Assembly (NCBI GenBank): GCA_000004695.1
Contig: CM000151.3
Coordinates: 7,104,001 to 7,168,000 of the forward strand
From: Dictyostelium discoideum
Lineage: Eukaryota
Length of the DNA: 64,000 bases
Direction: 5' to 3'
Shown: positions 1 to 64,000 of the stretch, piece by piece
How positions within the stretch are numbered: position 1 is the first letter of the stretch
Layout of the letters: each line of letters opens with the position of its first letter
Translations under genes and position numbers: made by a program
The notes under the pieces: model-generated
Seen by the model: only the letters and a program-made list of their open reading frames with translations
What the model was told of the DNA's origin: nothing
The model's database searches: none

Positions 1-1764
1 CATTAATTTTATTTGCTAAATTTATATTCTCTTCAACATTTGCACTATATCCAAAAATTGCTCTCTCTTTAATTTTTGATGATATATCTTTTTCATATCT
101 ACCATCATTAATTAAACTAAATAAAATAAAATTTATTAATAATCATTATAATTTAATTATATTATTATTATTATTAATTATTATATACTTTTTATAATTT
201 AAAATATTTGGTTCTAAAGTTTCACCTTTAGTTGGACCTTCTAAAACATTATTACCAAATGAAAAACAAATACCACCATGTGGTGACCAAGAGATTGGAA
301 TATTTTCATTTAAAGAAACTACATCAATAACGCCAGAATAGGATACAGTTAACATACGACATTCATTTGTTGGATGCCAAGAGAAAGATGAAACTACATC
401 GGATGAATGATGAATTTTAGTTGGTTTTGAAATTGTATTGATTGGATCTTGGCTATTATTATTATTACTTGTTGAACGTTTATTTAAATTATTTGATGTA
501 TTACTACCACTACCACCACCACCAGTACTCAATGTGGTGGATTCCAATTTTGGTGATTTTGAAAATTCAATTGGTGCTTTAATATCCCATAGTTTAATGG
601 ATGATTTATCCTTACCAACACTTGCCAATACACCTGATCTAGTTGGACACCAATCGATTTGTTGAATGGATTTACAATTACTATTTACAATTATAAGTGG
701 ATCATCTAAATTTCTAAGATCCCATACTTTTATATGACTATCTTCACTCATCGTTGCTATCCTATTGAAATCGAATGGATCAACACAAACTCCATTCACT
801 GATTTTTGATGTGCCATTACTGATTGTGAACTATTTACATCTCTAATATCATAAAGTTTTAACCATTTTGATCCTGTACCTACTAATAAACATGATGGAT
901 TATCTTTTTTTTTTTTTTTTTTTAATAATAACAATTATTAGTTAAAATATATTAAATTATTATTATTATTATTATTATTAATTTTTTATATATTATATAT
1001 ATATTTATATTTACTTGGCAACCATGCTAATGCTAATGTTGCTTCAGATTGTGTAAATTCTGAAATTGGTTGATAAATTGTATCTGTATAATCTGTTGAT
1101 GTACTAAAACTATTATCTGAAATTTGTGATCTAAAAAATATAAAAATGTAAATAAAACTATAATAATAACTTTTAAAAAGAATATAAATAAATATATTTA
1201 CATTATATATGGTTGGTCAATATTATTTTGTTGTTGTTGTAGTTTTGAAATATAATTATTATTATTTTTATGAAGATGATTATTTAAAGTTGTTGATTGT
1301 AAATAATTTATATCCCAAATTAAAGTTGAAGAATCACCTCTTACTTTATCTAAACCAACTGCTAATTGATTTGTATAGATTGGATTCCATGAGATTGCAT
1401 TACATGAACGTGTATGTTTTGGTACTAATTCTTTTAAAATTCTATTTACTGATGAAAAACTTGTTAAAATTGCACGACCACTTGTTAAACCACATGCAAT
1501 TAAATTAGTATCTGATTCGTCTGGACACCATGCCATACATTTCATTAATTGAACATCTGAATTAACTGACATTAATGATATTGTTTTCTTTTCTTGTGGT
1601 ACCCAATCTTTAAAATCAATAATAATAATAATAATAATAATAAAGTTAGTTTAATAATGAGAGGAATAAAATGTTAGAATAACTTACCATCAGGTGGATA
1701 TTCTATATCAAAATTATAAGTTTCCATATATTTTGATGTTATAGATTTTGGTGAATATATATCA

Positions 1765-1843
<79 letters not shown>

Positions 1844-2045
1844 GCTGCTGTATTTGTTGTTGTTGTTGTTGTTGATTATTCTGATTATATTGATTACTAT
1901 TATTTATATTATTTTCATTCTTTTTTTCATTTTTATCTTTAAATTTAAAATTATATAATCTTAAATCATTTGAACCAACAATAAATGAACTTTTATTATG
2001 TGGACTCCATTGAATCAATCTTTTTCTTGTCGATGATTGACTCAT
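1..2045 (-). CDS. WD40-repeat protein (possibly Mios/GATOR2-like), multi-exon, 3' end runs off window
   Basis: Three minus-strand ORFs (1674..2045, 1198..1572, 146..934) carry WD motifs (e.g. IKVWDL, LIWDI, LASVGKD) and a polyQ tract. Proposed exons: 1688..2045 (ATG at 2045; donor GTAAGT), 1202..1607, 1015..1130, 189..903 and <1..116. Splice phases are consistent, but the donors GTAAAT and GTATAT are weaker. Confidence 0.55.
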
Positions 2046-2290
2046 TTTATGTCTTTTTATGTGTTTTACCTATCTAAAAAAAAAAAAAATATAGATAATT
2101 TATTTAATATATATACAATCACACACAATTTCACACCCGAAAAAAAAAAATTTTAAAATTAAAAAAAAAAAAATCTTTGTTACAATTTTTGAAAAAAAAA
2201 AAAATTAAAAAAAAAAAAAAATTAAAAAAAAAAAAAAAAAATTAAAAAAATTAAAAATACACAGTTAAATAATTATGTGAATCTTTGACC

Positions 2291-3426
2291 ATGATAACAA
2301 GAAATGATTTTAACATAATATCAAAGAAATTAAGTGACAAAGATGATGTAACTTATTTAAAAACACAGTATCCAGAGTAAGTTTTTTTTATTATTATAAT
2401 ATTATTATTATTATTATGATTTTTTTTTTTTTTTATTATTATTATTATAATATATTAACTTATAATAAAAAGTATCTCATATTCAACCTTAATTGCTATA
2501 TTTTCACAAAAAAGAATGAAAATTTATAGACAAATTTGTTATAAGAAAACACCAAATATTAGGCAGTACTATTTATCATTTATGAATAATGGATCAACAT
2601 TTTTAGAATTATCAAGTCAATTAGGATTATCATCAAGTATCTTTGCTAAACAATTACTATCACATATTATTGAAAATGACCAAGATTATCTATTTACCGA
2701 TAATAGCAATAGTATTAGTGGTAGTGGTAGTAGTGGTGGTGAAATCAATGATTCAAAGAAAACAGAAACTGATCTATATAAATTATTAACAGAAATTAAT
2801 GATACTTCCATAATCATTAAAAAGATTTTTAAGAATCCAAATTTAATTGAAAATTTAAAATTAAGGAAAAATATTTATCAGTCAATTTATAATGATGATA
2901 ATTGTTCACCATTGATTAACCAAATTAGATCGTATGTATAATTATAATAATAATAAAATAATTCTAATTCTAATTTTTTTCTTTTTTTTTTTTTTTTTTT
3001 TTTAATTTTTTTTTTTTAATTTTTTTTTATTTTATTTTATTATTATTATAAAATAATATATATAGATCAACAGGATCAGAATATGAATATTTATTACAAG
3101 AAAAATTATTTAAATTGAATATACCATATTTAACAGAGAGTCAATTAAGGAAGGATGGGTATCCAAAAACACCAGATATTAAATTAGAGATTCCAATCTC
3201 TTTTAAAGGATTTGTAATTAATTGGATTGAAAGTAAAGCTTCATTTTGTGATGATAATAATTTAAAAATAACCAGGGATCAAATAATTGGTTATAGAAAT
3301 AGATATGGACCTGGTTTGGCAATTTATTGGTTTGGTTACATTGACGATTTAAATAATTTGCAAGATGATGGTGTGTATATTACTGATAAATTTCCTGAAA
3401 TGGAAGATATCGAAATTCTATATTAG
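2291..3426 (+). CDS. CDIN1 (CDAN1-interacting nuclease 1 / C15orf41)-like protein, 3 exons, about 287 aa
   Basis: Exons 2291..2376 (MITRNDFNIISKKL...; donor GTAAGT), 2515..2931 (donor GTATGT) and 3066..3426. The C-terminal block LRKDGYPKTPD...WIESKASFCDD...YRNRYGPGLAIYWFGYIDDL matches, from memory, the PD-(D/E)xK nuclease core of human CDIN1 (LRAKGYDKTPDF...WIESKASFGDE...[20 protein letters not shown]). Confidence 0.7.
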
Positions 3427-3803
3427 GGGGGGAAAAAAAAAAAAAAAAAAAAAAAAGGGAAAAAATTGGAATTTCCTATTTCCTGGAATATATTTAAAAA
3501 AAAATAAAAAAAATAAAAAAAAATAAAAAAAAAAAAAAAAATTCATTTTTAAAACTTTTTTTTTTTTGTTTTCAATTCATTCCTTTAAAAATTAAAAATA
3601 AATATGTCATAAAAGAAATGAAGTAAGTCTATCTCTTTTTTTTTTTTTTATTTATTTTACTTTTTTTTTTATTTTACTTTTTTTTTTATTTTATTTTATT
3701 TTATTTTTTTTTCGACAATACTGTTTTCCCACCATTTCAATTTAAAAATTTATTCAAATAATACTAACAATAATCCCCCACTCTTTTTACGCCATAAAAA
3801 GAA

Positions 3804-6920
<3,117 letters not shown>

Positions 6921-7034
6921 GGAACCAATGGTTTTATTTTATTTTTTTATTTTTTGGAAGAAAAAAAAATGGAAAAATAAGAGTATGAAAAAAGAAACAC
7001 CCTTTGCTTTTCTCACCTTTCTAGTAAAAAGAAA

Positions 7035-7071
<37 letters not shown>

Positions 7072-7125
7072 GAAAGATAGGTTTTGCCTATCAGGCAAAG
7101 CTTTTGGTTTCCAGCTTATTTATTG

Positions 7126-7160
<35 letters not shown>

Positions 7161-7695
7161 CCCAGATTTATTAAGAATAAAATCAATAAAAAATATATGT
7201 ACATAAAAAAAAAAAAAAAACTTTAAAAGTAATTATTTAAACATTATTTGTTTTATTTTTTTTATTTATTTTTTATTTTTTCGTTTTATTTTTTTTATTT
7301 ATTTTTTATTTTTTTAGTAATTTTATTTAATATGTTAAATTTGGTTTGATTTAAAAATTCAAATTTCCAATTAGATTTGTTGAACTTCGTAGTGATGGTA
7401 AAATAATTTTTTTTTTTTTTTTTTTTTTTTTTCCAAAAAACTAATAATGAATTATGCCAATAGTGTGAAGAATGAATAAATTTAAATTTAAATCCATCAA
7501 CGTAATATTTACACATTCTTTGTTTTTTCCTTTTTTTTTTTCTTTTTCTTTTTTTCTTTTCTTTTTTTTTTGTTTTTTTTTTTTTTTTTTTAAATTTTAA
7601 TTTTTTAATTTTATTTTTTTTTATTTTTATTTTTTTTTTTTGTTTTCATTTTTTTTTATTTTTTTATTTTTTTATTTTTATTTTTATTTTTATTT

Positions 7696-7741
<46 letters not shown>

Positions 7742-8258
7742 TAATATAAAACGAATTAATAATATTAATTTTTCATAAAATTTTAACATTATTTTTTCAA
7801 TCCATTTTATAAAACAAAAATTAATAGAAGACACCTTATAGTAATTATTAAAATAAATAAAAATAAAAAAACAATTTAGTAGCGCAATAACAGTGTCACA
7901 AACAAATACCAATTAGTTTTTCTTTTCTATTTTTGTTTTTTTTTTTACAAAAAAAAAAAAAAAATAAAAATAAATAAAGAAAATAATAAATAGAAAAAAA
8001 AAAAAAACAAGCAAAAACAAAGAGATTAGAAAAAATCAAATTGAAAAAAAAAAAAAACCAATTAATTTGGACAATGCAATCTTGTATGGGCAATAAATTA
8101 TCAAATATTAGCATAAGTGGAACTTCAACAGTTTGAATTGATAAAGTTTAAATAATTAAAAAATCAAATTCATTCATCCTTTTTCTCATTACCTCATTAT
8201 TTCTCTTAAAAAAAAAAAAAACAAAAAAAAAAAAAAAAAAAAAAAAAAGTTTTATAGT

Positions 8259-8361
8259 AATCAAAATCATAAAAATCATAGTCATAATCATCATATCATA
8301 ATCATAATAATCATAGTCATAAAATCATATTCATAGTCATAATCATAATAATCATAATCAA
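8259..8361. repeat. degenerate (ATCATA/GTCATA)n minisatellite upstream of the NYN gene
   Basis: Visible tandem aatcata / agtcata units flanked by long A-runs. Confidence 0.7.
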
Positions 8362-8403
8362 AATAGAATAATAATATAAAAAAAAAAAAAAAAAAAAAAA
8401 AAC

Positions 8404-8453
<50 letters not shown>

Positions 8454-8462
8454 AAAATTAAT

Positions 8463-8507
<45 letters not shown>

Positions 8508-8532
8508 TTGTTTCACTTTCAAAGCAAACACA

Positions 8533-8917
8533 ATGAACTTAAGTGATAGTGACAATGATACTTTGATAGCATCGTGTTTTGACTTTATTGATGTCGATGA
8601 AAACTATGATAATTCAGAAGATGAAGATGAACAATATAGCAACTCATCTTATAATTCAATGATCCCATTCTTTAAACCAACAACACCAACATCAGTAATT
8701 CCATCATCATCTTCATCTTCTTCTTCATCATCATCATCATCATCTTCTTCTTCAACAACTGCAACAACTGCAACTGCAACCACAACAACCACAACAACCA
8801 CAACAGCAGCAAACAATGTTGATAAAAATAATAAACAATTGAATAATAGTTTAATAAACAATAATAGCAATAACAACAATAACCATAGCAGCAGCAACAA
8901 CATTAGTAAAAATAATA

Positions 8918-8971
<54 letters not shown>

Positions 8972-11300
8972 TTAATAATAATAATATTAATAATAATAAA
9001 AACAATGATTCTGATGATGATTTATTTCAAAATAGTAGCTCAAATTTTGAAAATAAAAAAAACAGAAGAAGAGAGAGAATTAATAATAATAATAATAATA
9101 ATGAAAGTACTTCCACCACATCAACCACAACCAGCACACTTCCAGTTACAGGAGCAGCAACAGCAACAAAATCAGCGGCAACAACAGGAGCGGTTACACC
9201 AGTTATTCAATCATTACAACAGTTTCAAATTAATAATGATGTTAGCCATTCACCATCCTACCACTTTCAAGATCCACTAAAAATTAGTAAACCAAAGAAA
9301 ACCACCACCACTACTACCACCACCACTACAACCTCCTCTAGCTCAGTTAATTCTTCATCCAACCCTTTAATTTTAACAGCCAATGAGAGAAAATCAAAAA
9401 AAGATCAAAAACCTCAACCTCAACAACAGGTTGCCTCTACAAGTTCAGATGCCTCTGCTTTTAAAATTTTAAAAAGAAATGATGATCCAATTGGTAAGTT
9501 AAATAGAATCAAGTATCATAATACTTTAACCATTAATACTAATCGATTATATTATATAGATCCAGACCAATTAAATAAACTTTTCAAACATGGAAACCAA
9601 TCTTCATCACCAACAATCAACCCAATTTTAAAGCAACAACAACAAACAAATACTAAATCAAATAATGATATTTCAAATACAGGTAATATTAACTATAATA
9701 ACAATGGAAGAAGAGAAAGACAATCAAGAAATAAACCACAAAATAGATTGAATTCAGTAAATAGTAATATTAATAACAACAACAACAATAATAATATTAA
9801 TAATAATATTAATAATAACAATAACAATAACAATAACAATAACAATAACAATAACAATAACAATAACAATAATAATAATAATAATAATAATGATGATGAT
9901 GATGATGGATTATCAAATCAAAACAATGGTATTGATAAAAATGAAAAACTAAAGCAATTTGGTAGAGTTTTTGGAGAATCACCAATTCATTATGATTTAG
10001 ATACGGTTACATTTTTACCATCAAATATATTTCAAAAGGGTGAAGTTGTATTGGTACCAAGATCAAGAGGTGGTTTCACTTATGCAAAAATCTATGAAGC
10101 ATCAGATTCAAATATTTGTCATAATGATCCAACAGTTCATCATCATGTTGTTCAATACCGTGCGGTTTATCCATCAAATGGTAAAAGGGATAATCTTTAC
10201 AAGGATTTATCAGCAATTTACTTGGGTAAATTAATACCAATGGAAAGATTACCACCAAATGTCAAAAAGTATACATTAACCCCTCCAAATGAGAGCTTTT
10301 CAATCATTGGTCAAAAAGCATCGGTAAGAGATTTACAGGGTATTTTATTCTCACCATTTTCAAAGTTTCATATGAATCAAATCGTATTGGTACCAAGAAG
10401 TAAAGGTGGTTTCACTTATGGTTGTATCGTTAAGGAGTGTAGAGTAACTTGTAAAGTCAATGATGTTAAACATGATGTACAAGGTCATCGTGTAGTCGTT
10501 GAGAAGAGTAAAGATCATACCGTTATCAAGGATTTAGCAATTGGTAATCTCGGTAAAATATTTACATCTGTTGAAAATAATCAATCATCACTTAATCCAT
10601 TGAATGGTTTAAATTTAAATAGTAATAATAATAATAGCAATAACAATAGCAATAATAATAATAACAATAATAATAATAATAATACAAATTTAGTTACAAC
10701 AAATTTAAATAATAATAATAATTTTAAAATTAGACATTCAATTAGTAATGATAGATCATCACGTGGTGGCAACAATAATTTACGTAGTGGTGGTGGTGGT
10801 AGCAACAATAGGGATCATAAAAAGCAATCAAAGGAAAAGAGAAAGCAAAATCAATATGATCAATTAGCTGCTGCAATGCTACAAGAAATTGTCGAAAGTA
10901 ATCCAAAAAATATTAATAATAATAATGAGGAAGAGGATGAGGAGGATGAAGAGAATGAGGATGATAATATTCAAGTTAATGAAGAGGAAGATGGTGAATC
11001 ATCTGAGGTGGATGGGCCATTATCATCTGAAAATGAAGAAGAACAAGAAGTTGATGGAGATGATGAAGATGATGGAGATGATGAAGAAGATGATAATGAT
11101 GATGAAGAAAATGATGAGGATAGTGAGAAAGAGTATGAGGTTCAGGATAATCAAGAAAATCATTCAAATGAAATTGAACAAGATTCTGATGATAATGATG
11201 ATGAAGATGATGATGAAGAAGAAGAGGAAATCTTATGGACAGGTCAAAAATTAAATACTCCAGCAGTTTCTTCTGTACCAGTAATTACTTCTCAACCATC

Positions 11301-11390
<90 letters not shown>

Positions 11391-11539
11391 GCAACTTCAA
11401 GCTAAACCCCCTGTTACTCAACAAACATATCAACAACAAAATCGTCAAACAATCCCACCTCAACAACAGGTTTCCCAAACTTTAGCTCAACAACCAAAAC
11501 CACAATCACAACCACAACCACAGCCACAAATATTACAGC

Positions 11540-11574
<35 letters not shown>

Positions 11575-12132
11575 CCAAAAGTTAAAGCAGGAATATTTCA
11601 AATGCCAGTTGATGCAGAAGTATTTACAGGTAAAAAAAAGAAATCATCAAAATCAACATTAATTATTATTGATGGACCAAATGTAGCAAAAAGAAATAAA
11701 TCTAAATCATTTTCAGTTTCATCATTAAAGAAATCATTAGATTATTATATTCTCAGAGGTTATGATGTAGTTGCATTCGTTCCAGAATCATTTGCATCTA
11801 GAAAACCACATAATGATCCAAAAAAGACATTTACTATGTTTGATTACAATGATTTGGCAGATGATTTAGTTGGACTTCAAAAATTGACAGATTCAGGTTA
11901 TGTTTGTTTAACACCAGCTCAAGATTATGACGATAGCTATACCATTCATTATGCTAAAAAGAATGGTGCTTGTATCGTCACCAATGATCGTTACAATGAT
12001 CACATTGAAAAGCAACCAAATGAAATTGAAAAAGCCAAAACTAGAAAATTCATTAGAGATCATTGTATTTCCTTTGCTTTTGTTCGTAATGAATTCCTTC
12101 CAAATCCAGATTTCAAATTTCCAACAACATAA
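8533..12132 (+). CDS. large protein with a C-terminal NYN/Zc3h12a-like ribonuclease domain and two about 45-aa repeats (VLVPRSRGGFTY / VLVPRSKGGFTY)
   Basis: 1199-aa ORF. The C-terminus (TLIIIDGPNVA...VVAFVPESF...CIVTNDRYNDHIEK) has the Asp-rich NYN/PIN-like signature of N4BP1/KHNYN/MCPIP family RNases. Poly-S/T/N/Q and acidic tracts lie upstream. Confidence 0.6.
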
Positions 12133-12544
12133 ATTTAGAAAATCAATTGAACTTTGATCATTTTTATCTCCACTTTCTCTCAATCAGTCTATTTTTTTTT
12201 TTTCTTCAACTTGTTTGGAAAATGAATGATTTTTTTTTAAAAGTAAAATTTCCCAACTAGCAAAATTTCCTCTTCTCAAAAAAAAAAAAAAAAAAAAAAA
12301 AAAAACAAAAACAAAACAAAAAAACAAAAAAACAAAAAAAAAAGAAAAAAAAAAAAACCAAAACTATTCTATGGCTTACTTTTTATATACAAAAATAAAT
12401 AAATAAATAATCTTGATATATTTTTAAAAATTTTAATATTTTATTTACATGTTCCTAAGTGTACAGGCATTATTTTACAAATGCGAAATTGTTAACTATT
12501 TTAATTTTTTTTTTTTTTTTTTTTTTGGATAAATATTCATTTGT

Positions 12545-13037
12545 TTAAGAAATGATTAAAGGGATTGAAATTGAAATTGGTTTTCTACTAATTGAGTCTT
12601 TGTATTTAAGCTCCAACTCTGCTTGTGTGCTTGAAAGAGGAGTGGATGTTGGCTCATAGTATATATAGAAAAGTTGGTGTTCTTGAGGACTTAATGGAAT
12701 TGTACCTGGTTTACTAGTTTCACATATATTTTGGTCTCCTCTAAGATATGGAATTTTGAAACTTCCACAATCTCCTTTAATCTGTAATTCTAAATCTACC
12801 AAATCTAATCCATTATTTGTAATTGTAATATTTGCTTTATTATTATTCTATTTTATAGAAAAAAAAAAAAAAAATTAATATTAAAAAAAAAGAAAAAAAA
12901 AAAACAAAAAAAAAAAAAAAAAAAGATAATAATTATTTTTTTTTTTATTTATTTTTTTTTATTTTATTTATTTTTTATTTACATACTTGGCTGAAATTTA
13001 ATTTGGTTGGTTCAGCTTGAATTAAAGAATTTTCCAT
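12545..13037 (-). CDS. small 2-exon protein (about 117 aa), possible MSP/PapD-like beta-sandwich
   Basis: Exon 1 12987..13037 (MENSLIQAEPTKLNFSQ; donor GTATGT) and exon 2 12545..12847 (acceptor tattttatag; continues NNNKANITITNNGLDLVDLELQIKGDCGSFKIPYLRGD...). Phase 0 is consistent. The fold assignment is a guess from its pattern. Confidence 0.45.
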
Positions 13038-13484
13038 TTTGTTTTGATAATTATTAGTAATTGAGGGTGTGGGTGTGTTAAAAAATAAAAAAATAATGAG
13101 GAAAAAGTGTTTATATAAAAATCAATTTAAAAAAAATAAAAATAAAAACAAAAACAAAAATAAAAAAAAAAATAAAAAAAAAAAAATAAAAAATAAAAAA
13201 AAAAAATAAAATTAAAATAAAATTTGTTTTTTATTAATTTTAAAAAAAAAAAAATTATAAAAATGGATTTTGAAATTTACTGTCAATTTATTTTCAAATT
13301 GAGCCATGAATAGAAAAAAAAAAAAAAAAAAAAAAAAATAAAAAAAAAAAAAATAAAAAAAAATTTTAGAAAATTGGTTTTTTTAGTAAACTTGAATATT
13401 TTTTTTTTTTTCTTATGAGTTTTTAAGATAATGTAAAAAAAAAAAAAAAGAAATTATTATTCAAGTTTATTAAAAAATGAATTT

Positions 13485-13519
<35 letters not shown>

Positions 13520-13655
13520 CAAACCCATGGGTTTATAAATTTCGATGATATCTCAAAACAATTTCAATTTTTTATTTATTTTTTTTTATTTTTTATTTTT
13601 TTTTTTTCTTTTTTTTTTCTGTATTTTTTACAAATCTAATTTTTGATCTTTTTCC

Positions 13656-13690
<35 letters not shown>

Positions 13691-13770
13691 CAAAATTATT
13701 TTTTTTTTTTTTTTTTTTTTTTTTATTTTTACAAAAATTTTAAATACACAAAAATTTTAAATAAACAAAA

Positions 13771-14096
13771 ATGTCATTCAGAGGAAGACCAAGTGTAGCT
13801 TCAAGAAGATTTGGTAGAGGTGGCTTCAGCAGACATGGTGTCGCACCAAACCAACAAAAAGATAATGATCAATCATTGGAAAGCATAAATGCTAGTATGG
13901 ATTCAATTAATAATATCAATGATATTAGAGGAATAATTATAAATTCAAAATTAAATATACCACTTTCCAAATTAATTTTAAAATCATCATTCAAAGATGA
14001 ATTTATTGTTTTATTTTTAGTTTTATTAAACACTGTTGGTAAGTTTTTTTTTTTTTATTTTTTATTTTTATTTTTTTTTCATTATTTAAATTAACT

Positions 14097-14135
<39 letters not shown>

Positions 14136-16184
14136 ACAAAAAAAGATTTACATTCAAATGCAAAGATTAATTTTTTAGTATCAACATTTGATCTTAAATT
14201 ATATGATTTATCAAAATCATTATTAGAGACAAATAAATATACATTTATAGAGATTTCAAAATGTTTAAAGATTATGGACTCAAAAAGAATGATTAAAATC
14301 TTAAATAAAAGATTAGAAGAAATTAAAAGTAATCATGAAAGAAAATTAAAAGAGAAAAAGTTAGCAATAGAGAAAAGTTTAGAACAATTGTCAGTGGATG
14401 ATAATGAAATTCAAATGAAGAAAGAAGAGAAAAAACAACAAGAACATAAGAGATATTTAGAGAAAGTTGAGAAAAGAAAGAAAAGAATTGAAGAGTTTAG
14501 TAAAAAAGTTGACCAAACAAAATCAAAAAAACAATATGCTTTAAAAAAAGTTTTAATTAAAATGAAAGAACAAAAGAAAGTAGAGAAAGTCGTAAAGGGT
14601 GATAAGGAGGTGGTTTATAAGAATCGTTATGAAAATGCAGTTAAATCTGTGGAGAATAAAATTAGAGAATTGGTATCCTACCAATACGAATCTGGATTAT
14701 CTGGTAATGTTATAGCCATTTTCAAAAAGTTTTTTAAACAAGTACCACGTTCAACATTGGAATACTTTGCCTATGGCCAACCAAAGGCTACTTGGCGTGA
14801 AATTGCCAGACTGTTACATTTGGGTCCAAAAGATCTTTGTGATGAAATTCCATGGTTCCTTAGTGTTATGTTTGGTGGAAGTGCTCCAGTTGGTACACGT
14901 GTTTATGAATTTGAAAAGGAATTAAAAGATCCATCAAAATTCACTAAAGAAAGAGCCATTGAATTGATTAACCAATTCAAACCAACCTATGCATTCCTTA
15001 GAAAGAATTTACCAGAATCATTATTCGATGGCGAAATGAAAGCAATGGTTGCAGAGTATGAAGAAATCGATGCATTAATTTGGTGGTTAAATGAATTAGG
15101 AAAGGAGGAAAAGGTCATTGAAATTATCATTAAACGTATTACCAGTGGTAAAGAGTCTTTGAAAAATGTTAGCATTGGTACACTATTAGAGAGATCAATG
15201 GGTCTAAGTCAAGATTCGCCATTGTTCAATTGTTTATTCCCAGAGATTTTAAAGAAAATGACTGAACAAAGAGAGAAATTCGTTTTACCACCACCAATTT
15301 CCATTTTTGGTGATAAATCTGGTTCAATGGATGTTGCAATTCGTTTAAGTAATATCATTAGTTTCATTATTTCATCTTTGACACCAGGTGCCGAGTTATC
15401 ATTTTTCGATTGTAAAAATGTTCCATCGCCAATTCCAGTGGATTCTTTAGAGAATCTTTTCAAATTAAAAGACTTGGTCAAAGCATCGGGTGGTACAGAT
15501 CCAGGTGTGTCAATGTATAAACTTTTATCTGAAAAAGTTGTTAAAAACTATATTGTCGTGGTTACCGATGAAGAGGAAAATGGATATAAACATGGTAGAT
15601 TTAGCGAGTTGTTCATTCAATATCGTAAAGAGGTTGCACCAAATTGTAAATTAGTTTTCATTTCATTCATTCCTCAATACTCTGAAGGTCAAATGGTCGG
15701 TGAGTTACGTAGAAAAGGTTTCGATTCTTCAACTTTAATTCAAATTCCTTTCGATGCAACAAATCCTGATGTTTCAAAAATCGATGGTATGCTTTCAAGT
15801 TTATCTTGTGAATCTGAACAATTCAAAGATCAATTGGACCTCCTTGTTACTATTCTTTCAACAGTTGGTTATAAAAATGGTTTTAAATTCATTAATGATA
15901 GAGCACCTCTCTTAATGAGATTCGATTTAAATATTCAATTAGGTATTGAAAATGTTTTATCTATTATTAAAACTAATCCAACTTTAGATAACTATCAATA
16001 TTTAATGGTTAAAAATAATTTAAATCGTTTACTTAAAATCTCTAAAGATAATAATGATTTGGTTTCTCTTGAAACTTTTAATAATATTCATAAAGAATTT
16101 TCAAAATTATCAAAAGATGATGGTATTCAATATCTTTTAAAATCTTTATCAAATTTGCAACCAATTTCTGTTAAAGATAATTAA
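13771..16184 (+). CDS. vWA-domain protein (MIDAS DKSGSM), Ro60/TROVE-like C-terminus, K/E-rich coiled-coil N-terminal region
   Basis: Exon 1 13771..14038 (MSFRGRPSVASRRFGRGG...; donor GTAAGT; phase 1) and exon 2 14146..16184, which continues in frame. The vWA segment ISIFGDKSGSMDVAI...ASGGTDPG...YIVVVTDEEENG resembles the Ro60 vWA/MIDAS region. Confidence 0.55.
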
Positions 16185-16523
16185 AAATTAAAAATAAAAA
16201 ATAAAAAAAATAAACAAATTTGTATTATTAATTTTTCTATACATTTTTTTTTTATTTTTATTTTTATTTTTTTTTTATTAAAAAATTTTTAATTAAATTT
16301 AAAATATATACAAATAATTAAAATGATATAAAATAATTTGTTTTTTTATTTTTTTCCGATTAAAAATTTCATCATTCTCATTTAATTCCCACATTCATGT
16401 GAAAATATTTTTCTTTTTTTTTTTTTATCTTTTTATCATTTTTTTTTTTTTTTTTTTTTTTTTTATATTTTATTTTTAATCAACAAGTAAAAATTACATA
16501 TCAAAGTAATAAAAATAAAAAAA

Positions 16524-17231
16524 ATGTCACAAAATTATACCTATTCAAAATTAAAGAAACCAAGTTATGTATCAGGTTCCAGTAATAAATCATCTTCACA
16601 TACAACATCGTCATCACCTTATAAAAAAAAAGAAATTGAACCAAAAGAAAACTATGAACCAATAACACCTGAAGGAGTTTATTTATATGATAAAGATTAC
16701 ACACATTTTGTAGTTCATTGTAGTAAATCATCATATAATGAATATATTGGTAGATATAATCCAAAATTTCCATCAACAAATAATTATAAATTTGGTAATC
16801 CATTTGTTGTAGGAAAAGATGGTGATCGTAATACAGTAGTTAAAAAATATAGAGATTGGATATTTTCACCAGAACAAAATGATTTATTTAATGCTGCAAA
16901 GGAATTGAAAGGTAAAATACTTGCTTGTTGGTGTTCACCTTTAAATTGCCATGGTTTTGTTTTATCTGAAATTGCCAATTCATCAATTACAAATAAACCA
17001 GAGCAAATATTACAACAATCTGAGGTAATATCTCAACAACCACAACAATCCCAACAACCACAACAAACACAACAAACACAACAAACACAACAAACACAAC
17101 CACAGCAACCACCACAACCAGTACAATCCCAACCAAAAATTCAAACAAGATCCTCTACAATGTCAACGTCAGATTTAAAAAAACCTTTGTTTGATGATAA
17201 GGATTTTCCACCTTTGGGAGGTAAAAAATAA
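16524..17231 (+). CDS. DUF4326-like domain protein with Q/P-rich tail (235 aa)
   Basis: ORF from the ATG at 16524. The core FVVHCSKSSYNEYIGRYNPKF...KFGNPFVVGKDGDRNTVVKKYRDWIF...LKGKILACWCSPLNCHGFVL matches the DUF4326 signature, which is mostly bacterial or phage (SxYDVYIGR...WGNPF...Y..W...L.GK.L.CWC.P..CH). Confidence 0.55.
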   Translation: MSQNYTYSKLKKPSYVSGSSNKSSSHTTSSSPYKKKEIEPKENYEPITPEGVYLYDKDYTHFVVHCSKSSYNEYIGRYNPKFPSTNNYKFGNPFVVGKDGDRNTVVKKYRDWIFSPEQNDLFNAAKELKGKILACWCSPLNCHGFVLSEIANSSITNKPEQILQQSEVISQQPQQSQQPQQTQQTQQTQQTQPQQPPQPVQSQPKIQTRSSTMSTSDLKKPLFDDKDFPPLGGKK

Positions 17232-17314
17232 ATAAAATTAATTAATTAATCATTCAATAATAAAATTTAAAAAAAGTTTTTAATGTGTGTTTTTGGTATA
17301 AATTTAGTATAACG

Positions 17315-17357
17315 AAAATGAGGTTTTTTATATATAAAATTAAAAAAACCTCATTTT
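17315..17357. other. perfect 15-bp inverted repeat (hairpin) with a 13-nt loop, 84 bp past the stop of the DUF4326 gene
   Basis: AAAATGAGGTTTTTT at 17315..17329 is the exact reverse complement of AAAAAACCTCATTTT at 17343..17357. Confidence 0.6.
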
Positions 17358-17500
17358 TAATTTAAACATCTAAATATGTGTCAAATAATCGTTTGTTAAA
17401 TTAATTAATTACGACACCCATTTTGTTGGGTATAAATATTTTATAGGATTTTTTTTTTTTTAATAACATCACTCAATTTGAGTGTGTTCTAGGAGAGTTT

Positions 17501-17540
<40 letters not shown>

Positions 17541-17544
<4 letters not shown>

Positions 17545-17677
17545 CTTGTTATTCTTATTTTTTTTATTATTATTATTATTATTATATTATTATTATTATT
17601 ATATTATTATTATTATATTATTATTATTATATTATTATTATTATTATATTATTATTATTATTATTATTGTTATAATT
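17541..17677. repeat. (ATT)n-based compound microsatellite ((ATT)4ATA periodicity)
   Basis: Visible tandem attattattattata units flanked by T-runs. Confidence 0.8.
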
Positions 17678-18640
17678 TTTTTTTTTTTTTTTTTTTTTTT
17701 TTATGAGTAGTTGGTGTTATATGAGCAGTATGGTATGAAGTGTTCCGGGATGTTTATGGTCATGAGTTTCGAGTTCCAGTTGTGGCTGAATTTTTCGAGT
17801 CTTCTTTTTATTGATGCGGTCCGATTGATTGACTCTCGGTTATCAGTGCATCTTAGTTCTTGACGTAGTTGTTTTTCTACTATCTTTCTTGTTCTATCCC
17901 ATTCGGCATCTCTCGCTTTTTTGATTTTATGAATTATTTGGTTCTCTGTTATTATTGTAGTGTTATCGTTGAATTTTATTTGATTTCTTCTGTACCATAT
18001 CGATTCCATAATGGCTCCTATCAGATTTGATGAGAATGGTGTGAGTAGTTTTCCGAGAACTTTTTCGCTCCATGGACCGTGGTAAGTGTTGTTGGAGTCT
18101 TTACAGACCTTTTGATAGATTGAGTCGATATTCTGTTTTATTGATTTGCATTCGAAGAAGATGTGCATAGACGATTCTTCTTCTTTACATGAGTGGCAAT
18201 TCTCCCCATGGTGTTTTGAAAGTGCCTTGAGTAGATATCTCCATGCTAAGTCTCTTCCTTTGATAGTTGTGATTGATCTGGCTTCTCTAAATGGTAGAAT
18301 TGGGTGATTAATGTTCTTTTGAATCAGTTTTTGACCTGTTGTTGGCTGGTGTTTGTTCCATCCCTTGTATTTGATATCCATCATGTTTCTATAGATTACT
18401 TTTAATTTTTGTTTGTTTTCGTATTTGGGTTTGACTTGGTTTAGTTTGAGAGTTATTCGCTCTCTTGGGTGGTGCAACAACTTCCAGGCTTTCCAGCATT
18501 TGATGTGAATCCTTGATAGTGAGTTTTCTTTTTCCGACTTCCAGACTTCCATATGTGGAGGGCAGTTCTGGTCGTCTTTTTCTCTGAGGTATTGTTCGTA
18601 TATCCATGCTTTCTGGGCATTGGATCTGGTTGCCATATTC
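17678..18640 (-). mobile_element. 5'-truncated non-LTR retrotransposon fragment (TRE5/DRE-like ORF2 C-terminus with CCHC-type Cys/His motif and A-tail)
   Basis: The 311-aa minus-strand ORF 17701..18636 is not AT-biased and contains HSCKEEESSMHIFFECKSIK, a Zn-knuckle-like motif found at the end of ORF2. Its 3' end is followed by A23 (T-run 17678..17700 on top). Its 5' end lies about 60 bp from the 5' end of tRNA-Ala, the classic TRE5 target position. Confidence 0.55.
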
Positions 18641-18698
18641 CAGAGTTCCAGTATTTTATAGGAATTCGAATACGACGTTCTTTATAAAAATCATCAAA

Positions 18699-18771
18699 GG
18701 GGATGTAGCTCAGATGGTAGAGCGCTCGCTTAGCATGCGAGAGGTAAAGGGATCGATACCCTTCTTCTCCA
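18699..18771 (+). tRNA. tRNA-Ala (anticodon AGC)
   Basis: GGGGATGTAGCTCAGATGGTAGAGCGCTCGCTTAGCATGCGAGAGGTAAAGGGATCGATACCCTTCTTCTCCA folds as a cloverleaf. It has the G3:U70 Ala identity pair, anticodon loop TTAGCAT, and A-box TAGCTCAGATGG and B-box GGATCGATACC. There is one T:T mismatch at 6:67. Confidence 0.8.
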
Positions 18772-19869
18772 TTAAATTTCTAGAGAAATTAAGATCGCTA
18801 GTTCGATTCCACTAGGAACTTACACTAAGATATTGAAACTCGGTAAATCACTATATTTGTTATTTAGAATTTATATCCGATTTTTGGGTTGTGTATTTTA
18901 ATGGATAAACGATCAATATTAAAAAAAAAAAAAAAATTTCCTATCCAGAACCCTAGAATAAACAAACATAATGGTTTTAATTTCCAACATCTGGGTTTGG
19001 ATCTGCAATGGACAGTATAGTCACCATCAAGTCTCCTTCGACCAATTTTTTGGGTAGTAACAATTTTATTATTTGATCAATCAACTGGATATTTAAAAAA
19101 AATAATAAAAAAAAAAATTATAATAATAACAGTACTATATTTTAAAATTAAAAGTATCTATTTATTTTAAATGTTTTATAATGTGTTTTATTATTTAAAA
19201 TTTTTTTTTTTATTATTATTGTTTTGCCTTTTATTACTTTCTTTAATTTTTGATTTTTAACCTTGGAAAAAAAAGTGAACAAATTTAATTGGACTAAATT
19301 ATTTGTTACTAAAACTTAAATTACTTTTTTTTTTTTATTATGTAGGACTATTAATTTTGTTTTATTTATTGAAAAAAGTAGCTTTTTCCAAAATTTTTTT
19401 TTTTTTTTTTTAAAAGTCCCAGTGTCATAATTTTTATTTTTTTAAATTTTTTTTTTTTTTTTATTTTTTTTTTTTTTTTTTTGCAAATAGTTATATATCA
19501 TATTACACAAATTGATTTAAAAAAAAAAAAAAAAAAAATTTAAAAAATTAAACACCCCCTATAGTGGTTTTTTTTTTTATTTATTTATTTAATTTTTCAA
19601 TTATTCATATAATTCACTCGATATTGTAACTTTTATTTCATTTTTTCATTTTTTTTTTAAATTTAATTTTTTTTTTTTTTAATAAAATTAATTTTTTATA
19701 TACATTTTAATTTTTTTATTTTTTATTTTTTTATTTTTTTTTTATTCATACCCCTTTATCTAAACGACTCACCCATATACAACAAAATTCATAATAATAA
19801 AAAAAAAAAAAAAAAAAAATAAAATAATAAAAAAAAAAAAAATCAACTTATTAATTGTTATTTTATATT

Positions 19870-22334
<2,465 letters not shown>

Positions 22335-22404
22335 ATAATAAAAAAAAAAAAAAAATTAATGGACATTTAAAATAAAAATATTCAAATACAATCTTTTAAA
22401 AATC

Positions 22405-22708
22405 ATGACTCTCTTTTGTAGGTTTTACTAAATTAAAAAAAAGTTTTTTTTTTTAGAATAATAATTAACAATTTGTATTTTTCTTTATAATTTTAAAATT
22501 AGCATCATTATCATCATTAAGCACTGGTTCTTTGAAATCAAGTGTTTCTTCAATTGAAACTGGTAGTTCAAGTGGTTCATTTGGTTCAAATGAAACATCG
22601 GGATGGGGTCACCATCATTGGAATAGTTGTCATCCATGTCCACCACCACGTCCAATTTGTCGTCCATGTCCACCACCATGTCGTCCAGTACCAAGATGTC
22701 ATCATTAA
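22405..22708 (+). CDS. hssA/2C/7E-like small Ser/Gly/Cys/His/Pro-rich protein (68 aa), 2 exons
   Basis: Exon 1 22405..22417 (ATGACTCTCTTTT = MTLF plus 1 nt; donor GTAGGT) and exon 2 22503..22708. The product is [21 protein letters not shown]...[35 protein letters not shown]. The track ORF 22485..22694(-) is its antisense. Confidence 0.55.
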
Positions 22709-22988
22709 AGTTTAATTTTAAATAAAATTAATAAATAGACCTTTAAAATGTTTGGAATTTAAATAAATAATTTTTCTTTTTTTAAAAAATATATCCAAAC
22801 ACATTGAATTTGATTTTGGAAAATTTACTACCAATAAAACTAATGATAATAAAATTCTTTTATTAACAAAATTTATTATTAAACAGAAATATAGAATGTA
22901 TTACTGATGCTCAAAAAACTGATGATTTAAAATATGTTAGAGAATGGGTTTATTCCTTTGTGAATCAACGTCCAATACATAATCCAAT

Positions 22989-23026
<38 letters not shown>

Positions 23027-23173
23027 CCTCGTCCTAATTTGGGATGTGCCATTGTGACCACTAAATCCATTTTCAATTTATTTCAACAAAGTTTGCAGGG
23101 TAAATTAAAAAATATAAATTGCATAGGAAGTTTATTTTTAATTAAATTTTTATATTTTTATCAAAAATCTATT

Positions 23174-23458
23174 TTAATATTTATAATGGCATCTTGGTTC
23201 TGGACGGCATGGTGGACATGGACGGCAAATTGGACGTGGTGGTGGACATGGATGACAACTATTCCAATGGTGGTGACCCCATCCAGATGTTTCATTTGAA
23301 CCAAATGAACCACTTGAACTACCAGTTTCAATTGATGAAACACTTGATTTCAAAGAACCAGTGCTTAATGATGATAATGATGCTAATTTTTATAAATTAT
23401 TTATTAATAAATTAAAATTTTTTTTTTTTTTAGGAAAAAAACTTACAAAATAGGGTCA
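23174..23458 (-). CDS. hssA-like small protein, inverted paralog of 22405..22708
   Basis: Exon 1 23446..23458 (ATGACCCTATTTT; donor GTAAGT) and exon 2 23174..23382. It is about 93% identical to the plus copy in inverse orientation. Confidence 0.55.
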
Positions 23459-23656
23459 TTTTAAAATTTTAATAGTTTCTTGTTTAAAAATTAGAGTTTG
23501 ATTTAATATTTTTTTTTTCTAATTTGGTTACAATTTATAGTTTTTTTTTTTTCTAAAAAAAAGAATAAAAAAAACAAATAATTTTTTAATTTTATTTTTA
23601 AAATCATACTTTTTGTTTTTTCATTTCTATTTTTTTTATATCAAAAAACTTAAACT

Positions 23657-23667
23657 CCCCCCCCCCC
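23657..23667. repeat. C11 homopolymer in AT-rich intergenic DNA
   Basis: A run of 11 C is visible here; such runs are unusual in this composition. Confidence 0.7.
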
Positions 23668-24288
23668 ATTATATTTTTCTATTTGACTTGTTATATTATT
23701 CATATGACTTGTTATAGTAATTATTATTATAAATGGGGCCTTTGGATTTTGAATTATCAAGAATTCTTAAAATAAAAAAGTCTTTAAAAAAAAAAAATAA
23801 AAAAAAAATTATTCATAAAATTAAAAAACTATAAAAACAAAAAATCAATTTTTAAAATATTAATTATAAATCAAAAAATAAAAACATGAGTATTTTCAGT
23901 AAGTATAATTTTTTTTAGAAATATTGTGTAAAATTTGTCATAAATATTTTAAAAATAATAATAAATAATTAATTACAATTATTCCTACAAAATAAATGTT
24001 TTAATAATTAAACCACTTTGTTGATCCCCCTAACATGGTGAATTTTTTAATTTCGAAATTTTTGCTCAAATTTTCCTGGATTTTACAATATTTAAATAAA
24101 TAAAATAAACTAAATTTAAACCCTTTTTTTAAATAAATATAGGTTCATTATCATCATTATCCACTGGTTCTTAATTGGGTGCTTTACATTTTATTTATTT
24201 ATATAACTCTAAAAATAAACCATTTTAAAATTTATTTTTATTATTAATATTTATTTATATTTAAAATTTATTAATATTTAATTTTAAA

Positions 24289-30739
<6,451 letters not shown>

Positions 30740-30903
30740 CTGCCAATTCAATTAAATATGATAATTGATGATTAGAATGCAATAATCCGAATCAAATCTA
30801 TCCATCAATAAGTATTATAATTTTTTTTTCGAAATTTTTCATCATTATCTCCTCCATCCTCTTCTTCTTCATTTTTTTCTTCATTTTTCTTCAAAAACTG
30901 TTG

Positions 30904-33016
<2,113 letters not shown>

Positions 33017-33403
33017 TTTATTTATTTTAAATTTTCAAAAGCATTTAATAATTATTTCAATTTTAGTGGATATAGAAGAAAAAAAAAAAAAAAAAAAATC
33101 AAATGAAAAAATATCAAAAAAATAAAAAATAAAAAAAAATAAAAAAAAAATAAAAAAATAAAAAAAAATAAAAAATAAATGTGTTTATAAAATATTGAAA
33201 CCCGATATTTTTCATTTTATTTTTCCATTTTTTTTTTTTTTAATATAAATTTATTATATAAAAATAGATTACTAAAAAGTCCCCAAAATAAAAAAAAAAA
33301 AAAGATTTATTTTTATTATATGTTTATTTTTATATGTTTATTTTTTTTTTTTTATTTTTTTTTTTTTAAAAAACTTTTAGAAAAAAAAAAAATATATATT
33401 AAT

Positions 33404-34750
33404 TTAACGAGTAACAGTATAAGATCTAACAGTTTTAAGGAGAGCAGCAGCTTCGGCATTATTAGCGAAATGATCTCTAACTGGTTGAAGCATAGCATTG
33501 ATTGCTTTGGCAATGACTGGTTTTAATTCGGATGGATGAATCTTTTCGGCTTTGTAATCATCCTCTAAATCTTGGTAAGAGTTGTAAGTGACATCACCTT
33601 TATCTTTGATGTTGAGAGTGAGGGATGTAAGTTTTTGGAAAACGATATTTTTAGTATAATCGAGGATTGGATTCTTTTCAATGATACCTGGTGGACAGTA
33701 AGCTTTCTTGATTTTAGTGTTTACTTCGGCTTCAGAGTCTTCCATGAAAATGGCTGATTCAGGATCAGATTTTGACATCTTTTCTTGACCCTCCTTTAAA
33801 CCACTCAACATATGATGTGATACGATGATTGGTTTGTTCTTGATTTTAACCTTGTCACAATATTCAATTGCCAACATATTAACCTTTCTTTGATCCATAC
33901 CCAATTGACAAATATCTGCTTTCAAGTAGAAAATATCGGCACATTGCATACATGGATACAATAATTGAGCGCACATAAGATCATCCTCTTCATTTCTACC
34001 CATAATTTGTGAACATTTCTTAATACGTGGTACATTGAATTTACGTGCAATATCCATAACTCTTAACCAATAATCATTTGGATTCTTATTAATTTCATCT
34101 GATGACCATAAAAATTCAACATTTTCCATATCCATACCTGTTGCTTTCCAAATCTAAAATTAAAAATAAAAATAAATAAAAAAATTAATAAATATTTATT
34201 ATTTTATTATATTGTATAATATTAATATAAATAGTATTACCAACTTACTTCAATCATATATTGACCAACTTTTCTAATTTTATTTAAATCACCATTCATT
34301 TTATTATTTAACATGGCGAACCAATCTGCAACCCAAAATATAAAGGTACAACCAGCTTTAGTCATACGATTAACATTGATTGATTTTAAAATACCTTGTG
34401 CAATATGCATTCTACCTGATGGTTCAAAACCATCATAACATCTTAATTTCTCTTTACCATTTAATAATTTAATTAAACTTTCTTCACTAACAATTTCTTC
34501 ACCAACTTGTTTAATTAATGCTAATCTTTCTTTATTTCTTTCACTTAATTCACTAAAAATGAAAATAAAAAAAATAAAATAAAATTAGATTTGGTTTGGT
34601 TTTTTTTTTTTTTTTTTTTTTCTATTTATTTATAAATAAATAAGAAACTTACATGACTGGTTTAGGTGGAGCAACTGGAGTAGTTGTGGTAGTAGTAGTT
34701 TGTTCCTCAACCTTCAAGGATTCAATACCTTTTTCAATATTGTCTGTCAT
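33404..34750 (-). CDS. tyrS: tyrosyl-tRNA synthetase, cytoplasmic (class I; KMSKS), 3 exons, 383 aa, no EMAPII-like extension
   Basis: Exons 34653..34750 (MTDNIEKGIESLKVEEQ...; donor GTAAGT), 34249..34552 (...CYDGFEPSGRMHIAQG...; donor GTAAGT) and 33404..34153 (...KMSKSDP...; stop). The phases are consistent (2 then 0). It is collinear with eukaryotic TyrRS catalytic and anticodon-binding domains. Confidence 0.85.
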
Positions 34751-36054
34751 TGTGTATATTTTTAAAAATAAAAAAATAAAAAAAAAAAAAAAATTTCGAA
34801 GATTTCTTTTTTTCATAAAAAATTTAAAAAAAAAAAATTAAAAAAAAAATAAAAAAAAAAAATAAAAAAAAATTCAAAATTTTTATGTGATTGTTCATGT
34901 TTTTTGGGAAAATTAAAATATTGTTTACAAAAAAATATATATATATATAAATATTTATTAACTCCATTATCAAATTATTATTTTAATAAAAAAAGGAGAA
35001 ACCAAACCTAATAAAAATAAAAATAATAATAAAAGATAAAAAATAAAAATAATTATAAATATAATTATAATTAAAATTCAAATAGAAAAAAATAACAATT
35101 TAAAAAAAAAATAGTTATTTTTGTTGTACATTTTAAGTAATTTACAAAAAATAAAAATTTTCTAATATTGGGGCAATTTTTGTTTTCTAATACAAATTTT
35201 TTTTTTTTTTTTTTTTATTATTATTTGAATTGTTTTTGATGTAGATTTAGTTTTTATTTATTTCCAAAAAAAAAAAAAAAAAAAAAAAAAATAAAAACTA
35301 ATAATATTTGAACACACTTTGTACATAGAAAAGATTTATTTTTGGTAGTTAAAGTGGTTATAGAGAGAGAGAGGTGGTGATAATAAATTATTATTTTTTA
35401 ATTTTTTTTAATTTTTTTTTTTTCATACACTACACACACTCGCCATAAATTCACCATATACAAAAATAATAATAAATATATTATTGATTATTGATATATA
35501 TTGATTTTTTAATTTTTTAATTATTTAATTTTTTTATTTTTTTATTTTTTTTTTTTAATTAGTTTTTTTTATTAGTTTTTTTTTTTTTTTTTTTTTCTTT
35601 TTTTAATTTGAAAATAACCCCATTACCAATTAAATACATATTCCTTTTTATTTCCAAAACAACTCCTTTGAAAGTTATCATACCAAAAAATAAATAATAT
35701 AAATAAAAATAAAAATAATAATTTAACAATCACATAAAATACCAAATTTATTATTTTTTTTTTTAAATATTTTTTTTTTATTTTTCAATTTTTTTTCTTT
35801 TCAAAATCAAAAAAAAAAAAAAAAAATTTATTAATTTAATTATTTATTTATTTATTTATTTATATCTTTTTTTTTTTTTTTTTTATTTTTTGAATTTTTA
35901 TTTTTAATAAATTAATTAATTTTATTTTTTTGTATAAATTTTTTTTTTTATTTTATAAATAATTTTAATTATTATTTATTTATTTGTAAAAAATAAAAAA
36001 ACCAATAACAAAAAAACCAATAATAAAAAAACCAATAATAAAATAAAAACCATA

Positions 36055-37108
<1,054 letters not shown>

Positions 37109-37471
37109 AATAAAAAAATAAAAATAAAAAAAAAATAAAAATAAAAAATAAAAATAGAAAATTAAAAATAATTTTATTTTTCATATATGAAAAAATTATT
37201 TAAAAAAATATCTTTTTTTTATTTTCATATTTTTATTTTTTTTTTTATTTTTTTTTTTTTATTTCGAATTTTAAATTTTAAATTTCTTTTTTTAATTTTT
37301 TTTTTTTATTTTTTTATTTTTTTTTCTTTCTAAAAAAACCGGACAGTTTCAGCAAAACGACAGAATTTATAAATTTTCTAAAAATAACAAAAAAAAAAAA
37401 ATAATAATAAAATAGAATCAATAAAAGATTAAATAATTTCTATTAAATTATTCACTTTTCTTTTATTAGAA

Positions 37472-37512
<41 letters not shown>

Positions 37513-37542
37513 AAAAAAACATTCACAAAAAAAAAAAAAAAA

Positions 37543-39483
37543 ATGATATCAAGTGTTGCAAATTGGTTAAGTTGTGGAAGTAGTGTTGTTGATAAATGGA
37601 TATTTGGAGAAGGTGAAGATGAAGATACTACAAGTAGTAGTGGTGAATCAAATAGTGATTATAATAGTGAAGAAGAGGAAGAGGAAGAAGAGGAAGAAAA
37701 ACAACAAGATGAAGATTCATCAAGTGAAGAAGGTGAAATAAATGAAAAAAAGAAATCATCATCATCATCATCATCAAATTTAATTAGCAATAATAATAAT
37801 AGAATAAATAAAGATAATGATAATGATGGTGGATTAGTTTATGCATGGGGATATAACTATTTTGGACAATGTGGTGATAAAACCAATCAAACTATTAAAG
37901 TACCAACATCTATATTATTTCCTACTATTGATAATAAGATCATTATAAAACAAATAGCATGTGGTGATAGTCATTCATTGGCAATTGCAGAACAACCCTA
38001 TGGAGTCTATAGTTGGGGTGTTAATAGATGGGGTCAATTAGGTCATGGTGACCAATTGAATCGTAATCAACCAACATTACTTTCAAATATTGGTAGTGGT
38101 AGTGGTAGTGGTAATTCAATTTCATTTAGTATGGTAGCATGTGGTAGTCAACATTCTATGATAGTTTCGAACTATGGTGAGTTGTATACATTTGGTTGTG
38201 GTACAACTGGTAGATTAGGTCATGGTGATGAACAACCAAAATTCAAACCAACACCAGTTTCATCATTGGTTGGTAAATCAATTGTATCGGTTGCAGCTGG
38301 TGTTATGCATAGTTCTTGCGTCGATTCAAATGGTAAGATCTATAGTTGGGGTTGGAATAGGTATGGTCAATTAGGTAATGGTTCTGTTAAATCTCAAACT
38401 TTACCAACTCCTCCAAAATTTCAAAATCCAAAATTATCAGATATTCAACAACAACAACAGCAACACCATTTAATGAAATTAAATTTTATAAAAGTAGTAT
38501 GTGGTAAAAATCATACATTAGCATTGAGTTCAAGTGGTGAAGTGGTTGGATTTGGGTTTAATGCATGTGGTCAATTGGGTAATGGTAATCATATGGATCA
38601 GTTGTATCCAGTGAAAATTGAATTCAATGAACATGTAATTGACATTGCCTCGGGGTATTACCATAGTTTGTGTTTGACTGATAATGGTGAGGCTTATTCT
38701 TGGGGTTATATGAGTGATGGCTCGTTGGGGTTGGGTGAGGTTTACACTCATCAAACTAAACCAAAACTTATACCATTGGTTCATATTAGACATTGTTTCA
38801 CCGATTCAAACGATGCATTCAATGAGATCTATGGTAGACAAGATGAAAATACAACTCAGGAAACAATTGACCAACATAAATTATACCTCTCTAAAAAATA
38901 TTCAGTTGGTGATACTGTAGATATGATTTCAGCTGGTGCTTGGAATTCTGCTATCATCACAAGTTCTGGTAAATTATTTTGTTTTGGCTTTGGTGATACC
39001 TATAGAAATGGTAATCAATCAGAGTTTGATCAAGATATGCCCATCATTGTTGAACCAACTAAATGGGGTTTAGAAAGACCTTTCAATATAAAAGAGGATA
39101 CCGATATCCCTTTAAATTGTATCATCGAACAAGAAAAAGAAAGAAGATTATTAAAATTAAGAAAAAAACAATTAAAAGAACAAAAAGAAAAAGAAAGAAA
39201 AGATAAAGAAGAAATTAATTTAACAACTTCAAATTTTGAAAATAATTTAATAATAAATGAAGAAATTCAAAATAATAATAATTCAAATAATAATAATATA
39301 GATTCAACAAATTTAAATAATATAAATAATATAAATAATAATATAAATAATAATAATGAATCTCCAAATATAATTACAAATAAGATAAATTTAAATAATA
39401 TAAAAGTTTATTCAAGAGTTACAAATATTTCCTTAGGTGGTGCGCATGTAATAATCACTGTAAAGAATAAATTAAAAAAGTAA
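37543..39483 (+). CDS. RCC1-repeat protein (646 aa)
   Basis: At least six RCC1-like blades are visible (YAWGYNYFGQCGD, YSWGVNRWGQLGHGD, YTFGCGTTGRLGHGDE, YSWGWNRYGQLGNGS, VGFGFNACGQLGNGNH, YSWGYMSDGSLGLGE). It has an acidic/Ser N-terminus and a K/E/N-rich C-terminus. Confidence 0.7.
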   Translation: MISSVANWLSCGSSVVDKWIFGEGEDEDTTSSSGESNSDYNSEEEEEEEEEEKQQDEDSSSEEGEINEKKKSSSSSSSNLISNNNNRINKDNDNDGGLVYAWGYNYFGQCGDKTNQTIKVPTSILFPTIDNKIIIKQIACGDSHSLAIAEQPYGVYSWGVNRWGQLGHGDQLNRNQPTLLSNIGSGSGSGNSISFSMVACGSQHSMIVSNYGELYTFGCGTTGRLGHGDEQPKFKPTPVSSLVGKSIVSVAAGVMHSSCVDSNGKIYSWGWNRYGQLGNGSVKSQTLPTPPKFQNPKLSDIQQQQQQHHLMKLNFIKVVCGKNHTLALSSSGEVVGFGFNACGQLGNGNHMDQLYPVKIEFNEHVIDIASGYYHSLCLTDNGEAYSWGYMSDGSLGLGEVYTHQTKPKLIPLVHIRHCFTDSNDAFNEIYGRQDENTTQETIDQHKLYLSKKYSVGDTVDMISAGAWNSAIITSSGKLFCFGFGDTYRNGNQSEFDQDMPIIVEPTKWGLERPFNIKEDTDIPLNCIIEQEKERRLLKLRKKQLKEQKEKERKDKEEINLTTSNFENNLIINEEIQNNNNSNNNNIDSTNLNNINNINNNINNNNESPNIITNKINLNNIKVYSRVTNISLGGAHVIITVKNKLKK

Positions 39484-39861
39484 TTGTGTAGAAATAAAAT
39501 TAAAATAATTTTTTTTTTTTTTATTTTAATCACTATTTATCTATTATCAAATATTATTTTATTAATAGAAAAATGACGCAAATTATTTTTATTATTTTTT
39601 TTTTTTTTTTTTTTTTTGAATAAAGTATTTTTTTTTTAAATTTTCAAATAAAATAAAAATTATTATAAAAAAAAAAAGAGTGAAAAAATTTTTTAATTGT
39701 TTTTTTATTTGTTTTGAAAAAAAAAAAAAAAAAAAAAAAACTATAAATTGAAAGTTTTTTTTTTTATTTTAATAAATCAAGTTCACAAATATAAATCAAA
39801 TATATATATAAAATTAAATAGTATTAATACATAATTATAAAAAAAAAAAAAAATTTACAAA

Positions 39862-40625
39862 ATGACAAACAACAATTTAAATAAAGAAGGTAATTATTTA
39901 TTAAATAAAAATAAAAAAATAAAAAAAAAAATAAAAGTTTAAATTATTAATTTTTTAATTACATATATATGTTTTAATTAGTTAATCATTTAGAAAAAGA
40001 AGCAGTATCAGCATATGATAATACAAAAGAAGCAACAATTAATGCATACAATGCAACAACAAATGCAGTGAGTGATGGTATGAAATATGTTGGTGATTCA
40101 TTATCATCAGCAGTCGAAGTAACAAAAGATGCAACAATCAATATGTATAATGCAACAACTAATGCAGTGAGTGATGGTTATGAATCTTTAAAATCAAAAA
40201 CAAATGAATTAATCAGCAATACTCAAAATGAAAATGAAAATTTAAAAGATGGTGCTTCAAAGAAAATCGAAGAATTAAAAGATAAATCAAGTGAAGTAAA
40301 AGATAATTTAAAGGGAAAAGGTGAAGAACTAGTTGACGATGCTAAAGATGCTGCTCATAATGCTTCAAATAAATTGAATAATGCTAAAGATCAAGTTTCT
40401 GATAAAATGGATAATGTAAAAGATGATATAAAGAAAAAAGGTGAAGAAATAGTTGACAATTCTAAAGATGCTGCCAATAATACTTCAAATAAAATGAATA
40501 ATGTTAAAGATCAAGTTTCTGATAAAATGGAACATGTAAAACATGATATATCAAATAAATACAATGAAACAAAAACAGAAGCTTCCCATAAACTAAATCA
40601 AGCTGCAAATAAAATCGACCAATAA
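39862..40625 (+). CDS. LEA/apolipophorin-like hydrophilic repeat protein, array copy 1 (2 exons, about 223 aa)
   Basis: Exon 1 39862..39889 (MTNNNLNKE plus G; donor GT at 39890) and exon 2 39982..40625. The product continues VNHLEKEAVSAYDNTKEATINAYNATTNAVSDGMKYVGDSLSS... with about 40-aa repeats (KDAAHNASNKLNNAKDQVSDKMDNVKDDIKKKGEEIVD). Confidence 0.65.
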
Positions 40626-40840
40626 TTTTAAAATTAAAAATAAATTAAAGAAAAAAAAAAAGATTTAAAAAAATTAATTACACCTGTATTTATAGATTTT
40701 TATTTTTTTTAAATTTTTTCCAAAATTATCTTTTTTGAAAATCAATGTTTTTTAATTTTTTTTTTTTTTTTTTTAATTTTTAGTGTGAGATTTCCCATCC
40801 AAACTTTTTTTTTTTATTTTTTTTTTTTTTACAAAATAAT

Positions 40841-40924
40841 TATGTGTGCCGGGTTTCGATCCCGGGAATCGGTTAACGAAATGAAGCCCTGAACGTCACG
40901 CAATAACCACTCTGCCACACACTT
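40841..40924 (-). tRNA. tRNA-like gene with a long variable arm (type II; anticodon loop TTCAGGG, so Leu-CAG-like); imperfect stems, possibly a pseudogene
   Basis: The minus strand reads AAGTGTGTGGCAGAGTGGTTATTGCGTGACGTTCAGGGCTTCATTTCGTTAACCGATTCCCGGGATCGAAACCCGGCACACATA. It has A-box TGGCAGAGTGG, a T-arm CCGGG-ATCGAAA-CCCGG, a 16-nt variable arm, one A:A mismatch in the acceptor stem and one C:T mismatch in the anticodon stem. Confidence 0.45.
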
Positions 40925-41277
40925 AATTTTTTTTTTTTTTTTTTTAAATCGAAATTTTTATTATTTTTTTTTTCCAGATTATTTCTACTTAATCTTAGAA
41001 TCTTTGAGTTTTTTGGGAAATAAAAAAATAGTCAACAACCTCTCTTTTATATTAAATGAAAAAAAAAATTTCTAATTAATGGTTTTTAAGTTTAAATTCA
41101 ACATTAATTTTGGCAATCCAAAAAAAAAAAAAAAATTAATTTTTATTATTATTAGAAAAAAAAAAAAAAAATTTTTATTATTATTTTTTATTTAAATTTA
41201 ATTCGTTTATTTAATTTATAATAAAAAGTCGCCCAAATATATTAATGTTTTGTTTTGTTTTTTTTCTTTTTTTTTTT

Positions 41278-41517
41278 TCAATAATTTACAAAGTTTGGTC
41301 TTGTAAAAAATGATGATGCACTTATCAATGCAATTGTATCATTTGATTGATTGATTGAATTATTTAAATTATTTGAGATCGATGAATCACTTTTTGAAGA
41401 TGATTTAAATGAGAATGAAATTAATGATTCTAAATAATTTTTAAAAAAAAAGTTAATTAATAATTATTCATTGGAAAATAAAAAAATTATTGTTTAGAAA
41501 TACATACTGAATAACAT
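41278..41517 (-). CDS. small Ser/Asn-rich protein, MLFK...FFTRPNFVNY family, type-A copy 1 (53 aa)
   Basis: Exon 1 41508..41517 (ATGTTATTCA; donor GTATGT) and exon 2 41278..41429 (acceptor aaattatttag; phase 1). The product is MLFKSLISFSFKSSSKSDSSISNNLNNSINQSNDTIALISASSFFTRPNFVNY. Confidence 0.6.
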
Positions 41518-43001
41518 TTTAGTTTTTATTCTTTATATTAATAGTTTGATATTTAATTTTTAATATTTGTTTCAATTTGATAATGATTATTATTTTTTTT
41601 TTTTTCTATTTATACTTTTTTTTTTTTTACCCCATTTGTTTTTTTTTTTTTTTTTTTTAATTTTATTCTTTTCTAAAAATAACCACACTCTTTATTATAA
41701 TTAAACAATATTAAAAGAGTATTAAAATTAAATTTAAAATTATGTTGTCGACATAAACATTACCTTTTAAAAAATCAAAAATTAAATGTTATCAACATGA
41801 ATGAGATTTATGATTTTGTATTATTATTATTATTATTATTATTATTGGAACAATATTGATATTAATCATTTAAAATTCAAATTAAACCATAGTTTTAATA
41901 ATTATAATTGTTAAAATTATAATTGATATAATTATTAAAACTATGATTTAAAATAAAATAAATAATTTTTTATTTAAGAATAATAAAAGCCTAAATAAAT
42001 AAAAAATTGATTGGATTAATTTCCTTTATTAATTTATTTAATTAAAATAAAATAATTGGTTTTTGGTTTAATGAATTCCTTTATTGATTTTTGTTTGGTT
42101 GGTCGTTTTTAAATATTAATCCACATTGAATAAATAAATTTAAAAATTGGGAAATTATTTAAAGAATTCATATAAATTCTCTAATTAAAATAAAATTTAA
42201 AAACAATAGTTATTATTTTACCGAGATATCATCAAATGAATGTTTTCCAAAATTATAAAAAAAATAAATGTTCATTGTAATTGGATTTAAAAGAGTAGTT
42301 AACTTTGTTTTTTATTTATTTTAATTTTAGTTATTTTTTCAAAAAAACAGTGAGGATTAATTTTTTAAAAAAGAAATGGTAAATTAGAATTTTATCTATT
42401 GAAATGATATCACTTTCAATACATTGAGTTATTTAAAATGATGACATTATTTTTTTAATCATTTGTTTTTTGATTGCTTCATTTATAAATACACCATAAA
42501 TATTCCGTAAAAAACTAATTAATTTTGATAAAAAAAAATGATCTGAATGACATAATTTAAATATAGAAGAATAAATAAAAAAAAAATAATCATTTTTCAA
42601 TGATACTCATGGATTTTATTTTTATTCCCTTTAAAAGATGAGTAATTGAGGATTTTAAATGATTATTTTAATGATGTAAATAATGTTTTCAACTATTATA
42701 TTGAATCAATTTAACAATGATGATAGAATCATACTTTTTTTAGTGTGTAAAATAATAAAAAATATTTAAAAAATAAAAAAAAAAACTTTTTTTAAATCAA
42801 AAGATAATAAAATCATTATCTTGTACTTGTTAGTATCATACTTCTTGATTAAAATTTATTTACTTTATTATTTAACTTGTATGTCAACATAATAATTTTA
42901 CAAAAAAAATTAAATATTCCATATCTCTTGTTTAGGGTTATGTAGTGGTTAAAAATGGTGTAATTATTTAGCGGGGTAAAATAAAAAAAAAGATAAAAAA
43001 A

Positions 43002-43009
43002 AAAAAAAA
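43002..43009 (+). promoter_or_regulatory. TATA box (TATAAATA) about 95 bp upstream of B-type small gene 1
   Basis: gtataaatagaatttt is conserved upstream of all five B copies at the same distance. Confidence 0.4.
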
Positions 43010-43103
43010 AGTATAAATAGAATTTTTATTTTTTTAATTTATTCCAAAATAAAAACCAATTGTTAATTAAATAAATATATATTAAAAAAATCCTAAAAAT
43101 AAA

Positions 43104-43351
43104 ATGTTATTCAGTATGTATTTTAAAAAAAAAAAAAAAAAAAAAAAATTAAAAAACAAAATTCTAATTAATTTATTTTATTATTTATAGAATCAATTAT
43201 TTCATTATCAAATAAATCATCAAATGTTTCATCATCAAAATCATTATTATCAAATGACTCTAATTTAAATTCATTTGATTTTACATGTAATACTGTCTCA
43301 AATAAGAGTTCAACAACATTCTTTACAAGACCAAACTTTGTAAACTATTAA
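43104..43351 (+). CDS. small Ser/Asn-rich protein, MLFK family, type-B copy 1 (56 aa)
   Basis: Exon 1 43104..43113 (ATGTTATTCA; donor GTATGT) and exon 2 43191..43351 (acceptor ttatttatag). The product is MLFKSIISLSNKSSNVSSSKSLLSNDSNLNSFDFTCNTVSNKSSTTFFTRPNFVNY. Confidence 0.6.
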
Positions 43352-44981
43352 AAAAAAAAAAAAAAAATTAAAAATTTTAATTAAAGTACGAACATAAAAA
43401 ACTTATTTATTAAAAATGTACCGACCAAATTTGTAAATAAAATAAAAAAACAATAAAAAACATTTAAAAAAAAAAAAAAAAAAATTTTTTTTTGTTTAAA
43501 TTATTTGTATTTTACTAAAAAAAAAAAAAAAAAATAGAATGAAGTGGATTTTATGATTAATATTTTTTAAATCGATTTTCATTTATTAAACTCTTATATA
43601 AATATAATAATCTATTAAAAATTAAAAAATCTTTTTTTTTTTTTTTATCACATTTTAAAATTATTTATTAATTTAATAAATTTTATTATTGGTATTATTT
43701 TTTTTAATATTAAATTATAAATAAATGATTATTAAATTATTATTATTCATAAGAAAATAATATTATGTTTTGATTTTTTTATAATAAAAAAGGAATAAAT
43801 TATTTAAAAAAATAAAAAATTTTTATTTTGTTGGGTTATATAGTTTTTATAGCCCAATTAAGAATTCATAAGTCATATAGGCCGTGTAGCATTTGTTAAA
43901 TGGACTATAATTATTATATCCCAAATAGTCCTTTTAAAAATTTTACCTGGCTGTGAACATTGTATATTGGGTTCCTTTATTTATTTTTGTTTGGTTGGTA
44001 ATTTCTTTAAAAATATTAATCCATTTTGATCAAATAAATTAAGGAATTGGGAAATATATTAGAGAATTAATTTATATTTTATAATAATTTTATTTTTAAA
44101 TTTATTTTTATTATTTTAAAAAGTTGTCCTCAAATGAAAGTATTTCAAAATTTTTAAAAAAATAATCATTGCAAAAGGAATTTTCTTTAAAAGAGTACTT
44201 TAGTTTTGTTATTAATCTTATTTATATTGATTTTAGTTATTTTAATTATTTTTTAAATAGCCAATGGGATTAGTTTCTTTTTATCTATTGAAATGATCAT
44301 TTTAAATACAATCAATGATTTTATAATGATGATATTATTTGGTCCTTTGTTTTATAATTTCTTCATTTATATATACATCCCTTAAAAATTAAATATTCTT
44401 GATTTAATATATAATCTAATTGATATAATTTAAATAAAAACAAAAAAAAGAAATATAAAAACATCATTTTTCGATGATACTTGTGGGTTATCATTTTTTT
44501 CCCTTTAAAAGATGAGTAATTGAGGACTTTAAATGATTATTTTAATTATGTAAATAATGTTTTCAACTATTTTATTGAATCAATTTAACAATGATGATAG
44601 AATCATATATTTATTTAGTGTCGAAAATAATAAAAAATAAAAAAAAAAAATAAAAAAAAAACTTTTTTAAATCAAAAGATAATGAAATCATAATCTTGTA
44701 CTTGTTAGTATCATACTTCTTGATTAAAATTTATTTACTTTATTATTTAACTTGTATGTCAACATAATAATTTTACAAAAAAATATAATATTCCTTATCT
44801 CTTGTTTAGGGTTCTGTAGTGGTTAAAAATGGGGTAATTATTTAGTGGGGTAAAATAAATAAAAAAAGATAAAAAAAAAATAAAAAAAAAAGTATAAATA
44901 GAATTTTTATTTTTTTAATTTATTCCAAAATAAAAATCAATTGTTAAATAAATAAATATAAATTAAAAAAAACCTAAAAAA

Positions 44982-45229
44982 ATGTTATTCAGTATGTATT
45001 AAATAAAAAAAAAAAAAAAAAATTAAAAAAATAACAAAATTCTAATTAATATATTTTATTATTTTTAGAATCAATTATTTCATTATCAAATAAATCATCA
45101 AATGTTGCATCATCAAAATCATTATTATCAAATGACTCTAATTTAAATTCATTTGATTTTACATGTAATACTGTCTCAAATAAGAGTTCAACAACATTCT
45201 TTACAAGACCAAACTTTGTAAACTATTAA
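44982..45229 (+). CDS. MLFK family type-B copy 2
   Basis: Exons 44982..44991 and 45069..45229. It has the same structure and is near-identical to B1 (NVASSKS variant). Confidence 0.6.
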
Positions 45230-45530
45230 AAAAAAAAAAAAAAACAATTAAAAATTAATTAAAGTGCGAAACATAAAAAAAACTTATTTATTAAAAAGGG
45301 ACCGACCAAATAAAAAAAAAAATTAAAAAAAAAATTTTATTATAAATTTTGTTTAACTTTTTCGTAAATTATTTGTGGATTTTAGTTTTTTTTTTTTTTG
45401 GGCTTTTTCTTTAAATGATTATTTTGTGACTATGATTTATTAAAAAAATTAAAAAAAACAAAAAAAAACATTTTCAAATGAAATTTAAACCATTATAATA
45501 ATATACAACCACTTATTTTTATAAATTTCA

Positions 45531-45564
<34 letters not shown>

Positions 45565-45778
45565 ATAATTATTTTTTATTTGAATAAATAAAATTGTGGT
45601 AAATTTTTTATTACATATTGGTATATAAATAATTTTTTTTAATTGAATTTTAATTAATTATTTTTCATATTTTAAAAAAGATTCAAATAAATAATTTTAT
45701 AATAAAATAAAAAAGAAAGAAAATAATTTATTTGATTTTTTTTTTTTTTTTTTTAATAAAAAATGAAAAAGAAAAAAC

Positions 45779-45786
45779 TATAAATA
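45779..45786 (+). promoter_or_regulatory. TATA box about 95 bp upstream of LEA-like copy 2
   Basis: actataaatagaataaattaaat is conserved upstream of LEA copies 2-6 (also at 47607, 51246, 55032 and 58652). Confidence 0.4.
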
Positions 45787-45873
45787 GAATAAATTAAATT
45801 ATTATTTCAATCAAAAAATATTAAACAAATAAAATTTTAAAAGTAATACTACAAAATAAAGAAATAATAAAAA

Positions 45874-46633
45874 ATGACAAACAACAATTTAAATAAAGAA
45901 GGTTGGTATATAACTACCCCAATATGAAATTTAATTTAATATATAGTTATTAATATAATTTTTTTTTTTTTTAAAATTACAAAATTTAGTTAATCATTTA
46001 GAAAAACAAGCAGTATCAGCATATGATAATACAAAAGAAGCAACAATCAACGCATACAATGCAACAACAAATGCAATGAGTGATGGTATGAAATATGTTA
46101 GTGACTCATTATCATCAGCAGTCGAAGTAACAAAAGATGCAACAATCAATATGTATAATGCAACAACTAATGCAGTGAGTGATGGTTATGAATCTTTAAA
46201 ATCAAAAACAAATGAATTAATCAACAATACTCAAAATGAAAATGAAAATTTAAAAGATGGTGCTTCAAAGAAAATCGAAGAATTAAAAGATAAATCAAGT
46301 GAAGTAAAAGATAATTTAAAGGAAAAAGGTGAAGAACTAGTTGACGATGCTAAAGATGCCGCTCATAATGCTTCAAATAAATTGAATAACGCTAAAGATC
46401 AAGTTTCTGATAAAATGGATAATGTAAAAGACGATATAAAGAAAAAAGGTGAAGAAATAGTTGACAATTCTAAAGATACTGCCAATAATACTTCAAATAA
46501 AATGAATAATGTTAAAGATCAAGTCTCTGATAAAATGGAACATGTAAAACATGATATGTCAAACAAATACAATGAAACAAAAACAGAAGCTGCTCATAAA
46601 CTAAATCAAGCTGCAAATAAAATCGATCAATAA
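45874..46633 (+). CDS. LEA-like repeat protein, array copy 2
   Basis: Exons 45874..45901 and 45990..46633. The frame is open through both exons and the internal ATG is at 46076. Confidence 0.65.
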
Positions 46634-46802
46634 TAAAATTAAATAAAGAAAAAAAAAAAATCCAACATTTAATAGAATAAAAAAAAAAAAAAACAAAATC
46701 AATTCTTATGTTTTATATAAATTTAATTCGTTTATTTAATTTATAATAAAAAGTCGCCCAAATATTTTAATGTTTATAAAGTTTGTTTTTTTTTTTTTTT
46801 TT

Positions 46803-47040
46803 TTAATAATTTACAAAGTTTGGTCTTGTAAAAAACGACGATGCACTTATCATTACAATTGTATCATTTGATTGATTTATTGTATTATTTAAATTGTTAG
46901 AGATCGATGAATCACTTTTTGAATATGATTTTAATGAAAATGAAGTTAATGATTCTAAAAAATTTTAAAAAAAAAAGTTAATTAATAATTTATTCATTGG
47001 AAAAAAAAACTATTATTTAAAAATACATACTGAATAACAT
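46803..47040 (-). CDS. MLFK family type-A copy 2
   Basis: Exons 47031..47040 and 46803..46954. The product is MLFKSLTSFSLKSYSKSDSSISNNLNNTINQSNDTIVMISASSFFTRPNFVNY. Confidence 0.6.
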
Positions 47041-47076
47041 TTTGATTTTTTTTTCTTTATTTATATTAAAAGTTTA

Positions 47077-47176
47077 NNNNNNNNNNNNNNNNNNNNNNNN
47101 NNNNNNNNNNNNNNNNNNNNNNNNNNNNNNNNNNNNNNNNNNNNNNNNNNNNNNNNNNNNNNNNNNNNNNNNNNNN
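47077..47176. other. assembly gap (100 N) inside the tandem array
   Basis: A run of N; the flanks correspond to non-adjacent parts of the repeat unit. Confidence 0.95.
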
Positions 47177-47706
47177 TGACTTTTAATAAATCATTTGATT
47201 TTGAAAAAAAAAAAAAAAATTGTAATAAACTGAAATGTGTACGAGATTTAATGACAATGGGTTTTTAAAATAAAAAATAAAAAAAAAAGGATGATTTCCA
47301 AATGAAAAATTATTAAACAATTATAATAATACAACCTCCTATTTTTATAAATTTACCCCAAAAAAAAAAAAAAAATAAAAAAAAAAAAAAAATTTTTATT
47401 ATTTGAAAAATAAAAAATTATTAATAATTGTGATAATTTTTCAATTACATCATGGTATATAATTAATTTTTTTTTAATTGAATTATTTTTCATATTTTAA
47501 AAAAGATTCAAATAAATAATTTTATAATAAAATAAAAAAGAAAGAAAATAATTTATTTGATTTATTTTTTTTTTTTTTTTTTTTTAAAAAATGAAAAAGA
47601 AAAAACTATAAATAGAATAAATTAAATCATTATTTCAATCAAAAAATACCCAAACAAATAAAATTAAAAAGTAATACTACAAAATAAAGAAATAAGAAAA
47701 TAAAAA

Positions 47707-48462
47707 ATGACAAACAACAATTTAAATAAAGAAGGTTGGTATTGAACTAATCCAATATGAAATATATTTTAAAATATTAATAAAATTTTTTATTTATTTT
47801 CAAAATTACAAAATTTAGTTAATCATTTAGAAAAACAAGCAGTATCAGCATATGATAACACAAAAGAAGCAACAATCAATGCATACAATGCAACAACAAA
47901 TGCAATGAGTGATGGTATGAAATATGTTGGTGATTCATTATCATCAGCAGTCGAAGTAACAAAAGATGCAACTATCAATATGTATAATGCAACAACTAAT
48001 GCAGTGAGTGATGGTTATGAATCTTTAAAATCAAAAACAAATGCATTAATCAACAATACTCAAAATGAAAATGAAAATTTAAAAGATGGTGCTTCAAAGA
48101 AAATCGAAGAATTAAAAGATAAATCAAGTGAAGTAAAAGATAATTTAAAGGGAAAAGGTGAAGAACTAGTTGACGATGCTAAAGATGCTGCTCATAATGC
48201 TTCAAATAAATTAAATAACGCTAAAGATCAAGTTTCTGATAAAATGGATAATGTAAAAGACGATATAAAGAAAAAAGGTGAAGAAATAGTTGACGATGCT
48301 AAAGATACTGCCAATAATGCCTCAGATAAATTGAATAATGTTAAAGATCAAGTCTCTGATAAAATGGAACATGTAAAACATGATATGTCAAACAAATACA
48401 ATGAAACAAAAACAGAAGCTGCTCATAAACTAAATCAAGCTGCAAATAAAATCGATCAATAA
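47707..48462 (+). CDS. LEA-like repeat protein, array copy 3
   Basis: Exons 47707..47734 and 47819..48462. Confidence 0.65.
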
Positions 48463-48616
48463 TAAAATTTTAAAACTAAAAGTAAAAAAAAAAATCCAAT
48501 AAATTGTATAAAAAAAAAAAATTATTATATCAATTCTTATGTTTTTATATAAATTTAATTCGTTTATTTAATTTATAATTATAAAAAGTCGCCCAAATAG
48601 TTTAATTTTTTTTTTT

Positions 48617-48856
48617 TTAATAATTTACAAAGTTTGGTCTTGTAAAAAATGATGATGTACTTTTCATAACAATTGTATCATTTGATTGATTGATTGAAAT
48701 ATTTAAATTGTTTGAGATCGATGAATCACTTTTTAATGATGATTTTAATGAAAATGAAATTAATGATTCTAAAAAATTTTTAAAAAAAAAGTTAATAATT
48801 TATTCATTGGAAAAAAAAAAAAAAAATATTGTTTAAATATACATACTGAATAACAT
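48617..48856 (-). CDS. MLFK family type-A copy 3
   Basis: Exons 48847..48856 and 48617..48768. Confidence 0.6.
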
Positions 48857-50410
48857 TTTAATTTTTTTTCTTTTTTTATATTAATAGTTAAATATTTAAT
48901 TTTTTATATTCTTTTTATTTTGATAATGATTATTATTTTTTTTTTTTCTATTTATACTTTTTTTTTTACCCCATTTGTTTTTTTTTTTTTTTTTTTTTTT
49001 TAATTTTATTCCTTTTTAAAATAATTAAACAAATGAAAAGAGTATAACAATTTAAATTAAAATTATGTTGTTGACATAAACATTACCTTGTAAAATATCA
49101 AACGATATATGTTATCAACATGTATGAGATTTATTATTATATGTTATTATTATTATTATCATTATGTTTTTTCAATGTCATTATTTAATTTTAAAATAAA
49201 CCAAAGTTTTAATAATAATATTTATAGTTTTTTAATAATTTAATTATACATAATATTGATTTTTCATTTTTTTCTTTTATAAATTTTATATAAATTTAAT
49301 ATTTTAGAATTATAAAAACCAAAATAAATCAAAAAATTGCACGTGTGGTTGTATCAATTTCTTTTTTCTAGAACAATTAATTGTTTGGAATGTATACTAG
49401 ATTCCTTTATTTTCTTTTGTTTGATTAGAAATTGTTTTAAAATATCAATCCACATTGAACAAATAAATTTTAAAATTGGGAAATTAATTAGGGAATTAAT
49501 ATTTTAAATATATTTAAAAAATAAAATTTTAAAAAAAAAAATAATTTTACCAAGTTGTCCTCTACGAAATTTATATAAAAATAAAAATTCATTGTAATTG
49601 GAATTTTATAAGAGTAGTTTATTTTGTTTTTTATCTTATTTATTTTATTTTATTGATTTTTGTTATTTTTTCAAAATACCGATGAGGATATGTTTTTTAA
49701 AAAAGAAATGTTATATTAGAATTATCTATTGAAATGATATATTTCAATACAATCAATAATTTAAAATGATAATATATTTTTTAATCTTTGTTTTTAATAT
49801 TCATTTATTAATATATCATAAACAATCCTAAAAATTACCTATGTTTGATTAAAAAATAATCTATATGACATAATTTTAAAATAAAAAGAATAAAAACATC
49901 ATTTTTCAGTGATACTCATGGATTTTCATTTTTTTCCCTTTAAAAGATGAGTAATTGAGGATTTTAAATGATTATTTTAATGATGTAAATAATATTTTCA
50001 ACTATTTTATTGAATCAATTTAACAATGATGATAGAATCATACATTTATCCAGTGTATAAAATAATTAAAATTATATAAAAAATAAAAAAACAAACTTTT
50101 TTTTAAATCAAAAGATATAAAATCATTATCTTGTACTTGTTAGTATCATACTTCTTGATTAAAATTTATTTACTTTATTATTTAACTTGTATATCAACAT
50201 AATAATTTTACAAAAAAAATAAAATATTCCATATCTCTTGTTTAGGGTTCTGTAGTGGTTAAAAATGGGGTAATTATTTAGTGGGGTAAAATAAAAAAAA
50301 AGAAAAAAAAAAAAAAAAAAAAAAAAAAGTATAAATAGAATTTATATTTTTTTAATTTATTCCAAAATAAAAATCAATTGTTAATTAAAAAAATAAATCC
50401 TAAAAATAGA

Positions 50411-50651
50411 ATGTTATTCAGTATGTATATTTATAAAAATAAAAAAATTTAGTAAACAAAATCCTAATTAATTTATTTTATTATTTATAGAATCAATTAT
50501 TTCATTATCAAATAAATCATCAAATGTTGCATCATCAAAATCATTATTATCAAATGACTCTAATTTAAATTCATTTGATTTTACATGTAATACTGTCTCA
50601 AATAAGAGTTCAACAACATTCTTTACAAGACCAAACTTTGTAAATTATTAA
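50411..50651 (+). CDS. MLFK family type-B copy 3
   Basis: Exons 50411..50420 and 50491..50651. Confidence 0.6.
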
Positions 50652-50997
50652 AAAAAAAAAAAAAAATTAAAAAAATTAATTAAAGAACGAATCATAAAAA
50701 AAACTTATTTATTAAAAAGGGACCGACCAAATGTATTAAATAAAATAAAACATTAAAAAATAATTTAAAAAAAAAATTATATTATCGTAATTTTGTGTAA
50801 TTTTTCATAAATCATTTGAGATTTTGTAAAAAAAAAAAAAAAAAATTAGAATTGATCAACTTAATTGTGTATGAGATTTAAGACAATGGATTGTTAAAAA
50901 TATATAAAAATAAAAACAAAAAGGATGATTTCCAAATGAAAAAATTATTAAACCATTATAATAAAAAAACATCCACCTATTTTTATAAATTTCCCCC

Positions 50998-51028
<31 letters not shown>

Positions 51029-51345
51029 TATTATTTGAAAAAATAAAAAATTATTAATAATTGTGATAATTTTTTTTATTACATCATGGTATATAATTAA
51101 TTTTTTTTTAATTGAATTTTAAATAATTATTTTTCATATTAAAAAAGATTCAAATAAATAATTTTAAAATAAAATAAAAAAGAAAGAAAATAATTTATTT
51201 GATTTATTTTTTTTTTTTTTTTTTATAAAATGAAAAAGAAAAAACTATAAATAGAATAAATTAAATTATTATTTCAATCAAAAAATACCCAAACAAATTA
51301 AATTAATAAGTAATACTACAAATTAAAGAAATAAAAAAATAAAAA

Positions 51346-52107
51346 ATGACAAACAACAATTTAAATAAAGAAGGTTGGTATATAACTACTCCAATATGAA
51401 ATTTAATTTAATATATAGTTATTAATATAATTTTTTTTTTATTTTCAAATTTATAAAATTTAGTTAATCATTTAGAAAAACAAGCAGTATCAGCATATGA
51501 TAATACAAAAGAAGCAACAATCAACGCATACAATGCAACAACAAATGCAATGAGTGATGGTATGAAATATGTTAGTGATTCATTATCATCAGCAGTCGAA
51601 GTAACAAAAGATGCAACTATCAATATGTATAATGCAACAACTAATGCAGTGAGTGATGGTTATGAATCTTTAAAATCAAAAACAAATGAATTAATCAACA
51701 ATACTCAAAATGAAAATGAAAAGTTAAAAGATGGTGCTTCAAAGAAAATCGAAGAATTAAAAGATAAATCAAGTGAAGTAAAAGAAAATCTAAAAGAAAA
51801 AGGTGAAGAACTAGTTGACGATGCTAAAGATGCCGCTCATAATGCTTCAAATAAATTGAATAACTCTAAAGATCAAGTTTCTGATAAAATGGATAATGCA
51901 AAAGACGTAATTAAGAAAAAAGGTGAAGAAATAGTTGACGATTCTAAAGATACTGCCAATAATACTTCAAATAAAATGAATAATGTTAAAGATCAAGTTT
52001 CAGATAAAATGGAACATGTAAAACATGATATATCAAATAAATACAATGAAACAAAAACAGAAGCTGCTCATAAACTAAATCAAGCTGCAAATAAAATCAA
52101 CCAATAA
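51346..52107 (+). CDS. LEA-like repeat protein, array copy 4
   Basis: Exons 51346..51373 and 51464..52107. Confidence 0.65.
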
Positions 52108-52193
52108 TAAAATTTTAAAACTAAAAATTAAATAAAAAAAAAAGATTTAAAATAATTAACTACCACAAAGACCAATTTTTAATATCAGTAATC

Positions 52194-52229
<36 letters not shown>

Positions 52230-52347
52230 AACAATAAATTGTTTTTAAAAAAAAAAAAAATTATTATTATTATCTATTTTTATTTTTTTTATATAAATTT
52301 AATTCGTTTATTTAATTTATAATAGAATGTCGCCCAATATTTAAATG

Positions 52348-52374
<27 letters not shown>

Positions 52375-52380
<6 letters not shown>

Positions 52381-52614
52381 ATTTACAAAGTTTGGTCTTG
52401 TAAAAAATGATGATGCACTTATCATTGCAATTGTATCATTTGATTGATTGATTGAATTATTTAAATTGTTTGAGATCGATGAATCACTTTTTGAAGATGA
52501 TTTTAATGAAAATGAAATTAATGATTCTAAATAATTTTAAAAAAAAAAAAGTTAATAATTAATTCATTGGAAAAAAAAAAAATTACTGTTTTAGAAATAC
52601 ATACTGAATAACAT
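52375..52614 (-). CDS. MLFK family type-A copy 4
   Basis: Exons 52605..52614 and 52375..52526. Confidence 0.6.
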
Positions 52615-52905
52615 TTTATTTTTTCTTTTTATATTAATAGTTTAATATTTAATTTTTTAAATTCGTTTTAATTTGATAATGATTATTTTTTTTTTTTCTA
52701 TTTATACTTTTTTTTTTTACCCCCTTTGTTTTTTTTTTTTTTAATTTTTCTTTTCTAGAAATAACCACACTCTTTATTAAAATTAAACAATATTAAAAGA
52801 GTATTAATAAAATTAAATTTAAAATTGTGTTGTCGACATAAACATTACCTTTTAAAAAATCAAAAGATATATATGTTATCAACATGTATGAGATTTATGA
52901 TTTTA

Positions 52906-52941
<36 letters not shown>

Positions 52942-54213
52942 TTTTATTATTTAAATATTAATTATTTTAAAATAAACTATAGTTTTAAAAATTATAATTA
53001 TAGTTTTTTAATAATTCAACATAATATACAATAAAAATTAATATGATTTTTTTGTTTTTTTTCTTTTTTATATTTTATATAATTTTATATTTTAGAATAA
53101 TAAAAACCAGAATAAATTAGAAAATTGATTGTATGAATTTTCTTTTTTAATTATTTCACTAAAATTGAAAAATTAATTGTTTGGTTAGAATTCCTTTTTT
53201 TATTTTTGTTTGGTTAGAAAATGTTTTTAAAATACAAATCCACATTGGTCAAATAAATTTAGAAATTAGGAAATTAATTAGAGAATTTATATATTTAAAA
53301 TAAATTTTATTAAAAATAATTATTTTATACAGTGGCCCTCAAACGAAAGTTTTTTAAATTATTAAAAAATAAATATTCATTGCAATTGGATTTAAAAGAG
53401 TAGTTTATTTTGTTTCTAATTTAACTTATTTTTTTTATTTTGACTTTTGTCATTTTTCAATATACCGATGAGCATTGGTTTTAAAAAAAGAAATGGTAAA
53501 TTAGAATTTTATCTATTGAAATGATATCATTTTCAATACAATCAATAATTTTAAAATGATGAAATTATTTTTTTTATCCTTTGTTTGTAATTCTTCATTT
53601 ATAAATACATCATAAATAATCCCTAAAAAATTAACTAATTTTGATCAAAAAAATGACATAATCTTAAATAAAAAAAATAAAAAAAAGAAAAAAAACATCA
53701 TTTTTCAATGGTACTCATGGATTTTTTATTTTTATTCCCTTTAAAAGATGAGTAATTGAGGATTTTAAATGATTATTTTAATGATGTAAATAATGTTTTC
53801 AACTATTTTATTGAATCAATTTAACAATGATGATAGAATCATACTTTTTAAATGTATAAAATAAAAATAAAAATTTAAAAAATAAAAAAACAAACTTTTT
53901 TTAAATCAAAAGATAATAAAATCATTATCTTGTACTTGTTAGTATCATACTTCTTGATTAAAATTTATTTATTTTATTATTTAACTTGTATGTCAACATA
54001 ATAATTTTACAAAAAATAAAATATTCCATATCTCTTGTTTAGGGTTCTGTAGTGGTTAAAAATGGGGTAATTATTTAGTGGGGTAAAATAAAAAAAAAAG
54101 ATAAAAAAAAAAATAAAAAAAAAGTATAAATAGAATTTTTATTTTTTTAATTTATTCCAAAATAAAAATCAATTGTTAAATAAATAAATATAAATTAAAA
54201 AAAACCTAAAAAA

Positions 54214-54465
54214 ATGTTATTCAGTATGTATTTTTTATATAAAAAAAAAAACAAATTAAAAAAAAAAAACAAAATTTAATAAACAATTTCTAATTAATTT
54301 ATTTTATTATTTTTAGAATCCATTATTTCATTATTAAATAAATCATCAAATGTTGTTTCATCATCAAAATCAAATGACTGTAATATTAATTCATTTGATT
54401 CAACATGTAATACTGTCTCAAATAAGAGTTCAACAACATTCTTTACAAGACCAAACTTTGTGAAC

Positions 54466-54471
<6 letters not shown>
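54214..54471 (+). CDS. MLFK family type-B copy 4 (54 aa; 6-nt shorter variant)
   Basis: Exons 54214..54223 and 54317..54471. The product is MLFKSIISLLNKSSNVVSSSKSNDCNINSFDSTCNTVSNKSSTTFFTRPNFVNY. Confidence 0.55.
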
Positions 54472-54513
<42 letters not shown>

Positions 54514-54788
54514 AAAAAAATTAAAGTACGAACTTATTTATTAAAAAGGGACCGACCAATATAAAAAATAAAAAAAACAATAAAAATTAGAAATTTTGTT
54601 TGACTTTTCATAAATCATTTGTAAATTAGTAAAAAAATAAAAAAATGCTAATTTAACTGTAATGTGTATGAGTTAAATTTATTCAATGACTATGAGTTGT
54701 TAAAAAATAAATACCAAGGATCATTTTCAAATGAATAAATATTAAACCATTATAATAATATAACACCTATTTTAATAAAAAAAAAAAA

Positions 54789-54819
<31 letters not shown>

Positions 54820-55327
54820 ATTATTTATTATTTGAATAAAATTATAATTGTGGTAATTTAATTACATCTTGGTATATAATTGTTATGTACTTAATTTTTT
54901 TTAATTGAATTTTATATAATTTTTTTCATATTTTGAATGATTCAAATAAATAATTTTAAAATAAAATAAAAAAGAAAGAAAATAATTTATTTGATTTATT
55001 TTTTTTTTTTAAAAAATGAAAAAGAAAAAACTATAAATAGAATAAATTAAATCATTTTTTTTATCAAAAATTATTAAACAAATAAAATTAAAAAGTAATA
55101 CTACAAATTAAAGAAATAAAAAAATGACCAACAACAATTTAAATAAAGAAGGTTGGTATATAACTTATTCAATATGAAATATATTTTTAACAAATATAGT
55201 TATTAATATAATTTTTATATTTTCAAAATGATTAAACTTAGTTAATCATTTAGAAAAAGAAGCAGCATCAGTATATGATAATAAAAAAGAAGCAACAATT
55301 AATGCATATAATGCAACAACAAATGCA

Positions 55328-55852
55328 ATGAGTGATGGTATGAAATATGTTGGTGATTCATTATCATCAGCAGTCGAAGTAACAAAAGATGCAACTATCA
55401 ATATGTATAATGCAACAACTAATGCAGTGAGTGATGGTTATGATTTTTTAAAATCAAAAACAAATGAATTAATCAGCAATACTCAAAATGAAAATGAAAA
55501 TTTAAAAGATGGTGCTTCAAAGAAAATCGAAGAATTAAAAGATAAATCAAGTGAAGTAAAAGATAATTTAAAGGAAAAAGGCGAAGAACTAGTTGACGAT
55601 GCTAAAGATGCTGCTCATAATGCTTCAAATAAATTGAATAACGCTAAAGATCAAGTTTCTAATAAAATGGATAATGTAAAAGATGATATAAAGAAAAAAG
55701 GCGAGGAAATAGTTGACGATGCTAAAGATGCTGCCAATAAAGCTTCTGATAAAATGGAACATGTAAAACATGATATATCAAATAAATACAATGAAAAAAA
55801 AACAGAAGCTGCTCATAAACTAAATCAAGCTGCAAATAAAATCGACCTATAA
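55328..55852 (+). CDS. LEA-like repeat protein, array copy 5 (174 aa from the internal ATG; one 40-aa repeat fewer)
   Basis: The upstream mini-exon (55124..55151, ATGACCAAC...) and intron are present. A 1-nt insertion (gaaaaagaaAgc at about 55255..55262) shifts the N-terminal extension out of frame and gives a TGA after 12 codons. The open frame therefore starts at ATG 55328. Confidence 0.5.
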   Translation: MSDGMKYVGDSLSSAVEVTKDATINMYNATTNAVSDGYDFLKSKTNELISNTQNENENLKDGASKKIEELKDKSSEVKDNLKEKGEELVDDAKDAAHNASNKLNNAKDQVSNKMDNVKDDIKKKGEEIVDDAKDAANKASDKMEHVKHDISNKYNEKKTEAAHKLNQAANKIDL

Positions 55853-56081
55853 TAAAATTTTAAAACAAAAAATTAAATAAAAAAAAAGATTTTAAAAAAT
55901 TAATTACTTTTATTTAACCAACAATCTTATCTAAAAAAAAAAAAACCAAAAATAAATTGTATAAAAAGAAAAAAAAAATAATTTTATCAATTTTTATTTT
56001 TTATTATTAATTTAATTCGTTTGTTTAATTTATAATAGAATGTCGCCCAATATTTTAATGTTTCAAAAGTTTTTTTTTTTT

Positions 56082-56328
56082 TTAATAATTTACAAAGTTT
56101 GGTCTTGTAAAAAATGATGATGTACTTTTCATAACAATGGTATCATTTGTTTGATTTATTGAATTATTTAAATTGTTTGAGATCGATGAATCACTTTTTG
56201 AAGATGATTTAAATGAAAATGAAATTAATGATTCTAAATAATTTAAAAAAAAAAAAAGTTAATAATTAATTCATTGGAAAAAAAAAATAAAAAAAATATA
56301 TTGTTTAAAAATACATACTGAATAACAT
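56082..56328 (-). CDS. MLFK family type-A copy 5
   Basis: Exons 56319..56328 and 56082..56233. Confidence 0.6.
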
Positions 56329-57839
56329 TTTATATTTTCTTTTTTATATTAATAGTTTAATTTTTAATTTTTATTATTCGTTTTAATTTGATAATGATTA
56401 TTTATATTTTTTTTCTATTTATACTTTTTTTTTTTGACCCTGTTTTTTTTGTTTTTTTTTTAATTTTATTCTTTTCTAGAAATAACCACACTCTTTATTA
56501 AAATTAAACAATATTAAAAGAGTGTTAAAATTAAATTTAGAATTGTGTTGTCGACATAAACATTACCTTTTAAAAAATCAAAAGATATGTTATCAACATG
56601 TATTAGTTTATGAATTTAGGTTATTATTATGGAAACAATATTGTTTTAATATTAATTATTTTATTTTCAAAATAAACCATAGTCTTAATAATTATTTTTA
56701 TAGTTTTTTATTATTTAATTTAAAAATATATTTATTTTTATGATTTTTATTTTAGAATAAATAAAAACCAAAATAAAAATATATCAATTTTTTTTTTTAA
56801 ATTTTTTAAGTAATATGGAACAATTAATTGTTTGGAATGGATATTAGATTCATTTATTGATTTTTGTTTGGTAAGTAATTGTTTTTAAAATATAAATCCA
56901 CTTTGATCAAATAAATTTAGAAATAGGGAAATAAATTAGAGAATTAATATAAATTTTAATAATAAAATTTTAAAATAATTATTTTACAAAGATGCCCTCA
57001 AATAAAATTTTTCAAAATTATTAAAAAATAAATATTCATTGCAATTGAAATTAAAAGAGTAGTTTTATTTTATTTTTATTGTTTACTTATATTGATTTTT
57101 GATTTTTTTTTATAAAAGAAATGGTAAATTAGAGTTCTACCTTTTGAAATGAAACCACTTTAAATACAATCGAAAATTTAAAAATGATATTGTTTTTTAA
57201 TCATTTTTTTAATTTCATCATTTATAAATACATCATAAATAATCCCTAAAAAATTTTGATCAAAAAAATAATCTGAATGACATAATTTATAAATAAAAAA
57301 TAAAAAAAAAGAATAAAAACATCATTTTTCAATGATACTCATGGATTTTTTATTTTTATTCCCTTTAAAAGATGAGTAATTGAGGATTTTAAATGATTAT
57401 TTTAATGATGTAAATAATGTTTTCAACTATTTTATTGAATCAATTTAACAATGATGATAGAATCATACTTTTTTTAGTGTGTAAAATAATAAAAAATATT
57501 TAAAAAATAAAAAACAAACTTTTTTTAAATCAAAAGATAATAAAATCATTATCTTGTACTTGTTAGTATCATACTTCTTGATTAAAATTTATTTACTTTA
57601 TTATTTAACTTGTATGTCAACATAATAATTTTACAAAAAAATAAAATATTCCATATCTCTTGTTTAGGGTTCAATAGTGGTTAAAAATGGGGTAATTATT
57701 TAGTGGGGTAAAAAAAATAAAAATATAAAAAAAAAATAAAAAAAAAAAGTATAAATAGAATTTTTATTTTTTAATTTATTCCAAAATAAAAATCAATTGT
57801 TTATTAAATAAATATAAATTAAATAATCCTAAAAATAAA

Positions 57840-58080
57840 ATGTTATTCAGTATGTATTAAAAAAAAAAAAAAAAAATTTAATAAAAAAAATTCTAATTAA
57901 TTTATTTTATTATTTATAGAATCAATTATTTCATTATCAAATAAATCATCAAATGTCTCATCATCAAAAACATTATTATCAAATGACTCTAATTTAAATT
58001 CATTTGATTTAACATGTAATACTGTCTCAAATAAGAGTTCTACAACATTCTTTACAAGACCAAACTTTGTAAACTATTAA
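57840..58080 (+). CDS. MLFK family type-B copy 5
   Basis: Exons 57840..57849 and 57920..58080. Confidence 0.6.
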
Positions 58081-58757
58081 AAAAAAAAAAAAAAAAAAAA
58101 ATTAATTAAAGTACGAATCATAAAAAAAACTTATTTATTAAAAAGGGACCGACCAAATATATAAAATAAAAAAAATAAAATAAAATTTAAAAAAAAAAAT
58201 TATTATACCGCAATTTTGTATAACTTTTATTTGTGAATTATTAAAAAAAAAAAAAAAAAAATAACCAGAATTTTTGTAATGAAAAACTGTAATATTTGAT
58301 TTGTATGAGATTTAAGAAATCCAAAAAAAGATTATTTAATGACTATGATTAAATTAAACCATCATAATAATATCAACCCATATTTTTATAAATTTCCCCA
58401 AAAAAAATAAAAAAAATAAAAAAAATAAAAATAAAAAAAAAAAAAATAAAATAATTATTTATTATTTGAATAAATATAATTGTGGTAATATAATTACATC
58501 TAGGTACATAATTAATTTTTTTTTAATTGAGTTTTAAATAATTATTTTTCATATTTTAAAAAATATTCAAATAAATAATTATTTATATTAAAAAAAAAAA
58601 GAAATAATTAATTTGATTTAATTTTTTTTTAAAAAAATGAAAAGAAAATACTATAAATAGAATAAATTAATTCATTATTTCAATCAAAAAATATTAAACA
58701 AATAAAATTAAAAAGTAATACTACAAAATATAGAAATAACAAAAAAGAAAATAAAAA

Positions 58758-59633
58758 ATGACAAACAACAATTTAAATAAAGAAGGTTGGTATACAATGT
58801 TATGAAATATAATTTAATATATAGTTATTAATAAAAATTTTTTTATTTATTAATAATTACAAAATTTAGTTAATCGTTTAGAAAAACAAGCAGTATTAGT
58901 ATATGATAATACAAAAGAAGCAACAATCAATGCATACAATGTCACAACAAACGCAATGAGTGATGGTATGAAATATGTTAGTGATTCATTATCATCAGCA
59001 GTCGAAGTAACAAAAGATGCAACTATCAATATGTATAATGCAACAACTAATGCAGTGAGTGATGGTTATACATCTTTAAAATCAAAAACAAGTGAATTAA
59101 TCAGCGATACTCAAAATGAAAATGAAAATTTAAAAGATGGTGCTTCAAAGAAAATCGAAGAATTAAAAGATAAATCAAGTGAAGTAAAAGATATTTTAAA
59201 GGAAAAAGGTGAAGAACTAGTTGAAGATGCTAAAGATGCTGCTCATAATGCTTCAAATAAATTGAATAATGCTAAAGATCAAGTTTCTGATAAAATGGAT
59301 AATGTAAAAAATGATATAGAGAAAAAAGGTGACGATGCTAAAGATGCTAAAGATGCTGCCAATAATGTTTCAAATAAAATGAATAATGTTAAAGATCAAG
59401 TTTCTGATAAAATGGATAATATTAAAGACGATATAAAGAAAAAAGGTAAAGAATTAGTTGACGATGCTAAAGATGCTGCCAATAATGCTTCAAATAAATT
59501 GAATAACGCTAAAGATCAAGTTTCAGATAAAATGGAACATGTAAAACATGATATATCAAACAAATACAATGAAACAAAAACAGAAGCTGCTCCTAAACTA
59601 AATCAAGCTGCAAATAAAATCGACCAACAATAA
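58758..59633 (+). CDS. LEA-like repeat protein, array copy 6 (longest; 225 aa from the internal ATG, three 40-aa repeats)
   Basis: Exons 58758..58785 and 58870..59633. Confidence 0.65.
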
Positions 59634-59691
59634 TAATAATAAAAAATTAAAAAAATATTTATAAAAAATTTATTATACTTTTGTTTATAGA

Positions 59692-61720
59692 TTAATAAAA
59701 TCTAATAAATTTTGAAACGAAATCACTTGTTAATTTATTAATAAATTCAGTATTTTCAATTGAAATATAAATTGATTCTAATGAAATTGGTAAAGAATTT
59801 GAGAGAGTTGTTTGATCTTGATAAAAACGTTGATTCTTAATTATTAATTTTTTTAATTTATTTGGAAGTAAATTTGGTTCAAATGATATATTTTTATATT
59901 TTGGACCAAATGTTAAAGAGGTAATATTTGGAGGTAAATGACCAATTGGTATTTTCTTTTCAAAAAAACCTAAATATAATGATTGAAGTGAATGGAAATT
60001 TGAAAGATCTGGTAATTCTCCTTTAATACTAGACAATTCTAAATGAGTTATTGATTTTGAAGGTATAGCTGAGAGTGGAAATGGTTTATCATATTCAGAA
60101 CCTAATACTAATGATTTTAAATTTGTATGTAAAAATAAATCATTTGGTAATGTTTGATTAAACTTTGCACCAAACTTTATTGATTCAAGTGTTGATGGTA
60201 TCATTTCTTTATTAAGTTTTCTATTAAACCGATTTCCCAAAATCAATACCTTCAATTGCTTTGGTAATGAATTTTCATTAAATTCTTTATCATAACTTGA
60301 ACCCATTGTAAGTGAAGTGAGATTCTTTGGTAGAATTGTTGTTTCTAATGGTGAATGTAATTCTTGATTAAAATCATTTCCAACTTTATGGAAAAATATT
60401 ATTTGAGAATTGATTTGGTGTTATTACTTGATTGAAGTAATTATCAAATTGAATCGATGTTATTGACCCTCCAATATCTTTTTTAGCATTAAAATCTCTG
60501 GAATTCATTTCTGAATTAAATTCTCTGGAAAGTGTAGTTACTGAATTTGGTATTGCCCCATACTCAATCACACCTCCATAATCATTCTCCAATATTAATG
60601 ATTTTAATGAATTCTTTGAATATAATTGATCAATAATTTTAATATCTTGTGAAAATCCATTACCAAACTCTAAATGTTTAATTGCTTCAGGTACCAAACT
60701 TTCTTTATTAAATGTACCTTCATCATCATCATCATCTTTACAATTAGTTGATATTTTATTATTTACAAATGGTTGGTCAAATTCATCACCAAATTTAATA
60801 CTTGTTACTGATTGAGGAATTATATTTTTATTTAATGCTTGATTAAATGATTCACTAAAAATAATTGTTTTTACTGTATTTGGTATTGAGTTTTCATTTA
60901 ATGTTGCACTGAATTCATATTGAAATTCTAATTCCTCTAAATCTGATGGTAATAATCCAAAACTTAAATTCCCTCTTTCATTATAATCATACTCTATTGA
61001 ATTAATATAACTTGAATATTTATAATTTAATAATGAATCATATGTCATATATAATTTCCTATTTAAATGAATATTATATAATCTAAGATGAAATAATATA
61101 TTATTTTTAATATATTTATTTTTCCAAACTTTTTCAAATAACATTGTATTATTGTTATTATTATTATTATTATTATTTTTGTTATTCTCATTATCATTAT
61201 TATTAATACTAATACTCGAATGTTTATCATCTTCGTGAAAAAGTTTGATCTTTTTATTTATTTTAAAATTATTATTTTTATAAATTTCAGGAAAGTTTTT
61301 ATTATTTTCAATTATTATTTGAAGTGAATGATACTCTAAACTATTATTATTATTTAAAGTATTTATATTTATTATTTCATTGAAATTATTATTTTGGTGA
61401 TGAAATGATTTAAAATGGTTATATAATGAATTATACTGTTTTATATTTAATCCTTTCATCATTTGGTATCTTTTTTCAATAAAATCTCCACTAATATTTT
61501 AAATTTTTAATAAAAATTAATAGGAGAGAGTGGATATATAATAATTATAAAACACATACTCTTGATTGGAAGAGACTATGATCGAGTTTACCCTACTAAA
61601 GTAATTTAATAATTGATCTATGGAGATATAAACTCCATTGATTGATAATATTAATAAACTCTTTAACAATGTTTCCTCTTTGCTAATTAGAGAATCAAAA
61701 ATTGATTTCTCCATTGCCAT
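59692..61720 (-). CDS. FNIP-repeat protein (Dictyostelid-specific about 22-aa FNIP repeats), 2 exons plus an apparent frameshift
   Basis: Exon 1 61560..61720 (MAMEKSIFDSLISKEE...; donor GTATGT; phase 2) and exon 2 from 61490 downward (GDFIEKRYQMMKGLNIKQYN...KVWKNKYIKNNILFHLRLYN...). FNIP repeats (IPNSVTTL..FG..FNQ) run through 59692. The reading frame changes by +1 inside a T5 run near 60386..60392, between track ORFs 60386..61462 and 59692..60306. Confidence 0.6.
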
Positions 61721-61776
61721 AAAGGATTGTGTGGTGAATTTCTATTTTTAAAAAAAAAAAAAAAAAAATGAAAAAA

Positions 61777-61810
<34 letters not shown>

Positions 61811-62177
61811 CAAGATATTTTCGCTCAACCACTTTCCTTTTATTTATTTTGTTATTATATTTCTCTGATTTTTAAGATTCTTAAAAAAATTGATAACAGG
61901 TAAAATAATAAAAATAAAAAATTTAATAATAATAAAAAAAAAAATTAAAAAAAATAATAATTTGTTTTTAGTTAAAAAATAAAACCAATAAAAATAATAA
62001 AAATAATTCTATTGAAAAAATAAAGAAAATTAATACAATTTCAAAATAATAAATAAATTTAATTATTTATGGTGTAATTTAAAAAAAAAAGTGTCATTGC
62101 TTGTTGAAAAATAAAAAAACATTGTTTGAGATTATTTTTGATTTTTTTTTTTATCCTCGAAAAAAAAGATTTTTATC

Positions 62178-62211
<34 letters not shown>

Positions 62212-62519
62212 ATATTAGATATTTATAGTATTGGTTGTTTATGGTTGTGGTTGTGGTTGGGTTATATTTGAAAACTGATATTTTTATGATCGATTGGTGG
62301 AAGTTGTTTATATTTTTTTTATTTGAATTTGGAAAAAATTATTTTGTATTTTTTTTTTTACTTTTTTATTATTATTTAACAATTATAATTTTTTTTTTTT
62401 TTTTTTAATAAAAATTATAATAATTAAACAAAAACAAATTTTTCCTTTTGTTTAAATCAATTTAAATTATTAATTTTTTTTGCTATTGATGGTTTTTTTA
62501 TTTTTTAATTTTCATAACT

Positions 62520-62700
62520 TTCCGACCACTTTTTGAAAAAAATGAACATGATATTTTTTAGGGCTGCACCAAATTAGCGAAAAAAAAACTCGATTTTCTT
62601 TGTTTTTATGTGGGTTTTTGTTTGTCAATAAAAGGTTACAGAAATGTGGTGGCAGCCTCATATAAATTCGTTGTTGATTTCTGAAAATTATTAAATTGTT
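62520..62700 (+). other. non-AT-rich island about 200-380 bp upstream of the next gene; candidate small structured RNA or promoter element
   Basis: GGGCTGCACC (62561..62570) is complementary to GGTGGCAGCC (62648..62657). The GC content is well above the surrounding DNA. There is no convincing ORF; track ORF 62512..62739(-) lacks coding character. Confidence 0.25.
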
Positions 62701-62896
62701 TTTCCTATCTATCTTGATCAAATTGAGATTATTTAGCATTCACATATTTTTTCTTCTTTTTTTTTTTGTGGAAATAAGAAAAACAAAAAAAAAAAAACTA
62801 TAAATTAAAAACTAATTAGTTTTTTTTTTTTTTTTTTTTCTATTGAAATAAATAGGTAAATAGAAAAATTTTTACTCAATATATAAATTTATTTAT

Positions 62897-63275
62897 ATGA
62901 AAAAAAGAATGGGTTCATATAAAAGTTCATCAAAATCCTCTTCGTCAGAATCTTCTTCAAAATCATTAATTTTAGGTTTCACTAAATCAATGGAAAAAGG
63001 TATGTATTCAATACAAAAAAATAAAAAAAATAGAAATAAATAAATATTATATTATTAACACATAAAAAAAAAAAAAAAAAAAAAAAAACTTTAAAGGATC
63101 TTTTGGTGTTTTATATGCGATGATTAAAGGCAATACATTCCCAAAAATACTAACAATTTTAAGTATTTTAATAGAATTTTGTCGTAAGCATTATTTAAAA
63201 ATATCTTTTTTTTTTTTTTTTTTGATCTTCTTTTTATTTTTAAATTTCAAACACAAAAAAATGATAATGATTTTT

Positions 63276-63310
<35 letters not shown>

Positions 63311-64000
63311 GTCTTGTTATTTATTTTTACCATTGATAAAAAAAGACTTAATTGTATAATATTTATAATTTTTTATTTAAATTATACAATAATGATAATC
63401 ATTAAATAATTACCATCATCTTTTTTTTTTTTTGTTATATCTTTTTTTTTTTTTTTTTTTCTCACAGTGAATATAATTAATTAATTATTTTTTTACTTTA
63501 TCCATGGTTATTAAATAATAAAATTTTATAAAAAAAAAAGAATTATCATCGTTTGGATTTAAACATCAATATCTGTGGGGTGGTTCAGCAGGTTATTATT
63601 TAAAAAAAATAATGTCACCAATTAATCATCCAAGTTCATTAGTTGGATATACTGGTTTTACAATATTCTATTGGATTGTAATTGGTTTATTATTACTTGG
63701 TTTTTTAAATATTTGGTATGTTGGATATCAATTTTATAGAGGTAAAATCGCAAATATATGGGTAATTAGAACTTTACGTTGGTTTGTAAGTTTGGCAATT
63801 GCCGTTTTATTCATACCAATCACATCATTACTTTTAATTGGTTTAGATTGTGATTACAGTTCAAGCACACTTAGAAGTTATTCAAATGAACAGATCGATT
63901 GTTATAAAGGTCAAAATTTACCAGTGGCATTGGCCTCCATTATATTAATGATTACATTTAGTTTAGTAGGTTTTATATCAAGTGCAACCTATTATGAATT
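62897..64000 (+). CDS. multi-pass membrane protein, 3 or more exons, 3' end beyond the window
   Basis: Exons 62897..62999 (MKKRMGSYKSSSKSSSSESSSKSLILGFTKSMEK plus G; donor GTATGT), 63097..63183 (donor GTAAGC) and 63541..>64000. The phases are 1 then 1. The last exon encodes several hydrophobic helices (GFTIFYWIVIGLLLLGFL...; FVSLAIAVLFIPITSLLLIGL...). Confidence 0.5.

Follow-up and report, generated by a model that had tools for sequence, protein, structure and literature searches.

The window, a stretch of 64,000 nucleotides from Dictyostelium discoideum, contains a gene for a protein with a DUF4326 domain, a retroelement-like fragment and a tRNA gene:

16524..17231, + strand: DUF4326 protein gene, single exon, 235 aa (ORF list, Pfam, orthologue alignment)
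17480..18640, − strand: retroelement-like fragment, a neighbour outside the gene, between it and the tRNA gene (GC3, tail sequence, absence from D. firmibasis)
18699..18771, + strand: tRNA-Ala(AGC), a neighbour (ARAGORN; D. firmibasis has a counterpart at the matching relative position)

The open reading frame is uninterrupted on the + strand from an ATG at 16524 to a TAA at 17229-17231, the stop codon being counted in the span. The D. discoideum protein aligns with its orthologues over its full length, from MSQNYTYSK to DFPPLGGKK, and the gene is therefore a single exon in the D. discoideum genome, as the first-pass annotation had said in calling it intronless. No entry identical to the protein was found in a collection of 15 billion sequences; the protein of a D. 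discoideum strain comes closest, with differences confined to low-complexity tracts.

About 250 bp separate the gene from the retroelement fragment, which comprises an ORF at 17701-18636 on the − strand and an A-rich/(AAT)n tail at about 17490-17700. GC3 of this ORF is 0.43 versus about 0.1 in host genes. The gap between the DUF4326 gene and the tRNA gene measures 1,467 bp in the window versus 709 bp in D. firmibasis, where no retroelement fragment is present. The fragment, missing from the colinear D. firmibasis locus, is a later, tRNA-targeted insertion and is incidental to the DUF4326 gene. An adjoining "retroelement-rich tRNA site" had been described here. The tRNA gene is indeed present, but a single retroelement fragment makes "rich" an overstatement. 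Neither the 636-aa gene upstream nor the retroelement ORF has a Pfam match, and PADLOC and NCBIfam searches gave no matches.

The DUF4326 domain and its flanking segments

In Pfam-A, residues 64-149 match PF14216 (DUF4326) with E=4.8e-24 and 85.2 bits, against a gathering cutoff of 25 bits, over profile positions 4-82 of 82. PHROG 464 is matched with E=3.6e-24. The proposal of a DUF4326-like domain is thus confirmed, with all of the family-invariant residues kept. The signature cited for it is present in all its listed motifs (YNEYIGR at aa 71-77, KFGNPF at 89-94, YRDW at 109-112, LKGKILACWCSP at 128-139 and CHG at 142-144), except that the first Cys and the Tyr are separated by four residues (C66-SKSS-Y71) and not by two. 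The protein can be divided into the following segments:

16524..16631, + strand: Ser-rich N-terminal tail, aa 1-36, poorly conserved and predicted disordered (pLDDT 40-46; orthologues vary)
16632..16709, + strand: dictyostelid-specific N-terminal domain extension, aa 37-62, EIEPKENYEPITPEGVYLYDKDYTHF (kept in all dictyostelid orthologues)
16710..16988, + strand: DUF4326 core, aa 63-155 (Pfam match, domain-only AF2 model, secondary structure)
16755..16790, + strand: eukaryote-type insert between IGR and (W/F)GNPF, aa 78-89, YNPKFPSTNNYK, with the GRxNP signature (presence counts)
16926..16952, + strand: C135-W-C137-S-P139-L-N-C142-H143 motif, putative active or metal site (conservation, secondary structure)
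17004..17201, + strand: Q/P/S/T-rich low-complexity linker, aa 161-226, predicted disordered (pLDDT mostly <50; length and sequence differ among orthologues)
17202..17219, + strand: C-terminal short linear motif DFPPLG, aa 227-232 (conservation; matches the FPxL RACK1-interacting motif)

The core is predicted to be compact, with about 95 residues forming a three-stranded sheet and helices, and the domain-only AF2 model has a pLDDT of 92.8. It is ordered as a strand VVHC, a strand YIGR, a WGNPF-type loop, two helices, a strand ILACW, a CxCxPxxCH loop and a C-terminal helix ending in EIAN. The predicted secondary structure assigns strands to residues 63-65 and 133-135 and helices to residues 102-113, 116-126 and 143-152, so that the C-x-C-x-P-x-x-C-H loop lies between the second of these strands and the last helix. 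Among 441 aligned domains, the columns of YIGR, (W/F)GNPF, R102 and CWCxPxxCH have frequencies of 0.91-1.00. Conservation is about 100% for C135, C137, P139, C142 and H143, 95% for H65 and 86% for C66. Besides this Cys/His cluster, the polar residues R77, N92, R102, Y74, E127 and K131 are near-invariant. The sole departures of the Dictyostelium protein from the family consensus are conservative, namely F90 for W and N72/E73 for D/V.

A Ser-rich N-terminus and a Q/P-rich tail had been recognized from the sequence; both are present and both are predicted to be disordered, with pLDDT below 50 over aa 1-60 and most of 161-217. The N-terminal extension has a pLDDT of 94 at residues 11-20 of the domain-only model, and in an exhaustive search it was covered by dictyostelid-type matches only. 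DFPPLG has acidic residues before it and GKK and the stop codon after it, so that its FPxL part ends four residues short of the C-terminus; the tail that holds it scores below 60 in pLDDT.

The insert and the tail motif were compared with the best 160 prokaryotic and viral loci (80 prokaryotic MAG loci and 80 IMG/VR loci). The GRxNP signature occurs in all 14 dictyostelid sequences and in 6 of 15 eukaryote-labelled or eukaryote-context sequences, in 0/80 prokaryotic MAG loci and in 1/80 IMG/VR loci. The one IMG/VR contig having a GRxNP-type insert (L090) was considered as a donor and rejected, being an ordinary phage-like contig that encodes a 115-aa stand-alone protein of 44% identity. For the (D/E)FPxLG tail motif, the carriers are all 14 dictyostelid orthologues, both diatom proteins and 8 other relatives, a total of 24 proteins versus a shuffle mean of 1.9; none of 157 prokaryotic or IMG/VR ORFs has it. 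In the diatom proteins, the motif lies 47-53 residues before the C-terminus and not at the end.

Inheritance of the gene in social amoebae and other eukaryotes

We found orthologues in ten dictyostelid species covering all major groups, with one conserved architecture that includes the tails. Their holders include D. discoideum strains, D. citrinum, D. firmibasis, D. purpureum, P. violaceum, T. lacteum, A. subglobosum, H. album and C. fasciculata. The orthologues of C. fasciculata, A. subglobosum and H. album contain GT..AG spliceosomal introns within the domain, and one intron site, inside the GRxNP insert, is common to the two genera of A. subglobosum and H. album. The intronless state in D. 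discoideum is therefore no sign of a foreign origin. Codon usage is likewise that of the host, with a GC3 of 0.10 (0.065 in the domain part) versus 0.07-0.21 in the neighbouring ORFs. The locus is colinear with that of D. firmibasis over about 10.7 kb, the tRNA-Ala gene included, and a SCAPER-like gene adjoins the DUF4326 gene in both T. lacteum and A. subglobosum. In a neighbour-joining (NJ) tree, dictyostelid monophyly was recovered in 77 of 100 bootstrap replicates. The gene is very probably a member of DUF4326 that has been vertically inherited within the social amoebae.

We then consider the relatives outside the dictyostelids. By number, bacteria, phages and giant viruses dominate the family, as the first-pass annotation had stated; many prokaryotic MAG and IMG/VR loci carry the domain, and BFVD matches include phages and NCLDVs. 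The family comprises 6,847 cluster representatives at 50% identity, or at least 6,800 clusters. The closest named matches of the Dictyostelium protein are from Dracoamoeba, diatoms and bdelloid rotifers, along with protist contigs, and the contigs of two relatives (P0040 and P0165) carry Arf, PI-PLC, RGS and split kinase genes. Close relatives are fused with AKAP7-type and LigT-type 2H phosphoesterases, KH, TatD, RNase T, AlkB-like oxygenase, NADAR, SLOG/DprA, RRM and CCCH domains. Ranking donors by percent identity is uninformative, since the best prokaryotic and IMG/VR loci are 50-56% identical to the Dictyostelium protein, equal to the non-dictyostelid eukaryotic matches.

In the NJ topology, the dictyostelids are nested among eukaryote-context sequences, and the surrounding clade of 123 leaves holds only 3 of the 160 prokaryotic or viral loci. 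When the tree was bootstrapped, the labelled neighbours nearest to the dictyostelids were eukaryotic alone in 27/100 replicates, viral alone in 28/100 and mixed in 36, the deep nodes being without support. Because the nearest neighbours are unstable, the placement rests on the two discrete characters and the contig contexts and not on the tree. Nesting in a broad eukaryotic clade, the outcome that had been named as speaking against horizontal acquisition, is thus found in the topology, the contig contexts and both characters, but bootstrap support does not extend to the deep nodes. The GRxNP insert and the acidic-FPxLG tail, common to dictyostelids and diatoms, argue for one eukaryotic gene lineage. 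Judging from these sequence characters, the dictyostelid gene likely belongs to a eukaryote-type DUF4326 subfamily. The best explanation as a whole would be that the Dictyostelium gene is the orthologue of an old DUF4326 protein of eukaryote type that has been passed on vertically, which we regard as moderately probable.

Alternatively, a stem dictyostelid or amoebozoan might have captured the gene long ago from a bacterium or a large DNA virus, the diatom, rotifer and protist genes then being separate captures or products of eukaryote-to-eukaryote transfer. The eukaryotic spread is patchy among the named matches (Amoebozoa, diatoms and bdelloid rotifers), and bdelloid rotifers are known for foreign genes. 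In addition, giant viruses of amoebae carry the domain, the prokaryotic and viral cores, at 50-55%, are as similar to the Dictyostelium core as the non-dictyostelid eukaryotic ones, and the deep tree nodes are without resolution. On the other hand, this ancient capture does not fit well with the long GRxNP-type insert and acidic-FPxLG tail shared by dictyostelids and diatoms and missing, save for the one phage insert, from the 160 prokaryotic and viral loci, nor with the position of the dictyostelids among eukaryote-context sequences. We consider it improbable.

A recent acquisition by the D. discoideum lineage from a bacterium, a phage or an amoeba-infecting giant virus, perhaps via a retroelement/tRNA hotspot, can be practically dismissed. 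Such an event is suggested by the numerical dominance of prokaryotes and viruses in the family, by the intronless gene with a retroelement fragment close by, and by the reported exchange of a DUF4326 gene between Medusavirus (ORF330) and Acanthamoeba castellanii (PMC6450098); it is contradicted by orthologues with the same tails across all dictyostelid groups, the domain introns of other genera, the D. firmibasis synteny without the retroelement and the host-like GC3. Furthermore, isolated giant-virus and phage proteins are merely 20-37% identical to the Dictyostelium protein, and the best MAG and IMG/VR loci, at no more than 56% identity, lack the insert (one phage contig excepted) and the tail motif. 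The horizontal acquisition suggested for this locus, taken as a recent or locus-specific event, is accordingly contradicted by the orthologues, introns, synteny, GC3 and the later insertion of the retroelement. The flagged case resolves mostly as an ordinary one, a conserved host gene and not a fresh import.

Possible functions of the core and the tail

The core may be a small phosphatase-like enzyme that depends on cysteine and whose targets are sugar-phosphate groups at the ends of RNA or other nucleic acids, or ADP-ribose-derived nucleotides. C137 or C135 would be the nucleophile, with the phosphate held by R77, R102 and H143. A candidate reaction is the removal of a 2'- or 3'-phosphate after cleavage or after the action of a 2H phosphoesterase; removal of the 1''-phosphate of ADP-ribose-1''-phosphate is an alternative candidate. 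Iyer, Burroughs, Aravind and colleagues placed DUF4326 in the rhodanese-phosphatase superfamily and predicted a role in the processing of terminal ribose phosphates of ADPr derivatives (PMC9503650, PMC7824862). We assessed membership against this superfamily and its RapZ-C-DUF488-DUF4326 clade. The strand-CxCxPxxCH-helix arrangement of the predicted structure and the domain fusions of close relatives were counted as support for the enzyme model. The Cys at the end of a strand, followed by a loop and then a helix, has a geometry that would fit a Cys-phosphatase (CX5R or CX4-5R type), but from C137 the loop reads C-X5-H in place of the canonical C-X5-R, so that the active-site evidence is ambiguous. 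Pfam gave weak, subthreshold echoes of DUF488-N3a, DUF488 and PTPase, and single family members reached E=0.068 and E=0.21 to DUF488 models. An hhalign comparison of the DUF4326 profile with a YeaO-type DUF488 profile gave a probability of 0.4%, which is a weak negative result since the DUF488 alignment had little depth (enterobacterial sequences only, with 70% identity or more). In the structural comparison, RapZ-C was the best match and NADAR structures scored equally, all scores being below significance. A Foldseek search against the PDB gave no matches, and PDB sequence searches with the protein and a 50-sequence profile gave nothing meaningful (best, kallikrein with E=0.2 and an SLC30A9 fragment with E=0.84). 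An enzyme acting on nucleic-acid or nucleotide sugar-phosphates is our tentative assignment for the core, to which we give somewhat less than an even chance.

The three invariant Cys residues and the one His could equally form a structural or a catalytic metal site. The core might then be no enzyme but a small Cys3-His zinc module that binds a nucleic acid or nucleotide ligand as an adaptor or sensor. This is consistent with the conservation of C135, C137, C142 and H143, as well as of H65 and C66, with the missing CX5R arginine and the very small size of the domain, and with its frequent fusion to catalytic partners able to supply the chemistry. RapZ-C, the best structural match, is itself an RNA-binding adaptor and not a proven enzyme. 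However, a zinc module leaves the near-invariant pocket-type polar residues (R77, N92, R102, Y74, E127 and K131) to be explained, and stand-alone versions of 85-120 aa are very common in phages and bacteria. The published comparative analysis also predicts catalysis (PMC9503650, PMC7824862). A zinc module is therefore unlikely in our estimation. A divergent NADAR/YbiA-like N-glycosidase, removing ADP-ribose or cleaving ribosyl N-glycosidic bonds, is a very unlikely identity for the core, for which searches with PF08719 (NADAR/YbiA) gave no HMM match and no confident fold similarity was found.

The disordered tails may be targeting devices. Through the FPxL motif, the putative enzyme would dock on a partner, for which RACK1 on the head of the 40S subunit is the most plausible candidate. 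In other eukaryotic members, the contact with RNA would instead be provided by fused RRM, KH or CCCH domains. FPxL has been defined as a RACK1-interacting motif (RIM) (PMC12823453); it is found in ZAK, SERBP1 (at the extreme C-terminus), LARP4 and RNF10, and it occurs in about 6% of ribosome-associated proteins. The RACK1 site at the 40S head is used by SERBP1, ZAK, LARP4 and RNF10 and senses ribosome collisions; ZAK (F417/L420) and SERBP1 (F404/L407) occupy a groove of RACK1 blades 2-3. DFPPLG at aa 227-232 has the form of such a motif, F-P-x-L/F in an accessible disordered segment that is conserved in orthologues. A second RACK1-contacting helix (RIH) was not identified in the Dictyostelium protein. 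By analogy with these proteins, docking of the tail on RACK1 can be proposed, although we regard it as doubtful.

Instead of RACK1, another partner might read the motif, such as a Bro1/Alix-type V or coiled-coil domain of the ESCRT system, and the protein would then not be ribosome-associated. The HD-PTP coiled-coil is another known FPxL reader; it binds the FPxL of UBAP1, which resembles the Alix-bound YPxnL motifs (PMC5145805). The motif is also short, at four residues, and its distance from the C-terminus in the diatom proteins is in line with such a reader. Against this, an acidic-FPxL in a disordered near-C-terminal tail resembles the arrangement in SERBP1, FPPL followed by Lys is similar to the FPPLIK of ZAK, and the RNA-binding domains of sister eukaryotic DUF4326 proteins fit an RNP target better than endosomal sorting. 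A reader other than RACK1 is rather unlikely in our view.

Implications and comparison with known systems

Putting the docking and enzyme models together, the eukaryote-type DUF4326 proteins might be ribosome-tethered enzymes for the processing or repair of RNA ends. The tail with its acidic-FPxLG motif would bind RACK1 at the head of the 40S subunit, and the Cys-loop domain would free cleaved or damaged mRNA, tRNA or rRNA of blocking phosphates or of groups derived from ADP-ribose. We offer this combined model as a speculation with a low likelihood of being correct. RNA ends at the ribosome are the substrate class that it suggests, consistent with the fusions in other eukaryotes to 2H phosphoesterases, exonucleases, AlkB-like domains and RNA-binding domains. 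If true, it would provide the first cellular role for a very large family and a new RACK1 client in a tractable model organism. DUF4326 figures prominently in the conflict systems between phages or giant viruses and their hosts. Dictyostelium has a single, conserved, stand-alone eukaryotic DUF4326 with all putative catalytic residues intact and a tail motif matching the RACK1-docking form, and is therefore a practical organism for learning the role of the domain.

Several known systems can be compared with the Dictyostelium protein. In the ASCC-ALKBH3 alkylation-damage system, ASCC1 combines KH and 2H phosphodiesterase domains and is partnered with ALKBH3 (PMC11214414), and the same modules are fused to DUF4326 in two relatives, one with a DUF4326-KH-AKAP7-type 2H architecture (P0056) and the other with an AlkB-like 2OG oxygenase (P0044). 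The Dictyostelium protein, unlike the ASCC1 system, is without a KH, 2H or AlkB domain, and the link is one of guilt by association via the fusions of other organisms. With the RIM proteins ZAK, SERBP1, LARP4 and RNF10, which are unrelated to it, the Dictyostelium protein has the motif alone in common, an F-P-x-L that lies in a disordered segment close to the very C-terminus, like that of SERBP1, and that has the FPPL form of ZAK. In phages, bacteria and giant viruses, DUF4326 proteins (PHROG 464, for instance, and those of Pithovirus, Marseillevirus, Pandoravirus and Mimivirus) have the same domain with the invariant YIGR, WGNPF and CxCxPxxCH, and BFVD fold matches have a probability of 1.0. 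While these viral and bacterial proteins are mostly stand-alone or fused to SLOG, Macro, NADAR or DNA-replication modules, the Dictyostelium protein has the eukaryote-type insert, the dictyostelid N-terminal extension, long disordered tails and the FPxLG tail motif.

The DUF4326 gene and its protein

The window is AT-rich (21% GC) and carries an uninterrupted open reading frame of 235 residues at 16524-17231 on the + strand. The first-pass annotation had read it as a DUF4326-like domain, and Pfam-A bears this out: PF14216 matches residues 64-149 over nearly the whole profile (E=4.8e-24, 85 bits where the curated cutoff is 25), and PHROG 464 matches as well as the Pfam model. The motifs listed in that annotation are correct except for one spacing, as C66 precedes Y71 by four residues, not two. 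Across 441 aligned related domains, C135, C137, P139, C142 and H143 are conserved at ~100%, and H65, Y74, G76, R77, N92, P93 and R102 at at least 95%. Because the protein retains every one of these residues, its sequence identifies it as an intact family member rather than a decayed copy. Proteins of other D. discoideum strains are 95-97% identical to it, with differences confined to low-complexity tracts. The gene adds a new and intact member to an already known family; we know of no DUF4326 protein characterised so far.

A domain-only AlphaFold2 model, based on 50 aligned sequences, has high confidence (pLDDT 92.8, pTM 0.87). In the full-length model, the folded core spans residues ~61-155, and the tails are of low confidence (pLDDT <50 for residues 1-60 and most of 161-217). 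Dictyostelid DUF4326 proteins lack a second globular domain. The core elements are, in order:

Residues 63-66: strand VVHC
After this strand: YIGR segment
Residues 78-89: 12-residue insert
Next: (W/F)GNPF loop
Residues 102-113 and 116-126: two helices
Residues 133-135: strand ILACW
C135 to H143: loop C135-W-C137-S-P139-L-N-C142-H143
Residues 143-152: last helix, with EIAN at its end

Long residence in dictyostelid genomes

Besides other D. discoideum strains, orthologues are present in D. citrinum, D. firmibasis, D. purpureum, Polysphondylium violaceum, Tieghemostelium lacteum, Acytostelium subglobosum, Heterostelium album and Cavenderia fasciculata; together these species cover all four classical dictyostelid groups. 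The divergence of these groups is usually placed at several hundred million years. All share one layout, in which a Ser-rich N-terminus and an EPxENxxPI...LY extension precede the core, and EIANSS, a low-complexity linker and DFPxLG at the C-terminus follow it. In C. fasciculata, the domain is interrupted by an 87-nt GTATGT...AG intron between CHAMV and LAEIAN. The A. subglobosum gene has two introns, the first at YIGRxNPx/I/D, and H. album has an intron at the identical site. No introns are present in the T. lacteum, D. purpureum, D. firmibasis and window genes. Since introns vary among orthologues, the intronless state is a lineage state of D. discoideum rather than evidence of a foreign source. 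The codon composition is likewise host-like, with a GC3 of 0.10 for the gene, 0.065 for the domain and 0.07-0.21 for the neighbours. Two gene models look like artificial fusions with an upstream gene: H. album P0016 (locus L169; 517 aa), where a signal-peptide/TM protein is joined to DUF4326 via a 309-nt non-canonical 'intron', and EukProt protein P0018 (1,757 aa), which starts with CH and GAS2 domains.

Window positions 8,071-18,787 and the D. firmibasis locus are colinear and share one gene order: an NYN-RNase gene, a small gene, a 636-aa gene, DUF4326 and tRNA-Ala(AGC). Besides the DUF4326 gene, the window contains:

8533-12132, + strand: 1,199-aa ORF whose C-terminal part is a Zc3h12a-type NYN ribonuclease domain (E=6e-23); it is located two genes upstream of DUF4326, with synteny conserved in D. 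firmibasis
14274-16184: 636-aa gene between the NYN ORF and the DUF4326 gene, with zero Pfam matches
17480-18640, - strand: retroelement-like fragment with a 311-aa ORF (17701-18636; GC3 0.43; no Pfam match) and an A-rich/(AAT)n tail
18699-18771: tRNA-Ala gene
40068-40625, 46076-46633, 47905-48462, 51550-52107, 55328-55852 and 58956-59633, + strand: tandem array of six paralogues (174-225 aa, 71-96% identity) with amphipathic-helix repeats of YtxH-like and apolipoprotein-like type; the cluster has expanded recently

The gene and the tRNA are 1,467 bp apart in the window and 709 bp apart in D. firmibasis. The extra length is the retroelement-like fragment, which is missing from the colinear D. 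firmibasis locus and stops 63 bp upstream of tRNA-Ala. It is a later, lineage-specific insertion that resembles a 5'-truncated non-LTR element of the tRNA-targeted kind; such a site is what one expects of the tRNA-targeted retroelements of Dictyostelium. The fragment has no bearing on how the DUF4326 gene arose. In T. lacteum (locus L166, 6853-9693) and A. subglobosum (locus L170, 1-2668), a SCAPER_N-domain gene directly adjoins the orthologue; such a neighbour is absent from the window. Its orientation is convergent in one of these two distantly related species and divergent in the other.

Introns, synteny, microsynteny and composition all point to long residence in dictyostelid genomes. The DUF4326 gene is old and inherited vertically among social amoebae.

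A eukaryote-type subfamily

An exhaustive HMMER search retrieved 6,847 DUF4326 cluster representatives at E<=1e-3. The strongest named non-orthologous matches are all eukaryotic: a Dracoamoeba protein with two DUF4326 domains in tandem, the diatoms Cylindrotheca and a Bacillariaceae species, RRM-DUF4326 proteins of bdelloid rotifers, and EukProt transcripts. Two unlabelled close relatives lie on long contigs next to Arf, PI-PLC, RGS, EF-hand and split protein-kinase genes, indicating that these contigs are eukaryotic nuclear DNA. Tandem proteins with two or three domains and short linkers include P0019 (the Dracoamoeba protein), P0017 and the P0020 cluster (P0159-P0163); the DUF4326 literature cited makes no mention of this architecture.

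Core identity reaches 50-56% in the best loci from prokaryotic MAGs and IMG/VR, roughly equal to the eukaryotic matches, so identity alone does not discriminate between them. DUF4326 proteins of isolated phages and giant viruses reach just 20-37%. The top-scoring 'prokaryotic' matches are three separate copies (L003, L004 and L007) on contigs binned in one Nitrososphaerales MAG (MFD10007.bin.1.217), all with an unusually long insert (PSLAIRRDIxGSDGR). In a neighbour-joining tree (357 domains, 99 columns), dictyostelids are monophyletic (bootstrap 77/100) and nested in ever larger clades with labelled eukaryotes and only three of the 160 best prokaryotic and viral loci. This topology sides with the eukaryotes, but the deep nodes lack bootstrap support, and we therefore do not rest the case for origin on the tree.

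Two sequence features give independent support to a eukaryote-type DUF4326 subfamily, newly defined here by its insert and tail. The IGRxNP insert is found in 14/14 dictyostelid sequences and 6/15 sequences with a eukaryotic label or context, against 0/80 prokaryotic and 1/80 IMG/VR loci; the sole exception (L090) is a stand-alone DUF4326 with 44% identity on an ordinary phage-like contig. An acidic-FPxLG motif follows the domain in all dictyostelids, both diatoms and eight further relatives, and in 0/157 prokaryotic or viral ORFs. Against shuffled tails, FPxLG was observed in 24 proteins with 1.9 expected (maximum 7 in 2,000 shuffles), and outside dictyostelids in 10 with 1.6 expected.

An ancient transfer involving some early eukaryote and prokaryotes or viruses is still weakly tenable because the eukaryotic distribution of DUF4326 is patchy. 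The horizontal acquisition raised in the first-pass annotation is rejected as a recent or dictyostelid-specific import, being contradicted by the orthologues, the domain introns, the D. firmibasis synteny and the host-like GC3.

Predicted functions of core and tail

Neither sequence comparison nor Foldseek gave a match in the PDB. Burroughs and Aravind reportedly grouped DUF4326 with RapZ-C and DUF488 in 2023. The top fold match is RapZ, and single family members give sub-threshold Pfam matches to DUF488-N3a (E=0.068), DUF488 (E=0.21) and PTPase (E=0.27). With a shallow profile of YeaO-type DUF488, hhalign was negative (probability 0.4%). Together, these results agree weakly with that placement. 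The modelled strand-Cys-loop-helix arrangement would fit a Cys-phosphatase-type active site, with C-X5-H in place of the canonical C-X5-R. The three invariant cysteines and one histidine could equally form a metal site.

We assembled the fusion partners of close relatives:

DUF4326-KH-AKAP7-type 2H phosphoesterase
DUF4326 with an AlkB-like 2OG oxygenase
DUF4326-TatD (three proteins, one with an extra CCCH finger)
DUF4326-RNase T
DUF4326-LigT-type 2H phosphoesterase
RRM-DUF4326 (common) and CCCH-DUF4326
NADAR, SLOG/DprA and PHP fusions

These partners are RNA-binding modules and enzymes for cutting, trimming, de-alkylating or healing the ends of nucleic acids. The KH and 2H pair also defines ASCC1, a partner of ALKBH3 in responses to alkylation damage (PMC11214414). 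The most economical reading, which we infer tentatively, is that the core is an end-processing enzyme. It might strip a phosphate or related group from a terminal ribose of RNA or another nucleic acid, or from a nucleotide derived from ADP-ribose, and would thereby complement 2H phosphoesterases and 3'-5' exonucleases.

The DFPPLG motif (residues 227-232, nt 17202-17219) is the single strictly conserved feature outside the core in dictyostelid proteins. It is preceded by acidic residues, is located four residues from the C-terminus and lies in a disordered segment with a slight local rise in confidence in the full-length model. P0015 (D. purpureum) has two such motifs (SFPPLS and DFPSLS), as does P0018 (NFPILG and SFPQLG), which suggests that the copy number may vary among orthologues. 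FPxL is only four residues long, occurs in ~6% of ribosome-associated proteins (bioRxiv 10.64898/2026.08.26.747346) and in UBAP1 binds the HD-PTP coiled-coil instead (PMC5145805). Docking of eukaryote-type DUF4326 proteins on RACK1 at the 40S head is, in our estimate, rather unlikely; it would agree with the RNA-binding fusions of sister proteins, and tethering of the protein to the ribosome is a new, testable hypothesis. The idea is suggested by the FPxL RACK1-interacting motifs of ZAK (FPPLIK) and the extreme C-terminus of SERBP1 (F404/L407 of 408 residues), established by cryo-EM and mutagenesis and proposed for LARP4 and RNF10 (PMC12823453; bioRxiv 10.64898/2026.08.26.747346), since the DUF4326 tail resembles these motifs in sequence, position and disorder.

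Follow-up and report, generated by a model that had tools for sequence, protein, structure and literature searches.

A 5'-truncated TRE5-type retrotransposon, most probably TRE5-B, upstream of a tRNA-Ala gene in Dictyostelium discoideum

Results

The tRNA-Ala locus and an element upstream of it

The window (the whole 64-kb stretch of DNA that was analyzed) is nearly identical to assembly GCA_054883475.1, with 99.7% identity across 17 kb. The original prediction placed a tRNA-Ala gene in it, flanked by retroelement debris. ARAGORN bears out the gene as a tRNA-Ala(AGC) on the plus strand, with an Rfam tRNA score of 58 bits, and it serves here as the integration landmark. The features of the gene and of the DNA upstream are as follows.

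17437..17448, no strand, left copy of the target-site duplication TATTTTATAGGA, identical to 18652..18663
17449..17461, minus strand, true poly(A) tail (A13)
17462..17507, minus strand, conserved 3'-terminal module TACAAATAAACTCTCCTAGAACACACTCAAATTGAGTGATGTTATT with stem-loop (46 nt)
17508..17544, minus strand, internal A37 run within the 3' untranslated region (UTR)
17545..17675, minus strand, A-rich spacer plus (AAT)n microsatellite within the 3' UTR, expanded relative to other copies
17676..17700, minus strand, A25 run immediately after the stop codon, internal and not the tail
17701..18651, minus strand, 5'-truncated TRE5-type ORF2: C-terminal 316 codons and stop (post-RT region and zinc knuckle)
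18148..18198, minus strand, CX2CX7HX4C zinc-knuckle motif CHSCKEEESSMHIFFEC
18652..18663, no strand, right copy of the target-site duplication TATTTTATAGGA, a 12-mer
18699..18771, plus strand, tRNA-Ala(AGC) gene
18706..18717, plus strand, A box of the tRNA-Ala gene
18750..18760, plus strand, B box of the tRNA-Ala gene
18801..18810, plus strand, external B box GTTCGATTCC, 30 bp beyond the tRNA-Ala gene

External B boxes have been described for Dictyostelium tRNA genes (PMC5911963). The one at 18801..18810 is kept at three further loci used for comparison below (L006, from strain ACTFIR; L007, from D. cf. discoideum; and L008).

The minus-strand frame is the end of a retrotransposon ORF2

The minus strand is open from 18651 to 17704 and then has a stop codon at 17701..17703. 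This frame has the C-terminal CCHC-like motif that the original prediction reported, in the form CX2CX7HX4C. The predicted protein is identical at 315 of 316 positions to residues 741-1056 of P0027, a 1056-amino-acid ORF2 protein that represents a cluster of 39 member sequences. The orthologous fragment at another locus, L005, is identical to P0027 throughout those 316 residues, and all protein matches of the fragment are Dictyostelium ORF2-like proteins. P0027 has an RVT_1 domain at residues 415-649 and a weak Exo_endo_phos match at residues 5-139. Together with the knuckle motif, these domains make it an ORF2 of the APE-RT-zinc-finger type. A Pfam search with the fragment alone detected no domain; it covers sequence past the RT core. 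What is left of the element is the 3' UTR and 316 codons from the end of ORF2, and it is therefore neither mobile nor a source of active protein.

Automated annotation calls genes on the orthologous locus (L005 11164..11847 and 11916..12453), as it might if the frame belonged to a host gene or pseudogene that merely resembles a retroelement. However, the frame is nearly identical to the C terminus of a multicopy, RT-bearing ORF2, and the element that carries it ends in poly(A) and is flanked by a target-site duplication. In addition, that element is missing from this locus in other lineages, and further copies of its family lie at unrelated tRNA genes. The host-gene reading is refuted.

Ends of the element

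We set the two ends of the element independently by homology. Position 18651 is the limit of similarity to ORF2 proteins. At the other end, the window was aligned with two other copies of the family, one in L002 and one in L003; each alignment ends at exactly 17449, and the flanks diverge past that point. Therefore, the 3' boundary is at 17449, and the tail is the A13 run. A search for target-site duplications found a perfect 12-bp repeat, TATTTTATAGGA, adjoining both of these ends. Thus, the element occupies 17449..18651 (1,203 bp, minus strand) and is 5' truncated. Its 5' end faces the tRNA-Ala gene, which starts at 18699, in a head-to-head arrangement. The homology limit and the duplication put the gap between them at 47 bp, rather than the approximately 60 bp first proposed. 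The A run after the stop codon was also part of the original prediction, in which it was an A23 tail. That run is present, but it is 25 nt long and internal. The A13 tail and the perfect 12-bp duplication are hallmarks of target-primed reverse transcription.

The 3' UTR is approximately 240 nt long in the window versus 138 nt in L002. The run equivalent to A37 is A27 in L002 and approximately A32 in L003. Both the L002 and the L003 copy also carry the 46-nt terminal module at the 3' end. The window has a single match to the core of this module, where none is expected by chance. The module is predicted to fold into an unusually stable hairpin (z = -4.35; 0 of 200 shuffles fold equally well). 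The stem is preserved in a related family (F2), with one compensatory pair.

The element belongs to the TRE5 type and is most likely TRE5-B

TRE5 elements integrate with the 5' end toward a tRNA gene and approximately 50 bp upstream of it (PMC3159450), and the reported distances range from 34 to 95 bp (PMC5006619, Table 1). The distance of 47 bp is within this range, and the orientation (element on the minus strand, tRNA gene on the plus strand) agrees as well. The independent family copy in L002 is arranged alike. It lies 48 bp upstream of a tRNA-Glu gene, head to head, and has an 11-bp duplication with one mismatch. Therefore, the call of a 5'-truncated, TRE5-like ORF2 3' fragment was right in kind, as the match to P0027, the position, the orientation, and the duplication indicate.

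To name the family, we compared 3' ends. The TRE5-A C-module was recognized from its published mutant positions C38, A35, C26, and T15, checked by eye (PMC3159450). In one family (F3, in L004), ORF2 is followed by a B-module and a C-module, which identifies F3 as TRE5-A. In another (F4, in L003), ORF2 is followed by a C'-module alone, which identifies F4 as TRE5-C, whose 3' end is a C-module approximately 78% identical to that of TRE5-A. The L003 copy of the window element's family was also considered as one long element with a TRE5-A-like ORF1. That was rejected: GATCGTTATA recurs four times in L003, and these are therefore four separate tandem insertions.

The family of the window element (F1) has neither a B-module nor a C-module at its 3' end. 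A search of the window for the C-module that allowed up to 3 mismatches had no match. The 46-nt module could be aligned to the C-module (47 of 60 ungapped columns), but the alignment was heavily gapped and not convincing. The lack of both modules excludes TRE5-A. TRE5-C is excluded by the lack of a C-module, and the terminal module in the window differs from that of F4. Set against the published TRE5-C values, folding energies for the terminal 51 nt did not discriminate. TRE5-B has been described as having no 3' B-module and no C-module (PMC3159450). Besides TRE5-A, it alone among the D. discoideum TRE5 elements has a full-length reference-genome consensus (PMC5006619, Table 1). Its ORF1, which is missing from the window copy, is approximately 25% identical to that of TRE5-A.

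Therefore, the family is most likely TRE5-B, a name reached by elimination of the other TRE5 families and by architecture. Naming by architecture leaves some room for a different TRE5-type family, whether TRE5-A, TRE5-C, or an unnamed one, in which last case F2 would be TRE5-B. Two families, F1 and F2, lack the B- and C-modules; they are 55% identical to each other, and each lies 46 to 48 bp upstream of tRNA genes. However, besides the exclusion of TRE5-A and TRE5-C, the F2 proteins come from strain ACTFIR only, and D. cf. discoideum has 70% relatives. In the genome that is nearly identical to the window, the family present is F1, with a 1056-amino-acid ORF2. This fits the single intact TRE5-B published for the reference strain (PMC5006619). 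We consider a family other than TRE5-B unlikely. Our reading of 17449..18651 is a 5'-truncated, nonfunctional D. discoideum TRE5-type non-LTR (L1-like) retrotransposon, most probably TRE5-B, and we give it a probability of roughly 0.88.

Other lineages have different elements at the same tRNA gene

The upstream insertion is present in the window and in L005 and absent from L006, L007, and L008, each of which has a different element at the same tRNA gene. None of these three provided a clean empty-site allele, as each has other insertions there. An empty site is predicted to have a single TATTTTATAGGA joined directly to ATTCGAATACGACG, reading ...GGGTATAAATATTTTATAGGAATTCGAATACG....

We also compared the downstream side. 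In L007, a CTAATAA duplication accompanies a 66-nt poly(A) insert; the duplication is ATATTGAAAC for a 128-bp insert in L006 and TTTGGGAAA for a 355-bp insert in L008. These three inserts are 60 to 105 bp beyond the tRNA-Ala gene, in the orientation of the gene. The stretch from the external B box to a conserved anchor, TTTTAATTTCCAA, is lineage specific. In D. citrinum, the anchor is approximately 55 bp past the tRNA gene, whereas in the window it is 205 bp past it. Therefore, the DNA between the gene and the anchor looks inserted.

The downstream blocks in the window

Three blocks were distinguished downstream of the tRNA-Ala gene in the window.

18836..18940, plus strand, block ending in A16; present in L005 and L006, D. 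discoideum specific, no TRE match
18941..18975, plus strand, remnant orthologous to the 66-nt poly(A) insert of D. cf. discoideum, which is flanked by CTAATAA
18976..19090, plus strand, GC-richer block of unassigned origin; conserved in L007

The first block is in L005 at 100% identity and in L006 at 84% and has no counterpart in L007 or L008. The third block is kept in L007 and missing from L006 and L008. It also has a partial paralogue on the minus strand of L001 (8209..8446). A search for further copies of the first and third blocks in approximately 170 kb of other loci and in the window recovered only the orthologues and this one paralogue.

The original prediction took the downstream blocks to be TRE3 debris. 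TRE3 elements lie 14 to 305 bp downstream of tRNA genes (PMC5006619). The first block starts approximately 65 bp past the tRNA gene and is in its orientation, with A16 at the distal end, as for TRE3-A to TRE3-D. The A16 run (18925..18940) is indeed there, and so is a GC-richer sequence at 19000..19080 (GC content, 0.35). The rest of the claim did not hold up as well. The sequence at 18841..18924, which had been called non-AT-rich, has a GC content of 0.24, only slightly above the local background of 0.14 to 0.17. Nor is the A16 run exceptional: A or T runs of at least 16 nt occur 91 times in the 64-kb window (53 A and 38 T), or approximately once per 700 bp. The sequences at 18841..18940 and 19000..19080 had no similarity to seven ORF2 families or six ORF2 3' ends. 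The blocks had no match to ORF2 families F5, F6, and F7 in particular or to two TRE3-type 3' UTRs, from F5 (in L009) and an F6-like element (in L003). We found no target-site duplication around 18836..18940 or 18976..19090, either in the sequence or in cross-lineage alignments.

Some other identities were considered and rejected. Rfam found nothing in 18976..19090, and its folding was no better than that of shuffled sequences, so it is not a candidate noncoding RNA. An 8-residue match of the same block to the C terminus of an F2-like ORF2 (E = 0.2) was unsupported by DNA shuffling tests and by a profile of ORF2 C termini. Similarity of 18836..18940 to the L006 insert was marginal, with equally high scores from 10 of 500 shuffles and from 3 of 477 random genomic 100-mers, and the block was not accepted as a copy of that insert.

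A TRE3 origin of the downstream blocks is therefore unproven. Even so, decayed TRE3-type debris is a plausible origin, because stacked, lineage-specific poly(A) inserts are found at the site in other lineages. The first block may be a poly(A) retroelement with severe 5' truncation that lies in the TRE3 position and orientation. For 18836..18975 as a whole, we lean slightly toward older poly(A) inserts, one or two in number, that were heavily truncated and are stacked at a TRE3-type target window. This reading competes with one in which the blocks are fast-evolving intergenic DNA or regulatory sequence of a neighboring gene, and A16 is a homopolymer grown by slippage. The frequency of long A/T runs, the low GC content of the 18836..18940 region, and the lack of a duplication would all fit that. 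So would the lack of similarity to the ORF2 families, ORF2 3' ends, TRE3-type 3' UTRs, and ORF2 C-terminal profile, as well as the conservation of 18976..19090 between D. discoideum and D. cf. discoideum. However, the anchor spacing gives this DNA an inserted look, and three other inserts at the same site have poly(A) tails and duplications. Furthermore, parts of the 3' end of 18836..18940 and of 18976..19090 recur at an unrelated locus (L001 8126..8446). We regard ordinary intergenic or regulatory DNA as a possible but less favored explanation.

The short inserts could also be copies of a short nonautonomous, SINE-like element that uses TRE3 machinery, rather than 5'-truncated TRE3 elements. 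The candidates are 18836..18940 in the window, the 66-nt insert of D. cf. discoideum, and the 128-bp insert of ACTFIR, all 55 to 105 bp past the tRNA-Ala gene. There are three or four independent inserts of merely 66 to 128 nt at one locus, and none of the short inserts matches the two recovered TRE3-type 3' UTRs. The window, L001, L006, and L008 share a weak 3' signature, ATGGATA[AC]AC...GAT...TC(C)AATA, which precedes poly(A). However, extremely 5'-truncated copies are a normal product of target-primed reverse transcription, the comparison with TRE3-type 3' UTRs covers at most two of the four TRE3 families, and the similarity statistics are marginal. The L008 insert is also longer (355 bp), with an internal A-run architecture that resembles a TRE 3' UTR. 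To our knowledge, no SINE has been described in Dictyostelium. A SINE-like element is improbable.

Discussion

The element upstream of the tRNA-Ala gene resembles TRE5-B in its position approximately 50 bp upstream of a tRNA gene with the 5' end toward that gene, in its APE-RT-zinc-finger ORF2, and in its poly(A) end. It differs in being only the last 1.2 kb of what is a 5,971-bp element. With TRE5-A (formerly DRE), it shares target position, orientation, mechanism, and a 3'-terminal stem-loop after an internal A run. By eye, the two terminal modules also share the short motif TACAAATAAA...CTAG...CTCAA. However, the TRE5-A ORF2 is just approximately 42% identical to that of the window family, and it is followed by B- and C-modules that are absent here. 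The C-module of TRE5-A has an essential stem-loop (PMC3159450), and the hairpin in the window, being unusual and kept between families, parallels it. TRE5-C has the same target position and lacks a 3' B-module; its ORF2 leads directly into an A run and a terminal module. That module is a recognizable C-module variant ending in ...GCAACTAAAAATTGCGTTATTCCATTC, unlike the one in the window, and the TRE5-C ORF2 is approximately 43 to 46% identical to that of the window family. More distantly, mammalian L1 and other APE-type LINEs also use target-primed reverse transcription and have frequent 5' truncation, poly(A), target-site duplications, and a CCHC motif at the C terminus of ORF2. L1 does not target tRNA genes, whereas TREs have strict position and orientation specificity.

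Published work on TRE5-A suggests how this copy might have arisen; the homology, 3' end, duplication, geometry, and lineage distribution were established here. Contacts between the ORF1 protein and TFIIIB would bring the preintegration complex to a tRNA gene bound by Pol III. The ORF2 endonuclease would then nick the DNA approximately 50 bp upstream of the gene, and reverse transcription of the poly(A)/3'-hairpin end of the RNA would start from the nick. Synthesis presumably stopped approximately 950 nt into ORF2, leaving the element 5' truncated, and staggered cleavage of the second strand would have produced the target-site duplication.

It has long been established that TRE5 and TRE3 integrate at defined positions beside D. 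discoideum tRNA genes, approximately 61% of which are associated with a TRE (PMC5006619). The locus described here is one further example, and it does not bring a conceptual change. For annotation, it supplies the true element boundaries, 17449..18651, and it identifies the ORF as transposon debris even though genes have been annotated automatically at the orthologous locus. The insertion is polymorphic among Dictyostelium lineages, and it could serve as a strain marker. Finally, one orthologous tRNA gene with different elements acquired independently in four lineages is a compact case of target-site reuse.

A TRE5-type ORF2 fragment upstream of tRNA-Ala

The window has a very high AT content and contains two tRNA genes. 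A tRNA search located tRNA-Ala(AGC), which scored 58 bits in Rfam; no other Rfam family was found in 17300..19500. The following features are relevant here.

18699..18771, plus strand, tRNA-Ala(AGC)
18651 to 17704, minus strand, open frame upstream of tRNA-Ala, with its stop codon at 17701..17703
18148..18198, minus strand, zinc knuckle CX2CX7HX4C (CHSCKEEESSMHIFFEC) within the open frame
40840..40925, minus strand, tRNA-Leu(CAG), 86 nt

The minus-strand frame had protein matches in Dictyostelium only. A wider protein search showed it to be identical at 315 of 316 positions to residues 741-1056 of P0027, a 1056-aa protein representing a cluster of 39 sequences. P0027 has an RVT_1 domain (415-649) and a weak endonuclease/exonuclease/phosphatase match (5-139). 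The match to its C terminus, together with these domains, shows that the frame is what remains of a 5'-truncated non-LTR ORF2, namely its post-RT region and zinc knuckle. Near-identity to a long ORF2 also suggests that the insertion is fairly recent. The orthologous fragment in another D. discoideum assembly (GCA_054883475.1, locus L005), whose contig is 99.7% identical to window positions 10000..27252, matches P0027 over the same 316 residues with 100% identity. In L005, automated annotation predicts two protein-coding genes (11164..11847 and 11916..12453) that cover the TRE5 fragment and run across the tRNA gene; both models are almost certainly spurious. We found no other TRE ORF2 similarity in the window, and so tRNA-Leu(CAG) appears to be unoccupied.

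To define the element, we used two copies of its family, at loci L002 (9956..10824, 84% identity) and L003 (10729..11552, 94%). Both align to the window as far as 17449 exactly. All three copies have the same 3' UTR plan: stop, A-run, (AAT)-rich stretch, long internal A-run, terminal module, and final poly(A). Across them the terminal module reads TAC[A/T]AAATAAACTC[T/C]CCTAGAACACAC[T/C]CAAATTGAGTGATGTTATT. The window copy is arranged as follows.

17676..17700, minus strand, A25 after the stop codon
17545..17675, minus strand, spacer and (AAT)n microsatellite
17508..17544, minus strand, internal A37
17462..17507, minus strand, terminal module
17449..17461, minus strand, final poly(A), A13

The A-run after the stop codon, which the original prediction took for the tail, is therefore internal. 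At the other end, ORF2 protein homology stops at 18651. Target-site duplications had been proposed as a check, and the 12-nt TATTTTATAGGA is present directly outside both limits (17437..17448 and 18652..18663). The chance of such identity at fixed positions is ~1e-6, as estimated from base composition. Because the DNA and protein homology limits adjoin this duplication, the element spans 17449..18651 (1203 bp), which leaves 47 bp between its 5' end and tRNA-Ala. The (AAT)n microsatellite is much longer than in the L002 and L003 copies, from which we infer that it expanded inside the transposon UTR after insertion. The whole 3' UTR is ~240 nt in the window versus 138 nt in L002.

The element is head-to-head with tRNA-Ala. 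The independent L002 copy has the same orientation, 48 bp from the 5' end of tRNA-Glu, with an 11-bp duplication containing one mismatch. TRE5 elements insert ~50 bp upstream of tRNA genes with the 5' end towards the tRNA (PMC3159450), at 34-95 bp in the reference genome (PMC5006619 Table 1), and both copies agree with this in distance and orientation. The ORF2 match, duplication, position, and orientation show that the upstream fragment was correctly predicted in kind, and we put the probability that it is TRE5-type above 0.95.

Assignment to a TRE5 family

An all-against-all comparison of Dictyostelium ORF2 proteins gave seven groups, with the window element in F1. Published TRE5-A C-module mutants are at C38, A35, C26, and T15, counted from the 3' end (PMC3159450). 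All four positions fit, by eye, a C-module of ...GAGATCTAGCATCTCAAGGAGAAGCAACTAATAATTGCGTTATCCAATTC. Group F3 (P0034) has the 3' order ORF2, A-run, B-module, A-run, C-module, and this succession of modules after ORF2 identifies it as TRE5-A. Group F4 (P0032 and P0036) has ORF2, an A-run, and a C-module variant without a B-module, which is the published description of TRE5-C. These F4 proteins, from strain ACTFIW, are long (926 and 1069 aa, respectively); reference-strain TRE5-C has only an 879-bp partial consensus and no intact copy (PMC5006619 Table 1).

Neither module was found in F1. TRE5-B is likewise described as lacking both. Besides TRE5-A, no other D. discoideum TRE5 has a full-length consensus; that of TRE5-B is 5971 bp, and one of its 25 copies is intact (PMC5006619 Table 1). 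The window element is probably TRE5-B. The caveat is group F2 (P0002, P0003, and P0008), a fourth TRE5-type ORF2 family that is 55% identical to F1, where the literature has only three in D. discoideum. F2 also lacks a C-module; its terminal hairpin module is similar to that of F1, and it lies 46-47 bp upstream of tRNA-Leu (L001 9851..11609; L004 11625..12939 and 14701..15248). It was found in strain ACTFIR only, with 70% relatives in D. cf. discoideum.

Polymorphism and reuse of tRNA targets

The neighbouring DUF4326 gene was used to reach orthologous loci. L005 shares the F1 insertion with the window, whereas D. discoideum ACTFIR (L006), D. cf. discoideum (L007), and D. citrinum (L008) lack it. 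At the same tRNA-Ala, the L007 insertion is a 536-bp element that ends in a C-module; it lies 46 bp upstream and is flanked by a 15-bp duplication (GTTCATTAGAAATTT). L008 has a short piece ending ...GTTATCCAATT, then poly(A). L006 has a different, complex insertion nest beginning 14 bp upstream. Within its 6923..8372 region are ~105-bp direct repeats (7184..7290 and 7432..7536) and, near 7400..7425, a tRNA-like fragment. A TRE5-A B/C-module is also present, facing the opposite way from what is expected for tRNA-Ala. None of these three loci gave a clean empty site.

Repeated insertions at one tRNA reused one duplicated sequence, GATCGTTATA four times in L003 and TATACATTCT three times in L001; such tandem insertions have been noted (PMC5006619). 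At tRNA-Lys(UUU), L003 7699..11950 holds four TRE5-type insertions, each bounded by GATCGTTATA, in the order TRE5-A-like ORF1 element, TRE5-C fragment, F1 fragment, and TRE5-A B/C-module fragment. A TRE3-type fragment (6477..7508; 6462..7523 with its 15-bp duplication GGAAGATGTCTTTAT) is 80 bp past the same tRNA. Locus L009 has a nearly full-length F5 element (5150..11450), closest to reference-strain protein DDB_G0291958; unexpectedly for a TRE, neither ARAGORN nor Rfam found a tRNA gene in the 8 kb examined.

Sequence downstream of tRNA-Ala

The downstream block 18841..18924, with its A16, had been predicted to be TRE3 debris, and 19000..19080 a possible second fragment. GC content of 18841..18924 is 0.24 versus 0.14-0.17 nearby. 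The A16 is unremarkable because the 64 kb contain 91 A or T runs of at least 16. Neither block resembled the seven ORF2 families, six ORF2 3' ends, the F5 3' UTR (L009), or the 3' UTR of the bona fide TRE3-type insert in L003 (6477..7508). Neither matched a profile of ORF2 C termini, and no flanking duplication was found for either.

Lineage comparison, by contrast, points towards insertion. The anchor TTTTAATTTCCAA is ~55 bp past the tRNA in D. citrinum versus 205 bp in the window. L005 and L006 have a counterpart of window 18836..18940, and L007 and L008 do not. An extra 128-bp poly(A) insert in L006, with ATATTGAAAC on either side, is directly proximal to this block. In L008 a poly(A) insert of 355 bp is flanked by TTTGGGAAA, and in L007 one of 66 nt lies between CTAATAA copies, its remnant aligning with window 18941..18975. 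The newest insert is closest to the tRNA, and all have the tRNA orientation and terminal A-runs, a pattern expected from serial TRE3-type integration. The insert 3' ends have in common a weak motif, ATGGATA[AC]AC...GAT...TC(C)AATA, with marginal statistics. TRE3-type debris at 18836..18975 is plausible but unproven. The more distal 18976..19090 is kept in L007, is missing from L006 and L008, and has a partial paralogue in L001; it gave no Rfam RNA-family match and no folding signal.

An external B box (GTTCGATTCC, 18801..18810) is kept in all lineages compared. The T-stretch terminator directly 3' of tRNA-Ala is CCATTTTAT or CCATTTTTAT in L006, L007, and L008 and is broken up in the window and L005 (CCATTAAATTTC). 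Past the gene, four or more consecutive T's first occur in the window at 18881..18885, 110 nt downstream, and the broken terminator might permit Pol III read-through.

Integration and the 3' terminal module

TRE insertion at tRNA genes is already well documented, and this insertion adds nothing new to the phenomenon. Its anatomy comprises 5' truncation, poly(A), duplication, position, and orientation. By analogy with TRE5-A experiments (PMC3159450 and PMC5911963), ORF1 protein would touch TFIIIB on a Pol III-loaded tRNA gene, the ORF2 endonuclease would nick ~50 bp upstream, and the RNA 3' end would be the site of reverse-transcription priming.

The terminal hairpin of the window element has a folding z-score of -4.35 (0/200 shuffles fold as well), and its stem is kept in F2 with one compensatory base pair and one added pair. 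It is analogous to the TRE5-A terminal stem-loop, which is essential for retrotransposition (PMC3159450). The folding signal and stem preservation are consistent with a putative recognition role. A short core, TACAAATAAA ... CTAG.A ... CTCAA, is common to the terminal modules of F1 (window 17462..17507), F2 (L001 about 11540..11588), and the TRE5-A C-module (L006 about 8230..8310), each preceded by an internal A-run. These common features hint that the "C-module" architecture may predate TRE5-A instead of having been acquired by it.

Follow-up and report, generated by a model that had tools for sequence, protein, structure and literature searches.

The present analysis of a 64,000-nucleotide stretch of Dictyostelium discoideum DNA (64 kb, hereafter the window) identified the tRNA-shaped sequence found in the first unit of a LEA-like array as LeuCAG-1. 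This feature was already known: it is an annotated, single-copy and conserved tRNA-Leu(CAG) gene, and it is neither a relic nor a recent insertion. Very probably, LeuCAG-1 is the single nuclear gene for the cytosolic tRNA-Leu(CAG), predicted to be transcribed by RNA polymerase III (Pol III), charged with leucine and used to read the rare CUG codon.

The identity of the gene was established from its neighbourhood and from published coordinates. The adjacent RCC1-like ORF (646 aa) matches DDB_G0276695 of D. discoideum AX4 with 100% identity. In the S2 Table of Spaller et al. (2017, PLoS One, PMC5391098), AlaAGC-2 is placed at chr2 7122699-7122771 and LeuCAG-1 at chr2 7144841-7144924, that is with a spacing of 22,142 bp. 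Since the two tRNA genes of the window (18699-18771 and 40841-40924) agree with these entries in length and are likewise offset by 22,142 bp, the second one is LeuCAG-1 and the window corresponds to chr2 7104001-7168000. The LeuCAG-1 gene of the dictyBase set and the tRNA gene of the window are thus one and the same reference locus (84 nt, same anticodon, no difference). In the genome-wide table of PMC5391098, a paper that mentions 42 tRNA gene families, "LeuCAG" appears only once and the gene is therefore single-copy. A study from 2026 (PMC13063481) reported 42 anticodons and 407 nuclear tRNA genes in D. discoideum, together with three pseudogenes called by tRNAscan-SE (undetermined, SerTGA and LeuTAA), LeuCAG not being one of them; LeuCAG is named nowhere in the text or supplement of that study. 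Among the rows listed in the LOTTE-seq modification table of PMC8163159 (TabS3), there is neither a LeuCAG row nor a sequence match to the gene.

The 84-nt type II tRNA was recognized by inspection of the sequence as well as by ARAGORN and by RF00005, the tRNA model of Rfam. ARAGORN predicted a tRNA-Leu(CAG) at 40840..40925 on the minus strand. The earlier note on this DNA, which had been made from the letters alone, proposed to run Infernal with RF00005 at the site: searched as a 96-nt slice, the gene gives a full-length match (model positions 1-71, 40841..40924, minus strand) with 32.2 bits, above the gathering score of 29 bits. With the ARAGORN call and the cloverleaf described below, this match indicates that the tRNA-shaped gene is genuine. 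The gathering search of the whole 64-kb window with default filters gave no match at 40841..40924, and a search of a 351-nt stretch at E<=10 did not detect the site either; these first Rfam searches recovered the tRNA-Ala gene alone (18699..18771, 58.1 bits). Since the 96-nt slice reaches 32.2 bits, the earlier misses are losses due to the speed filters in AT-rich DNA and not the result of a failing score. The RF00005 score of LeuCAG-1 is nevertheless only slightly above the threshold (32.2 versus 29 bits).

The complete sequence of the gene is AAGTGTGTGGCAGAGTGGTTATTGCGTGACGTTCAGGGCTTCATTTCGTTAACCGATTCCCGGGATCGAAACCCGGCACACATA, and its parts are listed in Table 1. ARAGORN drew a cloverleaf with stems of 7, 4, 5 and 5 bp in which U8, A14, G18G19, A21, U33, C48, G53:C61, C56, A58 and A73 are in place, the only exception among the conserved tertiary nucleotides being A54 instead of T54. 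All the structural details that had initially been read from the sequence were recovered: the A box, the T arm (CCGGG/ATCGAAA/CCCGG), the 16-nt variable region (TTTCGTTAACCGATTC), the anticodon loop (TTCAGGG) and one mismatch in each of two stems, A2·A71 in the acceptor stem and C30·U40 in the anticodon stem (UGACG/CUUCA). The CAG anticodon, the length of the variable region, the discriminator A73 and G37 together are those of a type II tRNA-Leu. A selenocysteine tRNA, which would read UCA through a shifted loop, was also considered and rejected on inspection because the stem fails to pair in that register.

Table 1. Features of the LeuCAG-1 locus in the window
Feature	Position	Strand	Basis
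tRNA-Leu(CAG) gene, LeuCAG-1 (chr2 7144841-7144924)	40841..40924	-	RF00005, ARAGORN, published table coordinates, identity with the second D. discoideum lineage (L002)
Internal Pol III A box TGGCAGAGTGG (tRNA nt 8-18: U8, A14, G18, G19)	40907..40917	-	Sequence; RF00005 consensus alignment
Internal B box GGATCGAAACC (T-arm/T-loop, A54 and A60)	40852..40862	-	2 mismatches to GGTTCGAATCC
Anticodon CAG (nt 34-36), loop UUCAGGG with U33 and G37	40889..40891	-	ARAGORN, RF00005
C30, opposing U40 (40885): C·U mismatch, anticodon stem	40895	-	A30 of D. citrinum pairs with U40
A2, opposing A71 (40843): acceptor-stem mismatch	40923	-	Common to all three lineages; "v" in the NC line
16-nt type II variable region UUUCGUUAACCGAUUC, 3-bp stem and 5-nt loop	40866..40881	-	ARAGORN fold
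T4 run, +5 to +8 past the tRNA 3' end, candidate Pol III terminator	40833..40836	-	Kept in L002 and D. citrinum
5' flank (TAATAAAAATTTCGATTT-A(n)-TTAA), near-invariant between the two D. discoideum lineages	40925..40975	-	Alignment
Unit-1-specific DNA around the tRNA gene, ~415 bp	~40682..~41095	.	Missing in the LEA-to-A spacers of units 2-5

The candidate Pol III type 2 signals of LeuCAG-1 consist of the A box, the B box (with two mismatches) and the T4 run. No external B box was found when up to three mismatches were allowed in the ~240 nt downstream of the gene; the tRNA-Ala gene of the same window has one (AGTTCGATTCC) at +29. The external B box is common in Dictyostelium tRNA genes transcribed by Pol III but it is not obligatory. 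Judging from its near-invariance, the 5' flank (40925..40975) is likely to be the region of TFIIIB binding and of the start site.

The syntenic loci of four other lineages were reached through their RCC1 orthologues: a second D. discoideum lineage (L002, RCC1 95% identical), D. citrinum (L003), D. firmibasis (L004) and D. purpureum (L005). The tRNA-Leu(CAG) gene is located downstream of the first LEA copy in both L002 and D. citrinum. Neither a copy nor a remnant of it was found at the syntenic site of D. firmibasis, and no tRNA was found in D. purpureum, whose contig stops ~1 kb past the RCC1 gene. The gene was therefore either gained in the common ancestor of D. discoideum and D. citrinum or lost in D. 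firmibasis.

In the alignment of AX4 with L002, all 84 nt of the tRNA gene are identical, whereas 78 of the 493 aligned columns of the flanks are substituted (15.8%) and these flanks also contain 14 indel runs; if a uniform rate is assumed, the probability of observing zero changes in 84 nt at the rate of the flanks is P ~5e-7. The conserved block extends ~30 nt downstream and ~50 nt upstream of the gene (161 identities, four substitutions and five gap columns over 40811-40975). The comparison with D. citrinum shows four substitutions and one gap in the 84 nt (~95% identity), against flanks that are 69% identical, which is near chance for AT-rich DNA; counting substitutions and gap columns, there are 5/84 differences in the tRNA gene versus 38/106 in the flanks. 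The differences from D. citrinum are confined to nt 30 and to the variable arm, whose 3-bp stem is kept despite four changes, and the D. citrinum orthologue scores 37.0 bits with RF00005 versus 32.2 in AX4. Since A30 of D. citrinum pairs with U40, the C30·U40 mismatch is derived in D. discoideum. The A2·A71 mismatch is common to D. citrinum and is therefore old and tolerated.

These comparisons do not support the suggestion of the earlier note that the sequence may be a decaying tRNA: in both of them, the gene carries fewer changes than its flanks, as expected under purifying selection. A pseudogene in slow decay would imply that the sole LeuCAG gene is made non-functional by A2·A71 and C30·U40 and that CUG is read by tRNA-Leu(UAG) through U:G wobble. 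The two stem mismatches, of which C30·U40 arose in D. discoideum, the marginal RF00005 score and the absence of an external B box within ~240 nt downstream are in line with such an interpretation. However, no further change was fixed after C30 in the two D. discoideum lineages while their flanks diverged by ~16% and accumulated many indels, and this pattern, as read from the alignments, is the opposite of what neutral decay would produce. Moreover, the acceptor-stem mismatch already existed when the D. discoideum and D. citrinum lineages separated, none of the invariant tertiary positions is disrupted (position 54 being an A) and LeuCAG is outside the three pseudogenes called by tRNAscan-SE in PMC13063481. 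A non-functional LeuCAG-1 is thus considered unlikely.

The position of the gene in the LEA-like array is also informative. The earlier note correctly recognized this array but described five units; the self-comparison of the window revealed six LEA-like copies (stop-codon equivalents at 40625, 46633, 48462, 52107, 55852 and 59630). The difference in spacer length that it had reported holds, with 653 bp in unit 1 versus 170-270 bp in the others when measured to 41278: with the equivalent of 41200, a landmark of the "A" block, as its end point, the spacer that follows the LEA stop spans 574 bp in unit 1 and 91, 94, 193 and 161 bp in the four units after it. The limits of the DNA specific to unit 1 (~40682 to ~41095) were set relative to units 4 and 5. 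That the tRNA gene is present in unit 1 only is also confirmed, as a search for its T-arm motif in the 64 kb gives a single occurrence, even with three mismatches permitted, and the ~415 bp of extra DNA are missing from units 2-5.

The alignment of all LEA copies distinguishes two types of introns. The LEA gene of unit 1 has an a-type intron, starting with GGTAATTAT, that is also found in the first copy of L002; the introns of the first LEA copies of D. citrinum and D. firmibasis begin in the same way. The LEA genes of units 2-6 have a b-type intron, starting with GGTTGGTAT, that is also found in the second copy of L002. According to this distribution, the a and b types diverged before the two D. 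discoideum lineages separated and probably also before the species did. In every lineage carrying it, the tRNA-Leu(CAG) gene adjoins the a-type LEA copy. On the basis of their introns, the tRNA-free units 2-6 are thus later amplifications of the b-type paralogue, which was never adjacent to the tRNA gene. As the paralogue type of unit 1 is older than that of units 2-6, an insertion after amplification is unnecessary to explain its presence in this unit only. The proposal that the tRNA gene arrived after the array had been amplified is therefore not supported: D. citrinum and L002 carry the gene in the corresponding position, and it adjoins a LEA copy with an a-type intron as opposed to the b-type introns of the other units.

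A related scenario would be that of a SINE-like, tRNA-derived mobile or retroposed element inserted into unit 1 after amplification of the array. It would account for the ~415 bp of extra DNA found in this unit only, for the A-rich and T-rich runs located beside the tRNA gene and for a weak 20-nt likeness between the edges of the extra DNA. This likeness was the only trace obtained when a direct repeat or target-site duplication was searched for at these edges; it is of low complexity and was matched by 14/500 shuffles, and it was consequently dropped as a sign of either insertion or deletion. In addition, A and T runs are ordinary in a window with 21% G+C, and a mobile family is at odds with the single copy in the window and the single LeuCAG entry genome-wide. 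D. citrinum and L002 both have this gene at the corresponding site, and unit 1 is of the older paralogue type. Furthermore, a metagenome scan with the pattern GGCAGAGTGGTT-N(35-60)-GGGATCGAAACCC returned 0 matches. Such an insertion is thus extremely unlikely. Overall, the locus has the properties of neither a tRNA pseudogene nor a SINE-like repeat: it shows no decay relative to its flanks, a single copy, no significant flanking repeat and no metagenome relatives.

The earlier note described tRNA genes as landing pads for retroelements, and its idea that this gene can bring such elements into the array is supported. In D. citrinum, ~700 bp that are missing in AX4 separate the LEA stop from the tRNA gene. 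This DNA includes an ORF tail on the strand of the tRNA gene (L003 13831-13526), three tandem modules of ~110 bp (13158-13470) and an A run. The ORF tail belongs to a family that is multicopy in both D. citrinum and D. discoideum, whose longer members extend upstream into a Cys/His-rich motif. One AX4 copy, DDB_G0292938, is 94% identical and lies ~110 bp downstream of a tRNA-Cys gene in the same orientation, followed by one module and a poly(A). The D. citrinum sequence has the same arrangement as this copy and corresponds to a 5'-truncated non-LTR element located ~70 bp downstream of the tRNA-Leu(CAG) gene. A Pfam search of its ORF gave no meaningful match. The position and structure of TRE3 non-LTR elements downstream of tRNA genes have been described (PMC5006619), and by these two features the D. 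citrinum element is TRE3-like. In D. discoideum, one read of an engineered TRE5-A element (TRE5-Absr) was found at LeuCAG-1, in the adapter library, the sole library able to detect it (PMC5391098). As a single read, it is very weak evidence, and its being the only one would also suit a pseudogene. Taken as a whole, the targeting by retroelements suggests that LeuCAG-1 carries a Pol III transcription complex.

The comparison with the tRNA-Leu set of D. discoideum, which had been proposed in the earlier note, was carried out with the sequences listed in TabS3 of PMC8163159. LeuCAG-1 shares 58-59% identity with the other Leu isoacceptors listed, which are 60-64% identical among themselves; it is therefore an old and separate isoacceptor rather than a chimera or a recent copy of another family. 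An origin from a mitochondrial tRNA-Leu, through a nuclear copy of mitochondrial DNA, was rejected as the identity is just 52-54%. According to the same rows, LeuAAG, LeuUAG and LeuUAA share with LeuCAG-1 the type II variable arm, A73 and G37, and the D-loop of LeuUAG resembles that of LeuCAG-1 (AGTGGTTA). These isoacceptors, as listed, have G1:C72, fully paired stems, a T-loop TTCGAAT/C and a consensus B box GGTTCGAA(T/C)CC, whereas LeuCAG-1 has A1:U72, A2·A71, C30·U40, G38 and an ATCGAAA T-loop. They also form multicopy families, unlike the single-copy LeuCAG-1. Both G38 and A1:U72 are odd for an elongator tRNA-Leu.

Some of these peculiarities recall the initiator tRNA-Met of D. discoideum (iMetCAT), whose sequence, as given in the rows listed in PMC8163159, has A1:U72, A54, A60 and an identical GGATCGAAACC. 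Despite these shared nucleotides, LeuCAG-1 does not qualify as a eukaryotic initiator tRNA: its anticodon is CAG and not CAU, its variable arm is of 16 nt versus 5 nt, and its anticodon stem is devoid of the three consecutive G:C pairs of initiators (29-31:39-41). Furthermore, in the listed part of the same supplement, the expressed and multicopy elongator tRNA-Ala(AGC), one copy of which is in the window, has a T-loop ATCGATA and hence A54 and A60, and tRNA-Asp starts with U1:A72. The presence of A54 and A60 in tRNA-Ala(AGC) indicates that an AUCGAAA T-loop is not specific to initiators in D. discoideum. Therefore, the combination of a type II arm and an AUCGAAA T-loop that the earlier note had pointed out is real, but the "hybrid" label attached to it is not justified.

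LeuCAG-1 could also be a specialised tRNA, in which A2·A71 is repaired by cytosolic 5' editing or in which A1:U72 and A54/A60 serve a role at CUG starts. DdiTLP3 edits such mismatches in mitochondrial tRNAs of D. discoideum. Position 2 is one of the first three positions of the acceptor stem, where 5' editing acts in these mitochondrial tRNAs, and the substrates of DdiTLP4, a cytosolic 3'-5' polymerase, are incompletely known (PMC5041481). The mismatch, which is older than the separation from D. citrinum and has been kept, might be converted from A2 to U2 by DdiTLP4. As a weaker variant of this scenario, the A1:U72 pair and the A54/A60 T-loop, the latter with the exact B box of the listed initiator sequence, might serve leucine initiation at CUG. 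Neither feature is diagnostic, however, given the listed tRNA-Ala(AGC) and tRNA-Asp sequences, the three G:C pairs typical of initiators are missing from the anticodon stem, and the whole scenario is pure inference. A specialised role, including repair by 5' editing, is therefore regarded as highly improbable. If editing did occur, LeuCAG-1 would be the first nuclear-encoded tRNA substrate of a pathway shown so far for mitochondrial tRNAs only.

A role as an ordinary elongator tRNA is expected from the features described above. RNA polymerase III would transcribe LeuCAG-1 from the internal A box (TGGCAGAGTGG) and B box (GGATCGAAACC), and the transcript would end at the T4 run, 5 nt downstream of the tRNA. 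End processing and CCA addition would then yield the 84-nt type II tRNA, to which leucine would be attached and which would decode CUG, a very rare codon. A73 and G37, together with the long variable arm, are in keeping with leucine identity, as they correspond to identity elements of eukaryotic LeuRS. Transcription, leucylation and CUG decoding are thus predicted from the sequence of the gene and of its relatives. In the long ORFs of the window, CTG represents 5/711 Leu codons (0.59 per thousand codons), indicating a tiny demand that fits with a single gene. This low demand perhaps also fits with the tolerance of a weakened stem.

The closest known parallel is the single-copy tRNA-Gln(CUG) gene of D. 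discoideum, which can be deleted (PMC7430636). Like LeuCAG-1, it encodes, in an AT-rich genome, a C34 isoacceptor whose G-ending codon is very rare, and both are likely to be partially redundant with a U34 isoacceptor. By analogy with the deletable tRNA-Gln(CUG), a partial redundancy of LeuCAG-1 with tRNA-Leu(UAG) is plausible. The extreme rarity of CUG and the deletability of tRNA-Gln(CUG) would also be compatible with a LeuCAG pseudogene. Both expression and deletability were demonstrated for tRNA-Gln(CUG), whereas the expression of LeuCAG-1 is predicted.

As an annotated housekeeping gene, LeuCAG-1 is a clean negative for a genome scan and calls for no new explanation. It nevertheless illustrates that a low-scoring tRNA may be real, since this one combines two mismatches and an atypical T-loop with strong purifying selection. 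Stem mismatches alone should therefore not be counted as decay. It should also be emphasized that, in very AT-rich DNA, the default filters of Infernal can silently lose a valid tRNA that scores above the threshold.

If LeuCAG-1 turned out to be unexpressed or edited at its 5' end, this would bear on the reading of CUG in D. discoideum and on the role of DdiTLP4. In the LEA-like array, LeuCAG-1 is a fixed landmark between the old first paralogue and the amplified units. The D. citrinum gene has already drawn a TRE3-like element and has thereby brought mobile DNA into the LEA array.

In Dictyostelium citrinum, about 700 bp lie between the LEA stop codon and the orthologue of the tRNA-Leu(CAG) gene, and this DNA has no counterpart in AX4. 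It begins ~70 bp downstream of the tRNA-Leu(CAG) orthologue and agrees in both position and structure with TRE3-type elements, which argues that, judging from sequence, the LEA array of this sister species has already been invaded by a retroelement through the tRNA-Leu(CAG) gene.

Coordinates of the features in AX4 (window and L006, the locus carrying a tRNA-Cys) and in the syntenic loci of D. citrinum (L003) and D. firmibasis (L004)
Feature	Location	Strand	Description
Extra DNA, ~700 bp	L003 13140-13831		Tail of a non-LTR ORF truncated at its 5' end, three ~110-bp modules in tandem, A run
ACTFIV_002048 (P0121)	L003 13526-14401	minus	Annotated 107-aa "hypothetical protein"
RRM-like remnant	L003 14330-14400		GFSDTTTEQDVRDAFSKFG
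RRM-domain genes	L004 13428-13761 and 15572-15952
DDB_G0292938 (P0122)	L006 3001-3324		Annotated 107-aa "hypothetical protein"
311-aa ORF	window 17701-18636	minus	Adjoins tRNA-Ala(AGC) at 18699-18771
Candidate external B box of tRNA-Ala(AGC)	window 18800-18810		B-box-like AGTTCGATTCC
LEA-like array	window 39600-59700
"LEA" ORF	window 40068-40625
LeuCAG-1, single-copy tRNA-Leu(CAG)	window 40841-40924	minus
"A" block	window 41100-45650
Assembly gap	window 47077-47176		100 N, within unit 2

Two annotated proteins, ACTFIV_002048 from D. citrinum and DDB_G0292938 from AX4, look in their sequences like retroelement ORF2 tails rather than host genes. The intron of the former gene model spans the tRNA-Leu gene, and the latter is placed ~110 bp downstream of tRNA-Cys(GCA). 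Their annotation as host genes is probably erroneous.

The 311-aa ORF of the window, which has a raised G+C content (about 37%) and carries the Cys/His motif CHSCKEEESSMHIFFEC, starts ~62 bp upstream of tRNA-Ala(AGC) and reads away from it, a layout expected of a 5'-truncated TRE5-type element. An exact look-up of its protein found no identical entry in the protein collection. The B-box-like sequence is located 29 nt downstream of tRNA-Ala(AGC), unlike the case of LeuCAG-1, for which no external B box was found within 240 nt.

The array comprises six LEA-like copies with two intron types, a-type (unit 1) and b-type (units 2-6); unit 5 displays a deletion and unit 6 an additional in-frame repeat block of ~117 nt. 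Within any one species, concerted evolution seems to have homogenised the coding regions of the copies. The "LEA" ORF exceeds the Pfam threshold for YtxH-like (PF12732, 42.6 bits) and has weak matches of apolipoprotein type, while no named LEA family is present among its Pfam matches: "LEA" is a descriptive label rather than a family assignment. The RRM-domain genes of D. firmibasis lie between LEA copies, and the RRM-like remnant of D. citrinum lies beyond the tRNA. The AX4 "A" block, which follows the LEA-to-A spacer, is devoid of any ORF of at least 60 aa and may be a decayed RRM gene.

With default or moderately relaxed filters, cmscan lost LeuCAG-1 despite a score above the Rfam gathering threshold, and recovered it only when less than 100 nt were searched. 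In AT-rich genomes, low-scoring tRNAs can thus escape cmscan through filter loss.

Follow-up and report, generated by a model that had tools for sequence, protein, structure and literature searches.

The ten small features between positions 41278 and 58080 of the window, a 64,000-nucleotide stretch of Dictyostelium discoideum chromosome 2 (strain AX4), are protein-coding genes in their own right, each with two exons, and belong to a family of small proteins confined to D. discoideum, D. cf. discoideum and D. firmibasis. The family is already annotated, yet it is unstudied and uncharacterised. We consider it probable that these real genes encode proteins with a C-terminal working motif and a leader related to that of the hssA genes, and that tandem amplification accounts for their link to LEA-like genes.

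The array comprises five A-type copies on the minus strand and five B-type copies on the plus strand. Each opens with a 10-nt exon 1 (ATGTTATTCA, encoding Met-Leu-Phe plus 1 nt), which a phase-1 intron with a GTATGT donor separates from exon 2. The exon 1/donor string ATGTTATTCAGTATGT occurs exactly ten times, with no mismatches, where 0.21 occurrences are expected, and none of 100 shuffled sequences reached ten. Conceptual splicing gave open frames in all ten cases, with products of 53 aa (A-type) or 54-56 aa (B-type) that all end in FFTRPNFVNY-stop, and the copies span exactly 41278-58080. The original prediction had described this architecture for all ten copies, which indeed splice in this way, but with introns of 70-80 nt, whereas we measured 70-93 nt; introns in the copies of relatives reach 113 nt. 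Comparison of the spliced proteins also bore out its view that A and B types have the two termini in common and diverge in the middle. The copies, and an assembly gap within the array, are as follows.

41278..41517, minus strand: gene A1 (DDB_G0276699), exon 1 41517-41508, intron 78 nt, exon 2 41429-41278, 53 aa
43104..43351, plus strand: gene B1 (DDB_G0276701), exon 1 43104-43113, intron 77 nt, exon 2 43191-43351, 56 aa
44982..45229, plus strand: gene B2, exon 1 44982-44991, intron 77 nt, exon 2 45069-45229, 56 aa
46803..47040, minus strand: gene A2 (DDB_G0276723), exon 1 47040-47031, intron 76 nt, exon 2 46954-46803, 53 aa
47077..47176, no strand: assembly gap of 100 N, at the expected site of a B copy
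48617..48856, minus strand: gene A3 (DDB_G0276749), exon 1 48856-48847, intron 78 nt, exon 2 48768-48617, 53 aa
50411..50651, plus strand: gene B3, exon 1 50411-50420, intron 70 nt, exon 2 50491-50651, 56 aa
52375..52614, minus strand: gene A4, exon 1 52614-52605, intron 78 nt, exon 2 52526-52375, 53 aa
54214..54471, plus strand: gene B4 (DDB_G0276741), exon 1 54214-54223, intron 93 nt, exon 2 54317-54471, 54 aa
56082..56328, minus strand: gene A5 (DDB_G0276737), exon 1 56328-56319, intron 85 nt, exon 2 56233-56082, 53 aa
57840..58080, plus strand: gene B5, exon 1 57840-57849, intron 70 nt, exon 2 57920-58080, 56 aa

The genes had been presented as novel and as missed by every ORF finder, but for eight of the ten, the spliced protein matches a GenBank/UniProt entry exactly (DDB_G0276699 to DDB_G0276751, labelled "hypothetical protein"). 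B2 and B3 encode one identical protein, whose sequence is that of the entry under DDB_G0276703 and DDB_G0276751. The micro-exon model of A4 is absent from the deposits, which cover this ninth copy by an alternative AX4 model of 62 aa (DDB_G0276743), and the exact B5 protein had no match in the public collection. When 1.84 billion proteins were searched exhaustively with a profile, just 12 cluster representatives of the family came up, every one from Dictyostelium; among them are 6 additional loci of AX4 and 4 genes of D. firmibasis.

Inside the array, conservation is of little use as a sign of selection, because exons, introns and flanks are equally 90-95% identical. Of 35 genomic copies from the three taxa, 33 keep exon 1 (ATGTTAT[TC][CTA]A), the GT donor, a TAG acceptor followed by AATC, and the open frame. 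Even where copies have diverged so deeply that their flanks cannot be aligned and their middles are ~50% identical or less, start codon, splice sites, frame, TATA box and C-terminal motif are retained. Seven different lengths separate the acceptor from this motif, all in frame (33/33) and with exon differences always multiples of three, whereas intron lengths modulo 3 split 13/10/10; both alternative frames contain stops in 33/33 copies. Whole-gene dN/dS was 0.32-0.67, and the values between paralog types (0.5-0.67) show that the middle of the protein is weakly constrained. Over the C-terminal 11 codons dN/dS fell to 0.14 (dS 0.44), with plentiful synonymous variation (TTC/TTT, AAC/AAT, GTA/GTT/GTG).

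The flanks carry further shared signals. All 32 assessable copies have a TATA-type box 5' of the ATG, a count that leaves out A2, whose promoter is truncated by the assembly gap; in 29 copies the box lies between -81 and -110, and three D. firmibasis copies have it at -59, -75 and -122. In the nine readable copies of the window, the core promoter consists of an oligo-A run followed by GTATAAATAG, ~81-100 nt 5' of the ATG. G-rich boxes, usually one or two of the GTGGGGT type immediately 5' of the TATA box, are present in 26/32 copies (background 19%), and a sense-strand SCGAC motif occurs within 120 nt past the stop in 25/33 copies (background 2.3%); the copies share descent, and P-values for such enrichments overstate their independence. 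The combination of G-box and TATA box suggests that the genes would be expressed in post-aggregative development, as are sigN genes. The G-box is a putative GBF-type site, given its resemblance to the description of sigN promoters in PMC2257962 and to the GBF consensus.

A divergent paralog, DDB_G0276467, is among the developmentally differentially expressed genes in Additional file 7 of PMC4403905, and several neighbouring genes (DDB_G02766xx-02767xx) appear as developmentally regulated in the searched parts of developmental RNA-seq lists. The ten array copies had no entry in those parts or in the searched portions of cell-type RNA-seq supplements, were not detected in the searched portions of life-cycle proteome supplements, and have no cDNA-like contig on record. 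These absences are weak evidence: near-identical copies map ambiguously, several of the supplements were covered in part, and trypsin would leave only very short or ~38-residue peptides.

The genes had been suggested to be a divergent clade of the hssA/2C/7E superfamily of small Dictyostelium proteins, also known as sigN or HssA/B-like (Pfam PF05710, 'Coiled'; Vicente et al. 2008, PMC2257962). Two hssA-like genes of the window, at a distance of 18 kb, serve as comparators.

22405..22708, plus strand: hssA-like comparator 1, 13-nt exon 1 (MTLF plus 1 nt), phase-1 intron, 72 aa
23174..23459, minus strand: hssA-like comparator 2, same exon 1 layout, ATGACCCTATTTT followed by GTAAGT

The 13-nt MTLF exon and phase-1 intron predicted for both comparators are present, and the product of the first is Ser/His/Pro/Cys-rich and scores 20.7 bits against PF05710 (cut-off 21.4). 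Like the array family, the sigN family is small (43-118 aa), Dictyostelium-restricted and multi-copy, is arranged in clustered arrays, tandem or inverted, many of them on chromosome 2, and has two exons, with a micro exon 1 ending 1 nt past Leu-Phe and a short phase-1 intron. Its exon 1 is usually 13 nt long; that of the array family measures 10 nt because the Thr codon is missing, a length also found in three accepted sigN members. The Ser-rich leaders are similar (MTLFSSISSISN in sigN, MLFKSLISLSNK in the array family), and G-rich boxes precede the TATA box in both, in a style similar to that described in PMC2257962. Leaders of the family and PF05710 proteins share 5.6 identities over 14 positions (2.6 +/- 0.8 in permutations, P about 2.5e-4), in a register that is the best of 30, coincides with the shared intron position and is also chosen by hhalign. 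Resemblance of the N-terminal ~14 residues to HssA/B-like proteins beyond composition, in the register of the shared intron, is supported.

It is possible, if doubtful, that the family is a divergent hssA/2C/7E clade, homologous along the whole gene and working likewise, as prestalk-expressed, vesicle- or matrix-associated small proteins. The gene layout, the N-terminal likeness, the similar G-box style and the two comparator genes nearby speak for that proposal, and membership itself we rejected: none of 25 family members exceeded the PF05710 threshold (a single trace, E = 7.5), hhalign of the family against PF05710 gave a probability of 1.8% over 17 aligned residues, none of the array genes is in the published list of 96 sigN-related genes (PMC2257962), and Swiss-Prot labels family member Q86HV3 'Uncharacterized protein' without family assignment. 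In place of the Gly/Ser/Cys-rich body and terminal Cys cluster of sigN proteins, the array family has an Asn/Ser-rich middle and the invariant FFTRPNFVNY end, which is not seen in hssA proteins. We infer instead that leader and intron form a module of common origin with hssA/sigN small-protein genes.

The product is a basic protein of ~6 kDa (pI 9.5), rich in Ser, Asn and Phe and almost devoid of Gly, and consists of three modules: a conserved leader of 12 residues, MLFKSLISLSNK; a fast-evolving, low-complexity middle; and a C-terminal decapeptide, FFTRPNF[V/I]N[Y/F], that hardly varies and is subject to strong purifying selection. AlphaFold2 predicted no fold, with a mean pLDDT of 60.6, a pTM of 0.15 and no secondary structure, residues 41-50 scoring best. 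Most likely, the product is a disordered ~6-kDa peptide with the C-terminal decapeptide as its functional motif.

Plant CLE/IDA-type precursors, which are processed after translation, have a conserved leader at the N-terminus, a middle that varies and a conserved C-terminal motif. They are unrelated to the Dictyostelium family and comparable in architecture alone: likewise short and multi-copy, their strongly conserved motif (~10-13 residues) lying at the C-terminus or close to it, but with a clear hydrophobic signal peptide, of which the Dictyostelium family has none. By analogy, the genes might encode precursors of a secreted, processed signal, in which the N-terminus directs export, the middle serves as a propeptide and the active signal, FFTRPNFVNY, is set free. 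The three-module conservation with its strongest constraint on the last ten residues, the many near-identical gene copies (common among peptide precursors), several N-x-S/T sequons in the middle and the vesicle location reported for SigN proteins with their similar leader (PMC2257962) all fit this scheme. We nevertheless regard it as unlikely, since hydropathy gives no classical signal peptide (best 15-residue Kyte-Doolittle mean <=0.8), the motif is preceded in the proteins by neither a conserved dibasic site nor any other obvious cleavage site, and no product was detected in the searched portions of the proteome supplements.

Six genes for LEA-like proteins (YtxH, PF12732) are interspersed with or flank the array.

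39862..40625, plus strand: LEA-like gene 1, two exons, 28-nt exon 1, 223 aa by conceptual splicing
45874..46633, plus strand: LEA-like gene 2, 223 aa
47707..48462, plus strand: LEA-like gene 3, 223 aa
51346..52107, plus strand: LEA-like gene 4, 223 aa
55124..55852, plus strand: LEA-like gene 5, 212 aa
58758..59633, plus strand: LEA-like gene 6, 263 aa, one additional internal repeat

As predicted, B copies are placed upstream of and co-oriented with a LEA-like gene, and A copies downstream of and convergent to it. The statement that such pairs surround every LEA gene was too strong: the full set is found at LEA-like genes 2, 4 and 5 only, gene 1 has no B and gene 6 no A, B1 and B2 are in tandem, and the B missing before gene 3 coincides with the 100-N gap. 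The LEA-like proteins are low-complexity and probably disordered, like the small proteins, but they are charged, repeat-helical and much longer (212-263 aa), with no sequence relationship to them.

Functional coupling of the small genes to these neighbours, as co-expressed desiccation or spore proteins or through 3'-end overlap or transcriptional interference of the A transcript with the LEA transcript, seems to us unlikely. The B-LEA-A unit recurs in two D. discoideum strains, and the developmental regulation of several neighbours in the parts of the lists noted above fits co-expression. A and LEA stop codons are convergent, with only 154-267 nt between them in four of five units and 652 nt in the first unit, so that their 3' UTRs could meet. 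However, D. cf. discoideum has five tandem B copies with no LEA gene within 20 kb, D. firmibasis has at least 15 copies without one nearby, and another D. discoideum strain carries a convergent B-A pair without an intervening LEA gene; obligatory pairing fails on the arrays of the two related taxa, and a purely antisense role would leave protein-level selection on the small ORFs unexplained. The association with LEA-like genes is amplification history and not a requirement: the small genes flank them in D. discoideum because a ~3.7-kb unit (B, LEA-like gene, convergent A) was amplified in tandem in this lineage.

That the ORFs are no genes at all, being chance or decaying frames inside a recent tandem repeat with predictor artefacts as deposited models, is highly improbable and largely refuted, as the uniform identity within the array and the empty search for transcripts or peptides of its copies are outweighed by the gene signals kept in diverged copies of three taxa, the in-frame exon lengths beside random intron lengths and the C-terminal dN/dS.

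Overall, our analysis favors real genes whose C-terminal decapeptide would be the working part of the protein. Most likely, it would act as a short linear motif that a disordered tether presents for docking to a single conserved partner; its release as a free peptide is less likely. The leader module would serve the same purpose as in hssA/sigN genes, perhaps targeting or expression.

The array runs in the order RCC1-like gene, LEA1, A1, B1, B2, LEA2, A2, a 100-N gap, LEA3, A3, B3, LEA4, A4, B4, LEA5, A5, B5, LEA6 and FNIP-repeat gene, where A and B are two types of small gene and LEA stands for a LEA-like gene.

37543-39483, plus strand: RCC1-repeat gene, left boundary of the array
39862-40625, 55124-55852 and 58758-59633, plus strand: LEA-like genes
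41517, 47040, 48856, 52614 and 56328, minus strand: starts of the five A-type genes, 53 aa each
43104, 44982, 50411, 54214 and 57840, plus strand: starts of the five B-type genes, 54-56 aa
47077-47176: 100-N assembly gap in the tandem array, where the true copy number and unit order are uncertain
59692-61462, minus strand: two FNIP-repeat genes, right boundary of the array

The 16-mer ATGTTATTCAGTATGT occurs exactly ten times in the window with zero mismatches, while 0.21 occurrences are expected by chance and none of 100 shuffles reached ten. We joined the initial 10 nt to the sequence past the next TAG/AATC acceptor, which gives the exon 1-exon 2 junction ATGTTATTCA/AATC, and this conceptual splicing left the frame open in all ten copies. 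In each A/B gene, exon 1 is 10 nt long (MLF plus 1 nt) and is followed by a 70-93-nt phase-1 intron. All ten proteins end in FFTRPNFVNY-stop, the DNA motif for this C-terminus is present exactly ten times, and comparing a family HMM with the six-frame translation revealed no further copies in the window. The original prediction of ten spliced copies of A and B types with this common C-terminus was essentially right; its architecture stood, but the intron range of 70-80 nt was too narrow.

The same prediction held that no gene finder reports these genes, which is wrong. Exact deposited AX4 models exist for eight of the ten spliced proteins (DDB_G0276699, DDB_G0276701, DDB_G0276703/DDB_G0276751, DDB_G0276723, DDB_G0276737, DDB_G0276741 and DDB_G0276749), all named 'hypothetical protein' or 'Uncharacterized protein', and a ninth copy has a differing model of 62 aa (DDB_G0276743). 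The window is part of AX4 chromosome 2 and has a GC content of 15-30%; the GenBank entries matched by its spliced proteins lie on an 8,484,197-bp contig. A literature search found no publications mentioning the A/B gene IDs or the peptide motif.

We then refer to the A/B genes and their relatives, whose proteins end in FFTRPNFVNY or a near variant, as the FFTRPNF family. A word-indexed homology search reached no further than the A-type cluster plus a single partial paralog, and an exhaustive profile search of 1.84 billion representative proteins gave the rest, with 12 matches, all from Dictyostelium. Among them were the A cluster, the B cluster, other AX4 chromosome 2 loci (DDB_G0276649, DDB_G0276655, DDB_G0276639, DDB_G0276643, DDB_G0276467, which is Swiss-Prot Q86HV3, and DDB_G0275641), one D. 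cf. discoideum protein and four D. firmibasis proteins. At the genomic level, a D. cf. discoideum locus (L001) carries five B-type copies in tandem, two D. firmibasis loci (L003 and L004) carry at least 15 copies in about 40 kb, and a second D. discoideum strain (L002) has the A/B/LEA array in rearranged form. A metagenome scan using the conserved C-terminal codons gave no matches. Pfam scans with 4 and then 25 family members assigned no credible family, and we rejected isolated matches (ThsB_TIR, Prion and others, with E of 0.01 or weaker) as noise. Several deposited models lack the 10-nt exon or run on, namely those at L003 4889-5812, at L004 8358-8563 and 10001-10135, and AX4 DDB_G0276743; the faulty models measure 101 aa (KAK5577869), 44 aa (KAK5577920), 41 aa (KAK5577921) and 62 aa (DDB_G0276743). 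Applying the uniform micro-exon model to these loci yielded proteins of 51-60 aa starting MLFKS or MLSKS.

Conservation of the open frame in other copies and species, which the original prediction required, was borne out: 33 of 35 genomic copies retain exon 1, the GT donor, the TAG/AATC acceptor and the open frame, and one of the remaining two is cut by a contig end. The exon 1 consensus of the 33 intact copies is ATGTTAT[TC][CTA]A, with synonymous TTC/TTT, and their donors are GTATGT, GTAGGT or GTAAGT. Seven different spacings separate the acceptor from the C-terminal motif and all are in frame (33/33), intron lengths modulo 3 are distributed 13/10/10, and both alternative frames are interrupted by stops in every copy. 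Whole-gene dN/dS is 0.32-0.67 and falls to 0.14 (dS 0.44) in the last 11 codons, where the codons vary (TTC 17, TTT 11; AAC 26, AAT 6; GTA/GTT/GTG) but the residues they encode hardly change. Lys4 and the Thr, Arg, Pro, Asn and Phe of the motif are invariant across 25 sequences.

A TATA-type box, GTATAAATAG in most copies and preceded by an oligo-A run, lies 5' of the ATG in all 32 copies with a readable upstream region, at -81 to -110 in 29 of them; the three exceptions, all from D. firmibasis, have it at -59, -75 and -122. GTGGGGT-type G-rich boxes are present within 70 nt upstream in 26/32 copies, compared with a background of 19%. Such G-box/TATA promoters resemble those described for the sigN genes (PMC2257962), which that paper relates to GBF sites, and based on this resemblance we predict that the A/B genes would be expressed post-aggregatively. 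Within 120 nt past the stop, 25/33 copies carry a sense-strand SCGAC motif (background 2.3%), which was absent from upstream and intron controls. It takes the form GGGCGAC in A copies, GGGACCGACC in B copies and a GGCCGAC-like sequence in D. firmibasis, lies 20-105 nt past the stop and before the AATAAA signals, and is usually accompanied by an ACGAAT element. Examples, with others in L001, L003 and L004, are:

41229-41235, minus strand: SCGAC-type motif
45297-45306, plus strand: SCGAC-type motif

Possibly the motif is an element of the 3' UTR. Scanning the window with Rfam and for tRNAs turned up no structured RNA that would account for it. We rejected an origin of the A and B 3' flanks as inverted copies of each other, since both carry CGAC and ACGAAT in the sense orientation. 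Nothing but the B promoter block lies between the A and B genes, and it is conserved among recent duplicates and not across species. About 450 nt 5' of the B genes (42590-43103 and the equivalents before B3, B4 and B5) are 82-98% identical among units, more so than the B introns. Identity to D. cf. discoideum is only about 69%, so the similarity among units stems from recent duplication or gene conversion rather than deep constraint.

Taken together, the frame, splice-site, dN/dS, promoter and 3' motif evidence indicates, at the level of sequence, that the FFTRPNF genes are independent, selected, protein-coding transcription units. A search for cDNA-type contigs that encode precisely these spliced proteins found none on record. 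A search of published RNA-seq and proteome supplements by gene and UniProt ID did not find the array copies among the entries searched, and returned only DDB_G0276467 and neighbouring non-family IDs. This paralog is listed among genes differentially expressed in development (PMC4403905, Additional file 7).

We compared the family with the hssA/2C/7E (sigN, HssA/B-like) family, which comprises 96 genes for small Ser/Gly/Cys-rich proteins, 89 of them with a 13-nt exon 1 ORF (PMC2257962). Post-aggregative, prestalk expression is one criterion of that family. The hssA-type genes in the window are:

22405, plus strand: hssA-type gene, 13-nt exon 1 (MTLF plus 1 nt), phase-1 intron
about 23459, minus strand: hssA-type gene with the same exon 1 and intron layout
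23886-24180, plus strand: third hssA-like micro-exon gene, ATGAGTATTTTCA/GTAAGT (MSIF plus 1 nt)

The first two are as originally described. In the third, exon 2 runs into a stop, and the gene appears to be a degenerating copy of the adjoining hssA-like genes. The 10-nt exon 1 and phase-1 70-93-nt intron of the A/B genes are a variant of the sigN gene structure (13-nt ORF, MTLF plus 1 nt), and the listed genes sigN132, sigN183 and sigN176 likewise have a 10-nt exon 1 (PMC2257962 table). The leader shares on average 5.6 identities over 14 positions with that of HssA/B-like proteins (MTLFSSISS...), compared with 2.6 +/- 0.8 after permutation (P about 2.5e-4), in a register set by the shared intron position that was the best of 30; the segment is short and of low complexity, and the similarity is not significant by hhalign. 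The likeness to hssA-type genes holds for the micro-exon architecture and, more tentatively, for the leader.

Membership in hssA/2C/7E, as had been proposed, is unsupported. None of four window proteins and none of 25 family members reached the PF05710 gathering score of 21.4 bits, with one trace match among the 25 (E = 7.5); the window's own hssA-like gene scored 20.7 bits. Comparators were fetched with an approximate hssA-style probe and only the genuine PF05710 proteins returned were used; all six HssA/B-like proteins retrieved carry PF05710. The window's hssA-like protein as a query retrieved one cluster, and the HssA/B-like alignment contained seven sequences, these six and P0022, a relative of the window's hssA-like gene. 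Aligning the FFTRPNF alignment to it with hhalign did not support whole-protein homology (probability 1.8%, E = 0.028) and matched only residues 2-18 to 3-19 (17 residues). HssA/B-like proteins are Ser/Gly/Cys-rich and carry Cys residues towards the C-terminus ('cysteine knot-like', PMC2257962), whereas the A/B proteins end in FFTRPNFVNY and contain 0% Gly, 0-2% Cys, 27-28% Ser, 15-16% Asn and 11% Phe. No chromosome 2 gene in the published table of 96 combines a product of 53-56 aa with a 10-nt exon 1, and UniProt names true members 'HssA/B-like protein N' but the A/B proteins 'Uncharacterized protein'. The most economical reading would be a 5' module of micro-exon, intron and leader, common to the hssA/sigN genes and joined here to an unrelated body.

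The LEA-like genes flanked by A/B genes have two exons and encode YtxH-like (PF12732) proteins of 212-263 aa (lengths 212, 223 and 263 aa), with a varying number of internal repeats. Their exon 1 is also short, 28 nt, encoding MTNNNLNKE plus 1 nt. The conceptually spliced proteins had no exact match in the public protein collection, so the deposited AX4 models evidently differ from our splices. The array is a tandemly amplified unit of about 3.7 kb with irregular edges and one assembly gap. A fixed pairing with every LEA gene, as originally claimed, did not hold: both an A and a B partner are present for just three of the six LEA genes, the arrays of D. cf. discoideum and D. firmibasis contain no LEA gene, and L002 has a convergent B-A pair with nothing between. 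The pairing thus reflects co-amplification, not necessity. L002 (GCA_054859355.1, JBTAPG010000054.1, 1-15400) shows that array structure is polymorphic between D. discoideum strains; one of its A copies reads through a lost stop codon to 79 aa, and the array also contains two large ORFs, one with a Phage_integrase (tyrosine recombinase, DIRS-like) domain. The LEA1-A1 spacer (40626-41277) measures 652 nt, compared with 154-267 nt in other units, and contains a GC-rich tRNA-like island.

18699-18771, plus strand: tRNA-Ala(AGC), on which Rfam and ARAGORN agree
40840-40925, minus strand: tRNA-like island, called by ARAGORN as an 86-nt tRNA-Leu(CAG)

The acceptor stem of the island pairs perfectly over 7 bp, and A/B-box-like segments are present, but the island has no match to the Rfam tRNA model even at E<=1. 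Given the longer spacer, it may have arrived by insertion or be a remnant derived from a tRNA.

The A/B proteins are about 6 kDa with a pI of 9.5. Judged by hydropathy alone, no hydrophobic stretch appears long enough to form a classical signal peptide or membrane helix; Kyte-Doolittle scores peak at about 1.8 over 9 residues and at 0.8 or lower over 15, which is weak for a signal peptide. AlphaFold2 with a 16-sequence alignment gave a mean pLDDT of 60.6, a pTM of 0.15 and no secondary structure, with residues 41-50 as the best-scoring block. Identity is 77% in the leader, about 50% in the middle and 87% in the last 11 residues, a pattern that points to the C-terminal decapeptide as a putative functional element. 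Most likely, it would act as a short linear motif on a disordered tether and bind a conserved partner; its release as a peptide seems less likely. That the FFTRPNF genes are precursors of a new peptide signal or ligand of the D. discoideum clade (the C-terminal decapeptide), and that the MLF/MTLF micro-exon and leader also form a reusable 5' 'cassette' on more than 100 small-protein bodies, giving a common unconventional targeting or expression behaviour, is a combination we consider improbable.

Overall, the FFTRPNF family is an uncharacterised, lineage-restricted relative of the hssA/sigN genes by architecture. The established picture is unchanged. The genes are already catalogued as hypothetical proteins, and the family is of moderate interest to Dictyostelium specialists and otherwise ordinary. 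A practical consequence is the inconsistent annotation exposed here, with D. firmibasis models and one AX4 model missing the 10-nt exon. If our reading is right, Dictyostelium has a second, unrecognised micro-exon small-protein family beside hssA/sigN, represented by 16 or more loci in AX4 and 15 or more in D. firmibasis, and its sharply conserved C-terminal motif is an obvious experimental handle. The hssA-type leader and intron would then appear to be a separable module common to otherwise unrelated small proteins, which bears on the origin of taxon-restricted genes.

Follow-up and report, generated by a model that had tools for sequence, protein, structure and literature searches.

The window, by which we mean the whole 64-kb stretch of the Dictyostelium discoideum AX4 reference that was analysed, has a GC content of 21% and carries a tandem array of six units on the (+) strand (39862-59633), which was delineated by self-BLAST, open reading frames, splice models and unit alignment. 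In the self-BLAST the array appears as direct repeats of about 3.7 kb with 82-92% identity, extending from about 39.6 to 59.7 kb; in the unit alignment the pairwise identity of the units is 89-92%. The order within a unit is an LEA-like gene (+), a tiny MLFK gene (-), an AT-rich spacer of about 1.5 kb and a second MLFK gene (+). The inverted MLFK gene, which the original prediction had missed, directly follows the LEA-like gene; after about another 1.5 kb comes the forward MLFK gene, which is separated from the next LEA-like gene downstream by about 700 bp. As the reference stands, with its gap unfilled, the array holds six LEA-like genes and ten MLFK genes, five on each strand.

In the LEA-like gene model, a first exon of 28 nt is separated by about 90 nt of intron from a second exon of 558 nt, and the product has 223 aa. 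All copies are on the (+) strand. Products of 223 aa are encoded by copy 1 (39862-40625), by the two-exon copy 2 (45874-46633; the "A-type copy 2" of the original prediction), by copy 3 (47707-48462) and by copy 4 (LEA4, 51346-52107). Copy 5 (LEA5, 55124-55852) gives 212 aa after splicing and has a different C-terminus (...KIDL), and copy 6 (LEA6, 58758-59633) gives 263 aa; these length differences come from internal repeat blocks that were lost or gained. In an hmmscan search the 223-aa products matched YtxH (PF12732) with 43.8 bits (E = 3.6e-11), above the gathering cut-off of 37.5. Weaker matches were obtained to apolipoprotein A1/A4/E and apoLp-III, DUF883 and others were also listed, and the products are rich in K/D/E/N repeats. 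No match to the LEA_4 (group 3 LEA) profile was listed by hmmscan at E values up to 1. Among the amphipathic repeat proteins of the YtxH, apolipoprotein and LEA-like kind, the array products thus share the YtxH match but differ in having no LEA_4 match, and "LEA" is for these genes a composition label, not a family assignment. Neither the LEA-like open reading frames nor the spliced proteins had an exact match in the protein collection. With LEA4 as the query, a homology search yielded only two paralogues (50-54% identity); they come from another locus in other strains and have no bearing on the gap discussed below. Among the literature matches listed for late embryogenesis abundant and Dictyostelium, none had Dictyostelium in its title or abstract.

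Other Dictyostelium assemblies contain two further LEA-like genes as a pair (L002 8717-10618 and L003 8734-10674), with products of 174-192 aa that are 50-54% identical to those of the array; this pair lies beyond an FNIP-repeat gene and one or more TmcB-like TPR genes. In our window the FNIP-repeat gene occupies 59692-61720, and the end of the window (62879-64000) falls inside the first TmcB-like gene. When this TmcB-like fragment was used as a query, the only match was a fragment of 108 aa from a short-read assembly.

Each MLFK gene is a tiny gene of two exons, in which ATGTTATTCA is followed by an intron and by an exon that ends in ...FFTRPNFVNY*, and each product has 53-56 aa. The literal string MLFK was not found in the plain six-frame translation of the window; it emerges only when a short intron after the first 10 bases is spliced out. 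The two-exon models match the AX4 hypothetical proteins DDB_G0276699/701/703/723/737/741/749/751 exactly; the AX4 identifiers listed for the family are DDB_G0276699/701/703/723/737/741/743/749/751. Unit 1 contains B'1 (41278-41517, -), B1a (43104-43351, +) and B1b (44982-45229, +). Unit 2 contains B'2 (46803-47040, -), which is DDB_G0276723, with 53 aa and an exact protein match to EAL69119.1. Its unit-3 counterpart is B'3 (DDB_G0276749; 48617-48856, -), which is accompanied by B3 (DDB_G0276751; 50411-50651, +). B'4 (52375-52614, -) and B4 (54214-54471, +) belong to unit 4, and B'5 (56082-56328, -) and B5 (57840-58080, +) to unit 5. The two MLFK genes of a unit are arranged head-to-head; their products share conserved ends (MLFKS... 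and ...FFTRPNFVNY) and have diverged in the middle, and the pair has been amplified together with the LEA-like gene. The MLFK proteins had no Pfam match, and for six MLFK gene identifiers and the neighbouring DDB_G0276697 no mention was found in the literature.

Unit 1 is longer than the others, with an interval of 6,008 bp. Half of the unit is duplicated (42076-43454 matches 43972-45335 with 84% identity), which gives rise to two forward MLFK genes, B1a and B1b. The duplication is identical in the independent assembly described below and hence is real and not a misassembly. A further insert of about 480 bp (40626-41105), specific to unit 1, lies between the stop of LEA1 and B'1 and contains a tRNA-Leu(CAG) gene (40840-40925, -). 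Elsewhere in the window there is a tRNA-Ala(AGC) gene (18699-18771); self-BLAST also showed two stretches of about 230 bp that are 93% identical in inverted orientation (22487-22715 and 23174-23400, arms about 460 bp apart). A degenerate short-period repeat extends over about 1 kb (5327-6291), and tracts of the trinucleotide type are common to several loci, e. g. 28600-28860 and 36770-37000. Internal tandem and simple-sequence repeats of this sort are typical Dictyostelium low-complexity sequence.

The array is interrupted by the single N run of the entire window, which occupies 47077-47176 and thus has exactly 100 N. It lies within the stretch (47041-47180) at which the original prediction had placed a missing spacer and MLFK segment. 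By INSDC/AGP convention exactly 100 N stand for a scaffold gap of unknown length, so the number of N gives no information about the size of the gap. The accession numbers of the AX4 proteins rise from EAL69105 to EAL69119 ahead of the gap and fall from EAL69079 to EAL69072 behind it, a change of direction that fits two separately deposited contigs. The gap starts on the 5' side of the inverted B'2, 36 bp from its ATG, and the sequence picks up again about 150 bp beyond the unit-3 equivalent of the end of the forward MLFK gene. In the self-BLAST, 47177 pairs with 54601, a position 130 bp beyond the end of the B4 reading frame.

To place the gap within the unit, the 3,645 bp of 48463-52107 served as a reference unit onto which the array was mapped. 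Ahead of the gap, 46629-47074 corresponds to reference-unit positions 4-427; behind it, 47181-48462 corresponds to positions 2340-3645, the latter with 92% identity. Positions 428-2339 of the unit are absent between the flanks, both of which belong to one unit and have the same orientation and the expected order. The sequence from 47177 to 47706 (+) is therefore the region downstream of a forward MLFK gene, up to the start of an LEA-like gene, and both the unit mapping and the alignments bear out the original prediction on this point. The block that had been quoted there, GTGTACGAGATTTAATGACAATGG (the GTGTACGAG... block), is found at 47237-47260 within the post-gap sequence; in unit 3 it corresponds to 50867-50889, which lies 216 bp beyond the stop of B3. 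The 24-mer had no match within 5 edits in units 1, 4 and 5; the region around it still aligns.

The intervals between the stops of successive LEA-like genes lead to the same picture. The interval that holds the gap has 1,829 bp, compared with 3,645, 3,745 and 3,781 bp in the intact units. In a MAFFT alignment the span equivalent to the gap has 1,906 bp in unit 3, 1,956 bp in unit 4 and 1,861 bp in unit 5, and the intact units thus predict that 1,861-1,956 bp are missing. In unit 3 the equivalent of the hidden stretch is 48892-50796 (+), which comprises the spacer and B3. Judged from the window alone, the missing length would be about 1.9 kb plus an unspecified whole number of units.

An independent assembly contains the corresponding stretch. 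The RCC1-like open reading frame next to the array (37543-39483) is identical to AX4 DDB_G0276695, and its protein is also encoded on contig JBTAPE010000033.1 (4,885,842 bp) of GCA_054883475.1. The comparison sequence, L001, consists of this RCC1-like locus with 10 kb on each side. L001 1-19518 aligned in one piece with window 27501-47076 at 99.58% identity, and L001 21438-21941 aligned with window 47177-47680 at 100% identity. The comparison covers 19.5 kb upstream of the gap and extends to window 47680, i. e. it includes the proximal 2.2 array units and the gap. The distal three units, to which the question of the gap does not extend, are contiguous in AX4 and contain no N. The 223-aa LEA-like model is annotated twice in L001, at 12317-13080 for copy 1 and at 18316-19075 for copy 2. 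At both junctions 40 bases on each side are identical between L001 and the window, so that the flanks agree completely up to the N run.

In L001 the N run is replaced by 1,919 bp (19519-21437) that contain no N and have a GC content of 14.7%. Homopolymer runs reach T17 and A26, and several 200-bp windows in or just outside the filler have only 7.5-10.5% GC, which places the stretch among the most AT-rich DNA of the region. Over its full length it could be aligned with 48892-50796 of unit 3 (84% identity), and its best match to any unit of the window, over part of its length only, was 90%. With at most about 90% identity to the other units, the filler is a distinct unit segment and no copy of another unit. 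It contains an intact forward two-exon MLFK gene, B2 (L001 21029-21278), whose splice signals are normal and whose product is MLFKSIISLSNKSSNVASSKSLLSNDSNLNSLDLTCNTVSNKSSTTFFTRPNFVNY. Compared with the AX4 hypothetical MLFK proteins, this product keeps the MLFKS... start and the ...FFTRPNFVNY end, but differs by ..SLDLTC.. in between. The variant (..NSLDLTC..) is absent from a collection of 15 billion proteins that does contain its paralogues, as hypothetical proteins of AX4.

Rebuilt with the filler, unit 2 has 3,648 bp, which compares with 3,645, 3,745 and 3,781 bp in units 3-5, and its identity to these units is 90-92%. The filler amounts to 0.52 of one unit and adds neither an LEA-like gene nor a whole unit. 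These data uphold the core of the original prediction, that a spacer and an MLFK segment are missing at the gap: the flanks end at unit positions 427 and 2340, and the filler contains both elements. The size given there, 2.5-3.5 kb, was too large in view of the 1,861-1,956 bp predicted by the intact units and the 1,919 bp present in L001. Likewise, its suspicion that the copy number of the array is probably too low, possibly because whole units were lost, finds no counterpart in the long-read-era assembly, which is colinear and adds only about half a unit.

These conclusions depend on how well the independent assembly can stand in for AX4. Over the 19.5 kb, L001 and the window differ by 19 substitutions and 21 indels, and these differences are concentrated in homopolymers and in a few patches of about 100 bp. 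Such patches, consisting of 1-2 bp indels and A/T substitutions, are located at window 30787-30909, 35108-35227 and 43417-43517. In the first of these a large (-) gene has a disrupted reading frame in AX4, whereas L001 (3001-3700) is open over 233 codons; this points to errors in the old reference rather than to divergence of the strains. The patches are probably low-quality stretches of the AX4 reference. From a wild isolate, substitutions that are more numerous and more evenly spread than those seen in L001 would be expected. Holland et al. described ten de novo assemblies from Nanopore and Illumina data, among them one of the laboratory strain AX2-214, and reported AX4 and AX2 to be 99.5% identical at a different complex locus (PMC12745789). 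Given the same level of identity and the near-identity of the sequences at our locus, the assembly that fills the gap, which is not AX4 itself but a strain near-identical to it, is probably AX2-214, the sister of AX4. We infer that the content of the gap in AX4 is the same as in this near-identical strain.

The explanation that we consider highly likely is that the 100 N represent a contig gap of unspecified length within unit 2, which hides about 1.9 kb of sequence and no whole unit. In the Sanger-era reference of AX4 chromosome 2, two contigs would have been joined across the gap by a placeholder. The hidden stretch would comprise a very AT-rich spacer of about 1.5 kb, the intact two-exon MLFK gene B2 and the adjoining 160 bp or so downstream of B2. 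LEA-like genes would then very probably stay at six, and MLFK genes would very probably go from ten to eleven.

The alternative that holds up best is that the gap in AX4 hides at least one whole extra unit, in which case the missing length would be 1.9 kb plus about 3.7 kb for each such unit and AX4 would have more than six LEA-like copies. The positions of the flanks on their own allow any whole number of units in addition to the 1.9 kb, and the 100 N set no size against this. The structure of the array also varies, as is seen in the half-unit duplication of unit 1 and in the rearranged end of the array in D. cf. discoideum. In this possible cryptic sister species, the locus L004 12032-22031 (GCA_054859205.1) represents the orthologous array end and has the same type of unit, with one full-unit alignment at 84%; its 10 kb contain only one annotated LEA-like gene of 223 aa. 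The end of its array is rearranged and partly inverted, which indicates that the array structure changes between close relatives. As a guide to the copy number in AX4 the locus was dropped, because it is too divergent. However, exactly 1,919 bp occupy the position of the gap in the independent, near-identical assembly, which is colinear on both sides. In addition, both assemblies have the strain-specific duplication of unit 1 and the tRNA insert in common, and at about 90% unit identity a collapse of distinct units would be unexpected even with Sanger reads. Hence we regard extra units in AX4 as very improbable. If they were present, the gene count of AX4 would be under-represented, as the original prediction suspected. 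The related notion that AX4, by carrying one or more extra units in the gap, differs from its sister laboratory strain by a copy-number polymorphism of the LEA-like and MLFK genes appears very improbable.

Still less probable is that the gap in AX4 hides sequence foreign to the array, such as a transposon, an inversion or the breakpoint of a rearrangement in the AX3/AX4 lineage. Assembly gaps often coincide with repeats, and lineage-specific structural changes of AX4 are known on chromosome 2 (PMC12745789). Yet the flanks lie in the same orientation and in the right order within one unit and are 100% identical to L001 right up to the N run, and in the near-identical assembly the site is occupied by ordinary unit sequence, which runs colinearly and contains nothing foreign. 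Finally, a false gap, at which the contigs abut or overlap and nothing is missing, is practically out of the question: we found no support for it, the flanks lie about 1.9 kb apart in unit register, the interval would have 1,729 bp compared with about 3,700 and would be devoid of the forward MLFK gene that every other unit has, and the independent assembly carries 1,919 bp between the flanks.

Within the favoured reading, a contig gap that hides about 1.9 kb of unit 2, the origin of the gap can be sought in the hidden sequence itself. DNA that is rich in A/T and in homopolymers and is situated between paralogues is known to pose difficulties for cloning and for Sanger shotgun sequencing. With its GC content of 14.7%, its runs of up to A26 and flanking paralogous units of about 90% identity, the stretch may have been hard to clone, sequence and assemble in this way, and the gap may have arisen from this and not from repeat collapse. 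For units that are only about 90% identical, repeat collapse is no natural explanation of the gap. Pairing of B'2 with the oppositely oriented B2 was also considered as a cause; with 105 nt, 76% complementarity and arms 1.9 kb apart, this inverted repeat is too weak.

The gap resembles two known situations to different degrees. Like other scaffold gaps of unknown length, it consists of 100 N, probably between two contigs, and the true 1,919 bp bear no relation to the number 100; nothing about it is out of the ordinary, and its chance location inside a tandem gene array gave rise to the suspicion of a collapse. With the collapsed tandem repeats of draft assemblies it shares the position in an array of units of about 3.7 kb. 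Unlike in these, the units are only about 90% identical and hence too diverged to merge, the 0.52 unit of filler completes a single unit, and the independent assembly has no extra whole units.

For users of the AX4 reference, the practical value of the result is small. The reference and the annotation derived from it are without about 1.9 kb and one tiny gene, and since the public long-read-era assembly has already resolved the gap, its content is already known. For copy counts, the figure of six LEA-like genes can stand. The MLFK gene in the filler is the eleventh member of an uncharacterised family of "MLFK...FVNY" proteins of 53-56 aa. The array as a whole, independently of the gap, is an unstudied cassette, in which a YtxH/LEA-like gene and two tiny genes in divergent arrangement have been amplified six times, and as such it may merit attention.
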